Virus record (IMG/VR): IMGVR_UViG_3300042691_030495 | Source: a virus | Length of the DNA stretch: 64,000 nucleotides | Direction: 5' to 3' (one strand) | In this document: positions 1 through 64,000 of the stretch, in pieces | Numbering within the stretch: the first letter of the stretch is position 1 | Layout: every line of letters begins with the position of its first letter | Made by a program: the position numbers and the translations under genes | Notes under the pieces: generated by a model | Told to the model about the DNA's origin: nothing | Seen by the model: only the letters and a program-made list of their open reading frames with translations | Database searches by the model: none

Positions 1-1161
1 CAATCGCTAAATGTAAGTCAGGCTGACAAGGGTGCTGACCTTGCTAAGAAGTGGGTGGAGTTGTTGCGACAGGCTGACCCAGAGGGAGAGCCTGAAATGG
101 GCGAGGGCGTAATGTCAGAGCCAAGCGAGGGCGAATCTGGTGAGAGCGAATCGAAAGAATCAAAAGGTTCTGGTGCTATGGCAAAGGCTCTCGAATCACT
201 TGAGAAGTCTGCTATGGAAACTGAACTAAACACTTCGGACGATTTGGCTGACCAAGAGCGAAATGAAAAGTGGCAGGACGAAGCGAAAGCTCGACAAGAG
301 CAAAGCAAGAACAACGACCAGAAACGCAAAATGACTGCCAAAGTTTTTGACAAGACAACTGACCCAATGGGTTCTGGCTCGGCTTCTCGACTACAAGAAA
401 AGCGTTCGCCAACTGCCAACGAGAGAGCGAGTGCTGTCAAGATTGGTCAGATGTTAGACAAGGCAAAGTATCGTGAGCGTTCACTCCACGAAAGAAAATC
501 AGTCTTGCCAGAGGGAAAGCTAAAGGCTCGAGTGGCTGTCCAAAATGCGGCTCTAAAGTCTATGGGTATCCAATCCAACCAGCCAGCGTGGAGAAAGAAA
601 GTTCGCAAACACACGGACGACCCAACACTAAGGCTCGGAGTTATGGTGGACATTTCTGGTTCTATGAGTTCCGCTATGGAAGCTATGGCAACTACGGCGT
701 GGGTAATGGGTGAAGCAGGACACCGAATCCAAGCTAAGACGGCTATGGTGTATTACGGCTCGGGCGTATTCCCAACACTTCGAGTTGGACAACGGCTCGC
801 TGATGTATCTGTCTATTCCGCACCTGACGGCACGGAGAAGTTTGACGAAGCGTGGCAAGCACTAGACGGAGAAGTGCGACTGACTTCCAATGACGGAGTG
901 CGTATGTTGGTAATCGTATCGGACGGAAACTACACGCTCTCCCAATCTCAAAGTGCGATAGACGCACTTACGGAGTGTAAGCGAAACGGCGTGGCTGTCT
1001 TGTGGATTACACCGAGAGGTTGTATGGATTATGGTGCGAGAAACATTATCGGGCAAGCGGCGTGGGGAGTTCACCTGACCGAGATGAACACGGACGAGAT
1101 TGCTATGAGTGTTGGTAAATCCGCAACGGACGCTCTCAATAGAGTTGGTAGTCAAGCCTGA
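1..1161 (+). CDS. VWA (MIDAS) domain protein, CobT/MoxR-partner type; 5'-truncated by window edge
   Basis: Frame open from position 1; acidic linker then VMVDISGSM (DxSxS MIDAS), GT, and LVIVSDG motifs. Confidence 0.85.
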   Translation, partial: QSLNVSQADKGADLAKKWVELLRQADPEGEPEMGEGVMSEPSEGESGESESKESKGSGAMAKALESLEKSAMETELNTSDDLADQERNEKWQDEAKARQEQSKNNDQKRKMTAKVFDKTTDPMGSGSASRLQEKRSPTANERASAVKIGQMLDKAKYRERSLHERKSVLPEGKLKARVAVQNAALKSMGIQSNQPAWRKKVRKHTDDPTLRLGVMVDISGSMSSAMEAMATTAWVMGEAGHRIQAKTAMVYYGSGVFPTLRVGQRLADVSVYSAPDGTEKFDEAWQALDGEVRLTSNDGVRMLVIVSDGNYTLSQSQSAIDALTECKRNGVAVLWITPRGCMDYGARNIIGQAAWGVHLTEMNTDEIAMSVGKSATDALNRVGSQA

Positions 1162-1251
1162 TTACCTAACGGAGTGCTTGCTCGAGGGTTGAGCGAAAGT
1201 CGGGAGTTACCCCCTTTCACCCGATACTAGTTCCCCAAGAGCAAGACACTA

Positions 1252-1297
1252 GAAGCCCCGCTGGTTCTTTCCCCCCTTTAGTTGCCAGCGGGGTTTC
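1252..1297 (+). terminator. 13-bp stem terminator-like hairpin with C-rich loop
   Basis: GAAGCCCCGCTGG / CCAGCGGGGTTTC downstream of the VWA gene; loop contains CCCCCCTTT. Confidence 0.65.
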
Positions 1298-1351
1298 GCA
1301 TACCCCAGGACGATCGAGGATCGTGAGAAGTTGCCGGGCGAATTTAAAATA

Positions 1352-1394
1352 TTGTTGCCAGGTTGTTGACTCGCCGGTGCAGCCGGGGTAAACT
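1352..1394 (+). promoter_or_regulatory. sigma70-type early promoter with degenerate TTGTTG-N5-TTGTTG repeat
   Basis: TTGACT(1366)-17 bp-TAAACT(1389); 11-bp-period repeat at 1352/1363. Confidence 0.7.
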
Positions 1395-1421
1395 GAGATC
1401 GTCTAAAGAAAGGGAGGACAC

Positions 1422-1646
1422 ATGTCAGTAATAATCATCGAACACGCGCAGAATGGGTACGAGTGCCACAAGGTTGACTGCCGCGATTTAGCTAAAAAGG
1501 ATCACAAGATAAACCATTCCTGGGAAGAAGAAAACCTGGAGATTGCTGAAAAGAATTTCAATGAGGACCTCAGTGTCGAGAATGGGTACGAAGAGCCTTG
1601 GGTCTGGGCTGACCACGTAAGGGTCTACCCTTGCGCGAAAGGCTAG
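1422..1646 (+). CDS. hypothetical early protein
   Basis: SD AAGGGAGG; lies between promoter and terminator. Confidence 0.75.
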   Translation: MSVIIIEHAQNGYECHKVDCRDLAKKDHKINHSWEEENLEIAEKNFNEDLSVENGYEEPWVWADHVRVYPCAKG

Positions 1647-1677
1647 TCCAGGCAGCACAAACTACAGCAGCAAAAAT

Positions 1678-1710
1678 AAAGGCCTCCCCTGGCGGGAGGT
1701 CTTTACTTTT
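1678..1710 (+). terminator. intrinsic terminator
   Basis: AAAGGCCTCCC-ctggc-GGGAGGTCTTT followed by T-tract. Confidence 0.75.
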
Positions 1711-1731
1711 ATGGATCAAAAAAATTCTTGC

Positions 1732-1767
1732 GACACGCCTTGACTTGTCAGTCATACCTGCTAAAGT
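1732..1767 (+). promoter_or_regulatory. early promoter with upstream GACAC box and TTGTC element
   Basis: GACAC(1732), TTGACT(1740), TTGTC-N12-TAAAGT(1762) with TGn extension. Confidence 0.7.
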
Positions 1768-1810
1768 TGGAGTATCCAAATTGGATACAAGAAAGAAAAG
1801 GGGCAACAAA

Positions 1811-2077
1811 ATGGACATAGAAAACCTAGACGCAAAAGATGTAGCAATTATGACTATGGGTGCGATTGGGGCGACTGTCGAGATGTATGTCGAACAAGGC
1901 TACGCTGACCCAGCTCTCTACAAGCTGGTCGAGTTTATCGAGGGACTGTCAGTAAACCTAGAGTTTCCAGAACTCACAGAGCGTCTTACAGTTCTAAAAC
2001 TACAAACAGGCGAAGCTGTCAATGAATACATTGACACACACGGCTTGTCAGTCAAGAAAGATGAGTGGTCAAAGTGA
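1811..2077 (+). CDS. hypothetical early protein (start re-called at ATG 1811)
   Basis: SD AAAAGGGG; the longer ORF-track start would cross a terminator and promoter. Confidence 0.75.
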   Translation: MDIENLDAKDVAIMTMGAIGATVEMYVEQGYADPALYKLVEFIEGLSVNLEFPELTERLTVLKLQTGEAVNEYIDTHGLSVKKDEWSK

Positions 2078-2592
2078 AGTCAAAAGAATACGAGTTCAAT
2101 GTCTATGTGGTGGACGGCATGGTTCGCCTATCGGCTTACGAGATGAAGTATCTGGACAACCCGGAGAACCAGGAGCCGGCCGAGACAAACGGCGACAAGT
2201 TTATAACGCTGGTGATTCCAATGAACATGGACCATTTCGGCGAGGTTGCTTACTTGCTCGAGAATCCGAAGTGGCATGTGCCGAAAGAGAAACCAGAAAT
2301 GGCGGACGGCACGGAGCCTACTGAACTAGACCTACGGGCGGAAGCGATAGAGGGCTGGCAAGACTACGATTCCTGGGAGGGTGGCGAGGATTGGTATAAC
2401 GGCCTCCCGACACAACGGCTCAAGGATTGGGTAGACGGCTTGCCTGAATACGAACCGGAGCCATCTCACGAGTGGAGCATGACGACTACGGAGGTGTTTG
2501 ACCAGCTACGGCGCTCGCCAGAACGGCCTGTCTATGCGGATGTCAAGTGCCTAAACTGTGATGAAACTTACCAGGTTGGCAAGGTGTGGTAG
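2074..2592 (+). CDS. hypothetical acidic protein with C-terminal CxxC
   Basis: GTGA overlap with upstream stop. Confidence 0.7.
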   Translation: MKSKEYEFNVYVVDGMVRLSAYEMKYLDNPENQEPAETNGDKFITLVIPMNMDHFGEVAYLLENPKWHVPKEKPEMADGTEPTELDLRAEAIEGWQDYDSWEGGEDWYNGLPTQRLKDWVDGLPEYEPEPSHEWSMTTTEVFDQLRRSPERPVYADVKCLNCDETYQVGKVW

Positions 2593-2647
2593 TTGCGAAA
2601 AGCAACGGGCACGCTATAGACTGAACACACCTAACGGAAAGGGAATT

Positions 2648-2947
2648 ATGAAATTCAATGAAGCACTTGGCGAGGTGATCCGCGAGGAACGAATATCGCA
2701 GGGAAGAACGCTAAGAGAGGTTTCGGGTAAAGGGTCGCTATCACTAGGACACTTATGCGATACCGAACGCGGCGTTAAAGAGCCTTCTTCAAAAATAATC
2801 GAAGCTATCGCTATAGGACTTGGTAAAAGTCCACACGAATTAATCCTGGAAACTGGACTAAAAATGTATCGAGAGTCAACGCCAGAAGTTTTGTTCGCGC
2901 CTAGAAGTTTTGAGTGGATCGATCAATATTCAGATCTAGTGAAATAA
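2648..2947 (+). CDS. XRE-family HTH regulator, ClgR-like
   Basis: LGEVIREERISQGRTLREVS...SLGHLCDTERGVKEPSS resembles actinobacterial ClgR; SD AAGGGA before ATG 2648. Confidence 0.75.
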   Translation: MKFNEALGEVIREERISQGRTLREVSGKGSLSLGHLCDTERGVKEPSSKIIEAIAIGLGKSPHELILETGLKMYRESTPEVLFAPRSFEWIDQYSDLVK

Positions 2948-3021
2948 TTTTCCGAATCTAACGCAAAATGTCTTAGGACTATGCTACGATTTAGATACCC
3001 AAGAGAAAGGGAGAAATAAAA

Positions 3022-3540
3022 ATGGGTATGGATGTTTATGGCAAGAAACCAACCAACGAGGTTGGCGAGTATTTTCGTAGAAATGTTTGGGGCTGGCGAC
3101 CTCTATGGCAGTATGTCGAGGACAATCACTCAGAGATTGCTGCTCTTGTGGAATACGCTCAGTCGAACGATGGCGATGGACTCAACGAAACAAAAAGCAA
3201 ATTGCTCTCAAAACTACTCAGGGAAGACTTGGCTAGTGGTAAGGCACAAGCTTACATAGATTCTAGAAACAAGTATCTTGCGAGTCTGCCTTTAGAGCAT
3301 TGCGATTTGTGTGATGGAACTGGAATCAGAACTGATGAGGTTGGTGTCAGTAATGGTATGCCAGAGCGAGAACTGTCGCCAGAGATGGCGAGCATTATTG
3401 GGCGAGCCAAGGGCTACTGTAATGGTTGTCACGGCGAGGGAACTAAAGTTGCTTGGGACACTCACTACTCAGTAGACTTAGAGGACCTAGAAGAGTTTGC
3501 CGACTTCCTAGAGAGCTGTGGTGGATTCGAGATTTGTTAG
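3022..3540 (+). CDS. hypothetical phage protein with DnaJ-type zinc-finger motifs
   Basis: CDLCDGTG and CNGCHGEG (CxxCxGxG pair); SD AAAGGGAG. Confidence 0.75.
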   Translation: MGMDVYGKKPTNEVGEYFRRNVWGWRPLWQYVEDNHSEIAALVEYAQSNDGDGLNETKSKLLSKLLREDLASGKAQAYIDSRNKYLASLPLEHCDLCDGTGIRTDEVGVSNGMPERELSPEMASIIGRAKGYCNGCHGEGTKVAWDTHYSVDLEDLEEFADFLESCGGFEIC

Positions 3541-3554
3541 CCCCCCTAACAAAA

Positions 3555-3655
3555 CAACCTGAGTAAGTTGTAAAACTGCTCATAGACTTAGGGAAAGACC
3601 CCTGCTTAGCAGGTTCAACGCCCGAAGCAACCTGAGCAAGTTGTAAAACTGCTCA
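3555..3655 (+). repeat. two 28-nt direct repeats, each able to fold as an H-type pseudoknot
   Basis: CAACCTGAG(T/C)AAGTTGTAAAACTGCTCA at 3555-3582 and 3628-3655. Confidence 0.85.
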
Positions 3656-3699
3656 CTAAACTTTTACCGGCGGTTACCGGCTCCGGTGGATCTAAAATT

Positions 3700-3756
3700 T
3701 TGTTACTAATTTGTTATCGCGATTAGCGCGTGTTTGTCGGTGGCTGCCGCTAAACT
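3700..3756 (+). promoter_or_regulatory. early promoter, class TTGTTA-N5-TTGTTA-N17-TTGTC-N12-(-10)
   Basis: TTGTTA 3700/3711, TTGTC 3734, TAAACT 3751; same spacing at 4140, 8438, 8962. Confidence 0.8.
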
Positions 3757-3796
3757 AAAAACAAGTCCAACCAGGGTGGTTGGCAAAAGGGGAATA

Positions 3797-3967
3797 ATGC
3801 TAAAGATCGGAACTAAAGTTTTTGTGGCAGAACACAAGAGCATAGTTGGACGTGTGGCAAACTTCGATGTTGAAGAAGGATACGTTTACGTCAGGACAAC
3901 TGATAACAACGTGATTTGGATTCACCAAGATAAACTGGTAGTATCTAATCAAGAAGGGGAGGTGTGA
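3797..3967 (+). CDS. small hypothetical protein (SH3-like beta pattern)
   Basis: SD AAAAGGGG before ATG 3797. Confidence 0.7.
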   Translation: MLKIGTKVFVAEHKSIVGRVANFDVEEGYVYVRTTDNNVIWIHQDKLVVSNQEGEV

Positions 3968-3968
3968 G

Positions 3969-4070
3969 ATGGAAGAATGGACAAATGGTAGCCTAATCAA
4001 CACAGAGGCTATTGAGGCTCTAACACCAGAGCAAATAAAACAGCTGGAAGAAATTTTAGCTAAGCTCTAA
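3969..4070 (+). CDS. small hypothetical protein (33 aa)
   Basis: SD GGAGGTG; ends just before terminator; not in ORF track. Confidence 0.55.
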   Translation: MEEWTNGSLINTEAIEALTPEQIKQLEEILAKL

Positions 4071-4080
4071 GCTTTATGGA

Positions 4081-4109
4081 TAGCCCCCCGAAAGGGGGGT
4101 TATTTTTTT
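4081..4109 (+). terminator. intrinsic terminator
   Basis: TAGCCCCCC-GAAA-GGGGGGTTA plus T7. Confidence 0.9.
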
Positions 4110-4139
4110 GCCGGATCCGGCGCTCCGGTGATCCAAATT

Positions 4140-4196
4140 TTGTTATGGATTTGTTATTAAAATGTCCTCACTTTTGTCGGCGGTATAGGGTAAAGT
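4140..4196 (+). promoter_or_regulatory. early promoter, TTGTTA-repeat class
   Basis: TTGTTA 4140/4151, TTGTC 4174, TAAAGT 4191. Confidence 0.8.
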
Positions 4197-4302
4197 GAAT
4201 TATGGAATTAGGATTCTACAAAGTACAAAGATAGGTAATTCTAGAAGTAGATGAAATGCCTTCTCCTAATACCAAACTAAAAACTAGACAAAGGGGAAAC
4301 AA

Positions 4303-4494
4303 ATGGAAAAAGACTCAAGAGTGGCAACAGTTTCAGAGCTACCGAAATGCGATTTCTGCGGGGGTAGCGCTAGATACGATGGTGCAACTAAACTAGGCCC
4401 GTGGGCCTTTATGTGCCAAACAGACTGGCTAGCGAATGGCGTTGGGCTAGGATTAGGTAAAGGGCAATTACTACTAAAAGAAAAGGGAAACTAA
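4303..4494 (+). CDS. small Cys-containing phage protein
   Basis: CDFC...YDGATKLGPWAFMC...GLGLGKGQ; SD AAGGGG. Confidence 0.8.
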   Translation: MEKDSRVATVSELPKCDFCGGSARYDGATKLGPWAFMCQTDWLANGVGLGLGKGQLLLKEKGN

Positions 4495-4733
4495 TGAACG
4501 AGATAAATGTTTATGGAACAACTTACTCACGCGAATACATTGAGAGTCAAGTGGAGGGCTACAAAAAGATGAGAGCCGATTTGGCTAATGGAACAATTAC
4601 GCCCCGCCGTGTAGTTGGAACAGGATACAAAAACAGCCGCATGGTTGCGGAAGTGTGGATAGGCGAAAACATCGCCAGATACGAAACACTAAAAGCAGTA
4701 ATGGATTCAGCCTTGACACCAAGTGTCAAGTAG
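4494..4733 (+). CDS. hypothetical protein
   Basis: TAATG coupling, SD AAGGG. Confidence 0.7.
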   Translation: MNEINVYGTTYSREYIESQVEGYKKMRADLANGTITPRRVVGTGYKNSRMVAEVWIGENIARYETLKAVMDSALTPSVK

Positions 4734-4768
4734 TGGACAATTAGAAACACAACAGAAAGGGAAATGAA

Positions 4769-4975
4769 ATGGCTACAACAGTTGGAGATTTGATCAAGAG
4801 TCTACAGACAGTGGACCCTAATACCCCCGTGGTATTTCAGTACTTGCTACCGGAACACACAGACTACACAACCAAAAAGTTTGCGAAACTAAGTGAAGCA
4901 TTAGAGTACACCAGTTTCGCGGATGAAATGTCTAGAGAGTTTACAGGCTGGCTAGAAGAAATGGAGACAGTCTAA
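4769..4975 (+). CDS. hypothetical protein
   Basis: SD AAAGGG; preceded by TTGACA-17-GACAAT overlapping palindrome CTTGACAC-caa-GTGTCAAG. Confidence 0.7.
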   Translation: MATTVGDLIKSLQTVDPNTPVVFQYLLPEHTDYTTKKFAKLSEALEYTSFADEMSREFTGWLEEMETV

Positions 4976-5151
4976 TGAGCTGGCTTGTTGACTTAGTCTC
5001 AGAGCGTGGCTTGAATACAGTAATGGCTACCGTGGAAGCAGAAACAACAGTTTCGGCTTATCTGTTGCTTGAGGATGAAAACTTTCTTGTCGCGCTAAGA
5101 AGCGTTGAGACTTTAGAAGGTCTTATTGATTGGGTAAACGAAAACTACTAG
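4975..5151 (+). CDS. small hypothetical protein (58 aa)
   Basis: TAATG coupling; not in ORF track. Confidence 0.6.
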   Translation: MSWLVDLVSERGLNTVMATVEAETTVSAYLLLEDENFLVALRSVETLEGLIDWVNENY

Positions 5152-5216
5152 CGCCGCGCGCTTGACAACTGCCGGCCAGTGGCGTATTCTTTAGACAAAG
5201 GGAAAGGGATCAGAAA

Positions 5217-5324
5217 ATGGCAAAGAAACACATTCATCAATTCCAATGGGGAGCTTGCGCGATCTGTGGCAAAGTTGTCAACAAAGGTCTTGGAGTGGAT
5301 CTACTCAAAGGAAAAAAAGTTTAA
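5217..5324 (+). CDS. small CxxC protein (35 aa)
   Basis: TTGACA-17-TATTCT promoter at about 5162 and SD AAAGGG. Confidence 0.5.
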   Translation: MAKKHIHQFQWGACAICGKVVNKGLGVDLLKGKKV

Positions 5325-5399
5325 GACACACGTGAGCTAACAGCAACGAATGTGGTACAGTTCAAATGCAACACAAAACTAAACGAAAGGGAGAATCAA

Positions 5400-5675
5400 A
5401 TGGGAAGAATGTATGCCGAAGGCATAGCAGAATCAGAAATACCTCTAGAGCAACAGATAGAGTGGCACCTAAAGGGTAATCACTATCCTCCGGTCCCGAA
5501 GTCCATGGTCAAGCCTTGTATGGAAGCTATTGAAGCTTGCAACGAAGAAGATTGGAACAGGGAAATTGCAATGCCCGAGGGAGTTCTTTACCGAGGCTTG
5601 ACTTTTGCTCCGGCCTCAGCTATTGTGGAAGCACATCACTTAGATACTTGGATTACAAACGAAGGGGATTACTAA
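5400..5675 (+). CDS. hypothetical phage protein (HLxGNHYPPVP motif)
   Basis: SD AAAGGGAG before ATG 5400. Confidence 0.75.
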   Translation: MGRMYAEGIAESEIPLEQQIEWHLKGNHYPPVPKSMVKPCMEAIEACNEEDWNREIAMPEGVLYRGLTFAPASAIVEAHHLDTWITNEGDY

Positions 5676-5676
5676 A

Positions 5677-6024
5677 ATGGGAAACAGGGCTTACATTCAG
5701 ATTGACAGCAAGAATCTAGACTTACCAATTATTCTTTATGGACACTGGTCAGGCGATGATAACCTTACTGCCGTAAAAAATGTTTTAGCTAGGACAACTA
5801 GGATTGGCGACCCTAGCTATCTTGTGGCTCAGATTTTTTATGAGTTCGCGACTCTAGGCAACTACGATGGTGAGTTGTCTTTCGGTATTGAAGTTGGACA
5901 GCTAGCAGGTGGCGAAATGGCAGATGTGCCAAATGTCTATGTTCACGCCGATAGTGGAGCGTATTCTTATTGCGACAAGGTGTATACTGAGTTTGTCCGA
6001 TACCCCGCGGTAGTTGGATTCTAG
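5677..6024 (+). CDS. hypothetical phage protein (MGNRA...YGHWSG)
   Basis: ORF track; SD AAGGGG. Confidence 0.75.
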   Translation: MGNRAYIQIDSKNLDLPIILYGHWSGDDNLTAVKNVLARTTRIGDPSYLVAQIFYEFATLGNYDGELSFGIEVGQLAGGEMADVPNVYVHADSGAYSYCDKVYTEFVRYPAVVGF

Positions 6025-6063
6025 GTTTCAGCTTGAGTTGAGCTTGCTCCTCAGGCTGGAAGC

Positions 6064-6130
6064 GGATTAGGTATTATCCCCCTTTTACCTAATCCAAGGC
6101 GGTAGTGGATTCCCCCAATTCACTACCGCC
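6064..6130 (+). ncRNA. tandem 3' hairpins with C-rich loops (second probably also the terminator)
   Basis: 10-bp stem with loop TTATCCCCCTTT; 14-bp stem with loop CCCCC; T-tract follows. Confidence 0.55.
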
Positions 6131-6227
6131 AAAACTTTTTTTGGATCCATAAGATTCCGGTGTGGATACTTGACAAATGTCAGTAGCTACTAGTAGGGTT
6201 CTATTACCTAATGAAAGGGGTAAGTAA

Positions 6228-6374
6228 ATGCTAAAGACAACTTGCTATAAATGCGACAAAGAGATAGAAGTTTTGAGCGACAGGGTAGTTCACCCTTTAT
6301 GCGGTGAGTGTCAAGAAAGTTTTGATGATTGGTTTCAGCGAGAGCTAAATGCGATTGAGCGGTGTGGTAAATGA
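6228..6374 (+). CDS. small zinc-finger protein (CxxC...CxxC)
   Basis: SD AAAGGGG; ATGA overlap with next gene; promoter TTGACA-18-TAGGGT upstream. Confidence 0.65.
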   Translation: MLKTTCYKCDKEIEVLSDRVVHPLCGECQESFDDWFQRELNAIERCGK

Positions 6375-6649
6375 GCAAAATAGAAACTTGCCGTAAAGGT
6401 CATTCAAGAATTAATCTTTACACTACAACACCAAGTGGAGTTCGATACTGTAAAGACTGTAATTCAATTAGGCAGGGCGCTTGGAGAGCTAAGACTGGTA
6501 GAGTAAGCAAAACTAATTCAAAATACGCCGAAGTCTATGACGCAAACGTTAGGATTACAATTGCTAATCTAGAGAAGCGAGTAACACAGATACAAAAGCA
6601 AATTGCCAAACACAAGGCACGAGTAGAGAGGGGTGAAACTGTTGAGTAA
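6371..6649 (+). CDS. Cys/His-motif protein with coiled-coil tail
   Basis: CRKGH...RYCKDC motif. Confidence 0.7.
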   Translation: MSKIETCRKGHSRINLYTTTPSGVRYCKDCNSIRQGAWRAKTGRVSKTNSKYAEVYDANVRITIANLEKRVTQIQKQIAKHKARVERGETVE

Positions 6650-6845
6650 GCAAGTCTATTTTGTAGTTGGTGTGGACTTAGACTCCAAAGAGCCGTTTAT
6701 AGATGATGACACTTTTACAGCTAGGTTTAGCAAGAGTGAGCAAGTTTGGGACACCGAATTAAATGAATGGGTGAACGACCCCGAGCTGGAGCTCTATGCG
6801 GAAGCTCTAGAGATTCTAAACAAGAAGAGGCCGCGAGATGATTGA
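6642..6845 (+). CDS. hypothetical protein
   Basis: ORF track; overlaps both neighbours; start uncertain (6633 or 6642). Confidence 0.65.
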   Translation: MSKQVYFVVGVDLDSKEPFIDDDTFTARFSKSEQVWDTELNEWVNDPELELYAEALEILNKKRPRDD

Positions 6846-7296
6846 GTTTGGGCCGGCCGACAGTAGATCTAGAAGGCTTAGTCTTCCCGAGTTAATAACT
6901 AAAGTGGTTACATACAAAGAGCTTGACTTAGAAGTTAGATATCAGATTAGCTTTACTGGCGAGCGCTTAAGGGTAGAGTCAATGGAAGTTTCGGGAGCGT
7001 CTGGAATTACTACTGCCGCGCTAACTAAACTAAAGATTCCCGAGATTCTTAGAAGCCTGGTCTATGAGTACAACCCCTGGCTACATAACTTAATAGCTAG
7101 TGGGGACACTAACAAAGTATCCCTGGCACAGCTTTACTGGGCAGAGTATGCTTGCCAGGGTAGCCCGCGCCTGGTGGTAAAGAATCAGATTGGTAAGGCT
7201 ACAAACACTACTAACTATCACCTTAGAAAATTCGAGGCCAGTGGTCTAATCCCCAAAGATCGACAATCGCCGGCCCCGCGAGCGCGACACGCCTAA
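6838..7296 (+). CDS. hypothetical protein, possible C-terminal HTH
   Basis: ORF track; TNYHLRKFEASGLI resembles a winged-helix end. Confidence 0.65.
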   Translation: MIEFGPADSRSRRLSLPELITKVVTYKELDLEVRYQISFTGERLRVESMEVSGASGITTAALTKLKIPEILRSLVYEYNPWLHNLIASGDTNKVSLAQLYWAEYACQGSPRLVVKNQIGKATNTTNYHLRKFEASGLIPKDRQSPAPRARHA

Positions 7297-7371
7297 AACA
7301 AATGCTGGAAAATGTCGGTAGGTTTTGCTAGATTGGTCTTGTAAGCAAGTTGCTTACAGTTAGGGGTAAAA

Positions 7372-7611
7372 ATGTCAAATGTTCCAATGTCAATGAGTTA
7401 TGCGTATGAGCGAGTTATGGCACTAGCAGGGGGCGAACAAGAATACAGCGACAGCAGTAAGTCAGCGATTTGGCGTGAGATTTCAACTAACCAAGAAATT
7501 AGAAACTTGTCGCTTAGATACTTGTATGGAGATTCATACAAAGCTAAACTAAACTTAGAGCGACTAGACACAAAGCTAGTGGAAGTATTTTCGATAGGGG
7601 TAAGAGCGTGA
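7372..7611 (+). CDS. hypothetical protein
   Basis: Promoter ATGTC-N12-TAGATT, 5' hairpin, SD AGGGG. Confidence 0.7.
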   Translation: MSNVPMSMSYAYERVMALAGGEQEYSDSSKSAIWREISTNQEIRNLSLRYLYGDSYKAKLNLERLDTKLVEVFSIGVRA

Positions 7612-7898
7612 AGCGACTAACACCATACCAAAAGCGTCAACGAGCTGGGAAGCGTGAGTGGGCTAAGTTTCAGAAGTATAGGTTTCACTACCAACACCTA
7701 GCAACCCTGTTTTCAGGTTTCGCTGTATGCGGTGGTTTTCTTTTGGTTATGGGTTTTATCAAAGGCAACCATACCGTAGTGGAGATTATTGCCGCCTATG
7801 GTTTGACTACCCTTGTTGGGGTATTTCTAAGCCTTAGGGAGTATTTTGTAGTCAAGTCAAGCTGGCGTTATTGGAAGCTAAGGATCCAAAATAATTAG
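7608..7898 (+). CDS. membrane protein (2 TM)
   Basis: Two hydrophobic stretches; GTGA overlap. Confidence 0.7.
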   Translation: MKRLTPYQKRQRAGKREWAKFQKYRFHYQHLATLFSGFAVCGGFLLVMGFIKGNHTVVEIIAAYGLTTLVGVFLSLREYFVVKSSWRYWKLRIQNN

Positions 7899-7975
7899 TT
7901 GACACGCTGGAGTTTTTAGTAGTTCTATGCTACTGTTTTAGTATCTGGAAATGCCAGATAGATAAGGGGCAACAA

Positions 7976-8341
7976 ATGAACAAGGCATTAGAAGTAAGTT
8001 CAAAGGGTGAAGTTCGGGAGTATGACATTACCGAGGGTTCGCTAGAGAAGCTACAGAGTTCTGTAGACGGTTTGATAGAAGCAATAGCTATCAACGATGT
8101 AATCACAATGTGGGTCAATGAGGAGTTTCTGTTCAAAGCAGAGCTAGACCCTAACCCTATGGCAACAGCGTTCTTCGAGTCTGTTGGTGGAACTTATCCG
8201 ATACACGGAACTGTAGTTTTCACTGGTGGGTTTGATGAAGAGGGAGCAACACTAGGACTTAGCAACACCGACCTAGACAAGCTACAAAGAATCTCCGAGT
8301 CTATGCGAGAGTCTATGAAGCAGTTCGGTTATGTGAGCTAA
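7976..8341 (+). CDS. DUF3846-like protein
   Basis: LQSSVDGLIE...MWVNEE...NPMAT...IHGTVVFTG pattern. Confidence 0.75.
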   Translation: MNKALEVSSKGEVREYDITEGSLEKLQSSVDGLIEAIAINDVITMWVNEEFLFKAELDPNPMATAFFESVGGTYPIHGTVVFTGGFDEEGATLGLSNTDLDKLQRISESMRESMKQFGYVS

Positions 8342-8437
8342 ACTAAAAAGCCTAAGCCCCCTAATAATCTCGACCTGAGAGTCAGATTAGGGGGTTTAAC
8401 TTTTGCCTGGATCCTGGATCGATCAAGTGGCAAATTT

Positions 8438-8494
8438 TTGTTACCAACTTGTTATCAAAATAAGTTCACTTTTGTCGGGGGTAGAGATTAGACT
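8438..8494 (+). promoter_or_regulatory. early promoter, TTGTTA-repeat class
   Basis: TTGTTA 8438/8449, TTGTC 8472, TAGACT 8489. Confidence 0.8.
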
Positions 8495-8560
8495 ACTAGG
8501 GTAGTCAGGAAGTCAAGGTGACCGAGGGCTACAAGACCTTTGGGTCAGAAGGGGGCAGAA

Positions 8561-8857
8561 ATGTCTAATGTATTAGTTGCGGTATCACTCGAGGAAACTA
8601 TTGCTGAACTTGCTGAAGTTAGAGCGAGGAAGGCAGAACTCTCCGAGCGTGAGAGCGAGATTAGAAGTTTGGTTTTGGATACGGTTGCTAAGCAACCAAC
8701 TCAAATACTAAACGGTAATGGTGACCTTATCGCTGAAGTCACACTTAGCGAGCGTAGGTCTATCAACAGTTGGGACGATTTCGAAACTAAGTTCCCTGAA
8801 GCGTATGACGCTTTAGTGAAGTTCGGGGAAGTTCTAACTCTCAACCTTCCGAGATAG
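8561..8857 (+). CDS. hypothetical protein with N-terminal coiled coil
   Basis: SD AAGGGGG before ATG 8561; followed by terminator. Confidence 0.75.
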   Translation: MSNVLVAVSLEETIAELAEVRARKAELSERESEIRSLVLDTVAKQPTQILNGNGDLIAEVTLSERRSINSWDDFETKFPEAYDALVKFGEVLTLNLPR

Positions 8858-8868
8858 CAAAAGTCAAA

Positions 8869-8899
8869 AGACACCTCACCTTCGGGTGGGGTGTTTTTT
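8869..8899 (+). terminator. intrinsic terminator (UUCG loop)
   Basis: ACACCTCACC-TTCG-GGTGGGGTGT plus T-tract. Confidence 0.9.
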
Positions 8900-8961
8900 G
8901 TTGGATAATTTCTGTGGCACTACAGTGTGGGCTGCACCTGCGAGGATCCTGTGGAGATTTT

Positions 8962-9018
8962 TTGTTATCAATTTGTTATCAAAGAACCCCCCAAGTTGTC
9001 AGTAGGGTGTGCGAGTAT
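8962..9018 (+). promoter_or_regulatory. early promoter, TTGTTA-repeat class
   Basis: TTGTTA 8962/8973, TTGTC 8996, weak -10 at 9013. Confidence 0.7.
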
Positions 9019-9058
9019 GTTTTTGTTAGCAATTTCGCTAACCCAAACAAGGAGTAGC

Positions 9059-9292
9059 ATGACCGAAGAAGTAAAGGCAACACAAGAGAATTACCTAGAG
9101 CTTTTGGAAGCCCTAAGCGTTCGAGAGGCACTAGAGGTAGCTAGCGGTATCACCAAGCGCCTAGCAGACCTAAAAGTAAACAATGACGGCTATTGGTTAG
9201 AGAAGCCGTGGAAGTTTCCCGAGTATTGGGTGCCAGCTCTCAATGGAGTAATTGACGACTCCGACCTTGACCTAGAAGAAGAGTATGCCTAG
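9059..9292 (+). CDS. hypothetical protein (start re-called at 9059)
   Basis: SD AAGGAG. Confidence 0.7.
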   Translation: MTEEVKATQENYLELLEALSVREALEVASGITKRLADLKVNNDGYWLEKPWKFPEYWVPALNGVIDDSDLDLEEEYA

Positions 9293-9584
9293 AGGGCACA
9301 GGGTTTCTTATAGGAAGCAACCTATTGCTATCTTGCCAGTATCAACAGAAGAACTGATACAGATAACCAAGAAGGAAGCTTGGGTAGATAGGAAAGATTG
9401 GGCGAATCAGATTCTTGCCTTAGTTCAATCTCGACCGAATGAGTGGTTAAAGCTATCGGGTGGGCATACTGTTTCGCTTGCCCCAAGATACCTGAAGCCC
9501 CTGGGGATAAAATACACACAAGACACGACTAAATACGAGAAGCCGTCAATAGCCGTTTTGTATGTGAAGTGGGAAACAAAATAA
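9285..9584 (+). CDS. hypothetical protein
   Basis: ORF track; overlaps upstream stop. Confidence 0.65.
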   Translation: MPRGHRVSYRKQPIAILPVSTEELIQITKKEAWVDRKDWANQILALVQSRPNEWLKLSGGHTVSLAPRYLKPLGIKYTQDTTKYEKPSIAVLYVKWETK

Positions 9585-9677
9585 AAATAATTCCGACACG
9601 CTGAGGAATGTTCTTGATAATTGTCGGCGGTTGGTGGAAGAATTGAGCTGCGGAGGTTCCGCAAGAAAGGGGCAAAA

Positions 9678-9878
9678 ATGCCAAAGTATGAAGTGAAGAT
9701 GTTGGTTGAGTTTTCAGGGGAATTGGAAGCTGAATCTCCCGAAGCTGCCGAGAAGCTTGCTTGGACAAGTTGGGGCGACACAATGGACAAGGAAATTACT
9801 TACGATAATGTGGATTCAATAGAAATCCAAGAAATCGAAGATTACGAAGAAGATGAAGAAGAAGAAGACCTTTTCTAG
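9678..9878 (+). CDS. small highly acidic protein
   Basis: SD AAAGGGG; own promoter and terminator (about 9892-9925). Confidence 0.75.
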   Translation: MPKYEVKMLVEFSGELEAESPEAAEKLAWTSWGDTMDKEITYDNVDSIEIQEIEDYEEDEEEEDLF

Positions 9879-10050
9879 CTGAATCTTCTTGAAGCCCCCG
9901 CTGATTCTGGCGGGGGTTTTTATTTTGACCCTGGCGGATCCGCTGGCGCGACACGCCCGAAAAACTTTTTTCAAAATGTGCTTGACTTTAGTTTGGGCTA
10001 GTGCTACTTTTGACTTGTTGGGGAAGTTCCCCAAAGATAAGGGGTAAGAA

Positions 10051-10281
10051 ATGAAGTTTGTAATCCGTAGAGCAGTAGCAGGTTTGCTACTTGTGCCAGT
10101 AGTTGCTGGTTTGTATGTTGCTGGTTATGTAGTGCTGGGCTTGCTTGGTGCTGGTATGTCAATTACGCTTGATGAAGTTTGGGCTAATGGACTTTTGATT
10201 GGTTTTGTTTGTGCGGTTGCTTTTGCTTTTGCTACGCAACTGGATAGACTTGCTTACAAGATTATTGGAGAGGAAAACTAA
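10051..10281 (+). CDS. membrane protein (2 TM)
   Basis: Promoter TTGACT-17-TACTTT; SD AAGGGG. Confidence 0.75.
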   Translation: MKFVIRRAVAGLLLVPVVAGLYVAGYVVLGLLGAGMSITLDEVWANGLLIGFVCAVAFAFATQLDRLAYKIIGEEN

Positions 10282-10415
10282 TGACCATTATTGTACTCAA
10301 CCTAGACGGCTCGAAAACGCCTTATGGCTATTCAGCTCACTCTACCGACATAACCGATTACTATGACCGCCTAGTTGCGGAAAGTAGAATCGCTAGCTAC
10401 GAGGTGATTTCCTAA
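10281..10415 (+). CDS. small hypothetical protein (44 aa)
   Basis: TAATG coupling on both sides. Confidence 0.55.
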   Translation: MTIIVLNLDGSKTPYGYSAHSTDITDYYDRLVAESRIASYEVIS

Positions 10416-10558
10416 TGGGAGATTTACTTTTCTTAGCGTCTGGCATTGCTCTTATTCTTGGTGGCTTTGCTCTTATGATTTACGGCTTACTGATTGTAAG
10501 ACGGGACAACTACCGACCAAAACATACTCGCTCGACATACTTGCCCCCCAAGAGATAG
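10415..10558 (+). CDS. small single-TM membrane protein (47 aa)
   Basis: TAATG coupling, SD GAGGTG, hydrophobic N-half. Confidence 0.55.
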   Translation: MGDLLFLASGIALILGGFALMIYGLLIVRRDNYRPKHTRSTYLPPKR

Positions 10559-10722
10559 ATAGTTCCCCCAACTATCAACAAAACCCCCGTATTTTACCTC
10601 TACGGGGGTTTTCTTGTGTGGTGATTAGTGTGGCTAATTCAGATCCGGGGTTAGTTGACTTGTTTGCTGATTCATGTTAGTTTTACCTTGCCTATTGTTG
10701 GGCTTTAGATTGGAGAGATAAA

Positions 10723-11655
10723 GTGAAGAATAAAATTAGTATCGCGCTCGCGGTCATTGTGCTTGCCATTGGGGCAACACCCGCTAGCGCTGGAGTTCAG
10801 ACCGAAGTTAGTTCTTGGGGTTTGGATAGATTAGACCAAGCAACAGCAACACTAGATAGAAGTTATAGCTACCCCGACAGCGCTGGCGCTGGAGTGCGTG
10901 TCTATGTTATGGATACTGGAGTTCTTGGAACGCTACCTGGTTTTGGCGGGAGAGTTCTTACAGGGTTTGACGCGCTCGCTGGAATCAGAACGCCACACCA
11001 AGCTAACCGTGATTGTAATGGACACGGGACAGCGGTAGCTGGAATTGTTGCGAGCGCTACTTATGGAGTAGCTAAGAGCGCAACCATTGTGCCAGTTCGC
11101 GTTGCTGATTGTAAGGGTGGAGTATCACCTGACGCGGTTCTAAAGGGTATCGATTGGATAGCTAAGAATCACCCGCGCGGTGTCCCTGGTGTTGTGAACA
11201 TGAGTATTGCGGTATCAAAGTCTAAGACGGTTGATGACGCGATTACAAGACTCTACAAACTTGGTTTGGTTTCAGTAGTTTCCGCTGGTAATCAAAACGC
11301 TGACGCGTGTCAAATAAGTCCCGCGGGAGCTAGCCTAGCTTTGACAGTTGGTTCTACTAACATGAACGACCAAAGAACTAATAACTCTAACTTTGGTGAG
11401 TGCGTGTCTATGTATGCCCCTGGCGGTTTGATTACAACCGAAGGTGTAAACGGTTTGCCCTCAACAAGAAGCGGGACATCTATGTCTGCGCCTCATGTTG
11501 CTGGAGCTATAGCCTTGTATCTATCAAAGAACCCAAAGGCGACAGCGCCCGCGACTATTTGGGAGATTACAAGAAACGGGTTGGGTGGCGTTGTCATTGA
11601 CGCTAAGAGTGTCAAGGGTAATGTTCTACTCAACACCGCCTTTCTCAACAAATAA
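10723..11655 (+). CDS. secreted S8 subtilisin (proteinase K/aqualysin-like) serine protease
   Basis: Signal peptide; WGLDRLDQ; catalytic VMDTG, GHGTAVAG, GTSMSAPHVAG; oxyanion SAGN. Confidence 0.95.
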   Translation: MKNKISIALAVIVLAIGATPASAGVQTEVSSWGLDRLDQATATLDRSYSYPDSAGAGVRVYVMDTGVLGTLPGFGGRVLTGFDALAGIRTPHQANRDCNGHGTAVAGIVASATYGVAKSATIVPVRVADCKGGVSPDAVLKGIDWIAKNHPRGVPGVVNMSIAVSKSKTVDDAITRLYKLGLVSVVSAGNQNADACQISPAGASLALTVGSTNMNDQRTNNSNFGECVSMYAPGGLITTEGVNGLPSTRSGTSMSAPHVAGAIALYLSKNPKATAPATIWEITRNGLGGVVIDAKSVKGNVLLNTAFLNK

Positions 11656-11670
11656 ACAACAACAATAAGC

Positions 11671-11705
11671 GAACCCCCTGCCGTTATGGCGGGGGGTTTC
11701 TTATT
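11671..11705 (+). terminator. intrinsic terminator
   Basis: GAACCCCCTGCC-gttat-GGCGGGGGGTTT. Confidence 0.8.
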
Positions 11706-12345
11706 GCGGTTGCGCTCGCGAGATCTCTGTGGATCTATGCCGGCTAATGTGGTGGATCAGATCTTTATGGTGGATCAGATCTCTACAGCGGATTAGATTA
11801 GATCTACGGTTATGCGGTATGCCGATCTAGTCTTTATGCCGGATCAGATCTAGTTTGTATTTTGATCAGATCTATCTGCGGTATGCGGTTAGATCAGATC
11901 TACCCCCTGCGGTTAGATCAGATCTAGCTTGATCCAAGATCTAACAACTAATCTAAACAAGATCTAACTAAAGATTCTTGTCTGATCTAGCTCGACCGGA
12001 ACTCTAGATCTAGCCTAGAAAATAATTAGATCACTAACCAAGATAAGACCCCCCTTAGTGTCAAAAATTACACACAACTAAGACAAGACCCCTAAGACCC
12101 CTTAGTGTCTTTTCTTAGCTAGACCTGGCTTTGTCTAGATGACAAGTTCGCAAGACTTTAGATCTAGATCAGAGATTAGTCAAGCCTTAGATCTAGCTCA
12201 CACTCTCAAAGACTTTAGATCAAGTCTTAGACCTACTTACTCAAACTAAACTAACTAAAAAACTTTTTGTCCTTAGTGTTTTTATTTTTTGTCTTGATTT
12301 CTATAAAAAACTTTTTCTTTTATAAAAATTCGAAGACCCCCCCTA
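11704..12345. repeat. GATC/AGATCT repeat array plus AT-rich tract (candidate origin, pac or terminus region)
   Basis: About 26 GATC in 11722-12221 by manual count; six GATCAGATCT; AT-rich 12240-12330; no ORF. Confidence 0.85.
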
Positions 12346-12546
12346 TCTTTAGGAAACGATTTTACGAAAAGTCAAAATGTAACCGCTGCCTTCTCACCCG
12401 CCAAAAGCAGTTAATGCTAAGGTACTAACTCTTAGCTTTCAGTACATAGCCGCCCCCGGATTTAAAAAAATAAATCTTAAAGGTACTAAAACTTAAATAA
12501 AGTAGAGTCCTTATCGCCCTGTACAAAACTTGCTAAACTGTACCTT

Positions 12547-13056
12547 ATGACCCGAAGAACTGCCAGAAGTCAACCCATCCCGCCAGCTGAGGTTGAGTAC
12601 TTAAACTCCCTCGAAATAAACGCCCTTATTCCGAGAGTTAGCGCACTATATAAAGCAGGCTGGGCCCTACAGGCTATCGGGGACTGCCTAGACCCAAGGC
12701 GCCCAAGATCCACCGTCAGGAGCTGGGTTGTCAAGGCCGCTGAGGTTGAGAGCCCGGAAGTAGTAGACGCCCCCATTGTTCCTTCACCAAAACACAAAAC
12801 TACCCCTGAGGGATACCAGAAACGCCGTCCAACGTCTCCGGGTATCCAGGAGGACACCTTTGACGAAATCCGCTCCTTGGCCCCTCTAGCGCGCTCCTAT
12901 AGGGCAAAAATGACCCAAACCAGCTCCGCGGCTGTAGCTAACCGCAGATTGACCGATATTTGCACTAAATTACACGAAAATGGCGTAGGAATAAGGGAAT
13001 TAGCCGAGGCAGCAGGGGTAACATACCGCGCTATGTACAAGAGAATCAAGCTTTAA
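12547..13056 (+). CDS. tandem HTH DNA-binding protein
   Basis: GWALQAIG...RSTVRSW and GVGIRELAEAAGVTYRAMYKRI; leaderless start after TAAACT. Confidence 0.75.
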   Translation: MTRRTARSQPIPPAEVEYLNSLEINALIPRVSALYKAGWALQAIGDCLDPRRPRSTVRSWVVKAAEVESPEVVDAPIVPSPKHKTTPEGYQKRRPTSPGIQEDTFDEIRSLAPLARSYRAKMTQTSSAAVANRRLTDICTKLHENGVGIRELAEAAGVTYRAMYKRIKL

Positions 13057-13114
13057 TCTCGATTTGACACCCTAAATCCGACACAGTAGGATTTTCGCTG
13101 TGGTAAAATATTAA

Positions 13115-13275
13115 CCGGAGAGCACGTTCTTTCAATAAAAGGAAGGATGTGCTTTTTGGCATCTCTGGACATTTTGTGTTAGAGTGCAACCCACAATTTA
13201 ATATGGAAAGAAAACCAAATAGAACACTAAACGACCGAGTACTAAGGTATTCACTTCTGAAAGGTAGGTCGCTAA
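13115..13275 (+). promoter_or_regulatory. structured 5' leader of NlpC/P60 gene
   Basis: Extended -10 TGTGGTAAAAT; 19-bp G-U-rich hairpin; three-way junction covering the SD. Confidence 0.55.
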
Positions 13276-14028
13276 ATGCATAAGAGGTTCATTTCAATCA
13301 GTGCGATAGCACTAGTAATGACTGGCTCCACCGCAGCGTTCGGACAGATGTTAGAGTCCAGCACCGCTGCGTCAGAACAAACAGTAGTAACACAAGTAAC
13401 AAAACCGGCTGAAATAATTGACTCTCCTGTACAAAAGGTAGAAATTGTTTCCGGCCCTGCTATATCTCCCGTGATTGCTGCGGGCCCTGTCCTAAAGTCA
13501 AGCGCACCCATCGTCGGGTCGTATGACTGGATGGCCCAGGAAAAAGCTGCAAAAGAAGCTCTCATGTCTGATGCTGAAAAAGTGCAAGCAGAACTAGAGG
13601 CAGAAATTGCTCGGCTAGAAAAAATCGCCTCTGACACCAAAGCCCTAAACGAGGCTCTTGTCTTGGTTAAAAAACAAATTGGCATCACCCCTTGGGTTTT
13701 TCAGGGGTCAAGCCCCCGCGCCTGGGACTGCTCGGGTCTTGTAAAATGGACCTACGCCCAGCTTGGGATAGACCTGTATCACAGTGCCACATGGCAAAGA
13801 TACTGGGGCGAGATTGTAGCCGAACCTAAAATTGGAGACCTAGTATCCTTCAATTACAAAAACTACTCAAGCGCCTACCACATCGGGATCTATATAGGTC
13901 CTGATGAGATGCTTCACTCTGGCGGCAAGCCGGGCGATAGGACTGAAATACGCTCTATCAGTGGATGGCAAAAGGACAATGGAAACAGCGAAGTTACCTA
14001 CACCCGCATCATTGAAACCAACAACTAG
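13276..14028 (+). CDS. secreted NlpC/P60 peptidoglycan endopeptidase
   Basis: Signal peptide, coiled coil, WDCSGLV / HIGIY / MLHS catalytic motifs. Confidence 0.9.
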   Translation: MHKRFISISAIALVMTGSTAAFGQMLESSTAASEQTVVTQVTKPAEIIDSPVQKVEIVSGPAISPVIAAGPVLKSSAPIVGSYDWMAQEKAAKEALMSDAEKVQAELEAEIARLEKIASDTKALNEALVLVKKQIGITPWVFQGSSPRAWDCSGLVKWTYAQLGIDLYHSATWQRYWGEIVAEPKIGDLVSFNYKNYSSAYHIGIYIGPDEMLHSGGKPGDRTEIRSISGWQKDNGNSEVTYTRIIETNN

Positions 14029-14039
14029 TTAGAACGAGA

Positions 14040-14070
14040 GGCCCCTCCTTCGGGAGGGGTTTTTCTCTTT
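14040..14070 (+). terminator. intrinsic terminator (UUCG loop)
   Basis: GGCCCCTCC-TTCG-GGAGGGGTT plus T-tract. Confidence 0.9.
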
Positions 14071-14145
14071 AAATTTGACTTGACAAACAAAACCATATAC
14101 ATTAGTGTTTAGTCAAGCATCACCCAAATAGAGAAAAGAGACAAA

Positions 14146-14403
14146 ATGAAGAACATATACAAAAGCATTGTTATCGCAGTTGTTTTTGGAAACGTTATTG
14201 CGTTCCCAGTTGTTGCCTACACATTTCCGTGGGAAACTTACCTAATTGATCCAACCCCCTACTACGTCATTCAGTCAGAGTCGCTAGGATTTTTGATTGC
14301 CGCATGTATCTTCATCTACGAGTGGGTCAAGTACGGTGAGAAGCCAGACATTCTCAAAGGTAAGTTTAAGCCTCGCGCGTTTAAGCAGAAAGTTGCAAAG
14401 TAG
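14146..14403 (+). CDS. membrane protein (2 TM, basic C-tail)
   Basis: Hydrophobic segments; TTGACA promoter upstream. Confidence 0.7.
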   Translation: MKNIYKSIVIAVVFGNVIAFPVVAYTFPWETYLIDPTPYYVIQSESLGFLIAACIFIYEWVKYGEKPDILKGKFKPRAFKQKVAK

Positions 14404-14444
14404 CTCTACTTGCGCATACAACCAGACTGTGATAGGATATAGCC

Positions 14445-14621
14445 ATGAACTTAGATAACAATTTTGCTTGGCTAGTCCTACTAGCAGTAGTCGCGATACT
14501 CTACTACCCAGTAGCGAAAAGACTTTACAGAAGATGGAAGCGGGCGCGTTTTTTAAAACAAGATCCGGCTCCACTTCTAGGTGTTGTCTTTCCGCCTTCA
14601 GACAAAAAGGATGAATACTAA
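14445..14621 (+). CDS. small single-TM protein (58 aa), probably leaderless
   Basis: TAGGAT 6 nt before ATG; not in ORF track. Confidence 0.55.
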   Translation: MNLDNNFAWLVLLAVVAILYYPVAKRLYRRWKRARFLKQDPAPLLGVVFPPSDKKDEY

Positions 14622-14786
14622 ATGCGTTTACTACTAGCGCTAAGAGAAATTAACTGGCTTGCGGTGCTTGCTTTGCTTGCATCACTAGTGGCGGTTATTT
14701 TTACCTACGTAACTAACCCACCGCTTACAGGTCCAACGATTGCACTAGCTGCAATCGCCCTAGCTAAGCTGTCCGAAAGAGACTAA
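14622..14786 (+). CDS. small 2-TM membrane protein (54 aa)
   Basis: Abuts upstream stop; SD AAAGGA; hydrophobic. Confidence 0.6.
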   Translation: MRLLLALREINWLAVLALLASLVAVIFTYVTNPPLTGPTIALAAIALAKLSERD

Positions 14787-14791
14787 AAATA

Positions 14792-14959
14792 ATGGACGCC
14801 CTTACTGTAATGACAATCGTTGTAGCGGTGCTTTTAGTTCTCGGATTTATTTTCTGGGTTTTTCTAGGAGTTGTGATTTTTTTGGGCGCGGCCACCATGG
14901 GAGACGTGCACGACGATTTTCCAACCGAAAAAGATTTTGAAAATAGGAAAACTAAATGA
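14792..14959 (+). CDS. small membrane protein (55 aa)
   Basis: Long hydrophobic N-half; ATGA overlap with next gene. Confidence 0.55.
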   Translation: MDALTVMTIVVAVLLVLGFIFWVFLGVVIFLGAATMGDVHDDFPTEKDFENRKTK

Positions 14960-15243
14960 TGTACTCAACGAAAAAAATACTCACGGTTGATGGGTCGGAC
15001 GAATTAAGAGACGTCCTCCCTTTAAGCGGGGTATTCGACATGCTCGACTGCGAAGTAGAGCTACTGTGCCCGCCTACTGCCCCTACGTCCGAAATAGAGA
15101 AGATGGTTCACATCATTGAGTCTATGATCAACGTAACTGATGTCAGGGTAACCGGCATCCCACGCTCAGAAGAAGAGCGAAGCTATACGGTAACAATTAG
15201 TAACGTACCAATCGAAGTTGCAAAAGGAAAACTAAGAGGATAG
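14956..15243 (+). CDS. hypothetical protein
   Basis: ORF track. Confidence 0.7.
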   Translation: MMYSTKKILTVDGSDELRDVLPLSGVFDMLDCEVELLCPPTAPTSEIEKMVHIIESMINVTDVRVTGIPRSEEERSYTVTISNVPIEVAKGKLRG

Positions 15244-15256
15244 AGTAACCACCATA

Positions 15257-15814
15257 ATGACGAATACAAAATACATAAAAAAGAACCAGCAGGTTCCAAC
15301 TCACATTGCAGAGTTTTTTAAGACCAGCCCTGCTCCGGAGCTTCGAGACCAGTTGATCCGCACCCTTTGCGACAATCACTGGACATACGAAGCTGTTGCT
15401 GCTGCGTGTGACATTACACGAGAGCGCGTCCGCCAGATATACAGCTCGGAGCCTACGCAGAAAAATGTAAGACTTCCGTTTGACATTCCGGAGCCACCGC
15501 TAAAGCCTGAACGCTCTAAGCCGGTTTACATTGAGCCAGCCCCTGAAACACTAAAGCGCTTGCTTGATCTACAGCCTTACGCTCAGCTAGTTAGATCAAA
15601 TGGAAAGGCTTATCGCGAAGAAGCCGAGGAGTACACCAAGCTTCTTAACTACGCTCACACCGTTGAGGGTGTAACTCTTTATCGACTAGCAAAGCGTCTT
15701 GGCGTAACACACGGTGCACTACGTTTTCGTCTTGTACGTTACGGTTACAAAAAACCAGTAACTGCAACTTCGAAAGTTTACACTCCGATCCTAAAAGAAA
15801 ATAGGTTGAAGTAG
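15257..15814 (+). CDS. tandem HTH DNA-binding protein (paralog of 12547-13056)
   Basis: WTYEAVAAACDITRERVRQI (sigma region-4-like) and GVTLYRLAKRLGVTHGALRFRL. Confidence 0.8.
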   Translation: MTNTKYIKKNQQVPTHIAEFFKTSPAPELRDQLIRTLCDNHWTYEAVAAACDITRERVRQIYSSEPTQKNVRLPFDIPEPPLKPERSKPVYIEPAPETLKRLLDLQPYAQLVRSNGKAYREEAEEYTKLLNYAHTVEGVTLYRLAKRLGVTHGALRFRLVRYGYKKPVTATSKVYTPILKENRLK

Positions 15815-15830
15815 CAGAGTTATAATATAA

Positions 15831-15935
15831 GTGGCGAAAGCCCTAGCTAGATAAACCGAAGACAATCCAATAGGAGGTCGGAAAACGTATCTAGATTTGC
15901 GGGTCCTACTTTTTTGGTAGGGCCCGCAACTCTTT
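15831..15935 (+). ncRNA. candidate ~100-nt small RNA
   Basis: TATAAT at 15821, GNRA hairpin, nested stems, 13-bp closing hairpin; no ORF. Confidence 0.4.
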
Positions 15936-16006
15936 AACCGGGTGCGCTGTGTGGTAAACTTCAAGTATCGGGGAATCGACTCTCTACCGAAGAAAGCTCA
16001 CAGCTA

Positions 16007-17404
<1,398 letters not shown>

Positions 17405-17427
17405 TAAATCCTGTACACTAGTACCTT

Positions 17428-18837
17428 ATGGGTAAAAGTATTATGGAACAGCTCGCTCTCCTTCCAGAGGAGGAGCGACTAGAGGCTCTTGCTGACATCG
17501 ATCCAGACTCTCTGATCTGGGACTGGTCCGTTTGGGCGCGTCCAGAGCAGCTAGCCCCGCCCGGTACCGATTGGAATATCTGGCTTGTTATGGCAGGCCG
17601 TGGTTTTGGTAAGACTCGCCTAGCAGCAGAATGGGTCCGCGAACAGGCCAAATACACGACTACCGGCCAACGCCGATTCGCACTTGTTGCCCGTACCGCA
17701 GCCGACGTCCGTGACGTTATCGTTGAAGGTGAGTCCGGAATCATCAATATCACCCCTCCAAGCGAGCGTCCACTATACGAGCCTTCGAAGCGTCGTCTAA
17801 CTTGGCCCAACGGAAACACCGCCACACTTTTTACCGCTGACGAACCTGACGGTCTCCGTGGTCCGCAGTTCACTCACGCCTGGGGCGATGAAATTGCAGC
17901 TTGGCGTCAGACTCCAGATGCCGCAGGTATGACCGCCTTCGATAACCTTCGAGTTGGTACTCGTCTTGGTGCAACCCCGCAGATGGTTGTTACCACAACC
18001 CCCAAGCGAGTTCCACTTCTTTACAAACTTATCGAAGAGTCCAGAACCGACAAAGGTAACGTAATTATTACCAAGGGATCTACCATGGACAATGCTGGAA
18101 ACCTTTCCAACTCATATCTTGACACCATTACCGGCGTTTACGAAGGTACCGCCTTGGCTCGCCAGGAGCTTTACGGTGAGATGCTCGAGGATCTCGAAGG
18201 CTCTATGTGGAATGAAGAGATGGTTGAAGAAGCTAGACATGCTATGTATCCATTCTCTACTCCTCTAAGAGTTATCGGCGTTGACCCTTCTGTTGCTGAA
18301 AACCCTCGCGACGAATGTGGAATTGTTGTAGTAGCGTCTACTGCAGATCACGATCTCTACAAGCGCGAAGCATGGGTTCTAGAAGACGCTTCTGTTCACG
18401 GCTCTCCAGATACTTGGGCTCGTAAAGTTGTTGAGATGGCACGCAAGTGGGGGTGCCCTGTTGTAGCCGAAGTAAACCAAGGTGGCGCACTAGTTCGAAA
18501 CGCTATTCTTTCAATCGACCCGAGCATTAAAGTTCTAGAGGTCCACTCTAAGCAAGGTAAACAGCTTCGTGCAGAGCCAATTGTTCTTGCCTACGAGCAA
18601 AAGCGCGTCCACCATGTTGGATACCTACAGGACCTAGAGTCTCAGATGTACTCGTGGATTCCAGGCGAAGGAAAATCTCCTGACCGGATTGACGCACTTG
18701 TCCACGCTTTAACCGCGCTACTAATTAAACCACCGCCTGGCTTTAGCGGAGGAAAGATACGCGCAAAATCTGTGGCAGACAGAAGACTTCCAAAAAGCTC
18801 AATAACTGACCGAGTAAATATCTTTAGAGTCCGCTAA
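17428..18837 (+). CDS. terL: terminase large subunit
   Basis: Walker A AGRGFGKT, Walker B AWGDE, nuclease IGVDP and SPDRIDA. Confidence 0.97.
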   Translation: MGKSIMEQLALLPEEERLEALADIDPDSLIWDWSVWARPEQLAPPGTDWNIWLVMAGRGFGKTRLAAEWVREQAKYTTTGQRRFALVARTAADVRDVIVEGESGIINITPPSERPLYEPSKRRLTWPNGNTATLFTADEPDGLRGPQFTHAWGDEIAAWRQTPDAAGMTAFDNLRVGTRLGATPQMVVTTTPKRVPLLYKLIEESRTDKGNVIITKGSTMDNAGNLSNSYLDTITGVYEGTALARQELYGEMLEDLEGSMWNEEMVEEARHAMYPFSTPLRVIGVDPSVAENPRDECGIVVVASTADHDLYKREAWVLEDASVHGSPDTWARKVVEMARKWGCPVVAEVNQGGALVRNAILSIDPSIKVLEVHSKQGKQLRAEPIVLAYEQKRVHHVGYLQDLESQMYSWIPGEGKSPDRIDALVHALTALLIKPPPGFSGGKIRAKSVADRRLPKSSITDRVNIFRVR

Positions 18838-19202
18838 TGAAGGTGCTTGCTGATATATTTCCAGCGCACCTAGCAGTAGTTGCCCCCGGGATTTTTGAAG
18901 ATGTCTATGACCTAAGATCTAATCCACCGACTGAAGATGCCTTTTATCGGAGTACTACCAGGGTTGTTGTTACGGACGAGGCGGTATTTGTTGCTCAGGA
19001 TGGTCCAAGCGGTGCTCAGATCATATTTCAAGAGAGATATGACCTATTCCTAAAAGCAGCAGACGCAAAAAGCGACTATAGAATCATAACTAAGTCTGGA
19101 AAAATGCTAGCATTTCAAAAAGACACCAACTGCGGCTGCGGATCCCGCCTTCGGGGTTGGAACGCGTATAAAACTATCTCTTCAATAAAGGATTCGATAT
19201 GA
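18837..19202 (+). CDS. hypothetical protein (CGCG motif)
   Basis: Coupled to terL. Confidence 0.8.
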   Translation: MKVLADIFPAHLAVVAPGIFEDVYDLRSNPPTEDAFYRSTTRVVVTDEAVFVAQDGPSGAQIIFQERYDLFLKAADAKSDYRIITKSGKMLAFQKDTNCGCGSRLRGWNAYKTISSIKDSI

Positions 19203-19486
19203 CACTTGACATTCTAACCTACGTTATCTTAGTTTTGGCTGCCTACCGAGTCACCCGATTGATTACAACAGATACTATTTTGGAAGGCTTCCGCAACTGG
19301 GTCTGGAGTAGACAAGACCCGGGAACTAAGATAGGCTATCTAATAAGCTGTAATTGGTGTACCGGATTTTGGGTGTCTTTGGCATTCATTCTGGCACATC
19401 TTTTAGTGCCTAATGCCACGTTTGTGGTATCATTAGTGTTATCGACATCTGCCCTAGTAGGTATTATTTCTTCAAAGGCTGAGTAA
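19199..19486 (+). CDS. DUF1360-like membrane protein
   Basis: YRVTRLITTDTI...LISCNWCTGFW; position before portal. Confidence 0.8.
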   Translation: MTLDILTYVILVLAAYRVTRLITTDTILEGFRNWVWSRQDPGTKIGYLISCNWCTGFWVSLAFILAHLLVPNATFVVSLVLSTSALVGIISSKAE

Positions 19487-19498
19487 CAGGGAGACCCC

Positions 19499-21250
19499 TT
19501 GGGAATTTTCAATAAGAACAGCAAAAACACACGTAGAGAATCTACTAACAGTCGCTTTAGGGCTTCGGTGCCTCGCACTGCGACCCCTGTTGCTCCAGGC
19601 ATCTCTGTAGATTCTTTCGGTTTGGTTTATGCAGAGCCCGCGGCCTACAACACCCCTAGAGCTTTAACTGCAGCAGCAGCCCAGATAAAAATTGGTGACA
19701 AAACAGAGGCAGAGCAGTTTAAAGCTCGTAGACAGTCCGCTTCTTCGTCCTGGCAGACAGAAGCTTGGGAGTACTACGACGCGATTGGCGAAATTAAGTA
19801 CGCTTTTAATCTTGTTGCTGCAGTTGTATCCCGTATTCGAATCTACGCAGCATCTGTAGACAACCCAGCCGAGGCTCCTGTTCCTGTAAATATCTCAGCG
19901 AACATAGATCCTCAGCTAGCAAGAGCCGCTGAGCGCGCATTGGCAAGACTTAACTCAGCATACGGTGGTCAGGCAGGTCTTTTGAAAGACGCTGCTCTAA
20001 ATCTTCAGGTTACTGGAGAGTGCTACCTAGTTCAGGTTCCAGAACGTGTTGGCACTGGTCTTCCAGAGAGCTGGGACATGAGATCTGTAGATGAACTACA
20101 GCTAGACTCCAGAGGAAACTATGTCATTAGCCCAATTCGCGATGTTTCAGGATCTTCTTCCAACCAAACTTCAAAAAGTGCGATAAAACTTCCTAAGGAC
20201 GCGTTTATTGGACGCATTTGGAAGTCTCACCCTCGTTACTCACTAGAGTCAGACTCATCGCTGCGCGGTCTACTCGATCTTTGCGCTGAACTTCTACTTC
20301 TTAACCGCACCTTCCGTGCAACTGCACGTTCACGCTTGAACGCTGGTGCTCTCTACTTGCCAGACGGACTGTCAGTAGCATCTTCTCCGGATCCAGACTA
20401 CCCATACGATGAAGATGGCGAATACAACGAGCAGTATAACGCCGAGGAAGCTGCTGACGACTTCGAAGATCAACTAATCGACGCGATGACCACTCCGATT
20501 AAGGACGAAGACTCCGCGAGCGCCGTTGTCCCACTTATCATTCGTGGACCTGCAGAACTTGGCGACAAGATCAAGCAGTTTAAGTTCGAGCGTTCGTTTG
20601 ACGCCAGCCTTGTGCAGCGTGCTGACCGAGTCCTTGAGAGAATCATGCAGGGTCTAGACGTCCCTAAGGATGTTGTAACAGGTCTTGCAAATGTTAAGTA
20701 TTCAAACGCTCTACAGATTGACGAAGCACTCTACAAGGCTCACATCGAACCTCTAATGCTTCTTATTGTTGACGCTTTGACTGTTGTTTACTTGCGTCCA
20801 TACCTAATTGCAAACGGCTATGACGAAGAAGCTGTAGCCAAGATTCAGGTTTGGTATGACCCAAGTCAGGTAGCAACCAGAAATGACAGAGCTACCGACG
20901 CAGACAGCGGATTCGACAAGATGGCAGTCTCCTACAACACATGGAGACGCGCGCACGGATTCTCAGATGCAGACGCACCTAGCCCAGCAGAACTTGCACT
21001 ACGCCTTGTAATTGAGAAGGGTATGATCACCCCTGAGCTAACTCAAAGCATGCTAGAAGCGGTTGCGCCTGAACTTAAAGATCTTATTAACGCAGCAAGT
21101 CAAGCCAGCTCTGTAGCTCCTATGCCACCAGAGATTGAGCAATTGCTAGCTGGACAGCCAGTGGCTCCTGGAGCAGAGGCACCTACCGAAGAGCCTGCAG
21201 CAGAAGCCCCGGGTCTTGCAGAACCAGTAGCTCCTCAAGAAGGGCAGTAA
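19499..21250 (+). CDS. portal protein
   Basis: Size and position; WQTEAWEYYDAIGE, GECYLV, RIWKSHP motifs of actinophage portals. Confidence 0.9.
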   Translation: MGIFNKNSKNTRRESTNSRFRASVPRTATPVAPGISVDSFGLVYAEPAAYNTPRALTAAAAQIKIGDKTEAEQFKARRQSASSSWQTEAWEYYDAIGEIKYAFNLVAAVVSRIRIYAASVDNPAEAPVPVNISANIDPQLARAAERALARLNSAYGGQAGLLKDAALNLQVTGECYLVQVPERVGTGLPESWDMRSVDELQLDSRGNYVISPIRDVSGSSSNQTSKSAIKLPKDAFIGRIWKSHPRYSLESDSSLRGLLDLCAELLLLNRTFRATARSRLNAGALYLPDGLSVASSPDPDYPYDEDGEYNEQYNAEEAADDFEDQLIDAMTTPIKDEDSASAVVPLIIRGPAELGDKIKQFKFERSFDASLVQRADRVLERIMQGLDVPKDVVTGLANVKYSNALQIDEALYKAHIEPLMLLIVDALTVVYLRPYLIANGYDEEAVAKIQVWYDPSQVATRNDRATDADSGFDKMAVSYNTWRRAHGFSDADAPSPAELALRLVIEKGMITPELTQSMLEAVAPELKDLINAASQASSVAPMPPEIEQLLAGQPVAPGAEAPTEEPAAEAPGLAEPVAPQEGQ

Positions 21251-21252
21251 TA

Positions 21253-21708
21253 GTGGACCAGCCATCTAGCGTAGATCTTGCAAAGAAACTTGCTCATCTA
21301 CTGTCTGACGTAGTTTCTCTGTCTTTTATTTCTCAGGGGCACCACTGGAACATTAAAGGTTTTAACTTTTATCAGTTCCACGCGTTCTTTGCAGAAATAT
21401 ACGAAGACACTTCTTCAGCGATTGATCCTCTTGCAGAAAACATTAGAAAGCTAGGATTCAATGCCCCCTATCTTCTAACTGACTTTTCCGAGATGACCTG
21501 CATCAACCAAGAACGAATTGACGGAGACGCCATTGAGTCTATTAATTCTTTAGTTAGTGCAAACAGTATTGTAACTAACTGCTACGCAGATGCTTTTGAG
21601 CTTGCAGAAAACTGCAACCAACCAGGCATTGCAGACTTCCTTGCTGGAAGACATGAGATGCACCAGAAGTGGCAGTGGCAGTTAGAGTCAACTTTAGGGA
21701 TTAGATAA
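21253..21708 (+). CDS. dps: Dps (ferritin-like DNA protection protein)
   Basis: HHWNIKGFNFYQFHAFFAEIY...IDPLAENIRKLG signature with ferroxidase H/H/D/E. Confidence 0.92.
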   Translation: MDQPSSVDLAKKLAHLLSDVVSLSFISQGHHWNIKGFNFYQFHAFFAEIYEDTSSAIDPLAENIRKLGFNAPYLLTDFSEMTCINQERIDGDAIESINSLVSANSIVTNCYADAFELAENCNQPGIADFLAGRHEMHQKWQWQLESTLGIR

Positions 21709-22400
21709 TGTCTTCGTATTTAGAGTCTGCTTTTGGTGGAAACTCAAATATCTCGGGATACTCTTTAGTCCCAGAAGAGCAAGAGTTTGCTGACGCAATC
21801 CTAAAGGTTGCCAAAAAGTACGGAAAGTTTAACGACGACAACAGCGGTGTTTGGGTTGGGTACACTCCTGCCTCAGAGAATGAGGAGAACGCTCAGATTG
21901 GCGTTAAGTGTGGCAACTGTGTCTTCTTCATGGGCGGAAATGCCTGCCAGATCCTAGCTGAAGCAGTGGAGGAGAACGGCCTATGCCGTCTTGCTGTATT
22001 GCCAGATGGCGCAGTCACTGCTACAGCTGGCTCAAAGCCTGCTCCGAAAAAAGATCAAATCAAAGGATCTAAAAAGAACCCTAAAGGTTCGGCCGACGAT
22101 GGCAAGAGCGTAACTTTCAACGAAACCATAATTACGTCCCTCAAGAACAAGGTAGAAAGCCACAACGAAAAGGCAGAAGCTGGCAGAAAAGCAACTCTTC
22201 CAACTCTAAAAGCTGTATACCGCAGGGGTGCTGGAGCTTTCTCTACATCTCACAGGCCTGACCAGAATCGCAACTCTTGGGCTATGGCCAGAGTGAACGC
22301 ATACCTGCACTTACTAAAAACCGGATCTCCTAAAAACTCAAAGTACACAACAGATAATGACCTGCTACCAAAGGGTCACCCAAAGTCAACAAAGAAATAA
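21708..22400 (+). CDS. two-domain head-module protein: HiPIP-like 4-Cys domain plus basic helical domain
   Basis: CGNCVFF...C...GLC; LKAVYRRGAGAF...WAMARVNAY. Confidence 0.7.
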   Translation: MSSYLESAFGGNSNISGYSLVPEEQEFADAILKVAKKYGKFNDDNSGVWVGYTPASENEENAQIGVKCGNCVFFMGGNACQILAEAVEENGLCRLAVLPDGAVTATAGSKPAPKKDQIKGSKKNPKGSADDGKSVTFNETIITSLKNKVESHNEKAEAGRKATLPTLKAVYRRGAGAFSTSHRPDQNRNSWAMARVNAYLHLLKTGSPKNSKYTTDNDLLPKGHPKSTKK

Positions 22401-22473
22401 AATACCGCATAATGCGGTAAACTTCTAGTAATATACTTTTAGCAAATACTCCTTTGCTCAGAAAGGCACCCAC

Positions 22474-25400
22474 GTGAGCCAAGCGTTCGATTCCCTACTC
22501 GCTAAGATCGAGAACTACTACTCTGACGCGGATTACACCGTTCAAGACGCCGAGCACCTGTCTCGCATCGCTATCTCCGAATACGCTTCGACTCAGAATG
22601 CTCTAGTAGCTTCGGCTCGTCAACTTTCCAATAATTCAGTACAAAAAATTATTGACCTAACAATTAATAAGCACATAACTGCAGACCCAAGCGAGTGGAT
22701 GCTCTTCGCAGCAAATGCCGTAGACAACGTAATTAACTACTCACAGCGCGGTGTACTAGCTTCTGGTCTTTCAGACTTTACAGACTTTTTACCAGTAGGT
22801 CACCCGTCAAGAACTAACCGCGGGGCTATGACCGCCTCTGCACTAAACCAGGCCACCGCGCTTTGGACTGCTGCAGACCCTCGCATTGCTTCTGACGAAG
22901 CTAGATACGACACATACAAAGCATACGCAAGCCAGCCAGGATCAGTTGAAGCAGACTACGCAGCGTATAAACTTTCAGCACTAGTTGCAGCAGGTTATGT
23001 TCCAGAAGACATTAGTCTTCCGATCACTGCAGCGTTCAGAATGAGCTTTGCAATGCGCTCCGCAATGTCTAAGGCACTTGCTGCTGTACGTCGTCGCCAC
23101 CGCGATGGTAGATTCGCTGAAGAGTTTGGACGTCTAAAGGGATTCTTTAGCCGTGGAGACGGAAGCATTTTCTCTGAAAACGGAAGAATTGTTGGCGCTG
23201 AGCGTGGGACCAACAACTTTGAGGTAGAGTTCAGCGGATCCGACGAGATTCCAGATGGTATCTACACCATCGATGCAGCTAAGACAGATTCCGTTAAAGC
23301 TGTTCTATCTAAGCGCGCACTGAAAGGCGTTAAAGGAAAGCGCAGTATTGCAGTGCCGACTCAGGCAGAGCGAGACGCTGCTATTCCTCTAGACGAGTTT
23401 ATAAAAACTAAAAAAGATGCACCAGAGGGTTGGACTAAGAACGAAGATGGATCTTTTACATCTAAGACAGGTCAGACACTACGTCAGGTAGACACTCGCC
23501 CTGAAGGTGACTACATGTTTGAAGGTGCTGGCGAAAGTGGTGCCGAAGATCCTAACGAACCGTTCTTTGAGTTAACTGACAGAGACGGCGAAATAATCGG
23601 TGTTGCTCAGGACTGGGCCGGCGCAAACAAAATTGCACTTACCTACGATGCTTTTGAAGAAGACAGCAAGCCAGAACCAGAAGAGCCAGGTCTCGACCAA
23701 GACGCTCCTGCCTCTGATCAAGAGGATCCTACAGCCATTGGAAAACCGGAAGACCCTAGAGCAGCTGCAATAGAAGATTTAGTATCCAACCTTGACTCTG
23801 CTGAAGCAAGAAGAGAATTTGAGCGCATGGAGCGGAGAGATGGCTCTTGGCTTGACTCAGAGCAGCCATCAATAGACGCGTATGGACCTGACGATAAGAA
23901 TCTGAACTGGAATGCTGAGTACGACAAAACTACTAAGGACCTTATAGAAAAGATTTTTAGTGACCCAGCAGTTGTCGAAGCTCGTAATGATAGGCCACTA
24001 GCTAAAACGCAAGAGGGCGACCCTGAGGACTGGGAATTAGACAATTGGTACCAAGAAGTCGGCGCTGCAATTTCATGGGCAGCAAAAAAGTACGCAGAAG
24101 AAGCTGCACCGGGCCTCGACCAAGATGCTCCTCGAAGCTTAAATGAGCCAGAAGACTCCGCTGTTGACATCGGTCCAGACCTAGAGAGAACTGACAGCGG
24201 AGATTTAGAGTACTACTCTGACACTGCTGGTGCTGACATCTCTAAAGTTGGAGACAAGTGGCAGCTCGTCAAGAGCGGGTTTGAGGATATTGAACAGCAC
24301 CCACGCGGTGTCTACCAGTATGAAGACACTAAGATGTTTGACTCCGAGCAAGAAGCCATAGCTGAAGCACAAAAGTGGATTGATTTAGGTAAGTCTTCTG
24401 ACTTCTACGACTTTATGTATAACGACTGGTTTGATGGCCAAGCAGATGGCCTAGACCAGGATGCCAAAAACCCTAACTGGTTTGAAGACGCTATTGACTT
24501 TGATGCCATAGACAATCAGGATAGCTGGAAAGACCTAGGCGGAGGCTCCAGAGAGTACACCTCACCAGACGGAAAACTAAAACTAACTTTTGAACCAGAC
24601 GGCGACTCGGACGGTGAGGGTGGACTTGTAGACGCCTCCGGAATTACTGTTGAGTACGATGGTCAATCTGTTGGCAGCTTTAAGGCAACCGAGCGCGACC
24701 TCACGTCTCCAGGAGAAGTTGCAGACGCCCTTAGCCGTACTTTAGCTGAAGCTAATTTTAATCCTAACGATTTAATAAAATTTGATGATTTTGGAAATTA
24801 CGGCTTCGAGCGAGAGAGCGGTCTTGGCACAGTTTCTATCTCTAAAAAGTACGACCCAAACACTAAGAAACTCCAGTGGGAAGTAACTAAAGAAGCTCGC
24901 GACCTTATTGATGAGAACGTTGAGCACTCTTTCTTTGAGCAAAAAAAGTTTGACTCCTTAGATGACGCAAGAGCTTTCGCTGAAGAGTTTGCTCAGATTC
25001 TTAACGATGACGACAAATTCTCCAAATTCCTAAACGATGACTGGGCAGACAGAGACTACGACTACGGCTTTGACCAAGCAGGCGGATCTACGACAGATAC
25101 CGTAAAGCAGCTTGCTGACGGATACAACATCACTCCTCGTGTAGAAATAGTTTACAATTCGAACACCAAGCAGTATGAGCGTTCAGTAAACTCGAACGAG
25201 TTTGAAGCAGACGGTGACTTCTACGACTTTGGTTCGGCAGTAGTTAACCTGTCTGAATATGCTCCAGGTAAATGGGTAGCAACTATCTTCTATGGAGATA
25301 GGGATGGCAGTGGCCAGGATACCCTTGAACTTGAGCAAGACTTCAACAGCCCCGAGGAAGCCTTCGAGTGGGTAGCTAACGGATTTGGTAAAGGGTTTGA

Positions 25401-27915
25401 CAACTCTCAGGTTGCGGAAGGTGTATTAGAACGTCAAGACCTAGATGAGATGGCTAGCTTCCTGCAGAACCCTAAGTACAAGGATGCTCACGACGAAGTC
25501 CGTGATGTTTACGATGAGCTCAACTCAAAGTACTTTGAGCAGGCTCCTGGATCAGGAGAGATCGAGGCCACAGAAGGCGGAAATGCTTCCTACAAAGGAC
25601 CAGATGGATCTACTGGATCTATAAAGTCCGACGGCTCCGGCACCTGGGAAGGCTCCTTCACAGACGCTGAGGGAGAAGTCTCCACCAGAAAGTTTAAAGC
25701 AGAAGATAAAGCTGCTGCTTGGCTACAGAAAAAAGTAGACGACTCTAAATTAGCTGCGTTTAAGAAAGAAAATGGCGGGCTATCTCCAAAGCAGCTCGAG
25801 CCAGCTACCTCTAAGCAGTATGACCTACTGCAGGAACTTTTTGACGAGCGCGACGAGATTGATTCTCTAACTTCTGACGCCATCAAAGATGCTCTAGACA
25901 ACCGCAACCTTTCTAAGTCTCAGATTTCTGCCCTATTTGGCGATCTTCAGAAGAAGCCGTTCAAGCCAGGAGTAGACTCCACTAAGCCAACCGACAGAAT
26001 GTTGAACTCTCTACAGGGCTACCTGACTACAAAGCAGATTTCTCCAGAAGAGCTAGACGACATCCTCAGTCAGCTTGAGGCAGGACTAGACCGCCCTGGC
26101 ATCGAGGCCTTGACAAACAAGCTACGTCGTAAGCCAGATAACGCTGACGCAGCTGGCCTTGACCAAGATGTTAACTCCAAGATTGACCCCACTATGCCTG
26201 ACTCAGCAGTAGGTGCTGATGATGACATTAAGCAAGAAATTGAAGACGCTATTGAGCGCGCCCGTAGCGATCACGAGCGCCTATTTGACGAAATAAATGC
26301 AAAAGAAGAAGACGGAGAGATAACTCCGGAAGAGGCAGAGTCCCAGCGGGATGAGCTAGAGCAGGGCTTGGAGCAGTTCCAGTGGGCTGCCCGTAGACGC
26401 TACTACGATTATCTTTGGGAGACCGGAGAGTTCAACGAAGCGTACAACGATGTTCTAGAAGCATGGAACTCGCAGAGTTTCCGCGATGAGGAAAGAGATA
26501 GAGCTTCACTATTTGACGAAGAAAACGAAGAGGATGAGGGATTAGACCAAGACGCTCCAACCAAGCCTCTCACCGAAAAGCAGCTAGAGCCAGCTTCTGA
26601 CGCTCAGTACAACTACCTACAGAGTCTTGTTGAATCCAAGATGAATGTAGACGCTGACACTGCCGCCGCTGTTGCTGAAGCAGCTACTAACAAGAACCTA
26701 AGCAAGGCTCAGGCCGGTGCTCTTATTGGCAAGCTCCGTGTTCTAGATGACAAAGAAAATCTTGGTCAGTACGGCAAGCCTTCTCAAAAGATGATTGACT
26801 CGGTTAATCGCGACGTCTACGCTAAGGGACTTTCCGAAGAAGACAGAAACGAGATTTTAAAAGATCTTGACAGCTTGTCTAAGGCTGATGTCTCAAGCAT
26901 CATAAGCCAGCTCAAGGAGATGCCAAACGTTCCTGGAGGTCTCGACAACTACATCAAGTCTTTAGTTGAAGATGGAGATCTTGAGGCACTTAAGAGACTA
27001 AGAGCTGACGTTAGAAATGAAGACTCCTTCTCTGTATTAGACAAAGCTATAGCTGATGTCGAGGCCGGAAACACTCCTGGACTAGATCAGGCTGCTCCTT
27101 CAGCTCCGGCTTCAGGACCTCTCTATGACAGGGACGAAGCTTCGAACCTACTAGACGAGATAAAAGCGGCTGAAGACGCTGGTGAAATTGGTAGCACCTT
27201 CTTGCCAACAGACTCTCTTAAGGATTTTGACCCTGAAGACATCGGAGATGCGGCTAGCATGTATGTCGAGTTAGACGATGCTATCGGCAATGTTGGAGAG
27301 GGCAGCTTAAGACAGAAGCTAGAGCAGTTTGCTGAAAAACTACTCAGCAGCATCCAGTCTAGGCTTGGCCCAGTTGAGTCCGCTAAGCGCGACAGCGATG
27401 ATATCGGAAGCGAATTAGAGTTTGATCGCACTTCTAGAAGAGCTAACGATCTTGTTGAGTTCTACTACCCCTCAGAAGGTATCGCTTTTGACCAGCTAAA
27501 TGAGCCAGGAAACAGCAATGTTGGAGACAACAGAGGCGGCGGCTGGGAAGCACGAGTTGCTCTAGACGAAGATGAAGAAGAGGAAACTTGGGTTGCAACC
27601 TTAACCTCTCCCGAAAACGACAGCCAAAACGAGCAAAGAAGTTTTGACAACCAAGAAGACGCGGCTCGCTGGGCAGCAGAAAACTTAGAGTCTAATAATA
27701 ACGAGCTTTTGCCATCAGAATTAGATGAGTTTTTGAGTGGACAAATCTTCTCGACTTATGCTGACAACCCTCAGGCGCTAATCTCTAAGCTGAACGACAT
27801 AGCTGAGTGGTTCCGAGGAACCCGTAGAGGCGACGGAGAAGACGTAGCTAGGGGAATCCTAGAATACGTAGATCGACTAGAAAACCTTCTTGGAGACTCT
27901 GCCCCAAAAGCGTAG
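22474..27915 (+). CDS. giant acidic modular (polyvalent) head-associated protein with G[LF]DQ linkers
   Basis: 1813 aa between portal and protease; seven G[LF]DQ[DA] plus variants; internal domain repeats. Confidence 0.85.
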   Translation: MSQAFDSLLAKIENYYSDADYTVQDAEHLSRIAISEYASTQNALVASARQLSNNSVQKIIDLTINKHITADPSEWMLFAANAVDNVINYSQRGVLASGLSDFTDFLPVGHPSRTNRGAMTASALNQATALWTAADPRIASDEARYDTYKAYASQPGSVEADYAAYKLSALVAAGYVPEDISLPITAAFRMSFAMRSAMSKALAAVRRRHRDGRFAEEFGRLKGFFSRGDGSIFSENGRIVGAERGTNNFEVEFSGSDEIPDGIYTIDAAKTDSVKAVLSKRALKGVKGKRSIAVPTQAERDAAIPLDEFIKTKKDAPEGWTKNEDGSFTSKTGQTLRQVDTRPEGDYMFEGAGESGAEDPNEPFFELTDRDGEIIGVAQDWAGANKIALTYDAFEEDSKPEPEEPGLDQDAPASDQEDPTAIGKPEDPRAAAIEDLVSNLDSAEARREFERMERRDGSWLDSEQPSIDAYGPDDKNLNWNAEYDKTTKDLIEKIFSDPAVVEARNDRPLAKTQEGDPEDWELDNWYQEVGAAISWAAKKYAEEAAPGLDQDAPRSLNEPEDSAVDIGPDLERTDSGDLEYYSDTAGADISKVGDKWQLVKSGFEDIEQHPRGVYQYEDTKMFDSEQEAIAEAQKWIDLGKSSDFYDFMYNDWFDGQADGLDQDAKNPNWFEDAIDFDAIDNQDSWKDLGGGSREYTSPDGKLKLTFEPDGDSDGEGGLVDASGITVEYDGQSVGSFKATERDLTSPGEVADALSRTLAEANFNPNDLIKFDDFGNYGFERESGLGTVSISKKYDPNTKKLQWEVTKEARDLIDENVEHSFFEQKKFDSLDDARAFAEEFAQILNDDDKFSKFLNDDWADRDYDYGFDQAGGSTTDTVKQLADGYNITPRVEIVYNSNTKQYERSVNSNEFEADGDFYDFGSAVVNLSEYAPGKWVATIFYGDRDGSGQDTLELEQDFNSPEEAFEWVANGFGKGFDNSQVAEGVLERQDLDEMASFLQNPKYKDAHDEVRDVYDELNSKYFEQAPGSGEIEATEGGNASYKGPDGSTGSIKSDGSGTWEGSFTDAEGEVSTRKFKAEDKAAAWLQKKVDDSKLAAFKKENGGLSPKQLEPATSKQYDLLQELFDERDEIDSLTSDAIKDALDNRNLSKSQISALFGDLQKKPFKPGVDSTKPTDRMLNSLQGYLTTKQISPEELDDILSQLEAGLDRPGIEALTNKLRRKPDNADAAGLDQDVNSKIDPTMPDSAVGADDDIKQEIEDAIERARSDHERLFDEINAKEEDGEITPEEAESQRDELEQGLEQFQWAARRRYYDYLWETGEFNEAYNDVLEAWNSQSFRDEERDRASLFDEENEEDEGLDQDAPTKPLTEKQLEPASDAQYNYLQSLVESKMNVDADTAAAVAEAATNKNLSKAQAGALIGKLRVLDDKENLGQYGKPSQKMIDSVNRDVYAKGLSEEDRNEILKDLDSLSKADVSSIISQLKEMPNVPGGLDNYIKSLVEDGDLEALKRLRADVRNEDSFSVLDKAIADVEAGNTPGLDQAAPSAPASGPLYDRDEASNLLDEIKAAEDAGEIGSTFLPTDSLKDFDPEDIGDAASMYVELDDAIGNVGEGSLRQKLEQFAEKLLSSIQSRLGPVESAKRDSDDIGSELEFDRTSRRANDLVEFYYPSEGIAFDQLNEPGNSNVGDNRGGGWEARVALDEDEEEETWVATLTSPENDSQNEQRSFDNQEDAARWAAENLESNNNELLPSELDEFLSGQIFSTYADNPQALISKLNDIAEWFRGTRRGDGEDVARGILEYVDRLENLLGDSAPKA

Positions 27916-27933
27916 CCCCCAGCGAGGGGGCTG
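27903..27933 (+). promoter_or_regulatory. programmed -1 ribosomal frameshift signal
   Basis: In-frame heptamer C CCA AAA (27903-27909) then hairpin AGCCCCC-agcga-GGGGGCT (27914-27932). Confidence 0.8.
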
Positions 27934-30221
27934 ACAGTGGTGTTGGTCTAGATCAAGATGCCGCGGCTATTGACAGAATTAACAAGGTTCTAGCTAAGTA
28001 TCGCCCTGAGCCAGCGCCAAGCAACTCTGTACGTCCTGCGGTAGCAGTGGGCGAGCCAGGATCTAAAGCTAACCCACTCAAGCTAGATGACGAGCAGCTA
28101 CAAGAAAAAACTACACAGGTCACTAAAACCAACCTAGCTGCTTCAATTTCAGTTCTTTCTGAACTATATGACGCTTTTGATAATGTTAAAAAATTCGCAT
28201 TTTGGCGAAGAAAATGGGACCGCAACGCTACTAGGCCTATACCAGTAAACCCTGGTACTGGAGCCTACTACAAAGGTCCCAACGTGTTTGCTTTAGAAGA
28301 GGCAGCGGCTAAGAACGGATTTAGCGACCCTCGTTGGATGACCGCTCAGCAAATACTAAATATGGGTGGGTCAGTTCCTAGCGGTACCAAAGGTACACAA
28401 ATCCTAGTCCCTCAGGTTTTGGTTACTGATGTCAAAGGCAAAGTTGTAGAGCTGTATGAGTTTATGAAGGTTACTGTTTTTAATGGCGACCAGGTCGATG
28501 GAATCCCGTCATATAACCAAGATGACAACAAATCATATACTCCAGAAGAAGCTGCGAATATTCTTTTAGACCGCCTACGCGAAGCCTCTGAGATCAGAGA
28601 CACCGGACAACCAAATGTATTTGGGATTCAGCTTGATGAAGATCAAAATCCTCGATGGATGCCAAACTACGGTTCTTTTCAGCCTGAAAAAATACGACTA
28701 CCGCTTAGAGCAAATTTTGAGGATGACGAAGAGTGGTTTAACACTCTAGCTCACGAACTTATCCACTCTACGGGTAAACTTAACCGACTTGATAGAAAAG
28801 AACTAGATAAAGCTTTTGAAGGTGATGACTCAAGTAGGGCGGAGGAAGAGCTTACTGCAGAGCTAGGTGCCATGATTTTAAGTCGAATGTTTGGAATAGG
28901 TTCTGATTCTAAAAACTCTACAGCATACTTACTTAACCACTTAAAAAATGTTAAAGAGCAAGATCGCAACAACGCTGTAACCGCTGCAGTGTCTAGAGCA
29001 CAGGTTGCGGTTGAGTACTTACTGGGGAATGATGTTTTGCCTCAGTGGGACCCACTAAAGACTAAGGTCTTCCCAACCATACAGTCTGAAAGATTAGATG
29101 TCACTACTCCAAAAGCTTCAAGCTTAAACCCAGACCCAACTCCTGACTTTGTTGATGCCCAGTTAGCTGGCTTTGATCAGGCAGTAGGAGAGGAGTCAGT
29201 CGACCAGGGTAAGTCAATATCAAACAGCAAAGACGCCAAAGAAAAAGTTCTGTCTAGCCTGTTAGAAAAAATTAAAGAAGGTAAGACTCCTTGGCGTAAA
29301 CCGTTTAAAGAAGGATCAAACTTTGCAGGAGCAGACTTACCTAGAAACCCAGCATCAAAGCATATCTACAATGGCATAAACGCGATGGTTCTAAGACTAA
29401 ACCAGCAGCTTTCTGGATATGACGACCCTCGTTGGATGACATACAAGCAAGCTCAGGATCTCGGTGGAAACGTTAGAAAAGGCGAGAAGGGTGTTCCAAT
29501 TCTTATACCTTTCAAGCAGGTTCGCAAAGAGAAAGATTCTGCAACTGGACAAGAAGTAGTTACCGGTAGCTTTATAAGATTTGGAACCGGAACAGTCTTT
29601 AACGTCTCTCAGATTGATGGCATTACTCTTCCTACTGCTAAAGAAGAGGCAGGAGAACCAAAGACTCCTCTAGAGGCTCAAGAATTTATTTTAGAGCGCT
29701 ACAAAAAGTCTATGGAAGCTAAAGGTCTAAAGACACCAGAAGTTGAGTACACCTACATTGGAGAGTACGGGAACCACGCTTCTTCTCCAAACTGGAGTCC
29801 TTCTCTAGATAGAATTACACTTCCAACCAAGGAGCAGTTCAACAGTCCAGAAGACATGTTTGACACTATTGCCCACGAGCTAGCCCACAGCACGGGACAC
29901 AAGGATCGCCTAGATAGGACAGAACTTACCAGCAAGTATGGATCTGATAGCGCCGCTCGCGGCCAAGAGGAGCTCATAGCTGAGATAGCAGCTGCTATTT
30001 TGGCGAGCATGTTTGGAGTCAATAGCGACTTTGATAACACTGCAGCTTACGTAAAGAGCTGGCTTGCAGCCCTAAAGGATGACCCTAACATGGTTACCCT
30101 ATCCTCCTCAGAAGCCCAGAAGGTAGTAGACTACATACTAGGCATGGATCTAGGAGACTGGAGTCCAATAGAAGGCTACAAATCTACAGTTACTAAAAAA
30201 GATGGAGACTCAGATGAGTGA
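27909..30221 (+). CDS. ardC: tandem ArdC-like units (ssDNA-binding domain plus zincin HExxH peptidase, x2); probably the -1 frameshift extension of 22474-27915
   Basis: PWRKP...YNGIN...DPRWMTYKQ...GGNVRKGEKG; HELIH and HELAH; EEL.AE; frame open back to slip site and encodes GLDQDA. Confidence 0.85.
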   Translation, partial: SVAPSEGADSGVGLDQDAAAIDRINKVLAKYRPEPAPSNSVRPAVAVGEPGSKANPLKLDDEQLQEKTTQVTKTNLAASISVLSELYDAFDNVKKFAFWRRKWDRNATRPIPVNPGTGAYYKGPNVFALEEAAAKNGFSDPRWMTAQQILNMGGSVPSGTKGTQILVPQVLVTDVKGKVVELYEFMKVTVFNGDQVDGIPSYNQDDNKSYTPEEAANILLDRLREASEIRDTGQPNVFGIQLDEDQNPRWMPNYGSFQPEKIRLPLRANFEDDEEWFNTLAHELIHSTGKLNRLDRKELDKAFEGDDSSRAEEELTAELGAMILSRMFGIGSDSKNSTAYLLNHLKNVKEQDRNNAVTAAVSRAQVAVEYLLGNDVLPQWDPLKTKVFPTIQSERLDVTTPKASSLNPDPTPDFVDAQLAGFDQAVGEESVDQGKSISNSKDAKEKVLSSLLEKIKEGKTPWRKPFKEGSNFAGADLPRNPASKHIYNGINAMVLRLNQQLSGYDDPRWMTYKQAQDLGGNVRKGEKGVPILIPFKQVRKEKDSATGQEVVTGSFIRFGTGTVFNVSQIDGITLPTAKEEAGEPKTPLEAQEFILERYKKSMEAKGLKTPEVEYTYIGEYGNHASSPNWSPSLDRITLPTKEQFNSPEDMFDTIAHELAHSTGHKDRLDRTELTSKYGSDSAARGQEELIAEIAAAILASMFGVNSDFDNTAAYVKSWLAALKDDPNMVTLSSSEAQKVVDYILGMDLGDWSPIEGYKSTVTKKDGDSDE

Positions 30222-30381
30222 AAAGAAACCAGACATCCTAGGTGGTTACACTGAAAATGATCCAGAATACTGGGCACTTTTAGCAAAGATCATAGGGAAC
30301 CCTGTGCCAGAGTACGAAGACGACAGCGAGTTCGTTGACGAAAATGGCGTTGTCATAAAAGACATAAAGCCCGCTGAATAA
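30214..30381 (+). CDS. small acidic hypothetical protein (55 aa)
   Basis: SD GGAG; overlaps upstream stop; not in ORF track. Confidence 0.6.
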   Translation: MSEKKPDILGGYTENDPEYWALLAKIIGNPVPEYEDDSEFVDENGVVIKDIKPAE

Positions 30382-30439
30382 ATCACTTATAAAAATAACG
30401 GGTAATATTGACCTAGGGTCTACAATCTATAGGATTTGA

Positions 30440-33400
30440 ATGAATAACCTAATTGGCCGCTCTGGCAGCTTGTCTCTCTATGCTAATAACGAGCATGGAG
30501 TGATTATTGACTCCTCCATCGGAGCAGTTGTTGCTAGTGGTGCTGCTTCTGACGTTTACTTCCTTGAGAGCTGGGATCTTCCGACTGATCCGGGGGCTAA
30601 AGCTGAAATTCTATTAGCTGAAAAAGCCTTGAGCGCTCTTGAAGAAAAAGCTATTGTTGCTGCCGCCGACAGAATGTACACAATTCCGAAAACTGTACAG
30701 GCTGAAGCTAAGAAAGCTTTAGAGTGGCGCAAAGAAGAGAACCGTGGGGGAACTCCTGTAGGTCTTAACACTGCTCGCACTCTTGCAAAAGGCGGTCAGA
30801 TTGGCATTCGTAAGATTCGCCACATTGCAAAATACTTCCCTCGTCATGAGGTAGACAAAAAAGGCAAGGGCTGGAAGCCTGGCCAAGAAAACTATCCATC
30901 TAACGGACGCATCGCGTGGGCACTCTGGGGTGGAGATGCAGCATGGCGCTGGGCACGCACAATTGTAGAGCGTGAAAACAAAAAGCCTGTAACTTCAGGG
31001 GGCTACTACCCAGGGCAGACAAACTTCGAAACAAGCTCGGAAGATATAAATCCATTTAAATACGCTAACGATCTTGACATGCACTACGGACCTGAATTTT
31101 TAGTCAGAGTCTGCTTAGACGGTTCCGGAATGGATCGCCTATACATGGTTGACATCGACGGATCGATTTACGTGTGGGACGACTCTAACTGGGACAACAT
31201 GGGACATGTCGATGGTGATGTGTGGACATACGATCGTATGCTAGATGATGTTTACGATACTCAGGAAAAAACTCACGTAATTATCGACCCTCAGTCGGCT
31301 CTGCAAATAGCAGCACGCATGGCTGTAGATCCTGGTTGCAAAGTAACTATGTATGAGCTTGACCAGGATGAAGCAGCTCTTACTATGTCAGGGCTTCAGG
31401 ATGAAGACTGGGACTTTATAGACCAAGTAATTGTTGCAGCCGGTACAGCTGACCCAACGACATCCCAGGCAGATAAAGATGGTGACGGAGTACTAGACTC
31501 TGATTTCTTATCTGAAAAAGCAGAAAACCAACCTAGAGATGCACGCGGTCAATTTGCTGCTGCAGGTTCTAGGGTTATTGTTGGTGGCGACGCCCAGCGC
31601 GGGTCAGGTGTTATTACAAAAGTAGACAGCAAGACCGGAATGGTTTCCGTTCGACTTGACAGCGGAAAAGAAATTGAAGTAGACGCTAAGTACACCGAAG
31701 GCGAAAAAGGCTTTGTTGGCCCTAGAGCCGTACCTAAGACCGTAGCCCCATTAGACCTTTCTGGAATTATTGGAGAATCTAGAACTCCAATTAACATGCC
31801 TAATGCTCACCTTCCTGGAACGCTACCTCCGATGTCCAGTAGAGACATTGACAACATGCTTTACAACTGGCCTAAGTACGTATCTGACATGCGCAGTTCC
31901 TACAAGCCAGCAGACGCAGCAGACAAAGAACGAGTAAAAAAGACCTGGGGACTTGAAAAGTTTGCAGGAGAAAACTCTATTGTTGCCGCAGCGGAAACAG
32001 AAAAGACGCTAACTCCAGCTACCTCAGATGTTCCACCTAAATACCTAGCAATAGTTACAGAGGAAAATCCTCAGGACGTAGTAGATCTAGTTGCACTGGT
32101 TCCAGCCAGTGCTACCTCTACCGAGCCTATTGCCTACACTAGAGATGGTGACAAGTGGGTCCGCGACGATCAGACCATGGCTGACCTCCGCTCTTCAACA
32201 AAGCCGCCTGTTATTGAGCTAGACAAAGAGTCTCTAAATGATGTGCTTACTCAAATGTCTGAAACCGAAAAAGCCCCAACAAAGGGCATAGAAGAGTTTT
32301 CTACATTAAAAAATATTAATGCTATCTTTGATGCTTTTGTTGCAGCTGGCGGTTTAGACCGTAACCGAGGAAACGCGGAAGAGCTTCGCCGTTACTGGAC
32401 TTCAGGTAAGGGTGCAGCCAAGATCCGTTGGGGAACCCCGGGGGACTGGACTAGATGTGTTCGTCAGCTTTCTAAGTACATGGGACCTAGAGCTAAGGGT
32501 TACTGCCAGCTCAGACATAAGGATGCCACGGGAGTATATACAGGCAGTAGGCTAAACCCCGGAAGAGAAAACTCTATGGAATCCCAGATGTTTTCGTCCT
32601 TAGAAGATTTTAACCAGAAAGTTATAGCCCACTCTGAGCTTGTAGCTAGGGCCGCGCACGCTAAAGAAAGATTTGCTGTAACTGCAGGAGCAACTCCAAT
32701 GATGGACTCTGGCGCTAGGTTTACTATCCCTCTTTTGATACCAGAGGAGCTAGAGTCTGGCGATGGAAGAAAGTTCAAGAAGGACTCAATAACACTTAGA
32801 GAACTTCCGCTACCTTTGCTATGGCAAATTAAGACTGGAGAAGGTCACGCCGGATCTGTAGTTGTTGGTCGGATTGACTACATAGAGAGAACCGAGAACG
32901 GATTAGGCAACGCCTATGGAGTTTTTGACACTGGAGCTTACGGAAAAGAAGCTGAACGTCTAGTTAGGAATGGATTCCTACGTGGAGTCTCCGCCGACCT
33001 AGATCAGTTTGAGGCTAAAGAAGATAAGAAGCCTAAGCCTGAAGGTTCTGCGGAACTAGAAGACGAGGGAGAGATCGGCAAAGACAAACTCACGGTCAAT
33101 AGGGCACGCGTAATGGCTGCTACAATTGTAGCAAAGCCTGCATTCCAGGAATGCACTATTTCTATTGACGAATCAGGCTACCAGGAGGAAGAAAACATGC
33201 CCCTAACCGACGGTCTCTATGAGGAGACAATTGACTCTACCGTCGTGCCGCTAGTTGCCTCAGGATTTTTAGATTCAGAGATTCCTGTAGTTCCACCACA
33301 GGACTGGTTCGAAAACCCTAATCTAACTAAGCCAACCCCTCTAACTGTAGACCCAAGCGGTCGCATTTATGGTCACATTGCAGCATGGCACGTAAACCAC

Positions 33401-34999
33401 ATTGGTATGCCTCGCTCGACTCGTCCACCTCGCTCTAAGAGCAAGTACTCCTACTTCCACACTGGTGTTGTTCGCACAGACGCTGGTAAGGATATTCCAG
33501 TCGGACAGCTAACTCTTGCAGGCGGCCACGCAGATTTAACTGCTAGCGCATCTCAGGCTGCTAAGCACTACGACGACACCGCTTCAGCAATTGCTGACGT
33601 TTGCGCCGGAGAAGACGAGTACGGAATCTACGTATGCGGTTCACTACGCCCAGGCGCAACCGAAATGCAGATTCGTGCACTACGCGCTTCTGCTCCTTCA
33701 GGCGACTGGAGACCAATCAACGGCTCACTTGAGCTAGTTGCAGTTTGCCAAGTTAACGTCCCAGGATTCCCTATTGCTCGTGCACTTGTTGCATCTGGCA
33801 AGGTTATGGCTTTGGTTGCTGCTGGCGCTAGCTTCTTTGCAATTATGAAGAGCGAGCACGTAGAGCACTTTGTAACTAGAGCAGAGCGTCTATCTCAGCT
33901 AGCTGCTTCAACTCCAGACTTAAAGTCTAGAGTTAAGAAAGCCAAAAAAGAAGCCAAGACTTATGCAATAACCGCTGCGGCTAAAAAGGTTGAGACCATG
34001 CGTGAGCGGGCACTTATTGCTGCTGCTGCAGCCGAGCTTTCAAAGATTAGCGAATTGCAGCGTAAACATCTTGCAGTATCTGGCAAAGCACTTCCAGATG
34101 GCTCATACCCGATTCGCAACGTAGAAGATCTAAAGAATGCAATACAGGCTTACGGAAGATCAAATCCAGAAGATCGCAAAGCGGTTAGAGCTCACATTCG
34201 CAAGCGCGCAGAAGCTTTAGGTAAAACTGACCTAGTTCCAGAAAACTGGAAGGCTGCTGCCATTGTAGATGTGCAGAGCTCCGCAGAAAAGATGCGCTCA
34301 GTTATTGCAGCTGTCAACGCAAAGCTTACTGAGTTTGCTGAAGTCGACGAGATCACTGACGCTGACCTAGAAAAGCTTAAGGACGCTAAAACAGAAGCTG
34401 ACAAGCAGACCGAAGAAGAAATTCAGCAGGCAGAAGACGTCCGCACTGGAAAGACTACTGCAGAAGATAAGTTTGATGAGGATGGCCGCACAAAATTTAC
34501 GCCAAAGACTCAGCCTCGCGATGCTAAAGGTAAGTACCGCAAGGTCTTGGCTAGATTAAAGCAGAACCTAGGAGTAGCCGGTCTACAGAAGGCACTACTT
34601 AAGGTTCAAGAAGCCGAAAACCTAGAGTTTTCCGGTAACTACACCAAGTCGGCTGCTGCCAGCTCAGAGCTTTTGGACATGATTGACAGATTGGACACTA
34701 AGGCGCTAAACCCAGAGGCCTTGGAGAACGTTCGACTAACTGCCGCAGAGCTAGGCAAGACTATTGCCAACCTGCCCCTGCCTTTTGGCAAGGAATCATC
34801 AAAATTAAGATTTAGCGATTTACCGTCTGGACTCAAGGATCTCATCGAAAAGATGATTACTCGGGTCGAGGCCAAAATCGGTAAAGAAGACGCGGCCGTC
34901 GCCACTAAAGGCCTGCAGTCCTATATGTCTGGAGCAGATGTCTACTCCCAGGGTGAAATTCAGTCTGAGATGAGCAAGCTACTCCGACTCCTTACCTAA
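30440..34999 (+). CDS. multidomain capsid maturation (prohead) protease
   Basis: ESGDGRKF...LPLLWQ...GHAGSVVVGRI...FLRGVSADLD (HK97/herpes-type His and Ser); directly before capsid gene; several accessory domains. Confidence 0.8.
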   Translation: MNNLIGRSGSLSLYANNEHGVIIDSSIGAVVASGAASDVYFLESWDLPTDPGAKAEILLAEKALSALEEKAIVAAADRMYTIPKTVQAEAKKALEWRKEENRGGTPVGLNTARTLAKGGQIGIRKIRHIAKYFPRHEVDKKGKGWKPGQENYPSNGRIAWALWGGDAAWRWARTIVERENKKPVTSGGYYPGQTNFETSSEDINPFKYANDLDMHYGPEFLVRVCLDGSGMDRLYMVDIDGSIYVWDDSNWDNMGHVDGDVWTYDRMLDDVYDTQEKTHVIIDPQSALQIAARMAVDPGCKVTMYELDQDEAALTMSGLQDEDWDFIDQVIVAAGTADPTTSQADKDGDGVLDSDFLSEKAENQPRDARGQFAAAGSRVIVGGDAQRGSGVITKVDSKTGMVSVRLDSGKEIEVDAKYTEGEKGFVGPRAVPKTVAPLDLSGIIGESRTPINMPNAHLPGTLPPMSSRDIDNMLYNWPKYVSDMRSSYKPADAADKERVKKTWGLEKFAGENSIVAAAETEKTLTPATSDVPPKYLAIVTEENPQDVVDLVALVPASATSTEPIAYTRDGDKWVRDDQTMADLRSSTKPPVIELDKESLNDVLTQMSETEKAPTKGIEEFSTLKNINAIFDAFVAAGGLDRNRGNAEELRRYWTSGKGAAKIRWGTPGDWTRCVRQLSKYMGPRAKGYCQLRHKDATGVYTGSRLNPGRENSMESQMFSSLEDFNQKVIAHSELVARAAHAKERFAVTAGATPMMDSGARFTIPLLIPEELESGDGRKFKKDSITLRELPLPLLWQIKTGEGHAGSVVVGRIDYIERTENGLGNAYGVFDTGAYGKEAERLVRNGFLRGVSADLDQFEAKEDKKPKPEGSAELEDEGEIGKDKLTVNRARVMAATIVAKPAFQECTISIDESGYQEEENMPLTDGLYEETIDSTVVPLVASGFLDSEIPVVPPQDWFENPNLTKPTPLTVDPSGRIYGHIAAWHVNHIGMPRSTRPPRSKSKYSYFHTGVVRTDAGKDIPVGQLTLAGGHADLTASASQAAKHYDDTASAIADVCAGEDEYGIYVCGSLRPGATEMQIRALRASAPSGDWRPINGSLELVAVCQVNVPGFPIARALVASGKVMALVAAGASFFAIMKSEHVEHFVTRAERLSQLAASTPDLKSRVKKAKKEAKTYAITAAAKKVETMRERALIAAAAAELSKISELQRKHLAVSGKALPDGSYPIRNVEDLKNAIQAYGRSNPEDRKAVRAHIRKRAEALGKTDLVPENWKAAAIVDVQSSAEKMRSVIAAVNAKLTEFAEVDEITDADLEKLKDAKTEADKQTEEEIQQAEDVRTGKTTAEDKFDEDGRTKFTPKTQPRDAKGKYRKVLARLKQNLGVAGLQKALLKVQEAENLEFSGNYTKSAAASSELLDMIDRLDTKALNPEALENVRLTAAELGKTIANLPLPFGKESSKLRFSDLPSGLKDLIEKMITRVEAKIGKEDAAVATKGLQSYMSGADVYSQGEIQSEMSKLLRLLT

Positions 35000-35120
35000 A
35001 AAGTAAGGTAAAATTAGTGGTGGGTCGAGCGCCTCACGCTTTATGCGAAGAGTCCCTCAACCTTGACTATGATCACGGACGCTAAACTGACGTCCAAAAC
35101 TAACTGGCCTAGGAGGTACA

Positions 35121-37115
35121 GTGTACGACCAAATTAAAACTCAGCTGGACACCATCGCTGAGCTTAGCGACGAACAAGTCGCAGAGCTTCAGTCAGATGT
35201 TGTTTCGCAGTTTGAACTGGTTGAGGGTGAAGATCCTACTCCTGAGACAGTTGATGCTATGACGTCGCTAGCCGATTCTCTTGACATGATTCGTGGCGAG
35301 CTTTCTCGCCGTGAGTCATTGGCTGCAGAGCTTGCAGCAAAGGCCGCTGAAGCCGTTGCTCGTGTTAAGGGCCAGGCTGACGACGCAGGAGAGGAAATGG
35401 CTATGACCGAAGACGAGCCTATGGAGGACGAAACTCCTATGGAGGACGCCCCTATGGAGGAAGCACCAGCTTCTGAACCAGAGGCCGAAGTCGAGGTAGA
35501 GGCAAAAGAAGAAGACAAAGAAGATGAGGATGAGGCCATGAAGGCTTCAGCTGAAATTTCTGAGGACGCTCCCGAGCTTGTTACCGAAAGCCCAGTCGAA
35601 GCAGAAGCTTCTTCAGAAGAAGTTGCAGAAATTGCAACTTCAGAAGAAGTTGTTGCTGAAGCATCAACCAATCAGGAAGACGGTTCTGAACTATCAACAA
35701 CCGAAGAAACCGCAGTAGAAACTGCAGAACTAGCAACTGAAGTTGCTGAAGGTTCTGAAGCTTCAACTGAAGAAAATATCGAATCATCAATCGCTCTTGT
35801 AGAAGAGCAGGAAGAGCAGGCCCCAGTGACCGCCGCAGCCGAACAGCCTTTCGAGGCCCCAGCTGACCGTCAGCCTGTTGTTCAGGTAACCGAAGCTCCA
35901 GTGGCAATCACCGCTGGCGCAGATATTCCTGGCTACACCGCTGGCAGCACAATCAACGACATGTACGAGGTAGCCCAGGCTATGGAGAAGCGCATCCACT
36001 CGCTTCGTCGTGTCAACGGAGGAGACGGAGAGCAGCACATTGTTGCATCTGTAACCACCTCGTTCCCAGAGGAGCGCGTCCTCTCAACCGATGCAGAGTC
36101 TAACTCGATCAAGATCAACGCTGTTTCAAGCCAGGCACTTGTTGCTTCTGGTGGACACGCAGCGCCTCTAGAGGTCAAGTACGACATCTACGCAATCGGT
36201 TCTACCACTAACCGCCCAGTACGTGACTCATTGCCACGTTTCCAGGCAGACCGCGGTGGTATCCGTTACGTAACCCCACCAAGCTTTGCTGCTGGTTCAT
36301 ATGCTGACGCTGTTGGCGTTTGGACTGCTGCTGTAGACGCTGACCCAGAGGCTGCTGTAAAGGCAAGCCTAACTGTTTCAGCTGCTGCAGAGCTTACTGC
36401 TACCACTGACGCTGTAACCCTACAGCTACAGTTCGGTAACCTTATGACTCGCGCTTACCCAGAGTTGATTGCTCGCCACAACGAGCTAGCTCTAGTACAG
36501 CACGCACGTGAGGCTGAGCAGTACGTAATTAGCAAGATTGAGGCCGGCTCTACCGCTGTTACTTCTGGAACCCTAATCGGTTTTGGTCGCGACTTCCTAG
36601 TGTCAGTCCGCAAGGCAGCTGTTGCTTACCGTTCCCGTCACCGCATTGCTCAGAGCACTACTCTGACCGCAATTGTTCCTGACTGGATCTACGACGCAAT
36701 GGCAGCTGACCTAGCTCTAGCTATGCCAGGAGACGGTACTCTGTCTGTTGGCCGTGGCGAGATCGAGGGCTACCTAGCACAGCTAAACGTGAACCTAGTT
36801 GCATCACCTGACATGACCGTTTACGGTTCTCAGGGTACTGCTGCACTTCTAGAGTTCCCAGACAGCTTCAAGTGGTACCTATTCGCTGAGGGAACATTCT
36901 TGTTCCTTGACGGTGGTTCACTAGACCTAGGTATCATCCGCGACAGCTCCCTTGTTGGAACCAACGACTACAAGATGTTCGTTGAGACCTTCGAAGGTGT
37001 TGCAAAGGTTGGTATCGAGGCACTTGTTGTCACCCAGACCGTTAACGTTAACGGTGTGGCTGCTGCTCTACGCGACACCACTGGTGGCGCAACCGCAGCT
37101 GCAATCGAGGTCTAA
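35121..37115 (+). CDS. major capsid protein with fused N-terminal acidic scaffold
   Basis: Strong SD AGGAGG; coiled/acidic N-terminus; capsid domain after ALVASGG; terminator follows. Confidence 0.9.
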   Translation: MYDQIKTQLDTIAELSDEQVAELQSDVVSQFELVEGEDPTPETVDAMTSLADSLDMIRGELSRRESLAAELAAKAAEAVARVKGQADDAGEEMAMTEDEPMEDETPMEDAPMEEAPASEPEAEVEVEAKEEDKEDEDEAMKASAEISEDAPELVTESPVEAEASSEEVAEIATSEEVVAEASTNQEDGSELSTTEETAVETAELATEVAEGSEASTEENIESSIALVEEQEEQAPVTAAAEQPFEAPADRQPVVQVTEAPVAITAGADIPGYTAGSTINDMYEVAQAMEKRIHSLRRVNGGDGEQHIVASVTTSFPEERVLSTDAESNSIKINAVSSQALVASGGHAAPLEVKYDIYAIGSTTNRPVRDSLPRFQADRGGIRYVTPPSFAAGSYADAVGVWTAAVDADPEAAVKASLTVSAAAELTATTDAVTLQLQFGNLMTRAYPELIARHNELALVQHAREAEQYVISKIEAGSTAVTSGTLIGFGRDFLVSVRKAAVAYRSRHRIAQSTTLTAIVPDWIYDAMAADLALAMPGDGTLSVGRGEIEGYLAQLNVNLVASPDMTVYGSQGTAALLEFPDSFKWYLFAEGTFLFLDGGSLDLGIIRDSSLVGTNDYKMFVETFEGVAKVGIEALVVTQTVNVNGVAAALRDTTGGATAAAIEV

Positions 37116-37138
37116 ACCCCGATAGCAAATCTCGTAGC

Positions 37139-37164
37139 GGGGGAGGTCAGCAATGGCCTCCCCC
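37139..37164 (+). terminator. terminator/attenuator hairpin after capsid gene
   Basis: GGGGAGGTCA-GCAA-TGGCCTCCCC. Confidence 0.7.
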
Positions 37165-37203
37165 AATACAGAAAAATATAAGACTTAACTTAAAGGATTT
37201 TAA

Positions 37204-38079
37204 ATGGCTTTCACAAAGACTGGTGTTGTAACAGCACCGAAGATTGTGCCATCGGCTTTTGGCCTACTCGCCGTAGTTAAGCCAGAAAATGGTCCTAATG
37301 AGGATCAGTGGATCCGAGGATTCTCCCAGGAATGGGAAACAACACTTTATTCAGCAACTAACTGGGACGACTCTGACTCTTCCGATGGTGAAGTAGTAGC
37401 TGCTGGAACACCAACTTACTACACAGAGATCAAGCCTTTCTTCATTGAAGCAGAAGAGCTCCGCTCAACTCTAGGATTTAACGGCCTTGACCGTATCGAG
37501 CGTCTAAAGAGACAGATCGAAGGCGTCACCCAGCACGCTATGGAAGTAGAGCTTTGGGATGGTGCTGTCCGCAAGGGAGAGAGCCACGCAAACTTAGCTC
37601 TTTCGGATGCATCTGCCACTATTCTTAATGGCGGAACCGCACTTTCACCTCGCCGTGCACTTGCTCTTTTAGAGTACTCAATCGGTCAGGCTTCAGACGG
37701 CGGTGAGCAGGGAGTGATTCACGTAACTCGTGACGTTGCAGCACTGCTTTCTAGTAACTCAAACATGATTTTCCACGAGACTGAAGTAGACCACCTGCAG
37801 ACTATGGGTGGCACTCCAGTTATCGTTGGTTCTGGTTACACAGGTACTGGACCAGACGGTGCAACTGGCGCAAGCGCGTCAGCCACCAACAAATGGATTT
37901 ACGCCACCGGCACCGTTCGCACTTACGTGGGCGATGTCGATGTAGTAAACGACAATCTAGCGCAAGCATATGATGTGTCGGGAAATCAAAATGACATGCG
38001 TCTCAAGGCAATCCGCCCAGCTGCGGTTTACTTTGACACATCCATCCACCTCGCTGTTCGAGTCGATCTAACAGCCTAA
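37204..38079 (+). CDS. minor capsid (capsid-like) protein
   Basis: Position after MCP; TMGGTPVIVGSGY, WIYATG motifs. Confidence 0.65.
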   Translation: MAFTKTGVVTAPKIVPSAFGLLAVVKPENGPNEDQWIRGFSQEWETTLYSATNWDDSDSSDGEVVAAGTPTYYTEIKPFFIEAEELRSTLGFNGLDRIERLKRQIEGVTQHAMEVELWDGAVRKGESHANLALSDASATILNGGTALSPRRALALLEYSIGQASDGGEQGVIHVTRDVAALLSSNSNMIFHETEVDHLQTMGGTPVIVGSGYTGTGPDGATGASASATNKWIYATGTVRTYVGDVDVVNDNLAQAYDVSGNQNDMRLKAIRPAAVYFDTSIHLAVRVDLTA

Positions 38080-38101
38080 GAAACATAAGGAGAATAGCTA
38101 A

Positions 38102-39208
38102 ATGGCTACTCAAGAATATGCTGCCAGCATTCAGGGTGTGTCAATCCGTGTCACCCGCCTAGATTCTGCCGGCAACCTACTAACTGGTCCAGCTGACAGT
38201 TACACAACCTCTGCTTTCATGCGTATCTCGTTTACACCTGAGTACGAAGAAGGCGACGAGATCACCGAAAAAGGCGCTAATGGCGTTGTTTGCGTAACCT
38301 ACAAGGCTCCAGACACCCTAAAGCGTATCACCATGGAACTTGCTATTTGTGAGCCAGACCCAGAGCTATCCGCTCTGATCTCTGGTGGTCTACTTCTTCG
38401 CAAGGATCTAGGAAGCGCTGGATCTCCTAACCACAAGTCAATTGGTTGGGCTGCTCCTGGTGTTGGTGACGACCCTGCTGGTAACGGTGTTGCCATCGAA
38501 GCTTGGTCTCACGCAGTTAAGGACGGAAAGCGCGCAGGCGTTCTTCCTTACTTCCACTGGATCTTCCCATACGTGAAGATGCGTCAGTCTGGTGACCGCG
38601 TCATCGAAAACGGTCTACTAGCTAACACCTTCGAAGGTTACGGTCTAGGAAACTCTTCATTCCAGGCAGGCATTGACGGCCGTTGGGAGTTCCCAGTTGC
38701 TGCAGAGCGTCCATACGCTTATGCACGTTCTGAGTGGGCACCTACTGGTCTAAACGGCTTCTACAGCTGGACTGATGGAACTGGACCTGTTGTATTCACT
38801 TCAGCTACAGCTAAGCAGCCTACAGCGATCACTATTGATTCAGCAGCTACAACAGTAACTGACACTAAGTCAACCATTACCTTCAGCGCTGCCCCTGGTA
38901 TCGCAGTTGGAGATGAGATTTACGTTCAGAACCTAGGTACTCTATTCAACGGTACTTGGACAGTTGCAAGCATCTCTGGATCATCGGTTAGCTTTGTGAA
39001 CGCTGCCGTCACCGCAGATACTACTGGTGTAGTCGGTTCTGGAGCTCGTGTAACTGTATCTGACAGTGTCACCGAGACCTACCCAGCACCTACTCCAACT
39101 ACTACCGCTCAAATTGGTACTGGTGGAAACACCTTCAACGTTCCAGGTAACGTCAACTACAACGCTGACGTAGCGATCGACAACATCATCGCTTCGAACG
39201 AGAACTAA
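38102..39208 (+). CDS. major tail protein with C-terminal accessory domain
   Basis: IRVTRLD...EYEEGDEITEKGANG..C; strong SD; hairpin at about 39220-39260. Confidence 0.85.
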   Translation: MATQEYAASIQGVSIRVTRLDSAGNLLTGPADSYTTSAFMRISFTPEYEEGDEITEKGANGVVCVTYKAPDTLKRITMELAICEPDPELSALISGGLLLRKDLGSAGSPNHKSIGWAAPGVGDDPAGNGVAIEAWSHAVKDGKRAGVLPYFHWIFPYVKMRQSGDRVIENGLLANTFEGYGLGNSSFQAGIDGRWEFPVAAERPYAYARSEWAPTGLNGFYSWTDGTGPVVFTSATAKQPTAITIDSAATTVTDTKSTITFSAAPGIAVGDEIYVQNLGTLFNGTWTVASISGSSVSFVNAAVTADTTGVVGSGARVTVSDSVTETYPAPTPTTTAQIGTGGNTFNVPGNVNYNADVAIDNIIASNEN

Positions 39209-39282
39209 ATAGTTTAAAGACGGGTGGTAGCTTGAGCAACTAGCTTAGGCTACCGCCCGTTAAACTTATCTAAGAGGTAAAG

Positions 39283-40401
39283 ATGACCAACAACTTGTGG
39301 ATTCAGCCCGAAGAGATGGGCGACTATTCGTATACTGAGTATACGTTAGAGGCTGCTAAGACCGCGTCATACCTGCTTTGGGCAATGTCAGGCCGTAAGT
39401 ATACTGGCGAAACTACTGTAACCGAGCGTTATACCTGTACCCTACGCAATAACCGTATGGGCCCATCAACTAAGACCAACTCTCCAGTTCTTTTTGGTGG
39501 AGACGTTTACAATATTCCCTCTGGCGACTACGATGAGTATTCAGAGCTGACTTCTGACGGCATGTCCCCTGACTCACGAATCAAACTTCGTGGTCGTCCA
39601 GTAACTAAAATTCACGCTATAAGAAACAGGCTTGGGGACATTTTAGATCCGTCAAGCTACTACCTTGTAGACCACTCAACCATTCACATCAAGGCCGGAA
39701 CCCCTTGGACCCCATGTAACACCGAGGTTACATACTCCTACGGAACTCCTGTGCCAATTGCTGGAAAGATGGCTGCCCGTAAACTTGCTATCGAGTTTGC
39801 CAGACTTTGGTCAGGCGATGAGGCTTGTGAGCTTCCTCAGCGTGTAACCTCTGTATCACGCCAGGGCGTTTCTTACACAATCCTCGACAACCAAGAGTTT
39901 ATTGACGAGCTCCGCACAGGGCTATACGAAATTGACTTATTCCTTAAGGTTGCTAACCCAGACAACGCTCGCCGCAAGTCCAAGGTATTCTCTGTCGACA
40001 CACCACGTGCAAGAAGGTACACACCGAAAACTGTTGTTATGACACCAAGCGCCCAGTATGACTTGACTTTAGTAAAAGGTGAACCAGCTACTTGGTCTTC
40101 CGTTGGTCTCACAGCTGTTGACCTTGACAACTTCTTCCCGGACACTGGATGGACCCCTGTGATAACACTAAGAAGCTACTCTGGATCCAGAGCAGTTGAC
40201 TTAGATAATTCAGATTTTAGTTTGAATTCTGGAGCTCAGACAATAACGTTTACAGTCCCATACGACAAAGCGCTTAGGGCTCTTGGGATGGTAGATCCTG
40301 GAACCTGGACCCTATACGCAACTAAAACAATAAGCAATGTCCCAAATATAATAGAACTTGCGTCTGGAAACCTTCAGATCAAGATGTATCCAACTGAGTA
40401 A
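39283..40401 (+). CDS. head-to-tail adaptor
   Basis: LWAMSGRKY, CELPQRVTSVSRQGVS, TGLYEIDLF motifs. Confidence 0.8.
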   Translation: MTNNLWIQPEEMGDYSYTEYTLEAAKTASYLLWAMSGRKYTGETTVTERYTCTLRNNRMGPSTKTNSPVLFGGDVYNIPSGDYDEYSELTSDGMSPDSRIKLRGRPVTKIHAIRNRLGDILDPSSYYLVDHSTIHIKAGTPWTPCNTEVTYSYGTPVPIAGKMAARKLAIEFARLWSGDEACELPQRVTSVSRQGVSYTILDNQEFIDELRTGLYEIDLFLKVANPDNARRKSKVFSVDTPRARRYTPKTVVMTPSAQYDLTLVKGEPATWSSVGLTAVDLDNFFPDTGWTPVITLRSYSGSRAVDLDNSDFSLNSGAQTITFTVPYDKALRALGMVDPGTWTLYATKTISNVPNIIELASGNLQIKMYPTE

Positions 40402-40414
40402 GAAAGAGCAAATA

Positions 40415-40582
40415 ATGGCACAGATGATGACAAACTTTACCGCCGCAGATATGCCTGGCGCTAATGTTAAGAAGGCAGCTCCAGCTCCTAGAGCAAAGGC
40501 TCCTAAGGTTGAAGCACCTGTAGTAGAAGAAACTGTTGTAGAGGCTCCAGTAGTAGAAGAGTCTGCTCCAGTAGAGGAGTAA
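40415..40582 (+). CDS. small low-complexity protein (EAPVVEE repeats)
   Basis: Start re-called at ATG 40415. Confidence 0.65.
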   Translation: MAQMMTNFTAADMPGANVKKAAPAPRAKAPKVEAPVVEETVVEAPVVEESAPVEE

Positions 40583-40586
40583 TCTA

Positions 40587-41090
40587 ATGACCTATATCGA
40601 TGGTTCCGGTGTCTTAGAGGATGCAACAAACCTCAGAGACATGATGGACGGCATAGTTGAGCGTGTGGAGACTGTGTTCCAGTCATACAACGTTAACCTA
40701 CCGAACCGTCGATACTGGACTATCGGACAGCCTGCGATTGACTGCGAACAAGTTGTAGTTTCGTTTATTCAAATGTACTTAGGTGCACCTGGAGATGAAG
40801 CAAGCTCTCCGCAGAGATGTAACGTACCTAGAAGCGCTGTTGTCACTATATCTATCGCCAGAGCCGTGCCTATAGTTGGACCAAACGGTCGTCCGCCATC
40901 TCCTGAAAAAATACAAGAAGCTTCTGCTGTATCAGCGATTGATGCCTGGGTTCTTATGGATGCCGTAAGACTTTTTGATATGTGGGACGGCAGTGGTTAT
41001 GGTGTTGGTGTTATTGCAACTGTAGATATAACTCCTCCCGAGGGTGGTTTTCAGACAGTAAACATGAACTTAACTTTGGCGGTTCCATAA
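40587..41090 (+). CDS. tail terminator/neck protein
   Basis: Position; PAIDCEQ and PPEGG motifs. Confidence 0.65.
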   Translation: MTYIDGSGVLEDATNLRDMMDGIVERVETVFQSYNVNLPNRRYWTIGQPAIDCEQVVVSFIQMYLGAPGDEASSPQRCNVPRSAVVTISIARAVPIVGPNGRPPSPEKIQEASAVSAIDAWVLMDAVRLFDMWDGSGYGVGVIATVDITPPEGGFQTVNMNLTLAVP

Positions 41091-41091
41091 A

Positions 41092-41610
41092 ATGCCACTA
41101 GGCGGCTTCATACCAGACAGTCCCTGGATTTATTACGCCAACAAATTTAATAATCACGTAAGAAAGTATGGCAAAGGGGCTGTCGGCTCTCCGGGGACTG
41201 CTTTTACTTTTGCAGTGGGTGGTGTAGTAATCTACAAAGCTGCGCTCCACAAAGAACTTAACACTAGCTCTGGTGGTCTATGGAAGACACTAGAAATTCG
41301 GGGTAACAAAGCTGTAAAGGGTGCTAAGCGCATGGTTGGTGTAAAAACCGGCAGGCTTAGGGCCTCTATTCACATGCGGCATACTGGAAATGCTACCGGT
41401 CAATATCTTTGGATTGGGTCTCAAGTCAACTACGCATATATGCACCACCAGGGTACTCGTCCTCATTTAATCTCTCCTAAAGCTGGAGGAAAAGTACTTA
41501 GATTTTCGAGTAAAGGGAGACTTGTAGTTACTCCGGGGCCAGTAATGCATCCAGGCACTAGACCTAATCCATACCTTTCAGCGCAGCTTCGCCACTTTGC
41601 GTTCCGATAA
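41092..41610 (+). CDS. HK97 gp10-like neck protein
   Basis: VKTGRLRASI...YAYMHHQGT...HPGTRPNPYL. Confidence 0.8.
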   Translation: MPLGGFIPDSPWIYYANKFNNHVRKYGKGAVGSPGTAFTFAVGGVVIYKAALHKELNTSSGGLWKTLEIRGNKAVKGAKRMVGVKTGRLRASIHMRHTGNATGQYLWIGSQVNYAYMHHQGTRPHLISPKAGGKVLRFSSKGRLVVTPGPVMHPGTRPNPYLSAQLRHFAFR

Positions 41611-41697
41611 GCCTACAAACAATAGGGTAAAATAGTAACAGTAAGCTATGTTGCTTATAAATGACTAAAGAAAAAAAGAAAGAAAGAAGATATAAAA

Positions 41698-42036
41698 ATG
41701 GCAAAATTTAAAGATTTTGGTGCTGGAAAATCTCCAGAAAATACTGAAGCTATCTCGTTTAAACTTTACGAAGAAGAGTTCTTCTGCGTTCCAAGTCTAC
41801 AGGGTCGAGTTATGTTATCCCTAGTTAAAGACTCTGCGAGCGAAAACCCAGCGGTTGCCGCTGAAACAATTGATAACTTTTTCAATCAAGCATTGACTGA
41901 CGAGAGCCTAGAGCGTTTTAATGCTCTTACTCTTGACAAAGACAGAATTGTAACAACCGAAACTCTAGGAGAGATTGTCGGTTGGCTACTAGAGGAGTAC
42001 TCTGGACGCCCGGAAGCGCAGCCAGAGGTCTCCTAA
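41698..42036 (+). CDS. tail assembly chaperone (G)
   Basis: Position before tape measure; overlapping -1 ORF. Confidence 0.8.
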   Translation: MAKFKDFGAGKSPENTEAISFKLYEEEFFCVPSLQGRVMLSLVKDSASENPAVAAETIDNFFNQALTDESLERFNALTLDKDRIVTTETLGEIVGWLLEEYSGRPEAQPEVS

Positions 42037-42419
42037 GTTGGGCGATTGATCTCTGGCCTTATGTAAATGGTAAAGCTCTCTTTAATGGCCTCAGGCTACA
42101 AGACATGGATGCAGCTGAAATGCTGGACATCATTCATTTCATGTTTGAGGACGACATGAGATATTCCACAGCAGAAGAGGTTCAAGCCCAGAGCAAGTTT
42201 AGGACAAACTTTTACCGGCTTTACGGCAAAGAGTATAAGTATGGCTCTGACAGTAGTGCAGGCACCACTTATGGAGGCAGAACATATGTTCCTGCTGGAG
42301 GAGTGGATGAGTTTGACCCAAGCCCCGTTGATGCACGTAAGCCATACGTTGCACCAACAAAGTTCAACCCAGAATCGGCTAATCCGTTTGGATCAGTCTT
42401 AGACGCACCACTCGGATAA
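41982..42419 (+). CDS. tail assembly chaperone (T, probable -1 frameshift extension)
   Basis: -1 frame overlap with G; no clear independent start. Confidence 0.65.
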   Translation: MATRGVLWTPGSAARGLLSWAIDLWPYVNGKALFNGLRLQDMDAAEMLDIIHFMFEDDMRYSTAEEVQAQSKFRTNFYRLYGKEYKYGSDSSAGTTYGGRTYVPAGGVDEFDPSPVDARKPYVAPTKFNPESANPFGSVLDAPLG

Positions 42420-42436
42420 GTTAAAGAGGTGACACC

Positions 42437-45280
42437 GTGGCAGTAGTAGGCGAAGCGCACATACTCGTACGCGCTATTACTACCGGTGTTAACCGAGACA
42501 TCCAGCGCGCGTTCCGAGGTCTTTCCGGTGAGGGTGGCTCTGCTCGAAGAAGCGGTGAAAGCCTAGGAGCTGCTTTTTCTAGAGGATTCAACTCTAATGT
42601 AAATGGAAACATATTTTCTAGAATAACTGAAGGCCTGAATAACATGGCACCGGCTGCAGAAGGTGCTAGACGAAGGTTTCAGTCGTTAGTACGAACTGGA
42701 TACACACTGGGAACGGCTATTTCTAGCGTTGTAGGTGGAATTGCTGCCGTAGTTAGCGGATTGTTCTCCCTAGTCGGAGCTGGTGCTGCAGCTTCGGTAT
42801 CTATTGTGGGACTAGTGGGTGCTTTTGTCAGCCTCCGAATAGGTATGTTTGCGGCATCCTTTGCCTTAAAAGGAATCAGTGCTGCTGTAGGTAGGGCAAC
42901 CAGCGCTCAGTCTGGTATGGGACAAACTTTAGCTGAAGTAAATAAGCAGTTTAAAGAGCTTAGACGTAGCGCTGAGTCCGCTGCTATGAGCGAAAAGCGT
43001 GCCGGCCTCGAGCTTGAAAAAGCACGCAATAACCTTCTTAGAATGCAAGACCTGCCGCCAAACAATATGGCACGTCGAGAGGCAGAGCTTGCTCTTGAGG
43101 AAGCCGAGCTAAACTACCGTCAGGCTAAAGAGCGTAGCAAAGACCTTAACGACGAACTCTCTAAGGGCAAAGAAGGCCTGATGGCCACTGCCGGCGTTGA
43201 TCCGTACGCTGGCCTAACAAAGAGTCAAAAAGAGTTTGCTCAACTACTAGTAAGACTTAAGCCCAAGCTAGATGAGCTCAGAGAAGCAGTAGCTAAAGGA
43301 TTCTTACCGCTACTCGGTGAGCAGCTAGAAAGATTGGCAAATGGCCCGTTCTTTGACACTATAAAGAAGGGCCTTGCTGGTGTCGCGGACTCTTTAGGTA
43401 TTGCTGCAAGAAACTTTACTGACTTTTTAGTTAAGCAAATTAACTTAGACAAGTTAGACACCGTTTTTGCCAACTCTAAGCCAACTATTGAAGCCTTCGG
43501 GACTATTCTAGGTAAAGTTTTTGACGGCTTCCTCTCCGTTCTAGTGTTCGCTGATCCACTAGTTAAGCAGTTTGTAGCTTTCTTAGATAGAAACTTAACT
43601 AAGTTTAGCGACTTTATGAATGCGCCAGAAAATAAGGCAGAAATTGAAGGATTTTTTGCAACTGTAAGCCAACTAGCTACCGACTTTGCAGATATATTTG
43701 GAAATATTTTTGGTGGCTTTGGGAAGATAATTAAAGCTAATATTGGCCCTGGATCTGGCGGTCAAATTCTAATCGACTACCTGAAAGAGGCAACGGCAAG
43801 CTTCAAAAACTTAGAGGAAATAGATGGCAAGCCGCTAAGAGAGTTTTTTGCTGGAGCCGCTGAAAATGCTAAGGCTGTAATAGATTCTGTCGGAACGCTT
43901 CTAGGTGAGATATTCAAACTTGCTGATGATCCAGCAATTAAAGAGACGTTTGATATTCTCAAGGAAGGCGCTGCTCCTTTAGGAGAAATTCTAGGTAAGT
44001 ACATAGCAGCTGGTCCGTCTTTTGCAAGGCTTGTTGTAACTCTTACAAACATTTCAAACTCGCTGACTGACACAAAATCGATAGAAACATTTTTTAACGT
44101 TTTAAATGGTATAGCTACTGTAATTGAAAAAGCTCTAGGCAACGAAACCGTTCAAAAAATTCTAGCTGTTACTGGACAAATTTTTGCGTTCTTCTCGGCT
44201 CTAGGTTTGGCACTGTCTACTGCTCAATTCTTTGGGTCCGTAGTCAATGGAGTATTCCAATCCGTTTTGGGGCCACTTGGGACACTACTTACAAAAACTA
44301 AGCAGTATTTTGCATTCTTAACTTACTCAAATAACGCCTTTGCAAGTGCGTTTGGTAGAGTCGGATCATTCTTAATGAAGAGCCCTATTTTAATTGCAAT
44401 AGGACTACTTATAGCTGCTTTTGTATACTTATACAACACCAGCGATTCATTTAGACAGTTTATAGACACCACCCTCAAAGGCGTACTGGACTCTCTTGGC
44501 GAATCCTTCAATAAAATTATGGAAGCAATTCAGCCTTTAATTGATGTTGTAGTGAATCAGCTACTTCCTAGCTTAATGGAAGGTCTTCAGCCAATATTGG
44601 AGGCTATAATCGCTGGTCTAGGGCTTTTTGCTACTTTTGTTGGTAAAGTTTTGGTTGCCGCGGTAGAAACTGTCATGCCAATAATTATGGCGTTAGTTGA
44701 TATTTTAATGCCAATAATTGACATCTTTATGCAACTAATCAGGCTTGTTGGAGAGTTTGCAAAAGCTCTTATAACAGGCGACTGGAGTTCGTTCGGTAAA
44801 ATATTTATGGACGTTCTCAGGAAGATTGTCCAAGGACTGGCTGATCTTCTTGTGGGTGCCGGTAATGCACTCGTTGACTTCCTAAACTGGCTTGTTAGAT
44901 CATTCTTTAACGGCATCGGTGGAGGACTAGCTGACCTCATTAAAACTTTCAGCGGTGGAACAATAAACCTGAAATCCAACCCACCTCAGATACCAAGATT
45001 TGGGAAAATTGTAGTTCCTGCATTTGCTGATGGAGGAGTTGTTCAGGCAAGCCAGGGCGGAACTTTAGCTATGGTTGCAGAAGCTGGAAGACCAGAAAGA
45101 ATTGAACCTCTAGATGCAAATGGGCTATCTCTTCGAGACAAAGCTTTAATAGCTGCTCTAAGTGGTAAGGGAGCCGGAGCCACAATAAATGTCTACCCAT
45201 CCCCAGGCATGGATGAGAGAGAGCTGTCAGAGCTGGTCTCTCGTAGGCTTGCTTTTGAGATTCGTAAAGGAGCCTTCTAA
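42437..45280 (+). CDS. tape measure protein
   Basis: 947 aa helical Ala/Gly-rich; AFADGGVV...VAEAGRPE C-terminus. Confidence 0.93.
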   Translation: MAVVGEAHILVRAITTGVNRDIQRAFRGLSGEGGSARRSGESLGAAFSRGFNSNVNGNIFSRITEGLNNMAPAAEGARRRFQSLVRTGYTLGTAISSVVGGIAAVVSGLFSLVGAGAAASVSIVGLVGAFVSLRIGMFAASFALKGISAAVGRATSAQSGMGQTLAEVNKQFKELRRSAESAAMSEKRAGLELEKARNNLLRMQDLPPNNMARREAELALEEAELNYRQAKERSKDLNDELSKGKEGLMATAGVDPYAGLTKSQKEFAQLLVRLKPKLDELREAVAKGFLPLLGEQLERLANGPFFDTIKKGLAGVADSLGIAARNFTDFLVKQINLDKLDTVFANSKPTIEAFGTILGKVFDGFLSVLVFADPLVKQFVAFLDRNLTKFSDFMNAPENKAEIEGFFATVSQLATDFADIFGNIFGGFGKIIKANIGPGSGGQILIDYLKEATASFKNLEEIDGKPLREFFAGAAENAKAVIDSVGTLLGEIFKLADDPAIKETFDILKEGAAPLGEILGKYIAAGPSFARLVVTLTNISNSLTDTKSIETFFNVLNGIATVIEKALGNETVQKILAVTGQIFAFFSALGLALSTAQFFGSVVNGVFQSVLGPLGTLLTKTKQYFAFLTYSNNAFASAFGRVGSFLMKSPILIAIGLLIAAFVYLYNTSDSFRQFIDTTLKGVLDSLGESFNKIMEAIQPLIDVVVNQLLPSLMEGLQPILEAIIAGLGLFATFVGKVLVAAVETVMPIIMALVDILMPIIDIFMQLIRLVGEFAKALITGDWSSFGKIFMDVLRKIVQGLADLLVGAGNALVDFLNWLVRSFFNGIGGGLADLIKTFSGGTINLKSNPPQIPRFGKIVVPAFADGGVVQASQGGTLAMVAEAGRPERIEPLDANGLSLRDKALIAALSGKGAGATINVYPSPGMDERELSELVSRRLAFEIRKGAF

Positions 45281-46500
45281 TGTCAGAGTATGACTCAAGT
45301 ATCAACTTAAATCCGGTAGCTCAATCTGAAGAGAATAAGCTTGTAAATAAAGCTCTAACCAAACTTCCAATTCCTCATTTTTCTGGACTAAAACTAAAAG
45401 CAGACATTAAAATTGGAAGTTTAGTTTTAAACACCATAGATGAAGAAACTGGTGTTGTTTGGGTTTGTACTGACATCCAAGGATGGTGGACTCTCCCGGA
45501 TCCAGAACTCCCTGATCTGCCACGCGGTTGGGGTGACGGCTCATACGATGCCAAGGGCCGCTGGGCAAGTAGGATTTTGACACTAAACGGAAGCTTTTTA
45601 ACCCAAGACCCGGATCAAGTTGAAGCAGCTAGAGCAAAACTCTTAGATGCTATTTCTCTGGTCTATCGAGGAGACTGGCTAGTAGTCAACGAAACTCCAG
45701 TCACAAAAGGCACGTTTGTTCGACTTAGCGGTAGGCCTGAAATTGACACGGTGAGCGCTAGAGGTAGAACTAACTTCTCTATCGGTCTAAAAGCAGCTGA
45801 CCCTATAAAGTATGAGTACATCGAAGAAAACTCTGATGGCTACAATATTGTCACACTAACCGCAGATTCGAACGGTGATGCCAGTGCAACAATAACAAAT
45901 GCTGGAAACATAGCTGTTCCAATTATTATTGAGCTATCTAAGGGATTCAATGTTTCAACTCCTGGCCCGGATGCGGGAGCAACCCTTATTCCTATTGAGT
46001 TTTATCAAAGAACCGAAGGCGCAATTACACTACAATTTGCCTCTGCTCCCCCATTTAACGAAGGGGATACCGTTTACTTGGATGACGTACACCCAACTAT
46101 GGATGGCTATCAGGTAGTTAACGTGGTTGATGGTGATATATTACAAATAACTAGCCCTGGAGCTAACATACCTATCGCTCCGGCGGGCAGTGGTGCCTCT
46201 ATCTCTGCTTCGTCTGGCCCAAATCAAGCCACTATCACAAACTCCACCAGTGACCAAGCTATAACTATTATTGATGGAACTTCCTCTACTAATCAATTAG
46301 AAATAGACACGTACAATAGAGAAGTTTTAGAAGTGGAGTATTTGGCTGATCAAGTTGTTAACGTTGAAAACGGTAGAGCTAAAGTTTCTATTCTTATTGA
46401 TTGGATATATCTAGAGCCCGGAACTAATAATATAGAATTAACTAATTTCCCAGCCAGCAGCATTTGTAAGATCTACTATAGATCCGGCTGGATAGGTTAG
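45280..46500 (+). CDS. distal tail (Dit) protein with inserted domain
   Basis: Follows TMP; KAADPIKY and LEPGTNNI motifs. Confidence 0.8.
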   Translation: MSEYDSSINLNPVAQSEENKLVNKALTKLPIPHFSGLKLKADIKIGSLVLNTIDEETGVVWVCTDIQGWWTLPDPELPDLPRGWGDGSYDAKGRWASRILTLNGSFLTQDPDQVEAARAKLLDAISLVYRGDWLVVNETPVTKGTFVRLSGRPEIDTVSARGRTNFSIGLKAADPIKYEYIEENSDGYNIVTLTADSNGDASATITNAGNIAVPIIIELSKGFNVSTPGPDAGATLIPIEFYQRTEGAITLQFASAPPFNEGDTVYLDDVHPTMDGYQVVNVVDGDILQITSPGANIPIAPAGSGASISASSGPNQATITNSTSDQAITIIDGTSSTNQLEIDTYNREVLEVEYLADQVVNVENGRAKVSILIDWIYLEPGTNNIELTNFPASSICKIYYRSGWIG

Positions 46501-46531
46501 ACTTAGACTAACGAAAGACATATAATCAACA

Positions 46532-48634
46532 ATGACACCAACTTTTCAAGACAGAGATTTAGTAGCAGACTATCGATATTTCGTAGTCGACCTACTCAGC
46601 AATGAGCTGCTTGCAGAAATACCTTTTAGAGGCGTGTCCTACTCTAGATCCCTCCGCGAGGCAGGCAGTTTTTCAGGCTCTATTGCAGTAACCCAGGAAA
46701 CTATCAACTTAAGTCTCTATGAGAACACCTTGCCTGGTAAGACTGCGCTGTATGTTGTTAGAGATGGCCTCTGCGTATGGGGTGGAATTATCTGGACCAG
46801 ATCGTACAACATTGTAGAAAAAACTTTAGAAATAAGTGGTTCAGAGTTTACTAGCTATCTATATAAAAGAATACTTTGGAAAACTTGGAGCAATGCATAC
46901 TCGGCTAGCATAGTAGTTTCAGGCGGAAGAGCCGATGTGACTCTAGACTTTGCCCAATACGACTTCAAGCCAGGAGAACCTGTATGGATTGACTGGGGGC
47001 CGGACAGAGTTCCTTATACGGGATACTACACTCCACTAGCTTCTCCGGCACCAGGGCTTACAGGAGATGATCGATCAACTTTTAGTGTGTCAGCAACATA
47101 CGTTAACGCTAAGGGCCAAACAAAAACTATACCCAACATAACTGTGGGTGAAGACGAAGAAGATACAAGCGATAGGGCAACTGTAGAAGTTAGACAAGAT
47201 ACGTATAACTATGTTCGTGATCTTCTAACCGAACTTACTTCTGATTTATTTGACTTTGATTTTCCTAATGATGAGATACGTCCTGGAATAGATGTTTTCA
47301 ATGAAATAGAAACTTACTCCAGATCTGGAAATGTTGCATCTATTAGTACTAAAGAGCCTCACAAGCTTGTGCCTGGGCAAAAACTCTCTATCACTGATGT
47401 CGGCTCAGGATTTGATGACGCTGAGGCTGTGGTTATCTCTGCCCCGACTAACTATACGTTTACATACGCTAATACCGGAAGCACTGTAGCCCTCACAACT
47501 GCTGCAGAAAGATCTGTAGATATCTCCAATTTCCAAAGAACAAATGGAATCACTACTATAACAACGGAGTCTGCTCACGGGTTTGAAGTTGGGGACATCG
47601 TCTACATTGACGAGCTTAACTCTTCTATAGACGGCTACCACACCATATACACGATAAACACTCCAACTACCAGCAACTTTCAAATCGTTAATCCTGGAAA
47701 TAAAATAGCTTTTAGCTCTGCTGGAAATCCGTTAGCAAACGCTACTGTTGCTCCGGCTATAACCTATGCCACATGGGGGGAGTACACAGATAACGGAGAC
47801 ATTGGCTTAACTTACTCTACAGACTTGCCTAGTCAAACCCTTAGTCAAAATGAGTTAATTAGAGGATTTAAACTAGAGTCTATCGGGGAAATTTTAGAAA
47901 AGTATTCTAATGTTCCAGATGGTTTTGAGTACCGAATTGACTGTAGCTACAATGCAACTACTAATAAGTTTAATCGCACTTTTGTGTTTCTTCCTATTTT
48001 TCCAACAAGCCTGAAATACTACATAGATAGTTTGCCGGGCGGAGTATTGCCTCCCGGAGAGTTTGCCCCGGTTAGCGCATATGGCGCTGATCAAGTTGTT
48101 TTTGAGTACCCAGGCAACATACTCGATGCGAGTCTGGAGGAGAATGCTCAGGACGCAGCCACTCGTTTTTGGGTTCAGGGAGATGACTCAACTCTCAGCT
48201 CTGAAGCTAGCCAACCGTATGCTGGAGCTGCCGATGTGGAACTACTTCTTCGAGGCTGGCCTATTCTTGAAGAGGTAGAAAAAGTAGACAATGTTGCTGA
48301 AGAGAACACGCTTCACACCTACGCAGAACGTTTTCTAGCTGAGGCCAGACCCCCAATTAGCAACTTTTCTATTTCTGTAAATGGTTCACTAAATCCACAG
48401 TTGGGGTCATACAACCCGGGTGATTGGTGCTCTATTATAATTAATGATGACTTTGTTAGATTGAGGCTATCAAGCTACATAGAGTTAAATGACGGAACTG
48501 GACGAGAAGTGCTACTGCGTAAAATTGACGCATATGACGTTAGTGTGCCGGACAATCCGTCATTTCCAGAGCAGGTAACACTACAACTAGTGACTGAAGC
48601 GGAGGTGGACAAGTTTGGCAATCAGACGTCGTAG
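46532..48634 (+). CDS. minor tail (baseplate hub) protein with inserted repeats
   Basis: LAEIPF...VWGGIIW N-terminus; YNPGDWC C-terminus. Confidence 0.8.
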   Translation: MTPTFQDRDLVADYRYFVVDLLSNELLAEIPFRGVSYSRSLREAGSFSGSIAVTQETINLSLYENTLPGKTALYVVRDGLCVWGGIIWTRSYNIVEKTLEISGSEFTSYLYKRILWKTWSNAYSASIVVSGGRADVTLDFAQYDFKPGEPVWIDWGPDRVPYTGYYTPLASPAPGLTGDDRSTFSVSATYVNAKGQTKTIPNITVGEDEEDTSDRATVEVRQDTYNYVRDLLTELTSDLFDFDFPNDEIRPGIDVFNEIETYSRSGNVASISTKEPHKLVPGQKLSITDVGSGFDDAEAVVISAPTNYTFTYANTGSTVALTTAAERSVDISNFQRTNGITTITTESAHGFEVGDIVYIDELNSSIDGYHTIYTINTPTTSNFQIVNPGNKIAFSSAGNPLANATVAPAITYATWGEYTDNGDIGLTYSTDLPSQTLSQNELIRGFKLESIGEILEKYSNVPDGFEYRIDCSYNATTNKFNRTFVFLPIFPTSLKYYIDSLPGGVLPPGEFAPVSAYGADQVVFEYPGNILDASLEENAQDAATRFWVQGDDSTLSSEASQPYAGAADVELLLRGWPILEEVEKVDNVAEENTLHTYAERFLAEARPPISNFSISVNGSLNPQLGSYNPGDWCSIIINDDFVRLRLSSYIELNDGTGREVLLRKIDAYDVSVPDNPSFPEQVTLQLVTEAEVDKFGNQTS

Positions 48635-51500
48635 AAAGACACTTACTAATCTTTTAAGCACTATGGAGCGCAGGGTTACTGCGGTCGAACTTCGTCCTAT
48701 AAACCTACTCCCCGCTAGTCAGATTCCTGGCGAAAATGATGACTTAGATCCAGGACCTGACACTGTTGTTGGGTTAGATGCTCCTAACCAATACAAAAAA
48801 GTTGTAGGAGGCTACTACTACAGTTCTCAAATTACTGGAGTCTCTAAGCCAAGAATTGAGCTCTACTTTGAGGCGGATCCAGGACTTCAGGACGACCTCA
48901 CGGTTAGAGTGAGCGGTGTCCACAACATAGTACATAGCGGAAACAATGTAGCTATTACCGCATCCGGAGATTTTAGGACAATAAACTCTGACAGACCCCC
49001 CTATGAAAATCGCGCTTCATACAGTGGACAAAGAGACACTCCCGATGCAGAAACTATAGCTGCTACAGTCCTATATAACCCAGACTCCGGGACCCAGTAT
49101 GGCGTGAAAAAAGAAGTAGTCTATAGGGCCAGAATATCTACACTAGAAGCCACCACTACTACAGCAAAAATAGTTTTTACGTCAACTAATCCTTTCAAGG
49201 TTGGCGATGTTATATACGTAGACGTACGACCAGACGATGGACCGTTTTTTGGTCTCGATGGGCTACACAAAGTAGCAAGCGTTGGATCTAACTTTATAAC
49301 TTACAGCTTTTCTTCATCACTAGAAGAACCTGTAAACGTAGCTTCTGTGACAGATGAGTTGTACGTTCACGCCGTAGCTCAGGCGGCAATTAGAGACGGT
49401 GCTACTTGGATCTCTCCAGACAACGTTGTGTATGTGTGGAAAGACATCAGATGGGTTTTGTTTAGCAGCTCTTCTCCTATCACCGAAGACGGGGTTGCCC
49501 CAAACCCGGTGACTAATTTAGCAGCTACTGACGAGAACGATACTCCAGACGGCAGCTCTAATGGGCTAAGCAGAGTGACTCTGACTTGGGACGCTCCTAC
49601 TGAAAATTCTGATGGATCAAACTTAGATGACTTAATAGGGTATACGATTTGGTCTAAACAGTACCCGAACCAAGAGTGGGACAAAACTGATTTTACTGGG
49701 TCTGAGACCACCTGGAGTAAAGGTGGATTCCAACAGGGTAAAAAAGCCTACTTTAAGGTCTTTGCTCGTGACAGTGGCGGGCTCCTATCCTCCGGAGTAG
49801 ACCTAGAGCACACTACTAGCATTTCGGTTCCAACTGTATCAAAACCTGCAGCTCCAGTAGCTACAACCTATCTTGGAACAATAAAAATTGCCTACGATGA
49901 CTTAACTGCTACTGGCCTTGTGCAGGCAGGTACAGCAAAAGAAATTCAAGTATATTTCTCTGATATAGATGGGTTTACCCCGGACGAAAATACTTATTAT
50001 GGAAAGTTTCCTGCAAATGCTGGAAGCTACATAATTATTCCTGGCACCGAGCTGGTTGACAATACTGATTACTACATCAAAATCATTGTTCGAGATATTT
50101 ATGGAAATATAACCCCCCCTTCCGATCAAGTGGCGATCAGGGCTCAGCTAAAAAATATCGTAACTTTTGACATGATTGATGTTGGTACACTGACTGCTCA
50201 AGCCATTATTGGTCTACAGATAAGTACTAGTGCAAATGCTTCTACAAATGGAGGAATTGTTCTAACTAAGGACTTTCTTGCGGCCTACGACCCATCTGGT
50301 GCTCAAACTTTTAGAATCGATGCTGCTGATGGGTCGGTGTCCATTGGTGCCTATCTAGGTAGAAGCGAAGCAGCGGGATTTTTAACGATAGCTAGCGCTG
50401 ACTTAAAATATGCAACAATCCTTACTGCCAACGGAATTTCAATTACTGCTAACACTGCTAAAGACACGGCTGACGACGCAGTGGAGGCTGCTGGCACAGC
50501 AAACGAAAAGCTCAACGACATTACCGAAATCAGCGCCGGTGTAGTTAGAATACGAAAAGCCAAGGCAATACAAGCGTTAAATAGCACCAGCGCCACTCTT
50601 TCTAATAACACTACAGAGATTGATGGCGGTATAATTCGGACCGGCACTATTCTTGCAGGCCAAATTGGAGCCGGTAACCTTCCAGTAGGGGTGATTTATG
50701 CTGGAACAATTAATGCAGATAAAGTAACTGCAGGTACTTTGACTGGAAGTACAGTCAGAACTGCCAGTTCTGGCACGAGAGTCGTTATGTCCTCTACAAA
50801 TAACAGATTTGATGTGTATGAGGGGACCACCCTGGTTGGGTCTATTGATGGTATTCAAAATACTGGTACCACTGGTATTCAGATGTTTGCCAGCATTGGC
50901 AGCGCTAGGATTCTTTGTAGCGAAGATGGTACCTTTATTAGTGCCAGCTCTTCCAGAAGACTAAGTCTGTCAAATACTGGTGCTTTTGCTTTTGTATCTA
51001 ATACCAGCTTTGAAGTAGACTCTCTGGCTCATTCTTCTGGTAAAGCTTATGTTTTTGCAAACTCTAGTGGATTTTTGACTTCAACCACAAGTACAACTGG
51101 AGTCTCTGATGCTAGGGTAAAGACCGACGTATCTGATTCTGATTTAGGATTAAAATTTATCTCTGATCTTAAACCTGTAAAATTTAAGTGGATCGATGGA
51201 GAGAATAGTCAAGAAGTCCACAGAACAAAATATCAGTATGGTCTGTTGGCTCAGAGCGTAAAAGAGTCTCTTGAGTCACGCGGCTTATATCAAGATACTG
51301 CTATAGTGCAGCCTGAACCTGACGTACAGTCTTTTAAAAAGGCTTATCCAGACATTGCAGGAGAGCTAGACGAGAATCCACTCTTAGGTTTAGATTATAT
51401 TCAACTAACACCGGTACTTATAAAGGCAGTACAAGAGATGTCTAGTAAAATAGATGCCCTAGAACTAGAACTAAAACTACTAAAAGATGGAGATAAATAA
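48615..51500 (+). CDS. central tail fibre/tip protein with FN3 domains and C-terminal S74 intramolecular chaperone
   Basis: PVTNL...VTLTWDAP FN3; SDARVKTDV...LKPVKFKW...GLLAQ...LIKAVQE. Confidence 0.85.
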   Translation: MAIRRRRKTLTNLLSTMERRVTAVELRPINLLPASQIPGENDDLDPGPDTVVGLDAPNQYKKVVGGYYYSSQITGVSKPRIELYFEADPGLQDDLTVRVSGVHNIVHSGNNVAITASGDFRTINSDRPPYENRASYSGQRDTPDAETIAATVLYNPDSGTQYGVKKEVVYRARISTLEATTTTAKIVFTSTNPFKVGDVIYVDVRPDDGPFFGLDGLHKVASVGSNFITYSFSSSLEEPVNVASVTDELYVHAVAQAAIRDGATWISPDNVVYVWKDIRWVLFSSSSPITEDGVAPNPVTNLAATDENDTPDGSSNGLSRVTLTWDAPTENSDGSNLDDLIGYTIWSKQYPNQEWDKTDFTGSETTWSKGGFQQGKKAYFKVFARDSGGLLSSGVDLEHTTSISVPTVSKPAAPVATTYLGTIKIAYDDLTATGLVQAGTAKEIQVYFSDIDGFTPDENTYYGKFPANAGSYIIIPGTELVDNTDYYIKIIVRDIYGNITPPSDQVAIRAQLKNIVTFDMIDVGTLTAQAIIGLQISTSANASTNGGIVLTKDFLAAYDPSGAQTFRIDAADGSVSIGAYLGRSEAAGFLTIASADLKYATILTANGISITANTAKDTADDAVEAAGTANEKLNDITEISAGVVRIRKAKAIQALNSTSATLSNNTTEIDGGIIRTGTILAGQIGAGNLPVGVIYAGTINADKVTAGTLTGSTVRTASSGTRVVMSSTNNRFDVYEGTTLVGSIDGIQNTGTTGIQMFASIGSARILCSEDGTFISASSSRRLSLSNTGAFAFVSNTSFEVDSLAHSSGKAYVFANSSGFLTSTTSTTGVSDARVKTDVSDSDLGLKFISDLKPVKFKWIDGENSQEVHRTKYQYGLLAQSVKESLESRGLYQDTAIVQPEPDVQSFKKAYPDIAGELDENPLLGLDYIQLTPVLIKAVQEMSSKIDALELELKLLKDGDK

Positions 51501-51502
51501 AT

Positions 51503-51832
51503 ATGGAACCCAACGTCGTATACACGATAGAAATGACGACTAATACTATACGTAGCTTTCCTAGAATTTTTAGGGTTGTATCCATTAACGGCACCGAGAT
51601 ACACAGGCAACTTGTAAGCTTTGAAGAAGTTCAAGCAATAAACCCGGGGCTTGGTGTTGAATATGCAGAACTATATAAAACATATTTAGAAGATTTTGTT
51701 GCTTCTGTAGACACGTCTTTAGGCTTTTTAGGCCTCACGGAGGCAGATCTTTCTGATTTTGCTTCTGGTATTAACTATGCCGCTTCAGTTTCTGCTGTAC
51801 CCGCGTTCCAACCACCGGCAGTAACCGAATAG
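51503..51832 (+). CDS. hypothetical protein (possible fibre-associated)
   Basis: ORF track; adjacent to fibre gene. Confidence 0.65.
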   Translation: MEPNVVYTIEMTTNTIRSFPRIFRVVSINGTEIHRQLVSFEEVQAINPGLGVEYAELYKTYLEDFVASVDTSLGFLGLTEADLSDFASGINYAASVSAVPAFQPPAVTE

Positions 51833-51842
51833 TAAATATCAA

Positions 51843-52313
51843 ATGTTTGAGGTAAAAGATAGAAATAGAACTTTACAATTTAATGGAGTTCTTTTAGCTA
51901 AGTCTACCTCGGAAAGCAGAAATTCTCTTCGTTGGATCGAGTTTGAGCTTTACAGAACTGAAAGCGGATCCTACATTCTTTCAAGAATAGGGGTTTCCTT
52001 AGTTTTTCACGGTGCTGCCTGCCCGCTGGTAGACAGATACAGTCTGCAAGAGGCGTCAGCATCCAGTCTTTCCCCAAAAGCAGTGCCCTGCCCAGACTGT
52101 GATCCGGACGATAGTATTGAGCTGATATTCCCAGAAAAATACCGCTACTGGGCTCAGGTCTCGGAAAAGCCTGAAGCTGTACTTGATGCTTTATATAAAT
52201 ATGACAATAACGATGCTAAATACCTAACCTCCGTGGCGCAGCGCTTATTGGAAGAGGCCTCTAAACTTGACTCTGACATTGCAAACGTATACAATTACGA
52301 GATAATCCCTTAG
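51843..52313 (+). CDS. hypothetical phage protein with H/C zinc motif
   Basis: RWIEFELYRTESGSYIL; HGAAC...CPDC. Confidence 0.75.
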   Translation: MFEVKDRNRTLQFNGVLLAKSTSESRNSLRWIEFELYRTESGSYILSRIGVSLVFHGAACPLVDRYSLQEASASSLSPKAVPCPDCDPDDSIELIFPEKYRYWAQVSEKPEAVLDALYKYDNNDAKYLTSVAQRLLEEASKLDSDIANVYNYEIIP

Positions 52314-52344
52314 GGGCAAACTAACACCGAACGAAACGACAAAA

Positions 52345-54171
52345 ATGACATCAGGACTAGAGGGAGTTCAGCTAAACCTAGTCAACAGCGTTGATGAGGC
52401 TCAAAAGTTTCTGTCCTGGTTGGGGCAGAGTCGACCGCATAATGCTATTGCTATTGACACTGAAACCGGAGAGCTTCCTGGCAAGCCCCGCGCTCATGCG
52501 CTCTCTCCTTGGCACGGCCGCCTGCGTCTAGTTCAAGTTGGCGACGCTATGACCGGTTGGTCAATCCCCTGGGATCAGTGGAAGGGCGTCTTCTACGAAG
52601 CGATGGAAAAATTTGATGGCCCTATTGTCTGCCACAATGTCGCCTTCGAAGCCAGATGGTTTGACATTCAATCTGAGTGGTCTATACCTTGGCACCGTGC
52701 ACACGACACAATGATTATGGCTCAGCTGCTCGACCCTCTGGGTTCTGGAGCACTGAAAAAGCTAACTCAGCAGTATATAGATCCTCAGGCTGCACGACTT
52801 CAAAGTGTTTTGGATGAGGGTCTTATGGACAACGGTTGGACTTGGGGATCTGTTCCAGTAATGTTTGAGCCCTACTGGGCCTATGGCGCTTTAGACCCTG
52901 TTCTTACGATGCGGCTTTGGGAGAAGTTCTGGCCTAAATTTGCACCTGGAGCTTCTTACAGCATCCCGTACGAATTAGAAATGAATACTCGTCGAATAGT
53001 TACTCGTATGGAGCTAAATGGGGCACGCGTAGACTTAGCGTATTCGCAGAAAAAATATGATGAACTTCTTGGCTATACAGATCAAGTAAAAGACTGGGCT
53101 AAATCTGCCTACAACGGTCTATCTATTGGAAGTAACCAACAACTAGTTCAGCAGTTTGAAGAGTTAGGCGCTGAGATTACGGAGCGCACGGAGACCGGTC
53201 AAAAGTCTGCTTCGGCGGACCAGCTAAAATTCTTAGTGATCAATGGCACCCCTGAGATTAAGCAACTTGCAGAGACGGCACTTAAGTATAGAAAAGCTGG
53301 AAAACTTGCAAGCACGTATTTCTTAAACTTCTTAAATGACAACGTAGATGGCTTTGTTCACCCATCTGTAAAGACTATGGGTGCTCGTACCGGACGTATG
53401 TCAATTCAAAACCCTGCTCTGCAAACTCTACCTAAGGGTGACGACACAGTGCGCAGAGCGTTCCTACCAAAAGATGATGACCACGTAATTGTAACTTCCG
53501 ACCTTGACCAGGTTGAGTTTAGAATGTTTGCATCCTTGTCTAAAGATCCAAACCTAATTCAGCTTTTTAATCTTGCAGATGCAACTGGATCGGATCCGTT
53601 TACGGAAATTGGTAGAGAGATATACCAAGATCCAGGTATGCAAAAATCAGACAAGCGACGTGCACTAATTAAGGGAGTAGTGTACGGACGTCTTTACGGC
53701 GCTGGTGTTGCTAAGCAGGCTTTGACCGCCGGTGTTCCGGAAGAGCAGATGCGTGCGGTGTCTAATGCTTTTGATAAAAGATTCCCAGGGATGCAAAGAT
53801 TCCAACGCGAGATAGAAGATCAAGGGATGCGCAAGCTTCAGTCAGAAGGCCAGGGGTATGTCAATACTTGGACTGGTAGAAGAATCCCCTGTGACGACGA
53901 TCGTGTCTATACTCTTGTTAACTATCTGATTCAAGGTGGTGCTGCAGAAGTCTTTAAGTCAAATCTTATAAAACTTGACCAAGCCGATCTGACTGAATAT
54001 TTGATTGTGCCTGTTCACGATGAAATTGTTCTGAACGCTCCTAGAGGTGAAGCAGAGGAGATAAAGAAGATTGTTAAGCAGTGCATGACAACGGCAGGCC
54101 AGCTTTGGAAGGTCCCTCTTACCGCTGATGTTGACGGTCCTCTAGAAAACTGGGGCTCAAAATATGCGTAA
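52345..54171 (+). CDS. polA: family A DNA polymerase with 3'-5' exonuclease
   Basis: IDTE, HNVAFE; motifs A DLDQVEFR, B RALIKGVVYGRLYG, C VHDE. Confidence 0.97.
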   Translation: MTSGLEGVQLNLVNSVDEAQKFLSWLGQSRPHNAIAIDTETGELPGKPRAHALSPWHGRLRLVQVGDAMTGWSIPWDQWKGVFYEAMEKFDGPIVCHNVAFEARWFDIQSEWSIPWHRAHDTMIMAQLLDPLGSGALKKLTQQYIDPQAARLQSVLDEGLMDNGWTWGSVPVMFEPYWAYGALDPVLTMRLWEKFWPKFAPGASYSIPYELEMNTRRIVTRMELNGARVDLAYSQKKYDELLGYTDQVKDWAKSAYNGLSIGSNQQLVQQFEELGAEITERTETGQKSASADQLKFLVINGTPEIKQLAETALKYRKAGKLASTYFLNFLNDNVDGFVHPSVKTMGARTGRMSIQNPALQTLPKGDDTVRRAFLPKDDDHVIVTSDLDQVEFRMFASLSKDPNLIQLFNLADATGSDPFTEIGREIYQDPGMQKSDKRRALIKGVVYGRLYGAGVAKQALTAGVPEEQMRAVSNAFDKRFPGMQRFQREIEDQGMRKLQSEGQGYVNTWTGRRIPCDDDRVYTLVNYLIQGGAAEVFKSNLIKLDQADLTEYLIVPVHDEIVLNAPRGEAEEIKKIVKQCMTTAGQLWKVPLTADVDGPLENWGSKYA

Positions 54172-54268
54172 AAAACGTAATATTGGCTACCCTTGCAGGA
54201 GACATCGAGTCAGGTTTACTGGCAGCTATTGCCCCCAGTGCTACCTAGAGAGGCAGGCAAAAAGATGA
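54164..54268 (+). CDS. tiny basic CxxH/CxxC protein (34 aa)
   Basis: Overlaps polA stop and ATGA-couples to next gene. Confidence 0.45.
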   Translation: MRKKRNIGYPCRRHRVRFTGSYCPQCYLERQAKR

Positions 54269-54732
54269 CTAAATACGTGCTATCCGTAGACCCTGGGAAG
54301 GCCACTGGAATGGCCCTATTTAGCCTCCAGACGGGCCAGGAGCCCGTTTTAGAGTGGTCTGGGGAGTTCCAACAGCATGAATATGCAGAGCCTATACGGG
54401 CCGTTTTGAGCAACCCGGAGATGGCTGAAAACCTGTCTATAGTGTGCGAGCGCTTCACCATAAATGCCCAGACCTTGCGTAATTCTCAGTCGCCCTATAG
54501 CCTAGAGCAGATAGGGATTTTAAAGCAGTGCATGTTAGACGCTGGCCGGCAGCCAGAGGATATAGTTTTTCAGGCTCCTGCTGATGCCAAGGCCATGTTC
54601 CCGAACGAGGCTTTAAAGTTTCTAGAGTATTGGCACCGTGGAGGAGAGGGTCACGCATTAGATGCTATTCGACACGCTCTACTAAGACTTGTAAAACTTG
54701 GCTGGAAACCAATAAAGTTGCTAGAAAGATAG
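54265..54732 (+). CDS. RuvC-like Holliday junction resolvase
   Basis: LSVDPGKATG, IVCERF, HALDAIRH; start re-called at 54265. Confidence 0.8.
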   Translation: MTKYVLSVDPGKATGMALFSLQTGQEPVLEWSGEFQQHEYAEPIRAVLSNPEMAENLSIVCERFTINAQTLRNSQSPYSLEQIGILKQCMLDAGRQPEDIVFQAPADAKAMFPNEALKFLEYWHRGGEGHALDAIRHALLRLVKLGWKPIKLLER

Positions 54733-54808
54733 GTATTATCAAAAAACAGTTGCACGAAACATTTTTTTCTGATAATATATAAATACGAAATGACGAGATG
54801 GAGGCCTA

Positions 54809-56626
54809 GTGCCTGTTTATGTTGAACTTGATGAGTCCGCTGATCATATCCAAATTAACGCTGAGTGGCGACTAAAGGAGATATGTAGAGCGCTTCCTGG
54901 TTCTGCTTGGAGTGCTAAAGATCAAGTTTGGCGTATTCCTGTATCGTGGACTGGCTGCTTAGCCTTACGATCTACTTTTAAAGATGAGCTGACTATTGGT
55001 CCTCGGCTAGCCGCCTGGGCTAAGAGTGAGAGAGAATCTCGAATAGACCCAAGTAATCTTCTTAGGGACATAGAAGAGCAGTCTGAGGGAGACGCCGATC
55101 TTTTCCCACATCAGAGAGCTGGTGTAGATTTTCTTGTTAAGTCTCGTAGAGCGCTCCTTGCAGATGAGCCCGGACTAGGTAAAACCGCTCAGGCTATTCG
55201 AGCTCTAAAGAAGATGTTTGATGCCGGAGACGAAGTTTTCCCTGCGCTCATTGTTTGCCCAAACACCCTAAAGAGTAACTGGGAACGAGAGTTCGATAGG
55301 TGGTGGCCCGGAGTAAACGTTTCTGTTGTTAAGGGCAGTGCCACGCAGAGGCGAAAAGCTTTTGAGGAAAAAGCCGATGTCTATGTAATTAACTGGGAGT
55401 CATTGCGAACTCACTCTAAGTTGCTTTCTTATGGGTCTATAGCACTTGCTAGATGTGAAGACTGCGGTGGGCACGACTCACGAGTCACCCTAGCCAGGTG
55501 TGAGGTGCACCCTCGTGAGCTAAACCTTATTGACTTTAGGTCCGTAGTTGCTGATGAGATTCACAGATCTAAGGACCCCAAAAGCAAGCAGACTAGAGCG
55601 CTTTGGGCCGCAACAGGTACCGCAGATATTAGGTATGCACTTACTGGAACCCCCATTGCTAATGACGTAGTTGACTTGTGGCCCATCCTTCATTGGCTAG
55701 ATCCTAGAGAGTGGCCGAGCAAAACCAAGTGGATTGACCGATACGTAAACACCATGATAAACGCCTTCGGCGGAATGATGGTTATCGGCCTAAAGCCAGC
55801 CATGACAGATGAGTTCTATGCTGGCATCAATCCTCGTATGCGTCGCATGTTGAAAGCCAAGGTTCTGCCTTGGCTACCTAAGGTTATGACCGAGCGCCGT
55901 GACGTCGAGATGGGCGCTAAGCAGCTCAAGGCTTATAAGCAGATGCTAGAAAACATGATTGCCATGCTGGGAGCCGACGAAGACTCCGGTCTTACTGGAG
56001 ATGCTTTAGTTGCCCCCAACCCACTGACTCAAACGTTACGTCTGCTTCAGTTTGCTAGCGCCTATGCCCAGATAGAGGTTTCTGAGTCTGGAGAAGAAAA
56101 AGTAATATTGTCAGACCCGTCCTGTAAAGTCGATGCTCTTATGGATGACATGGAAAATGGCGATTTTGGGGACGACTCTGTAGCTGTTTGCGCGGTATCT
56201 AGGCAGCTTATCGAGCTACTAAGTGCCCGACTAACAAAAGAAGGGATATCCCACGGTCTTATTACTGGTGCTCAAGACGCCGATGAGAGACAAAAATCTA
56301 TTGATGACTTCCAGAACGGTAAGACTAAGTGGATCCTTTTCACTGCCCAGGCGGGTGGTGTTGGAGTTACCTTGACAAAGGCACGTCGTCTTGTTATGCT
56401 TCAAAGACCATGGTCTCTTGTCGACTATCGTCAGGCTCTAGATAGAGTTCACCGAATCGGCTCTGAGATCCATGACTCAATTATTATCACCGATTACGTT
56501 ACAGAAGGCAGCATAGAAGAAAGAGTTATCGAAGCTCTAGATGTTAAGTCAGACAACTTCGACGAAATAGTTAAAGATAGAGCAAAACTACTTGAGATGC
56601 TAAAGAACGGAATGCCGAATACATAA
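54809..56626 (+). CDS. SNF2-type SF2 DNA helicase
   Basis: ADEPGLGKT, DEIH, LTGTP, QALDRVHRIG. Confidence 0.95.
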   Translation: MPVYVELDESADHIQINAEWRLKEICRALPGSAWSAKDQVWRIPVSWTGCLALRSTFKDELTIGPRLAAWAKSERESRIDPSNLLRDIEEQSEGDADLFPHQRAGVDFLVKSRRALLADEPGLGKTAQAIRALKKMFDAGDEVFPALIVCPNTLKSNWEREFDRWWPGVNVSVVKGSATQRRKAFEEKADVYVINWESLRTHSKLLSYGSIALARCEDCGGHDSRVTLARCEVHPRELNLIDFRSVVADEIHRSKDPKSKQTRALWAATGTADIRYALTGTPIANDVVDLWPILHWLDPREWPSKTKWIDRYVNTMINAFGGMMVIGLKPAMTDEFYAGINPRMRRMLKAKVLPWLPKVMTERRDVEMGAKQLKAYKQMLENMIAMLGADEDSGLTGDALVAPNPLTQTLRLLQFASAYAQIEVSESGEEKVILSDPSCKVDALMDDMENGDFGDDSVAVCAVSRQLIELLSARLTKEGISHGLITGAQDADERQKSIDDFQNGKTKWILFTAQAGGVGVTLTKARRLVMLQRPWSLVDYRQALDRVHRIGSEIHDSIIITDYVTEGSIEERVIEALDVKSDNFDEIVKDRAKLLEMLKNGMPNT

Positions 56627-57564
56627 TGACAACTACAGAACCAATCAGAATCTCTAACTCAGAGATTCAAACATTCAAAGACTGCCGACGTCGTTGGTGG
56701 CTAACTTACTACCGCCGGTTGCGTCCTAAGATGCAAGACTTTACTGGTGCTCTCGCTTTGGGGTCTCGCATTCACGAAGCCCTGGATCGTTATTACTCGA
56801 CCGGCCAGCCCTTACTGGATGCACACGCTGATTTAGTGAAGGAAGACCTAAAGAAACTCACTGACGAGTACCGTGACACAAGCAGCTTGGAAACTGAAGC
56901 AGAGCTGGGACGCGTGATGCTAGAAGGCTACCTAGAGTGGGTAGAGCTTGAGGGCATTGATGCTGAGCTTGAGATGATCTCTACAGAAGAAATTCTTGAG
57001 CGTCCAATGATGGATGGCAAGGTTATTCTTCAGGGAAAGATTGATATGCGCGTCCGTCGTAAGATCGACGGGGCTCGCATGATTCGTGACTTCAAAACTG
57101 TTGGTGGATCCTTCTCTGACTTTGGTGCTATGGCTCACATGAATGAGCAGGTCAAGACTTACATGCTTCTGGACGAAGTTCAGAGTGCAGAAGATGGCAA
57201 TAGAACTGACGGTGCTATCTTCACAATGCTTCGTAAAGTAAAGCGCGGTGCTTATGCTAAGCCACCGTTCTACGATCAGATTGAAGTACGCCACAACAGA
57301 TTTACATTAAGAGCTTTTCTAGAGCAACTAGAAGGCACACTCGAAGACATGCTACGCGTCCGCGACGCGTTGGATGCTGGAGAGAGCCACTACAAAAATG
57401 CATACCCTACTCCAAGTAAGGACTGCAAGTGGAAGTGCCAATTCTTCGCTACTTGCCCGCTATTCGACGACGGTTCCGCCGCCGAAGCAGCAATTAGTGA
57501 TGCGTTCGTGGTCGCCGACCCGTACGGTTATTATCAATCAAGTGAACAGAAAGGAAGTGAGTAA
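56626..57564 (+). CDS. PD-(D/E)XK RecB/Cas4-like exonuclease
   Basis: GKIDM...IRDFKT; N-terminal Cys plus CKWKC...C cluster. Confidence 0.9.
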   Translation: MTTTEPIRISNSEIQTFKDCRRRWWLTYYRRLRPKMQDFTGALALGSRIHEALDRYYSTGQPLLDAHADLVKEDLKKLTDEYRDTSSLETEAELGRVMLEGYLEWVELEGIDAELEMISTEEILERPMMDGKVILQGKIDMRVRRKIDGARMIRDFKTVGGSFSDFGAMAHMNEQVKTYMLLDEVQSAEDGNRTDGAIFTMLRKVKRGAYAKPPFYDQIEVRHNRFTLRAFLEQLEGTLEDMLRVRDALDAGESHYKNAYPTPSKDCKWKCQFFATCPLFDDGSAAEAAISDAFVVADPYGYYQSSEQKGSE

Positions 57565-58328
57565 TGAGTAATGCAGTTGATCGCAGTTTAACAATTATGG
57601 TTTATGGCGAATCAAAGGTTGGCAAGTCCAGCTTTGCTGTAACAGCTCCATACCCACGCCTAATGCTTGATGTTGAGGGAGGCCATCGCTTCCTACCAAT
57701 CAATGTTAAGTACTGGGACCCTTTGACTGAAGAACCTCCACAGGCAGACGGGACTTGGGACACTGTTGTGGTCCAGGTCCGTGACTACGATGTAGTCATT
57801 AAAGCTTTCCAGTGGCTTCAGTCAGGTAAGCACCAGTTCAAGTCCTTGATCATCGACTCAATCTCTGAGTTGCAGGTCAAGTGCATGGACAATATTGCAG
57901 GGACCGAACAAATGAAGATGCAGCAGTGGGGCGAGCTACTTCGCCACATGGGTGCACTACTTCGTGACCTTCGTGACCTAACAATGCACCCAACTCAGCC
58001 TCTTGAGGCTGTAGTGCTGACTGCTATGGCTCGTAAGGGTCAGGATGGCGTATACCGTCCTTATCTGCAGGGTCAGCTAGCAATTCAGGCCCCGTATTTC
58101 TACGACATCCTGGGAGCTATCACGGTAGAAACTATGCCAAACCCAGATCCACTTCAGCCTCCTTATCAGGTGCGTCGCATGTATGTTGAGCGCACACCTG
58201 AGTATGAAGCCGGAGAACGTGTTCAGGGTCGTCTAGGGAAAATCGTAGAGCAGGGCGATCTCGGCGTAGAACGCATGCTCGACATGGTCTTCGGAGCGAA
58301 GGCTACAACAAGTAAGAAATCAAGTTAA
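57564..58328 (+). CDS. AAA_24/Sak4-like ATPase
   Basis: YGESKVGKS, LIIDSISE. Confidence 0.85.
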   Translation: MSNAVDRSLTIMVYGESKVGKSSFAVTAPYPRLMLDVEGGHRFLPINVKYWDPLTEEPPQADGTWDTVVVQVRDYDVVIKAFQWLQSGKHQFKSLIIDSISELQVKCMDNIAGTEQMKMQQWGELLRHMGALLRDLRDLTMHPTQPLEAVVLTAMARKGQDGVYRPYLQGQLAIQAPYFYDILGAITVETMPNPDPLQPPYQVRRMYVERTPEYEAGERVQGRLGKIVEQGDLGVERMLDMVFGAKATTSKKSS

Positions 58329-58336
58329 GGAAGTAA

Positions 58337-58867
58337 ATGAGTACAATTAACTGGGCAGACCTCGTTCAAAAAGCGGGCGATGCTGGAGGAAGCACAAACT
58401 ACGAACCACTACCAGATGGTGATTACGAGCTGAAGGTGATTCAAGCCGAAGCTACTATGACCAAGACTGGCAAGGTCATGTTTAAGGTAACTAACGAGGT
58501 GCAAGGCGGTCCGTTCGCTAAGCGTCGCGTTTGGGATCAGCTAGTTGTCACAACCGACAACCCTAAGGCTATGAACATGTTCTTCATGAAGGCTAGCGCG
58601 ATGGGACTAGGACGTACCTTCTGGGATGCAAACCCTAGCAATGCTCAGGTTGAGCAGGCACTAAACGGTAGAACCTTCCGTGCAACCCTTGGAAAGCGCA
58701 CCTACAATGGCACAGAAAGTAACGAAATCAAGCGTTACTTCCCAAACCAGGGCGCTGTTGCAACTCCTTCAGCTACAACTGCTGGAGCTGCAGTTCCACC
58801 ACCACCACCAGCACCACCAGCAGCACCAGCACCATCTTCACCAATAACTGCTGAAGAGCCGTTCTAA
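58337..58867 (+). CDS. DUF669-like ssDNA-binding protein
   Basis: YEPLPDGDY..., Pro-rich linker, EEPF C-terminal tip. Confidence 0.85.
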   Translation: MSTINWADLVQKAGDAGGSTNYEPLPDGDYELKVIQAEATMTKTGKVMFKVTNEVQGGPFAKRRVWDQLVVTTDNPKAMNMFFMKASAMGLGRTFWDANPSNAQVEQALNGRTFRATLGKRTYNGTESNEIKRYFPNQGAVATPSATTAGAAVPPPPPAPPAAPAPSSPITAEEPF

Positions 58868-58878
58868 ATAAATAGCTA

Positions 58879-58908
58879 GGCGGGGCATCTTATTGGTGCC
58901 CCGCTTTT
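58879..58908 (+). terminator. intrinsic terminator
   Basis: GCGGGGCATC-ttatt-GGTGCCCCGC plus TTTT. Confidence 0.8.
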
Positions 58909-58925
58909 GCTAGCTAAGGATTGAC

Positions 58926-59927
58926 ATGAAAGTTTTATTTACAGGGATGGCATCATCTCACTGCCATCCACGAGAAAATGTAAGTTTTTTTGGCACTCTT
59001 GCAGAAGCTGTAGGGGAGTTTGCTGAAGTTACTTGGGCCACCCCTAAGATTTCTTGGACTAAGTCCGATCTTGAGAAGTTTGACTTTATATTTTTAGGTT
59101 TTATACCACCCACAGCCATGAGCGCTAATAAAATCTATGGCGCTATGCACGTTTTAGGTTTAATGTTTGACTCACCGAAGCTTCGTCTTGTCGCTGATAG
59201 CCAACAGATTTGGCAATATAAAAACAGCATAAACCACATTAAAAAAGATGTTTCTAGACTCTTTGATCGTTTTTACTCAAAAAGAGCTGAATACAAACGT
59301 GCAAAAGATTCTTTAAAATACACTAAGATAGAGGTTGCAGCCGAAAAACTTGACTCTAGTGTGTGGCCTATAACTTATTATCCTGCCCTACCTTGGACCG
59401 AATCTGCTGTTGCTGCAAGATCTTTAGGGTTCAGCCTAGAAAAAAGACTTGTTGGTCTAAATCTTGACTCTATGTTAATAAACCCGGAACCCATCGATAT
59501 GTCAGAGAAAGCCCCGTTTTGGTCTGTAGTGCCTAGTGACGGAAAATGGCTTAAAAAGGTGGACCCATTTATTTTTCGTCCTCTAATTCAGACAGTAGTT
59601 CACGACGAGACTTCACTAAAGACAATAAAAGACTCTCTAGGGCTACTAGTTCCACCTCAGGATAGGAATCTTGGGACTTGGTGGAACTATCGATATATAC
59701 AGGCTCTTAACTCAAACACACCAATTGTCACAGACTGGACAACTATTAGGGACTTTGATCCTTCCTGGTCCTATCTTGCTTACCAGATTGAAGAAATGTC
59801 ACCACTAGAGAGGCTGTCGGTGGCAAAAAACCAGTTGGAATCATACCGTAGTTCCATAAAAACTAAAAATCAGTCAATTGATAGCCTTAGAGAGGCTATA
59901 CTAGACTTAAGCTTAGAGAGGATATAA
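58926..59927 (+). CDS. putative GT-B-fold glycosyltransferase-like protein
   Basis: MKVLFTG N-terminus; WWNYRYIQALNSNTPIVTD resembles the GT-B nucleotide-sugar helix; weak. Confidence 0.5.
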   Translation: MKVLFTGMASSHCHPRENVSFFGTLAEAVGEFAEVTWATPKISWTKSDLEKFDFIFLGFIPPTAMSANKIYGAMHVLGLMFDSPKLRLVADSQQIWQYKNSINHIKKDVSRLFDRFYSKRAEYKRAKDSLKYTKIEVAAEKLDSSVWPITYYPALPWTESAVAARSLGFSLEKRLVGLNLDSMLINPEPIDMSEKAPFWSVVPSDGKWLKKVDPFIFRPLIQTVVHDETSLKTIKDSLGLLVPPQDRNLGTWWNYRYIQALNSNTPIVTDWTTIRDFDPSWSYLAYQIEEMSPLERLSVAKNQLESYRSSIKTKNQSIDSLREAILDLSLERI

Positions 59928-60365
59928 ATGCCAGAATTAAACCATGAATGGATAAAACAGCAGCTAGAGACTGCCAAAGTTAAGGTCGGGTCAGGTAAAG
60001 CGATACTCAAGCTGCTAAGCACTTGGGAAGAGCTGCCAGCGCTGTCTCCAGCCATCCTTAAAGAAGTTTTAGAGGTGTTCCCAAAACTAGTTTTAGGTGA
60101 GCCGTTGACTCAAGAGCAGTCTGAAGATAATTACTACTGGATTGATCTACAACCGGGAAGTATTACTGTTGGAGACATTGTTAGAGTCAAGCAAGATGCA
60201 TTTTTAGAGAAGCTAGGCACTATCCACAATGGAAGACGCGGAGTAGTAGTTGGCGTTAGATATGGTGACGTAATTTTTAACGACACTGACGGCAAAAACC
60301 CGCCACTTAAGGGCGTTCACTACTCCCCATACAAGCTAGAAAAACGACTTAGAAAAGCTAACTAA
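59928..60365 (+). CDS. hypothetical protein with SH3/KOW-like C-domain
   Basis: VGDIVRVK...HNGRRGVVVGVR. Confidence 0.7.
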   Translation: MPELNHEWIKQQLETAKVKVGSGKAILKLLSTWEELPALSPAILKEVLEVFPKLVLGEPLTQEQSEDNYYWIDLQPGSITVGDIVRVKQDAFLEKLGTIHNGRRGVVVGVRYGDVIFNDTDGKNPPLKGVHYSPYKLEKRLRKAN

Positions 60366-60613
60366 TGAGAACAAGTTTTGAGCTTAAAATTGCAGCTAAA
60401 AACATAACTGAAGCAAAAGAACTTGCAATTAGGGAAGTAGGATCTTTTCTTGAGATACCCGATAATGATGTTTTAGACGAAGTTAGTCTAGAGCTTAAAG
60501 TCTCATATCCAGAGGGAAAAACTTTAACTGAAATTGAAGAAAATATGGATAGCCCTAAACTTGTCGTCACAGTATACGGGTCAGTAAAACAGAGTGTTGT
60601 AAAGCCTTTTTAG
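60365..60613 (+). CDS. hypothetical protein
   Basis: TAATG coupling. Confidence 0.7.
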   Translation: MRTSFELKIAAKNITEAKELAIREVGSFLEIPDNDVLDEVSLELKVSYPEGKTLTEIEENMDSPKLVVTVYGSVKQSVVKPF

Positions 60614-60676
60614 GCTTACTTGACTTTTTTCTTGACATTAGGTATATTCTAAATAGCTTTTTGAAAGGAGCTATTT

Positions 60677-61165
60677 ATGCAAACATTTGTTCCCGTTACT
60701 AACTCGTTTGAAGACATAGCAAAGGTGCTAGACAACAAACGCCTCAATAAGCAAGCCTTAGAGGGTTGGCAAATTCTTATGAATCTACTACAGCTTGATC
60801 CGCAAGGGCAACATAGGGTTTCTAAGGGTTGGTCAAATCACCCGGCTGTAAAAATGTGGAAAGGTCATGAGACCGCACTCTACTTATATATCCAAGCTAT
60901 GGTTGCAGAGTGGAAACAGCGTGGCTACAAATCTACTATTGGCGACAAAGCAAAAGCTACTATGTCCACTGCTCTAAATCTAGGACTACTGCCTGAAACA
61001 GCTTGCAATCCTCGGTGGATATCTTCTAGTGAACTATTTTCTCAAGTAGCCTCTAGTCATAGGTTAGCGTTGCTTAATAAAGATTACGAGTGGTATTCTC
61101 AGTTTAAGTGGCCCGAAGATTGTGGGGTTAGGCCAGAAACCTACGAATATGTCTGGCCAGTTTAA
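60677..61165 (+). CDS. pyrimidine-dimer DNA glycosylase-like (MSMEG_6728/DenV-related)
   Basis: MQTF.P...LDNKRLNKQ..E..Q...WSNHPAVKMWKG; own promoter upstream. Confidence 0.85.
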   Translation: MQTFVPVTNSFEDIAKVLDNKRLNKQALEGWQILMNLLQLDPQGQHRVSKGWSNHPAVKMWKGHETALYLYIQAMVAEWKQRGYKSTIGDKAKATMSTALNLGLLPETACNPRWISSSELFSQVASSHRLALLNKDYEWYSQFKWPEDCGVRPETYEYVWPV

Positions 61166-61213
61166 TTTGTAGTATACGGTATAGTATGTAGCACTCAGAT
61201 CTAGAATTGTAGT

Positions 61214-61561
61214 ATGAAAGATTCTAGAATCGGCGAGTGCCTTTGGTCCATCTGGGAGGGTGAAGGCTACCGTCCTGAACTTCCCTATGCCATCGTCTAC
61301 TACACTGAAGACCACGTTGATCTAGAAGAAGAAGTTGTACGCAAAGCTTTGGCTTCTTCTATTCAAAGAGATGGTATTGTCTACTCTCTTGCTCAGGCAT
61401 ACGGAGCTATAGATGCTGGCTTTGTGTCTCAGGGGTGGGTAGGAACCTCTAGTGGCGCAATGTACGAAGAAGTTTGCGCTGAAGACGGGCTAGACTCCTC
61501 TGGTTCTGCTTTAGACAAAGTAGTATCTGTAACTTTTGTCGAGGTGCCGGAGCTTGTTTAG
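61214..61561 (+). CDS. hypothetical protein, probably leaderless
   Basis: TAGAAT 6 nt before ATG. Confidence 0.7.
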   Translation: MKDSRIGECLWSIWEGEGYRPELPYAIVYYTEDHVDLEEEVVRKALASSIQRDGIVYSLAQAYGAIDAGFVSQGWVGTSSGAMYEEVCAEDGLDSSGSALDKVVSVTFVEVPELV

Positions 61562-62030
61562 TTCAGAAGATTGGCATGAAGACGCGGAGTGCGCTAAGCC
61601 TAAAAATGCAGAATTTATAGATAATTTTTTTGCAAATAAACCAGCACAGCAATATCAGGCAAAAAAACTTTGTGGTATTTGCCCAGTCAGACGAGAGTGC
61701 GCTCAGTGGGCTCTCAATGAGAAACAGCTTTGGGGTATTTGGGGTGGACTAGATTACAAAGACATTAGACGAACTCTTTCAGTCAACTGGGAGGGTCAAG
61801 AAATGCGTCACAAAAGATTCCCGTTATGCCCGGGCTGCAAAGCAAAAACAAAATACTTAGAAAGCTCTACAGTTGATCGGCCAGACGGAGGGCGATGGTC
61901 CACTATGAGAGTAGTAACCTGCACTAAATGTAAATTTACTTGGCAAAGTCGCACAAGTGCTAATGCAGTAGACGCTTATTTTGCTTTAGAGGCTAAGAAG
62001 CAACAGCAGCACGATAGTAAATCAGATTAG
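61554..62030 (+). CDS. whiB: WhiB-family transcription factor with C-terminal zinc ribbon
   Basis: W...AEC...AKKLCGICPVRRECAQWAL...GIWGG; extra CPGC...CTKC; start probably TTG 61554. Confidence 0.92.
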   Translation: MFSSEDWHEDAECAKPKNAEFIDNFFANKPAQQYQAKKLCGICPVRRECAQWALNEKQLWGIWGGLDYKDIRRTLSVNWEGQEMRHKRFPLCPGCKAKTKYLESSTVDRPDGGRWSTMRVVTCTKCKFTWQSRTSANAVDAYFALEAKKQQQHDSKSD

Positions 62031-63060
62031 TTAGCAATCTTTGATCGCTCTGAGACAGATCCACAGCTTTCTCTCCAAACTGTAGTGCAGCATCATATTG
62101 CTTTAAATTGTACGCAGCGATAGCAGCTAAGTCGTATGGGACTGACCCCCAGGCAAACTCTTCGCAGAGGTAGTCTAGAGGCTTCTCTTCTATCTCGATA
62201 GCCTTCTTAGCAAACTCTAAGCACGGTTCCCAGAGCTCTTTGGTGTAGTAGGTCTGAGCTAGCTCAACTAGAGGCTCCCGTCTTCCAGGTGCCTGAGCTA
62301 TCGCTTTTAGTAGCCAGCTTTCGGCATCTTCTAGATCTATCTTTGCTATATACCTTAGGGATGCTGCCCGCTCTGGTGCCCAGGTAGCCCTCCTAAGCTC
62401 CAAATGCCTCTTAAACTCCTCCAGCGCCTCCTGGAAGCGTCCATAAAAGTACAGCTCTCTGGCGTAGTAGAAGGCATTTCTATCGTCTTCTGGGTCCTCC
62501 TGGACCGCCTGAGCTAGTAGTGGTAAGTACTGAGATCTAGGCTTAGAGTCGTCCGCATGGTGATGTATCTCGAGCCCGACCCAGGACTGGGTCTCTTTAG
62601 TTTCTCCATATGGGACCAGCACCTCATGAACTGGGTGCTTCCACTTATATCCAAATCTGGAGTGAATCTTATCTCCGCCGTACTGAAGCCCGGGGATAGT
62701 CTTTTCTGCATCTTTCCAGTTCCAGGTGTACTGGTATCTAGGTCTAGTGGTTTTTTCAGCTAGGGCTTTTTCTAGCTGAGATCTCCAACCAGGGAGCAGA
62801 ACTTCGTCCATGTCTAAAGCAATGCAGTAGTCTATGTCTGCCGGTATTGCGGCTAAAGATGCGTTCCTAGCCATATCAAAGCGCCAGGGTTTAACTAAAA
62901 CATTGATTACATTTATGCCTAACGACTTAGCAAGCTCTACGGTTTTGTCAGTTGATCCAGTGTCCGCAATTAGTAAATAGTCTGCTTCTTTGGCACTGTC
63001 CCACCACGGCTGCACAAACTGCTCTTCGTTTAACGCAATTGTGTATACTGCTACTTTCAT
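61993..63060 (-). CDS. GT2 glycosyltransferase with TPR repeats
   Basis: IADTGSTD, ARNASL, LDMDE (DxD), HPVHE; helical TPR C-half. Confidence 0.9.
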   Translation of the reverse strand: MKVAVYTIALNEEQFVQPWWDSAKEADYLLIADTGSTDKTVELAKSLGINVINVLVKPWRFDMARNASLAAIPADIDYCIALDMDEVLLPGWRSQLEKALAEKTTRPRYQYTWNWKDAEKTIPGLQYGGDKIHSRFGYKWKHPVHEVLVPYGETKETQSWVGLEIHHHADDSKPRSQYLPLLAQAVQEDPEDDRNAFYYARELYFYGRFQEALEEFKRHLELRRATWAPERAASLRYIAKIDLEDAESWLLKAIAQAPGRREPLVELAQTYYTKELWEPCLEFAKKAIEIEEKPLDYLCEEFAWGSVPYDLAAIAAYNLKQYDAALQFGEKAVDLSQSDQRLLTNLIYYRAAVAS

Positions 63061-63062
63061 GG

Positions 63063-64000
63063 CTACCTAACAGCTAAAACGCTTATAAATTCTCTTGGCT
63101 CAAAGTCTCCGCCAAGAACCATAGTGAGAAGTCCTGGCTTTGACTCCATTCCAGCACGATCACGGAACCATTCGCTTCCGGGGTCTGTGGTTGGAGCCTG
63201 AACCCAAAGACGAGTTCCAATGTCCATAGTTCTAAAGTTGTGGAAGTGTCCTGACACCCAGACGTCTGCCAAACCAAGAGCAGTCTGTCCTGCCGCCTGC
63301 TGAGAGATATAACGAAGTGTGTTGTTCTGTCCAGCCTGGTGTCCGTGGAACAGTCCAAGCATAGTTCCTTTAACATCTACAGTTAGTGTCTGATGCCCAA
63401 CAGATGGGTACCTAAACTCGATGTGCTGCAGTGCAGGATTTTCTGCGCAGATGTCTTGAACTGCGGACGCAATTTCTACGTTCCATCCGTCTGACGGATC
63501 TGTCACAACTTGCCTAGTTGCTTCGTCGTGGTTTCCATTTATAACTGGAACAATCATGTGCTCTGCTAGAGGTGCTAAAGCTTTAATCTGAGCTAGAAGC
63601 AATCTTCTAGCAACTCGTACCTGTTCGGTTATTCCGAGGTCGGAGGCTGCTTGTCCTTGGAGTCTTCCGTTTTGGCTGGTAATTCCCTCCACGTGATCGC
63701 CCGGTAACGCCAGACAAATTGTTCCAAGAGAAAGGCCCATCTTTTTATAAGCTTCAAATCTATGCACCGCCGATTCTGTTAGTTGGAGAATTCGACCTAT
63801 TGATTGAGCCGTACCCTCGCCGTTTGCTTTTTTACCTATTTGTTGATCGCTTGGGACTACTGTAAATGCACCGTTTCCAGTTGATGTTTTTACACCTTTT
63901 GCTGGACGCCACTTTTTCATTTCATCTAAAAGCTGCTCTACATCTAAAGAGTCTAAACCAACTGAAGATGATGGTATTAGGTTGACTCGTACTGATTCTA
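63063..64000 (-). CDS. calcineurin-like metallophosphoesterase/nuclease; 5'-truncated by window edge
   Basis: SDQQIG, GDHVE, GNHD, FHGH, GHFH motifs; frame open to window end. Confidence 0.85.
   Translation of the reverse strand, partial: ESVRVNLIPSSSVGLDSLDVEQLLDEMKKWRPAKGVKTSTGNGAFTVVPSDQQIGKKANGEGTAQSIGRILQLTESAVHRFEAYKKMGLSLGTICLALPGDHVEGITSQNGRLQGQAASDLGITEQVRVARRLLLAQIKALAPLAEHMIVPVINGNHDEATRQVVTDPSDGWNVEIASAVQDICAENPALQHIEFRYPSVGHQTLTVDVKGTMLGLFHGHQAGQNNTLRYISQQAAGQTALGLADVWVSGHFHNFRTMDIGTRLWVQAPTTDPGSEWFRDRAGMESKPGLLTMVLGGDFEPREFISVLAVR

Follow-up and report, generated by a model that had tools for sequence, protein, structure and literature searches.

The window analysed here is a 64 kb stretch of DNA from an uncultured, actinophage-like virus (IMG/VR record IMGVR_UViG_3300042691_030495), the head gene cluster of which encodes a giant protein (some 2,580 residues); coordinates of this gene, its sites and the other head genes refer to the plus strand. 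The short form of the protein, ORF1 (22474–27915, 1813 aa), ends in ...GDSAPKA before a TAG stop; it matches no Pfam family above cut-off and has 50 homologue clusters (E values from 0 to 4e-62). Its conserved N-terminal domain (aa 1–405; 22474–23688) has many invariant alignment columns and two near-invariant LVA[SA] tetrapeptides (aa 44–47 and 170–173), plus RHRDGRFAEEFG; it is 33% identical to the first 285 aa of a 3289-aa protein of Actinomycetia phage DSL-LC01 and 25–36% identical to its counterparts in about 40 IMG/VR loci, and it is shared with giant proteins of related phages which lack the motif described below. Judged solely from its position, it is presumed to be a head-incorporation domain. 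The remainder of ORF1 consists of nine motif-delimited cargo modules, M1–M9 (23701–27912; aa 410–550, 551–662, 663–868, 869–1023, 1024–1231, 1232–1359, 1360–1539, 1540–1674 and 1675–1813), each with a net charge between -10 and -30; M5 and M7 are the sole related pair (E 1e-12 to 1e-17).

A frameshift at the end of ORF1 had been proposed in the first-pass annotation, and the expected elements are present: a correctly phased X_XXY_YYZ heptamer, C_CCA_AAA (27903–27909), in phase with ORF1 and 3 nt before the TAG (27913–27915), is followed after 4 nt by the hairpin AGCCCCC-agcga-GGGGGCT (27914–27932). The minimum free energy of 27903–27960 is -19.8 kcal/mol, with a z of only -1.8. The same heptamer occurs in the related loci L003 and L004, A_AAA_AAA occurs in L005 and L016, and the CCCCC/GGGGG stem is kept in all of these with varying loops; by this comparison the element is a conserved -1 frameshift signal, predicted to append two intact ArdC-N/zincin units. 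The -1 frame, open from 27852, reads ..PK-SVAPSEGADSGVGLDQDA.. and extends from 27909 to 30221, which would yield a fused long form of about 2,582 aa. Pfam finds ArdcN (2.3e-47) and MPTase-PolyVal (9.1e-49) in two stretches each, that is, one ArdC-N and one zincin domain in unit 1 (27963–29168; HELIH at 28752–28766) and in unit 2 (29187–30221; HELAH at 29874–29888, and EELIAE). Unit 2 matches the ArdC protein of plasmid R388 (PDB 6I89/6SNA) over its full length (E 8.5e-41), with the HExxH and the metal-binding Glu lining up.

The gene was said to lie between portal and prohead protease; this order is right, but the genes are not direct neighbours, as a Dps/ferritin-like gene and a DUF5824 gene separate it from the portal gene, and a 59-aa ORF precedes the protease gene. 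The latter (30440–34999) encodes a 1519-aa protease/scaffold polyprotein without a Pfam hit, which is recognized as a head maturation protease by PHROG (4.6e-61) and is one candidate for the cutting enzyme discussed below. The major capsid protein (35121–37115, 664 aa) carries an acidic extension of roughly 240 aa at its N-terminus and served as a negative control for the motif. From its sequence and setting, the giant gene product is a polyvalent protein of the head module with punctuation of the polyprotein type, and would be packaged.

The punctuation motif

All 11 motif copies reported earlier were recovered in place and in frame. Site 1, PGLDQDAP (23689–23706), directly follows the N-terminal domain; it is residue 12 of the AlphaFold model and falls in a segment with pLDDT<50, as do site 2, PGLDQDAP (24112–24129; model residue 153, segment 150–169), site 3, DGLDQDAK (24448–24465; 265, in 258–272), site 4, YGFDQAGG (25066–25083; 471, in 467–527), the degenerate site 5, KYFEQAPG (25531–25548; 626, in 625–633), site 6, AGLDQDVN (26155–26172; 834, in 833–853), site 7, EGLDQDAP (26539–26556; 962, in 946–971), and site 8, PGLDQAAP (27079–27096; 1142, in 1140–1156). 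Site 9, the variant IAFDQLNE (27484–27501), lies beyond the folded region of the model and is kept as G[IV]AFDQLN in the group A homologues. Site 5 retains F at -3 and the Q, and the 93%-identical homologue P0002 reads YLGLDQDA there. In the extension, site 10, VGLDQDAA (27945–27962), is found 12 codons past the slip site at residue 32 of ORF2 (segment 1–66), and site 11, AGFDQAVG (29169–29186), separates the two ArdC units at residue 440 (segment 405–466), both again with pLDDT<50; the second ArdC-N begins at 460, which places the final two copies ahead of the ArdC units, as had been noticed.

All eight modelled sites of ORF1 and both of ORF2 are thus in low-confidence segments, which make up only 24% of the residues of ORF1, while the flanking modules are modelled at pLDDT 75–90; the similar GLEQ at aa 1298 is part of a helix modelled with confidence, and homologues do not keep it as a site. 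A location of the motif inside folded domains, which would have spoken against the earlier reading, is not what the models give; they support its placement in disordered linkers at module boundaries.

Could the motif be a functionless relic of tandem duplication, or an artefact of composition? The paralogy of M5 and M7 and the acidic bias of the protein would fit, but the enrichment is far above what composition yields: it predicts 0.059 copies of GLDQ for the 2,582-aa fusion, which has seven; [GD][LF][DGNAS]Q is found seven times in ORF1 versus 0.7 +/- 0.8 in 200 shuffles; and a six-frame search of the 64 kb, limited to ORFs of 100 aa or longer, gives 10 copies of [GA][LFIMV]DQ, all of them in the giant gene and its -1 extension. 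As was pointed out before, the copies differ in their codons (GGT/GGC/GGA; CTC/CTA/CTT/TTA/TTT; GAC/GAT; CAA/CAG), indicating conservation at the protein level, and as the modules other than M5 and M7 are mutually unrelated, the motif is more than a piece of some recurring domain. Further, the motif is kept across proteins which are 26–93% identical while the modules beside it are exchanged. The relic or artefact is effectively refuted by these observations, and we give it a negligible probability.

Absence of the motif from homologues had been named as an outcome contradicting the proposal; at least three copies are present in 48 of 51 homologue clusters. The spacing of 110–210 aa given for the window is right, and homologues agree with it (median 156 aa, interquartile range 112–202); their first site is at about residue 409 (median), after the N-terminal domain in all lineages, and the segments between sites are net acidic in 99.7% of cases (n=303). 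Each lineage has its own flavour of the motif, namely G[LF]DQ[DA]AP, GFDQ[AK][AP]G, EQGLGQ.AP, [PV]DLDQD.P or GF[AS]Q[EAK]PG; positions -8 to +3 are conserved inside a lineage and different between lineages, with L/F and Q the only constant positions. The frameshift junction and each ArdC unit have a site in the flavour of the respective phage. BLAST breakpoints between homologues fall on the motif sites (site 7 is the exact start of HSP breakpoints versus P0010 and P0005); the gain and loss of modules for which the first-pass annotation suggested looking occur exactly there, with modules replaced, deleted or moved to another place.

With its seven residues, the motif looks like a protease cutting signal, and endoproteolytic cleavage at it, by whichever protease, is probable on this comparative evidence. 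The scissile bond might plausibly be Q|D/A, G|L/F or L/F|D, each suited to a different class of protease.

A linear recognition or structural element between cassettes which is never cut is the unlikely alternative to cleavage; it could dock phage or host factors, thread modules for ejection or serve as a junction for cassette exchange. Other short linear motifs are also found in disordered linkers, cassette breakpoints coincide with the motif, and some ArdC-bearing relatives do without it; the virion RNA polymerase of phage N4 and the plasmid proteins ArdC and TraC1 travel uncut despite their zincin domains (Iyer et al. 2017, PMC5512222). However, one targeting signal per polypeptide would be enough, yet all junctions have the motif, including those at the frameshift and between the ArdC units; the codon differences between copies offer poor nucleotide homology for recombination; and stringency over 4–7 residues with two invariant positions and Pro flanks is typical of protease sites. 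We know of no binding motif of such form.

Candidate proteases

Trimming of ejection proteins by the prohead protease is textbook knowledge for T4 and phiKZ/SPN3US; gp21 of T4 cuts internal proteins at L/I-x-E, and for the corresponding enzymes of phiKZ/SPN3US the cleavage site in ejection proteins is S/A/G-x-E. By analogy, the prohead protease encoded just downstream might act on the giant protein within the prohead, cutting on the C-terminal side of Gln in [LF]-x-Q. The gene is in the head module beside that of the protease, hydrophobic-x-Q parallels the L/I-x-E of T4, the first site directly after the N-terminal domain is reminiscent of the removal of a targeting sequence, and the SPN3US papers give precedents of ejection-protein trimming. 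The capsid protein, too, has an h-h-Q|V sequence (PVVQ-VTEAP, aa 252–260; PV[VL]Q-V, invariant in all lineages) exactly where its acidic extension joins the conserved body; cluster-B-like capsid homology begins near residue 270, making a mature N-terminus near 256 plausible, and this sequence could be a Gln-specific prohead-protease site, which would argue against cutting by the zincin.

The role of the prohead protease, which had been among the enzymes proposed, is nevertheless weakened, and we regard it as unlikely. In four lineages, none of the capsid, portal and protease/scaffold proteins contains the strict motif, with the one exception of S[AV]DLDQFE in the putative protease core (assigned from sequence motifs), which is invariant whatever the flavour. 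Instead, these proteins carry a conserved, linker-associated [LIVM]xA|[SAG] (assemblin-like, with Ala at P1), equally so in motif-less lineages; the 1519-aa protein has seven [LIV]VA[SAG] tetrapeptides, with the looser [LIVM]xA[SAG] conserved across lineages. The prohead protease would therefore require a second specificity. Positions -4, -2 and +1 to +3 of the motif are strongly conserved per genome and change between lineages, but the candidate capsid site and the protease do not change with them. Finally, the recurrent motif is missing from about 15 distinct ArdC-less giant proteins which share the N-terminal domain and occur with this protease family.

All motif-rich giant proteins examined (the window, L003–L010, L012, L016/L063, L020/21, L024/25, P0174, P0175 and P0177) end in ArdC zincins, with HExxH intact in every unit. 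Given this and the lack of the strict motif in head proteins with a signal of their own, we slightly favour the zincin of the polyprotein itself over the prohead protease, though tentatively. In the literature, zincin autoprocessing of polyvalent proteins has been predicted (Iyer et al. 2017); for the protease of R388 ArdC, which anti-restriction does not require, no substrate is known, and structurally this ArdC is closest to two metalloproteases that bind DNA, Spartan and IrrE. The association might stem from a single origin in one clade and is statistically weak. Moreover, the ArdC-bearing relatives L017 and P0106–P0128 have no Q motif, L019 has only two sites (S[LV]KQD[AL]P), and a motif of this kind is also missing where ArdC-type zincins are fused to primases, ATPases or other giant proteins outside the clade. 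The protease is kept in stand-alone ArdC proteins, which have no polyprotein to cut, so its ancestral role cannot be the cutting of linkers. Identity across flavours (70–78% for the prohead-protease domain, 58–82% for the zincin) does not discriminate between the two enzymes.

Cleavage by another protease is improbable. A phage subtilase (10723–11652; Peptidase_S8, Pfam 1.4e-33) is encoded in the window, and homologues are present among the motif-bearing records of flavour B as well as flavour D but in 0/5 motif-less records. Subtilases prefer L/F at P1, which would suit a cut at [LF]|D; but, judging by its typical Sec signal peptide (KNKISIALAVIVLAIGATPASA|G), the enzyme should act outside the cytoplasm, and it is absent from the GFAQ-flavour record (94% complete, 17 motif copies). 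A host protease would leave the phage-lineage-specific flavours unexplained.

Proposed processing of the giant protein

The earlier interpretation is supported in part, namely as regards a polyvalent head protein with acidic modules and a linker motif which is conserved in homologues and behaves as a cassette boundary; the prohead protease is weakened as the enzyme, and the packaging and cleavage of the protein and the anti-defence activity of its modules are putative. The claim of novelty was overstated, since polyvalent proteins and their predicted autoprocessing by zincin domains had been described (Iyer et al. 2017, PMC5512222); a regular, conserved punctuation motif and the combination of such a motif with a -1 frameshift that is itself conserved were not found described in the literature. 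None of the cultured phages in the phage collection was found to belong to the motif-bearing clade.

In the model we propose, the giant protein would be delivered by the capsid, taken into the prohead by its N-terminal domain and carrying nine acidic cargo modules flanked by disordered Pro/acidic linkers with (P)-G-[LF]-D-Q-[DA]-A-(P). Programmed -1 frameshifting at C_CCA_AAA would produce a minority long form, which gains two complete ArdC units (ssDNA-binding ArdC-N plus HExxH zincin) with a signal before each. Cutting at the signals, either while still in the head or soon after ejection, would free the modules as proteins of about 12–23 kDa together with two free ArdC proteins, the zincin of the long form most likely cleaving in trans the short form, which would be the more abundant of the two. 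With the enzyme on the long form and the substrate mainly the short form, frameshifting would determine how much enzyme is made per substrate, similar to Gag-Pol. In L024, P0174, P0175 and P0177, the giant protein and the ArdC tandem are fused in frame.

The giant gene, its neighbours and the −1 frame

The window covers the structural region of a siphovirus akin to actinobacteriophages. There, the genes for the large terminase (17428-18837) and the portal (19499-21250) are followed by those for a Dps/ferritin-like protein (21253-21708) and a DUF5824 protein (21708-22400), the giant ORF (ORF1, 22474-27915), an ArdC ORF in the −1 frame that runs up to 30221, a 59-aa ORF, the gene of a 1519-aa protease-containing polyprotein (30440-34999) and that of the 664-aa major capsid protein (35121-37115). 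This gene order is seen again in metagenomic contigs of 100-140 kb, and the succession of terminase, portal, Dps-like protein, DUF5824, giant gene, protease and capsid is kept in four related loci (L003, L004, L005 and L063). The Dps/ferritin-like and DUF5824 genes (together 21253-22400) keep their place between portal and giant gene in the relatives, L004 being without DUF5824. The capsid protein shares 70% identity with its counterpart in Actinomycetia phage DSL-LC01, which was assembled from a metagenome, and about 55% with those of Microbacterium phages such as Cece; when the region was compared with 50,697 phage records by megablast, no match was found, and a search of the phage collection with the giant protein's N-terminal domain matched DSL-LC01 only.

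ORF1 ends with ...GCC CCA AAA GCG TAG, which holds a slippery heptamer, C_CCA_AAA (27903-27909), phased as X_XXY_YYZ; 4 nt downstream of it lies a 7-bp GC hairpin whose fold z-score is modest (−1.8). Between 27852 and 30221 the −1 frame is open; it reads PK-SVAPSEGADSGV-GLDQDA, followed by two ArdC units. This arrangement is kept in homologues at only 36-70% identity: the heptamer is CCCAAAA in L003 and L004 and AAAAAAA in L005 and L016, a CCCCC-loop-GGGGG stem with variable loops is conserved in these four loci and the window, and the −1 frame of the homologues starts with [PK]KS[VL][AT]P.[EK]G.... In four relatives (L024, P0174, P0175 and P0177) the ArdC tandem is encoded in frame with the giant protein, which argues that the fused product is a natural form. 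A phased heptamer with an open −1 frame, a structure close downstream, a conserved signal and existing fused forms are found together here, and a programmed −1 frameshift is very likely real, as far as sequence comparison can tell.

Pfam recognizes MPTase-PolyVal (9.1e-49) and ArdcN (2.3e-47) in the extension. Each unit consists of an ArdC-N domain and a gluzincin domain, in which HExxH is followed downstream by a Glu; the alignment to R388 ArdC (PDB 6I89, residues 8-284) is full-length (E 8.5e-41), HExxH and the metal-binding Glu being conserved. Judged by this alignment, the C-terminal units are bona fide ArdC homologues.

The junction motif and the cassettes it bounds

All copies of the G[L/F]DQ[D/A]-type motif lie where the first-pass annotation had placed them, and the codons vary among the copies, as had been claimed there. 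The fused protein contains seven copies of GLDQ, where 0.059 would be expected, and ORF1 seven of the generalized pattern, where shuffles give 0.7 ± 0.8; in a six-frame translation of the whole window all ten occurrences of [GA][LFIMV]DQ fall within the giant gene. Fifty homologue clusters match ORF1, and at least three sites are present in 48 of the 51 proteins, the query included. Among these clusters the motif comes in four flavours: (D/E)-(A/D)-P-G-[LF]-D-Q-[DA]-A-P in the closest group, P-G-F-D-Q-[AK]-[AP]-G in the next, E-Q-G-L-G-Q-x-A-P as a third and, in a large group, [PV]-D-L-D-Q-D-x-P as the fourth. A fifth, G-F-[AS]-Q-[EAK]-P-G, belongs to a more distant IMG/VR lineage, with 14 + 7 copies in one protein and 17 in another. 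Inside a genome the motif flanks are 90-100% conserved; across lineages only L/F at −3 and the Q are constant. The first site directly follows the conserved N-terminal domain (median residue 409).

In ORF1 this domain (aa 1-405) is succeeded by nine motif-bounded modules (M1-M9), which have no mutual relationship except for M5-M7. Each of them is acidic (net charge −10 to −30), as are 99.7% of 303 inter-site segments. When the nine modules were searched singly, neither an LPD nor any other Pfam family scored above cut-off, the best being DUF3072 on M7 (2e-5, below cut-off). PDB sequence and profile searches with the giant protein gave no match, a protein-atlas look-up of M7 and the N-terminal domain nothing usable, and Foldseek with a 1200-aa multi-module model against the PDB only meaningless matches (TM ~0.06).

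AlphaFold models, for which the homologue alignments used as input were small (37 and 9 rows for the two models), consist of discrete folded units (pLDDT 75-90) with low-confidence stretches between them. All eight sites in ORF1 aa 395-1594 lie within segments of pLDDT<50, which hold 24% of the residues, as do both sites of the ArdC ORF; a GLEQ at ORF1 aa 1298, inside a confident helix, is not a conserved site. This distribution suggests that the motif resides in linkers, not in domains. In pairwise BLAST between homologues, moreover, blocks of homology begin and end at the motif: compared with the protein cluster P0010, residues 547-1236 of the window protein correspond to 591-1271 and 1356-1813 to 1263-1720, and M1 is found relocated to position 1296 in P0005 and to 1505 in P0013. 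The modules therefore behave like cassettes that are joined at the motif.

The junction motif is conserved and lineage-tuned, and it may well serve as a cleavage site. As in viral polyproteins, it is present at every domain junction, in disordered linkers where cutting would take place. A processed, capsid-delivered polyprotein is the most probable reading, and cleavage, by whichever enzyme, is reasonably likely. The same junctions could be occupied by a motif that is left uncut and has a role in recognition or structure, which we hold to be unlikely, though not negligible.

In some relatives (L020, 18763-24099; P0061, P0078 and P0084) the frameshift extension carries extra cassettes ahead of the ArdC tandem, an ADP-ribosyltransferase (PF03496) and ParB-like domains (PF02195), each bounded by the lineage's own flavour.

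Enzymes that may read the motif

If the polyprotein is processed, a cut at Q|D/A would suit a gp21-like or 3C-like enzyme, one at G|L/F a thermolysin-like zincin and one at L/F|D a subtilase. T4 gp21 cuts at L/I-x-E, and by likeness to it the prohead protease is an attractive reader of the motif. The candidate, the product of the gene at 30440, owes its identity to PHROGs and GenBank/SEA-PHAGES annotation (Cece gp70) only; Pfam does not recognize its protease domain, and PDB sequence and profile searches gave no match for this domain or the capsid protein. In the window as in L003, L004 and L005, neither the capsid protein nor the portal nor the protease polyprotein contains the strict motif, and the capsid alignment has no site that co-varies with flavour. 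A second motif, exact [LIV]VA[SAG], occurs in 18 copies in the ORFs of the window, 13 of them in head proteins; its sites include 19811, 22603, 22981, seven between 30527 and 33812, 36039, 36138, 36795 and 37393. At the seven positions of the protease polyprotein all lineages keep a looser [LIVM]xA[SAG], the motif-less DSL-LC01 and Cece among them; several of these sites precede gapped, low-complexity stretches, and ALVA-SGG in the capsid protein shows no variation. Assemblin-type proteases use P1 Ala, and [LIVM]xA[SAG] probably marks the prohead protease's own assemblin-like sites. The divergence of prohead protease and zincin across flavours does not discriminate between the two. On the whole, the prohead protease seems unlikely to be the enzyme that cuts the motif.

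The major capsid protein begins with some 240 aa of extremely acidic, low-complexity sequence (35121-35840), an N-terminal extension which ends at an invariant PADRQPVVQ-VTEAP (PV[VL]Q-V), a candidate maturation site; homology to cluster-B-like capsid proteins begins near residue 270. Both features speak for keeping the prohead protease as a candidate, and a Gln-specific cut at PV[VL]Q-V is conceivable. Two candidate sites in the protease polyprotein were rejected: ELDQDE at aa 306 is unconserved in relatives, and S[AV]DLDQFE in the presumed protease core, considered as a co-varying site, stays unchanged across all flavours and the lineages without the motif. This protease/scaffold polyprotein is encoded by one gene in the window, by two in L003 (17946-22893) and by three in DSL-LC01 (locus L001, 12957-17876). 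It contains the element Q-P-R-D-A-[RK]-G-[QK]-[FY] twice (aa ~362-372 and ~1356-1366; window 31520-31550 and 34500-34530), kept in all relatives, and a region of the giant protein (aa ~207-220, window 23100-23140) has been listed with it; the two proteins may share an element for head targeting or portal binding.

Some 1.6 kb upstream of an NlpC/P60 peptidase gene (13276-14025), the window encodes a Peptidase_S8 subtilase with a Sec signal peptide (10723-11652), homologues of which are present in some related phage records and absent from others. It was rejected as the motif-cutting enzyme because of its signal peptide and its absence from a 94%-complete motif-bearing record. That any enzyme other than prohead protease or zincin cuts the motif is highly improbable.

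As for the zincin, ArdC zincins, their HExxH intact, are present in every motif-rich giant protein whose end can be reached, and a recurrent motif is missing from some 15 distinct giant proteins that lack ArdC, despite the common N-terminal domain and protease family. This nested distribution may go back to a single origin, and the association is phylogenetically non-independent; there are ArdC-bearing relatives without the motif (L017, P0106-P0128) or, in L019, with two weak sites only, and the motif is absent from ArdC fusions outside the clade. A long, lineage-tuned recognition sequence would by analogy resemble those of dedicated polyprotein proteases more closely than those of prohead proteases. 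Cutting by the polyprotein's own zincin is a possibility that we entertain tentatively, somewhat ahead of the prohead protease. Autoprocessing of polyvalent proteins by zincins has been predicted (Iyer et al. 2017, PMC5512222). For the R388 ArdC protease no substrate is known, and anti-restriction does not depend on it (Gonzalez-Montes et al. 2020, PMC7213743); in structure it comes closest to Spartan and IrrE, metalloproteases that bind DNA (PMC7213743).

Relation to known systems

The giant protein belongs to the polyvalent proteins (Iyer, Burroughs, Anand, de Souza and Aravind 2017, PMC5512222), examples of which are P1 DdrB, the N4 virion RNA polymerase and phi24B gp47. Of the many (2-15) unrelated domains typical of these, it has the N-terminal domain, nine modules and two ArdC units, and of their hub domains MPTase-PolyVal and ArdcN, to which relatives add ADP-ribosyltransferase and ParB. 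Giant size, multidomain build, a virion gene neighbourhood and the ArdC-N and zincin (MPTase-PolyVal) hubs are common to both; DNA-coupled delivery and zincin autoprocessing are predicted in both, delivery being backed here by gene position, and phi24B gp47 is abundant in virions. What sets the present protein apart is a stringent motif that parts every cassette and co-varies with lineage, and a zincin part added through a conserved −1 frameshift; Iyer et al. (2017, PMC5512222) describe no conserved inter-domain cleavage or punctuation motif, and the word 'linker' does not occur there. Polyvalent proteins are widespread in phages and plasmids, and the signal for their predicted autoprocessing has so far been undefined.

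Packaging into the head, trimming at a short motif in which P1 is fixed and P3 small or hydrophobic, and release for ejection with the DNA would liken the modules to the internal proteins of T4, of which IPI has a known anti-restriction role, and to the ejection proteins of phiKZ and SPN3US, which are cut by gp175/gp245 at S/A/G-x-E. In those phages, however, capsid and scaffold use the cleavage motif too, the invariant residue is Glu and the cargo is encoded by separate genes, whereas in the present case only a single gene holds the strict motif, its invariant residue is Gln and many cargo units are joined in one polypeptide. That capsid, scaffold and other head proteins have the cleavage motif in common, as goes with prohead-protease-type processing, is not seen here for the strict motif; the capsid has a loose h-h-Q|V only. 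With R388 ArdC (6I89/6SNA) the extension shares an ssDNA-binding N domain and a Spartan/IrrE-like metalloprotease domain; R388 ArdC is free, while here two tandem units, each preceded by the motif, form the C-terminal, frameshift-dependent part of a head protein.

In Gag-Pol and the phage tail chaperones G/GT, the upstream ORF is abundant and a −1 frameshift gives a fixed minority of extended product; in Gag-Pol, the protease that cuts the polyprotein at its linker sites is part of this extension. As there, X_XXY_YYZ stands just before the stop of the upstream ORF, with a stem-loop downstream, but the spacer of the predicted frameshift is short (4 nt) and, in contrast to Gag-Pol, the extension consists of metalloprotease/ssDNA-binding units and not of an aspartic protease; the likeness is one of analogy only, with no homology. 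It is imaginable, if rather doubtful, that a Gag-Pol-like strategy is followed, in which the −1 frameshift would dose a sequence-specific ArdC-type zincin that dices the packaged polyprotein at G[LF]xQ into about 11 acidic effectors plus free ArdC. Were this so, the class of natural substrates long sought for the ArdC metalloprotease domain would be at hand. As far as the searched literature shows, the combination of a junction motif at every cassette boundary, lineage flavours and a −1 frameshift that adds protease-bearing units is new.

With a junction motif so sharply defined and two candidate proteases adjacent, the question of deployment is directly testable. If the ArdC zincin cuts, its protease domain would gain a function; if the prohead protease does, this would make it a variant specific for Gln, with a recognition sequence of unusual length. 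With either enzyme the motif could be used as a parser for dozens of acidic cargo cassettes, candidate anti-defence proteins, in uncultured freshwater actinophage-like viruses, and the conserved frameshift would be a further example of recoding among phage head genes.

Some minor features of the neighbourhood may be recorded. The 59-aa ORF (30202-30381) is acidic and overlaps the end of the ArdC ORF; L003, L004, L005 and L063 have an ORF of 48-57 aa at its position. Upstream, the terminase gene is adjoined by that of a 465-aa protein with collagen triple-helix repeats (16007-17401; Pfam 7.1e-10). In some relatives (P0106, P0109 and P0110), DUF5824 is fused to the ArdC-bearing protein.

Follow-up and report, generated by a model that had tools for sequence, protein, structure and literature searches.

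The giant gene ORF1 in the head module of a lake actinobacterial phage very probably ends in a genuine programmed -1 ribosomal frameshift, judging from its sequence and that of its relatives. The shift would append an ArdC-type extension to a fraction of the ORF1 protein. We analysed a stretch of 64,000 nucleotides, called the window throughout, from the virus record IMGVR_UViG_3300042691_030495. An initial annotation had proposed this frameshift and its extension. The proposal is now supported by conservation in relatives, by the coding signature of the -1 frame, by contigs free of indels and by a natural fusion protein. The locus comprises the following features.

22474..27915, + strand: ORF1, a giant modular protein of 1813 aa with a conserved N-terminal domain of ~400 aa
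Starts at 23689, 24112, 24448, 25066, 26155, 26539 and 27079: seven G-[LF]-D-Q-[DA] linker motifs of ORF1
27903..27909, + strand: slippery heptamer C CCA AAA, in the X XXY YYZ phase of ORF1
27910..27915, + strand: spacer codon GCG and 0-frame stop TAG (27913-27915); the order heptamer-GCN-stop is invariant in relatives
27914..27932, + strand: putative stimulatory hairpin, AGCCCCC (27914-27920), loop agcga, GGGGGCT (27926-27932)
27903..30221, + strand: -1 frame ORF (ORF2), 772 codons plus stop, the C-terminal extension of a predicted 2582-aa transframe product
27903..28046, + strand: start-less -1 coding stretch, with no ATG, GTG or TTG; contains GLDQDA at 27945-27962
~28209-29057, + strand: ArdC unit 1, with HELIH
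29169-29186, + strand: linker GFDQAV between the ArdC units
29229-29600 (ArdcN) and 29790-30098 (MPTase), + strand: ArdC unit 2, with HELAH

ORF1 ends in GCC CCA AAA GCG TAG (27901-27915), which gives the protein the C-terminus ...SAPKA*. The in-phase heptamer is followed after 4 nt by a perfect hairpin stem of 7 bp, and both are as the initial annotation had described them. Within this stem, a core of five G-C pairs (27916-27920 with 27926-27930) begins 6 nt past the heptamer, inside the usual spacing of ~5-9 nt. Folded on its own, the hairpin reaches -15.8 kcal/mol (z = -3.2 relative to shuffled sequences), and the fold of the 96-nt context around the slip site is not significant (z = -0.9). 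ORF1 has just seven in-phase XXXYYYZ heptamers among its 1813 codons, and just two C5-loop-G5 hairpins occur in the whole 64-kb window. The full stem of 7-8 bp begins 3-4 nt past the heptamer, closer than the usual 5-9 nt, and only its G-C core lies at the usual spacing. A GGAG located 7 nt upstream of the heptamer was considered as a stimulator and dropped, as it is not conserved among relatives. The slip site of Lactobacillus phage A2 is also C CCA AAA with a downstream stem-loop. To our knowledge, the most efficient heptamers in E. coli do not include C CCA AAA. The heptamer A_AAA_AAA gave 10% -1 frameshifting in E. coli reporters of the Mg-chelatase-like family (PMC3711429).

The -1 frame is coding from the slip site onwards. 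It opens 17 codons ahead of the heptamer, continues to 30221 and reads PK-SVAPSEGADSGVGLDQDA. Its first ATG, GTG or TTG is the GTG at 28047, which lies 48 codons past the heptamer and 34 past GLDQDA, and has no Shine-Dalgarno match. The initial annotation had noted that the frame is open from the heptamer to 30221, that the linker lies 34 codons before 28047 and that this start has no evident Shine-Dalgarno sequence, and each of these points was found again. Read from its letters, the start-less stretch is reachable only by read-through from ORF1. The linker motif is also shared by the two frames: across all six frames of the 64-kb window, G[LF]DQ[DA] occurs seven times in the frame of ORF1, twice in that of ORF2 and nowhere else.

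ORF2 encodes two tandem ArdC units. Each follows the ArdC layout, with an ArdC-N domain and then an HExxH zincin domain, for which an anti-restriction function is predicted. Pfam identifies two ArdcN and two MPTase-PolyVal domains (PF08401, E 1.8e-47; PF18818, E 7e-49), so that the earlier ArdC identification is upheld at E ~1e-47. Several effector-type domains, including MPTase and ArdC-N, are carried on one polypeptide, as in polyvalent proteins. The predicted products are 1813 aa and 2582 aa (1812 + 770), and the sizes first calculated, 1813 and about 2582 aa, are arithmetically right.

The frameshift signal is conserved in all the relatives that we retrieved. These relatives (n = 15) were found through the ORF1 protein rather than through the signal, and share ~30-60% identity in its C-terminal 400 aa. 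In every one of them (15/15), a slippery heptamer is followed by GCN, a stop and a C5/G5 hairpin, and the ArdC ORF lies in the -1 frame, which answers the earlier call for a check of heptamer and stem. The heptamer is C CCA AAA or, in distant relatives, A AAA AAA at the same position; the stop is TAG, TAA or TGA, and the direction of the shift is identical in all orthologues. ORF1 homologues down to ~30% identity invariably end in PKA or KKA.

The stem aligns without gaps across 16 sequences. Of the five core C-G pairs, four never change, even where they involve fourfold-degenerate third positions of Ala/Thr and Gly codons. The remaining pair, whose 5' base is the third position of a Pro codon, is C-G in 14 sequences, U-A in one locus (L027) and register-shifted in another (L022). 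An outer pair changes from G-C to A-U in one sequence, and the loops are variable. Pairing is 90% in register, against 58-69% when the arms are slid by one column, and the hairpins of eight sequences fold at -10.9 to -20.3 kcal/mol. Covariation is thin, with two compensatory events, since the core pairs are for the most part invariant. Some of the nucleotide conservation could be due to the encoded [AT]-P...G peptide. Site, direction and structure are conserved beyond what protein coding needs.

The -1 frame is under selection as a protein beyond the hairpin. Among six sequences, substitutions in this region fall 173/75/327 at codon positions 1/2/3 of the -1 frame, and purifying selection is seen on both sides of the frame break. 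The frame opens 1-35 codons upstream of the heptamer in relatives and lacks ATG, GTG and TTG for 23-144 codons across loci.

A fused form of the two proteins exists in nature. The distant relative P0017 (2848 aa, same synteny) has an ORF1-like scaffold and two ArdC units in one frame, and this single-frame fusion indicates that the fused architecture is a natural protein. The cultured distant relatives Actinomycetia phage DSL-LC01 and Microbacterium phage Pumpernickel have a giant gene without cassette or ArdC. Thus, the arrangement is lineage-specific. A DNA search with 26900-29000 gave no match among 50,697 phage records, and the N-terminus of ORF2, used as a protein query against viral contigs, found no relatives. 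In pattern searches, matches without a valid heptamer had short ORFs only, on both sides. In viral contigs, matches with a valid heptamer lay where a long 0-frame ORF ends, and 701 to >1367 codons were open in the -1 frame.

ORF2 might instead be translated alone, from a weak or non-canonical internal start or by termination-reinitiation, with the heptamer and hairpin serving another purpose or none. Gene callers do place a start 23-144 codons downstream in every relative, and internal initiation is possible as an additional route to free ArdC. However, these starts are not conserved in position and have no Shine-Dalgarno match, where genuine genes of the window mostly have one. The -1 protein is itself conserved from further upstream, including a G-[LF]-D-Q linker 12-14 codons past the slip site, in a region with no ATG, GTG or TTG. 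Moreover, four loci have a -1 frame that opens only one codon before the heptamer. Independent translation would also leave the in-phase heptamer, kept in all relatives in two forms, unexplained, and we consider it improbable. Slippage of RNA polymerase on the C/A run, adding one base to some transcripts and so creating a continuous ORF, is very improbable. Poly-A runs allow realignment in some bacteria, the A AAA AAA variants are a run of seven A, and the Mg-chelatase-like family has been discussed in terms of both mechanisms (PMC3711429). Yet the window and 11 relatives have only C3-4A4, against the at least 8 bases usually needed (PMC3711429). A conserved hairpin at a fixed distance, together with a strictly kept X XXY YYZ phase, characterizes ribosomal rather than transcriptional slippage, and the shared direction of the shift also argues against the polymerase.

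The hairpin could be read as a transcription terminator, attenuator or RNA-processing site that divides two transcription units, since it is G-C rich, stable and placed right after a stop codon; similar hairpins elsewhere that lack a heptamer do resemble ordinary intergenic ones. It is not followed by a T-run, is not called by a terminator scan, and has neither a promoter-like site nor a start downstream. Furthermore, it lies within -1-frame coding sequence, and there is only a slim chance that termination explains it. An indel introduced by assembly or sequencing of a homopolymer, or a decaying, pseudogenised fusion gene, has almost no chance of being correct. The break does lie inside a C4A4 run, where one extra base would restore a single ORF, and a distant relative has a single ORF. 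However, the same break recurs in 15/15 independently assembled relatives with two heptamers and three stops. The initial annotation had asked for a check on such an error: independent lake-metagenome contigs from other studies' runs show 0 differences and 0 gaps against 27600-28258, across the junction. This comparison was made at contig level, and one run searched as raw reads had none on the stretch. Selection on both sides also argues against decay. We therefore favor a programmed -1 ribosomal frameshift at the end of ORF1.

ORF1 and ORF2 lie among virion genes, between the portal and capsid genes, as expected for a polyvalent protein, which would then be packaged and delivered with the DNA. 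This confirms the head-module setting first proposed. The neighboring genes are as follows.

19499..21250, + strand: portal protein (phrog_776, E 5.7e-104), start of the head module
30202..30381, + strand: small acidic ORF of 55-59 aa that overlaps the ORF2 stop, with GGAG upstream
30440..34999, + strand: protein of 1519 aa that matches head-maturation-protease and virion-protein families
35121..37115, + strand: major head protein (phrog_777, E 1.9e-81)

A second frameshift between ORF2 and ORF3, which again lies in the -1 frame, was considered and rejected. Between the two are an intergenic gap and the small ORF, which has a start of its own, and one relative (L001) has no such frame relation. 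In relatives, a gene of 48-72 aa is called at the position of the small acidic ORF. ORF1 itself has no credible family in Pfam or PHROG, and no capsid-family match in either. An AlphaFold model of its N-terminal 400 aa (pLDDT 77) had no Foldseek match at E <= 0.001 in PDB and BFVD, so a capsid-targeting role for this domain is one that we infer. A feature search of the ESM Atlas gave no usable match.

Close parallels in signal architecture are the Mg-chelatase-like AAA+/VWA genes. In these, A_AAA_AAR is followed at once by a stop and then by a stem whose 5' arm is rich in C and whose 3' arm is rich in G (PMC3711429; PMC5009743). As at our locus, the upstream ORF stops at the site and homologues fused in frame exist in other species; frameshifting yields a fusion, as is predicted here. 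It was measured in these genes at 10-63% in E. coli (Antonov et al. 2013, PMC3711429; Atkins et al. 2016, PMC5009743). In contrast, their proteins are unrelated and their setting is cellular, and the phage family mostly uses C CCA AAA. The same form of cassette, G GGA AAA GCC TGA with C6/G6, is found in MoxR-like/VWA gene pairs of Acidimicrobiales MAGs.

Known phage frameshifts resemble this one in part. In capsid extensions (gene 10A/10B of T7/T3, the major head protein of Lactobacillus phage A2, and Listeria phages A118/A500), a -1 shift near the end of a head gene produces, as is proposed here, a minor, C-terminally extended virion protein (PMC5009743). Those cases join a major capsid protein to a short structural or Ig-like domain, whereas here a giant non-capsid gene would receive 770 aa of enzyme and DNA-binding cargo. 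The major head protein is encoded separately, at 35121-37115, which places the locus outside the major-capsid extension class of T7 10B and A2 5B. Lambda G/GT shares a conserved -1 shift at X XXY YYZ in a morphogenesis operon, which there sets a fixed ratio of short to long product. It differs in its small proteins, in its place in the tail module before the tape measure, and in having no homology to ORF1 and ORF2. The tail assembly chaperone class, in which two small overlapping ORFs separate the major tail gene from the tape-measure gene, does not apply either. Our slip site is in the head module, and the tape-measure gene, at 42437, lies 14.5 kb further downstream. No G/GT-type shift was seen ahead of that gene in the window.

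The cargo has its parallels in polyvalent proteins of phages and conjugative elements. These are large multi-domain proteins encoded in virion modules, with ArdC-N and zincin MPTase as hub domains, and their MPTase has been proposed to autoprocess a polypeptide delivered with DNA (Iyer et al. 2017, PMC5512222). That paper mentions frameshifting 0 times, and its proteins are encoded in one frame, unlike the ArdC/MPTase part here, which would be joined by recoding. ArdC of the IncW plasmid R388/pSa similarly combines an N-terminal ssDNA-binding domain with a C-terminal HExxH metallopeptidase (PMC7213743). The plasmid protein is free-standing and has ~300 aa, whereas two tandem units end the predicted 2582-aa phage protein.

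We propose that the frameshift would proceed as follows. At C CCA AAA, tRNA-Pro would occupy the P site and tRNA-Lys the A site, and the G-C hairpin would stand at the mRNA entry channel and impede translocation. A fraction of ribosomes would then slip one base back (CCA to CCC, AAA to AAA), read AGC GUA GCC... instead of GCG UAG, and continue for 770 further codons. Ribosomes that do not slip would make the 1813-aa protein. Those that slip would make the 2582-aa fusion, adding a G-L-D-Q-D-A linker and then the two ArdC-N/zincin-peptidase units, with the junction peptide ...SAPK-SVAPSEGADSGVGLDQ....

The fusion is probably the minor product. The conserved N-terminal domain of ORF1 may take it into the procapsid, because the gene sits between the portal and the protease and capsid genes. 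Cleavage at the G-[LF]-D-Q linkers would release the modules, and the ArdC units would act on entering DNA against host restriction. As the initial annotation suggested, frameshifting may plausibly limit ArdC to a sub-stoichiometric dose in each virion, although one relative would make only the fused form. Retroviral Gag-Pol follows a similar logic: enzymes, a protease among them, are fused by frameshifting to the end of a structural or carrier ORF, and a fixed minority of the product is packaged along with the rest and freed afterwards at repeated cleavage sites. Gag-Pol is an analogy without homology: kingdom and ribosome type differ, and packaging and cleavage in the phage are predictions. 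A complete strategy of this kind is a tentative proposal that we hold possible rather than likely. The shift would fix the ratio of carrier (ORF1) to carrier-ArdC/zincin, both forms would enter the procapsid through the ORF1 N-terminal domain, and the attached zincin or the prohead protease would cut at G-[LF]-D-Q. ArdC would then be ejected with the genome to counter restriction. The same proposal holds that X XXA AAA-GCN-stop-C5/G5 is a portable recoding module, also used in unrelated cellular genes (MoxR/VWA, NB-ARC/TPR) of Actinomycetota and Chloroflexota.

The mechanism is a textbook one, and its gene context, polyvalent ArdC/zincin cargo on a giant head-module protein, appears to be undescribed. 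A literature search of partial coverage for frameshifting in polyvalent or ArdC phage proteins returned nothing relevant. The locus is a well-supported case of recoding that falls outside tail chaperones and capsid or tail extensions, the classes usually met in phages, and provides the first link between recoding and anti-defence cargo found in the literature searched. If this reading is correct, a junction peptide should exist, short and long products should occur in a fixed ratio, and the protein should be cleaved at G-[LF]-D-Q. Gene callers split this locus into a giant "hypothetical protein" and an ArdC gene whose internal start is arbitrary, which leaves the predicted 2,500-aa product absent from databases. 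The same cassette also occurs in unrelated bacterial gene pairs. This recurrence suggests that further recoded genes of Actinomycetota, Chloroflexota and their phages could be uncovered by a simple pattern search.

ORF1, the giant modular head-module protein, ends in what is very probably a genuine programmed -1 frameshift site. Its 3' end (22474..27915, 1813 aa) reads GCC CCA AAA GCG TAG, and the -1 frame opens 17 codons 5' of the heptamer, continues to 30221 and reads PK-SVAPSEGADSGVGLDQDA. The first ATG, GTG or TTG of that frame is the GTG at 28047, 48 codons past the heptamer. The in-phase heptamer, hairpin and open -1 frame described in the initial annotation are confirmed at the 27901-27932 region and up to 30221, and the product sizes predicted there, 1813 and 2582 aa, are right. 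The features are as follows.

27903-27909, plus strand: heptamer C CCA AAA, in the X XXY YYZ phase of ORF1
27914-27932, plus strand: hairpin AGCCCCC-agcga-GGGGGCT, beginning 4 nt past the heptamer
23689-27096, 27945-27962 and 29169-29186, plus strand: nine G-[LF]-D-Q-[DA]-x motifs, found only in the frames of ORF1 and ORF2 (the ArdC ORF behind the slip site)

Only seven in-phase XXXYYYZ heptamers occur across ORF1, and only two C5-loop-G5 hairpins in the whole window; the sole other C5+/G5+ hairpin lies at 4084-4099 (CCCCCCGAAAGGGGGG). In isolation, the slip-site hairpin has a folding energy of -15.8 kcal/mol (z = -3.2); it lacks a T-run and was not called as a terminator in a terminator scan. 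Most likely, tRNA-Pro and tRNA-Lys would slip in tandem on C CCA AAA, with the hairpin as stimulator; its G-C core begins 6 nt past the heptamer. A_AAA_AAA gave 10% frameshifting in E. coli reporters, in another gene family (PMC3711429).

The slip cassette is present in all 15 relatives retrieved through ORF1. Homologues were sought with the last 400 aa of ORF1, a query independent of the slip signal, which matched six IMG/VR contigs, two metagenome contigs and, in an exhaustive profile-free search of 1.84 billion representatives, 16 proteins. Every homologue that terminates in this domain ends PKA or KKA, and the DNA of distant homologues has the same synteny as the window. In 15/15 relatives the heptamer is followed by GCN, a stop and a C-rich/G-rich hairpin, and ArdC is encoded in the -1 frame. 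The heptamer is C CCA AAA in 11 and A AAA AAA in four, the 0-frame stop is TAG, TAA or TGA, and the loops vary (AGCGA, AAAAA, GAAGA, AATGA, GCTGA, GAATC and others). As an internal control, we ran a pattern search that left the heptamer unfixed. Matches with a valid heptamer comprised five further viral contigs, in which the upstream 0-frame ORF reaches the contig end after 372 to over 1900 codons and the -1 frame stays open for 701 to over 1367 codons; all six matches with an invalid heptamer had only short ORFs on both sides.

The cargo behind the cassette differs among relatives. Three of them carry a further domain of ~300-500 aa ahead of the ArdC units (L019:5194-6486, L023:1377-4595 and, in the closest IMG/VR relative, L001:7191-9983), and there are either one (L026, L027, L029) or two ArdC units. 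The slip cassette thus forms a constant joint ahead of variable cargo. In L001, an in-frame stop at 5458-5460 splits the ORF1 homologue (888 + 566 aa), which could be readthrough, mutation or assembly error. Two distant relatives, DSL-LC01 (a single 3289-aa gene) and Pumpernickel gp82, have neither slip cassette nor ArdC.

Both the RNA structure and the -1 reading frame are conserved. A gap-free alignment of the 16 junctions shows no variation in four of the five core C-G pairs, which take in the third positions of fourfold-degenerate Ala/Thr and Gly codons read in the -1 frame. The remaining core pair has a Pro third position as its 5' base; 14 sequences have C-G there, L027 has U-A, and L022 has its stem displaced by one position. 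One sequence has A-U instead of G-C at an outer stem pair. In-register pairing holds in 90% of cells versus 58-69% after a one-column slide. With a core that hardly changes, covariation is sparse, and the case for RNA-level selection comes chiefly from the constancy of synonymous sites and of the spacing. Downstream of the hairpin, differences between the window and five relatives fall 173/75/327 on -1-frame codon positions 1/2/3, and differing codon comparisons comprise 214 synonymous versus 201 non-synonymous. The -1-frame peptide GLDQDA..[IL].RI..[IV]L.KYR....SVRP...GEPGS..NPL is kept where start codons are absent.

A fusion of this architecture exists elsewhere in a single frame. P0017 (2848 aa, contig L024) lies in the same synteny as the window; its N-terminal domain is 38% identical to that of ORF1, and the double ArdC region at its C-terminus shares 44% identity with ORF2 through to the final residues, with no change of frame along the protein. 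The ORF1-ArdC architecture is thus a real protein elsewhere; natural in-frame fusions served as the same argument for Mg-chelatase-like recoded genes (PMC3711429). At L024:8943-8975, C CCA AAA GCA is retained in phase, with a CCCGCC/GGCGGG hairpin 7 nt downstream; the 0 frame runs on into ArdC and the -1 frame ends after 15 codons. The arrangement may work the other way round here, with a shift yielding the short form. This stretch is GC-rich, and its hairpin is not significant against shuffles.

Other routes to ORF2 are unlikely. Transcriptional slippage at the slip site is unlikely, as the run is only C3-4A4. Reinitiation is likewise unlikely, the start codon being absent: in relatives, the opening of the -1 frame lies 1-35 codons ahead of the heptamer (just one codon in four loci), and no canonical start occurs in it for 23-144 codons. 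Candidate ORF2 starts do not align between relatives and show no Shine-Dalgarno match, which most bona fide window genes have. An assembly artefact was rejected: contigs from other studies' runs match 27600-28258 with 0 differences and 0 gaps, and the frame break recurs in all independently assembled relatives. The cassette in 15/15 relatives, the -1 coding signal, the indel-free contigs and P0017 support the original proposal of a programmed -1 frameshift that appends an ArdC extension. This support does not extend to the proposed sub-stoichiometric dose of ArdC units per virion, which would be a plausible consequence.

The locus sits among the head genes of a siphovirus-like actinophage. Upstream of ORF1 and ORF2 come, in order, the genes for the large terminase, the portal (phrog_776, E 5.7e-104), a ferritin/Dps-like protein and a DUF5824 protein; downstream are a small acidic ORF, the gene of a 1519-aa protein that matches protease and virion-protein families, the major head protein gene (phrog_777), and the adaptor, major tail and tape-measure genes. 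The ferritin/Dps-like (PF00210, E 5e-16) and DUF5824 genes (21253-22400) lie directly 3' of the portal gene, the former syntenic in all relatives examined. The small acidic ORF (30202-30381, 55-59 aa) overlaps the ORF2 stop with GGAG upstream; relatives examined have a 48-72 aa gene called at the equivalent position. The portal shares 73% identity with its counterpart in Actinomycetia phage DSL-LC01 (metagenome-assembled, lake) and about 60-64% with those of large Microbacterium phages. Runs containing the stretch are lake/freshwater metagenomes from 13 studies.

ORF2 encodes two complete ArdC-N plus zincin MPTase (metallopeptidase) units (E about 1e-47 each; motifs HELIH and HELAH). ORF1 matched no known family. 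Between its apparent modules, ORF1 carries seven G-[LF]-D-Q-[DA] motifs. Elsewhere in all six frames of the window there are only two copies, both in the ORF2 frame: one 14 codons past the slip site, before any start codon appears, and one between the ArdC units. The matching positions in relatives read D-L-[DN]-Q or G-F-[DN]-Q. These motifs look like polyprotein protease cleavage sites or flexible linkers. Two smaller units also recur within ORF1 (24300-27800): one of ~120 aa with EPA[ST]..QY..LQ.L...NL[ST]K.Q, present at least twice, and a short one, ...F.S.E[ED]A..WA..., present at least five times; neither matches a known family, and the predicted structure of the N-terminal domain gave no informative fold match.

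Known phage frameshifts belong to the tail-chaperone and capsid or tail extension classes (PMC5009743), and the ORF1/ArdC site belongs to neither. The closest in form are Mg-chelatase-like AAA+/VWA sites, with a poly-A heptamer, adjacent stop and C-rich/G-rich stem (PMC5009743, PMC3711429); the closest in logic is Gag-Pol. Similar cassettes occur in cellular genes. G GGA AAA GCC TGA with a C6-loop-G6 hairpin (L053:6837-6875, L066, L081, L091, L092, L090; Actinomycetes, Acidimicrobiales and Iamiaceae MAGs) links a 0-frame MoxR-like AAA_5 ATPase ending GKA* to a -1-frame VWA_CoxE protein of ~327 aa. It is probably a member, or an extension, of the Mg-chelatase-like recoding class that Antonov 2013 described. 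In Chloroflexota and Anaerolineae MAGs (L074:2977-2986 and L082:2605-2614, minus strand), C CCA AAA GCN stop with a C5/G5 hairpin closes a 108-144 aa ORF ending PKA*, and the -1 frame runs into an NB-ARC + TPR STAND NTPase (568-780 aa), a candidate undescribed frameshift.

The polyvalent-protein paper of Iyer et al. (PMC5512222) does not mention frameshifting, and the literature searched yielded no account of frameshifting in any polyvalent or ArdC protein of a phage. The mechanism is canonical and the gene context appears to be new. Gene position, repeated linkers and the polyvalent model (PMC5512222) suggest that the long form may be packaged and cut at G-[LF]-D-Q, and that its ArdC units would counter restriction.
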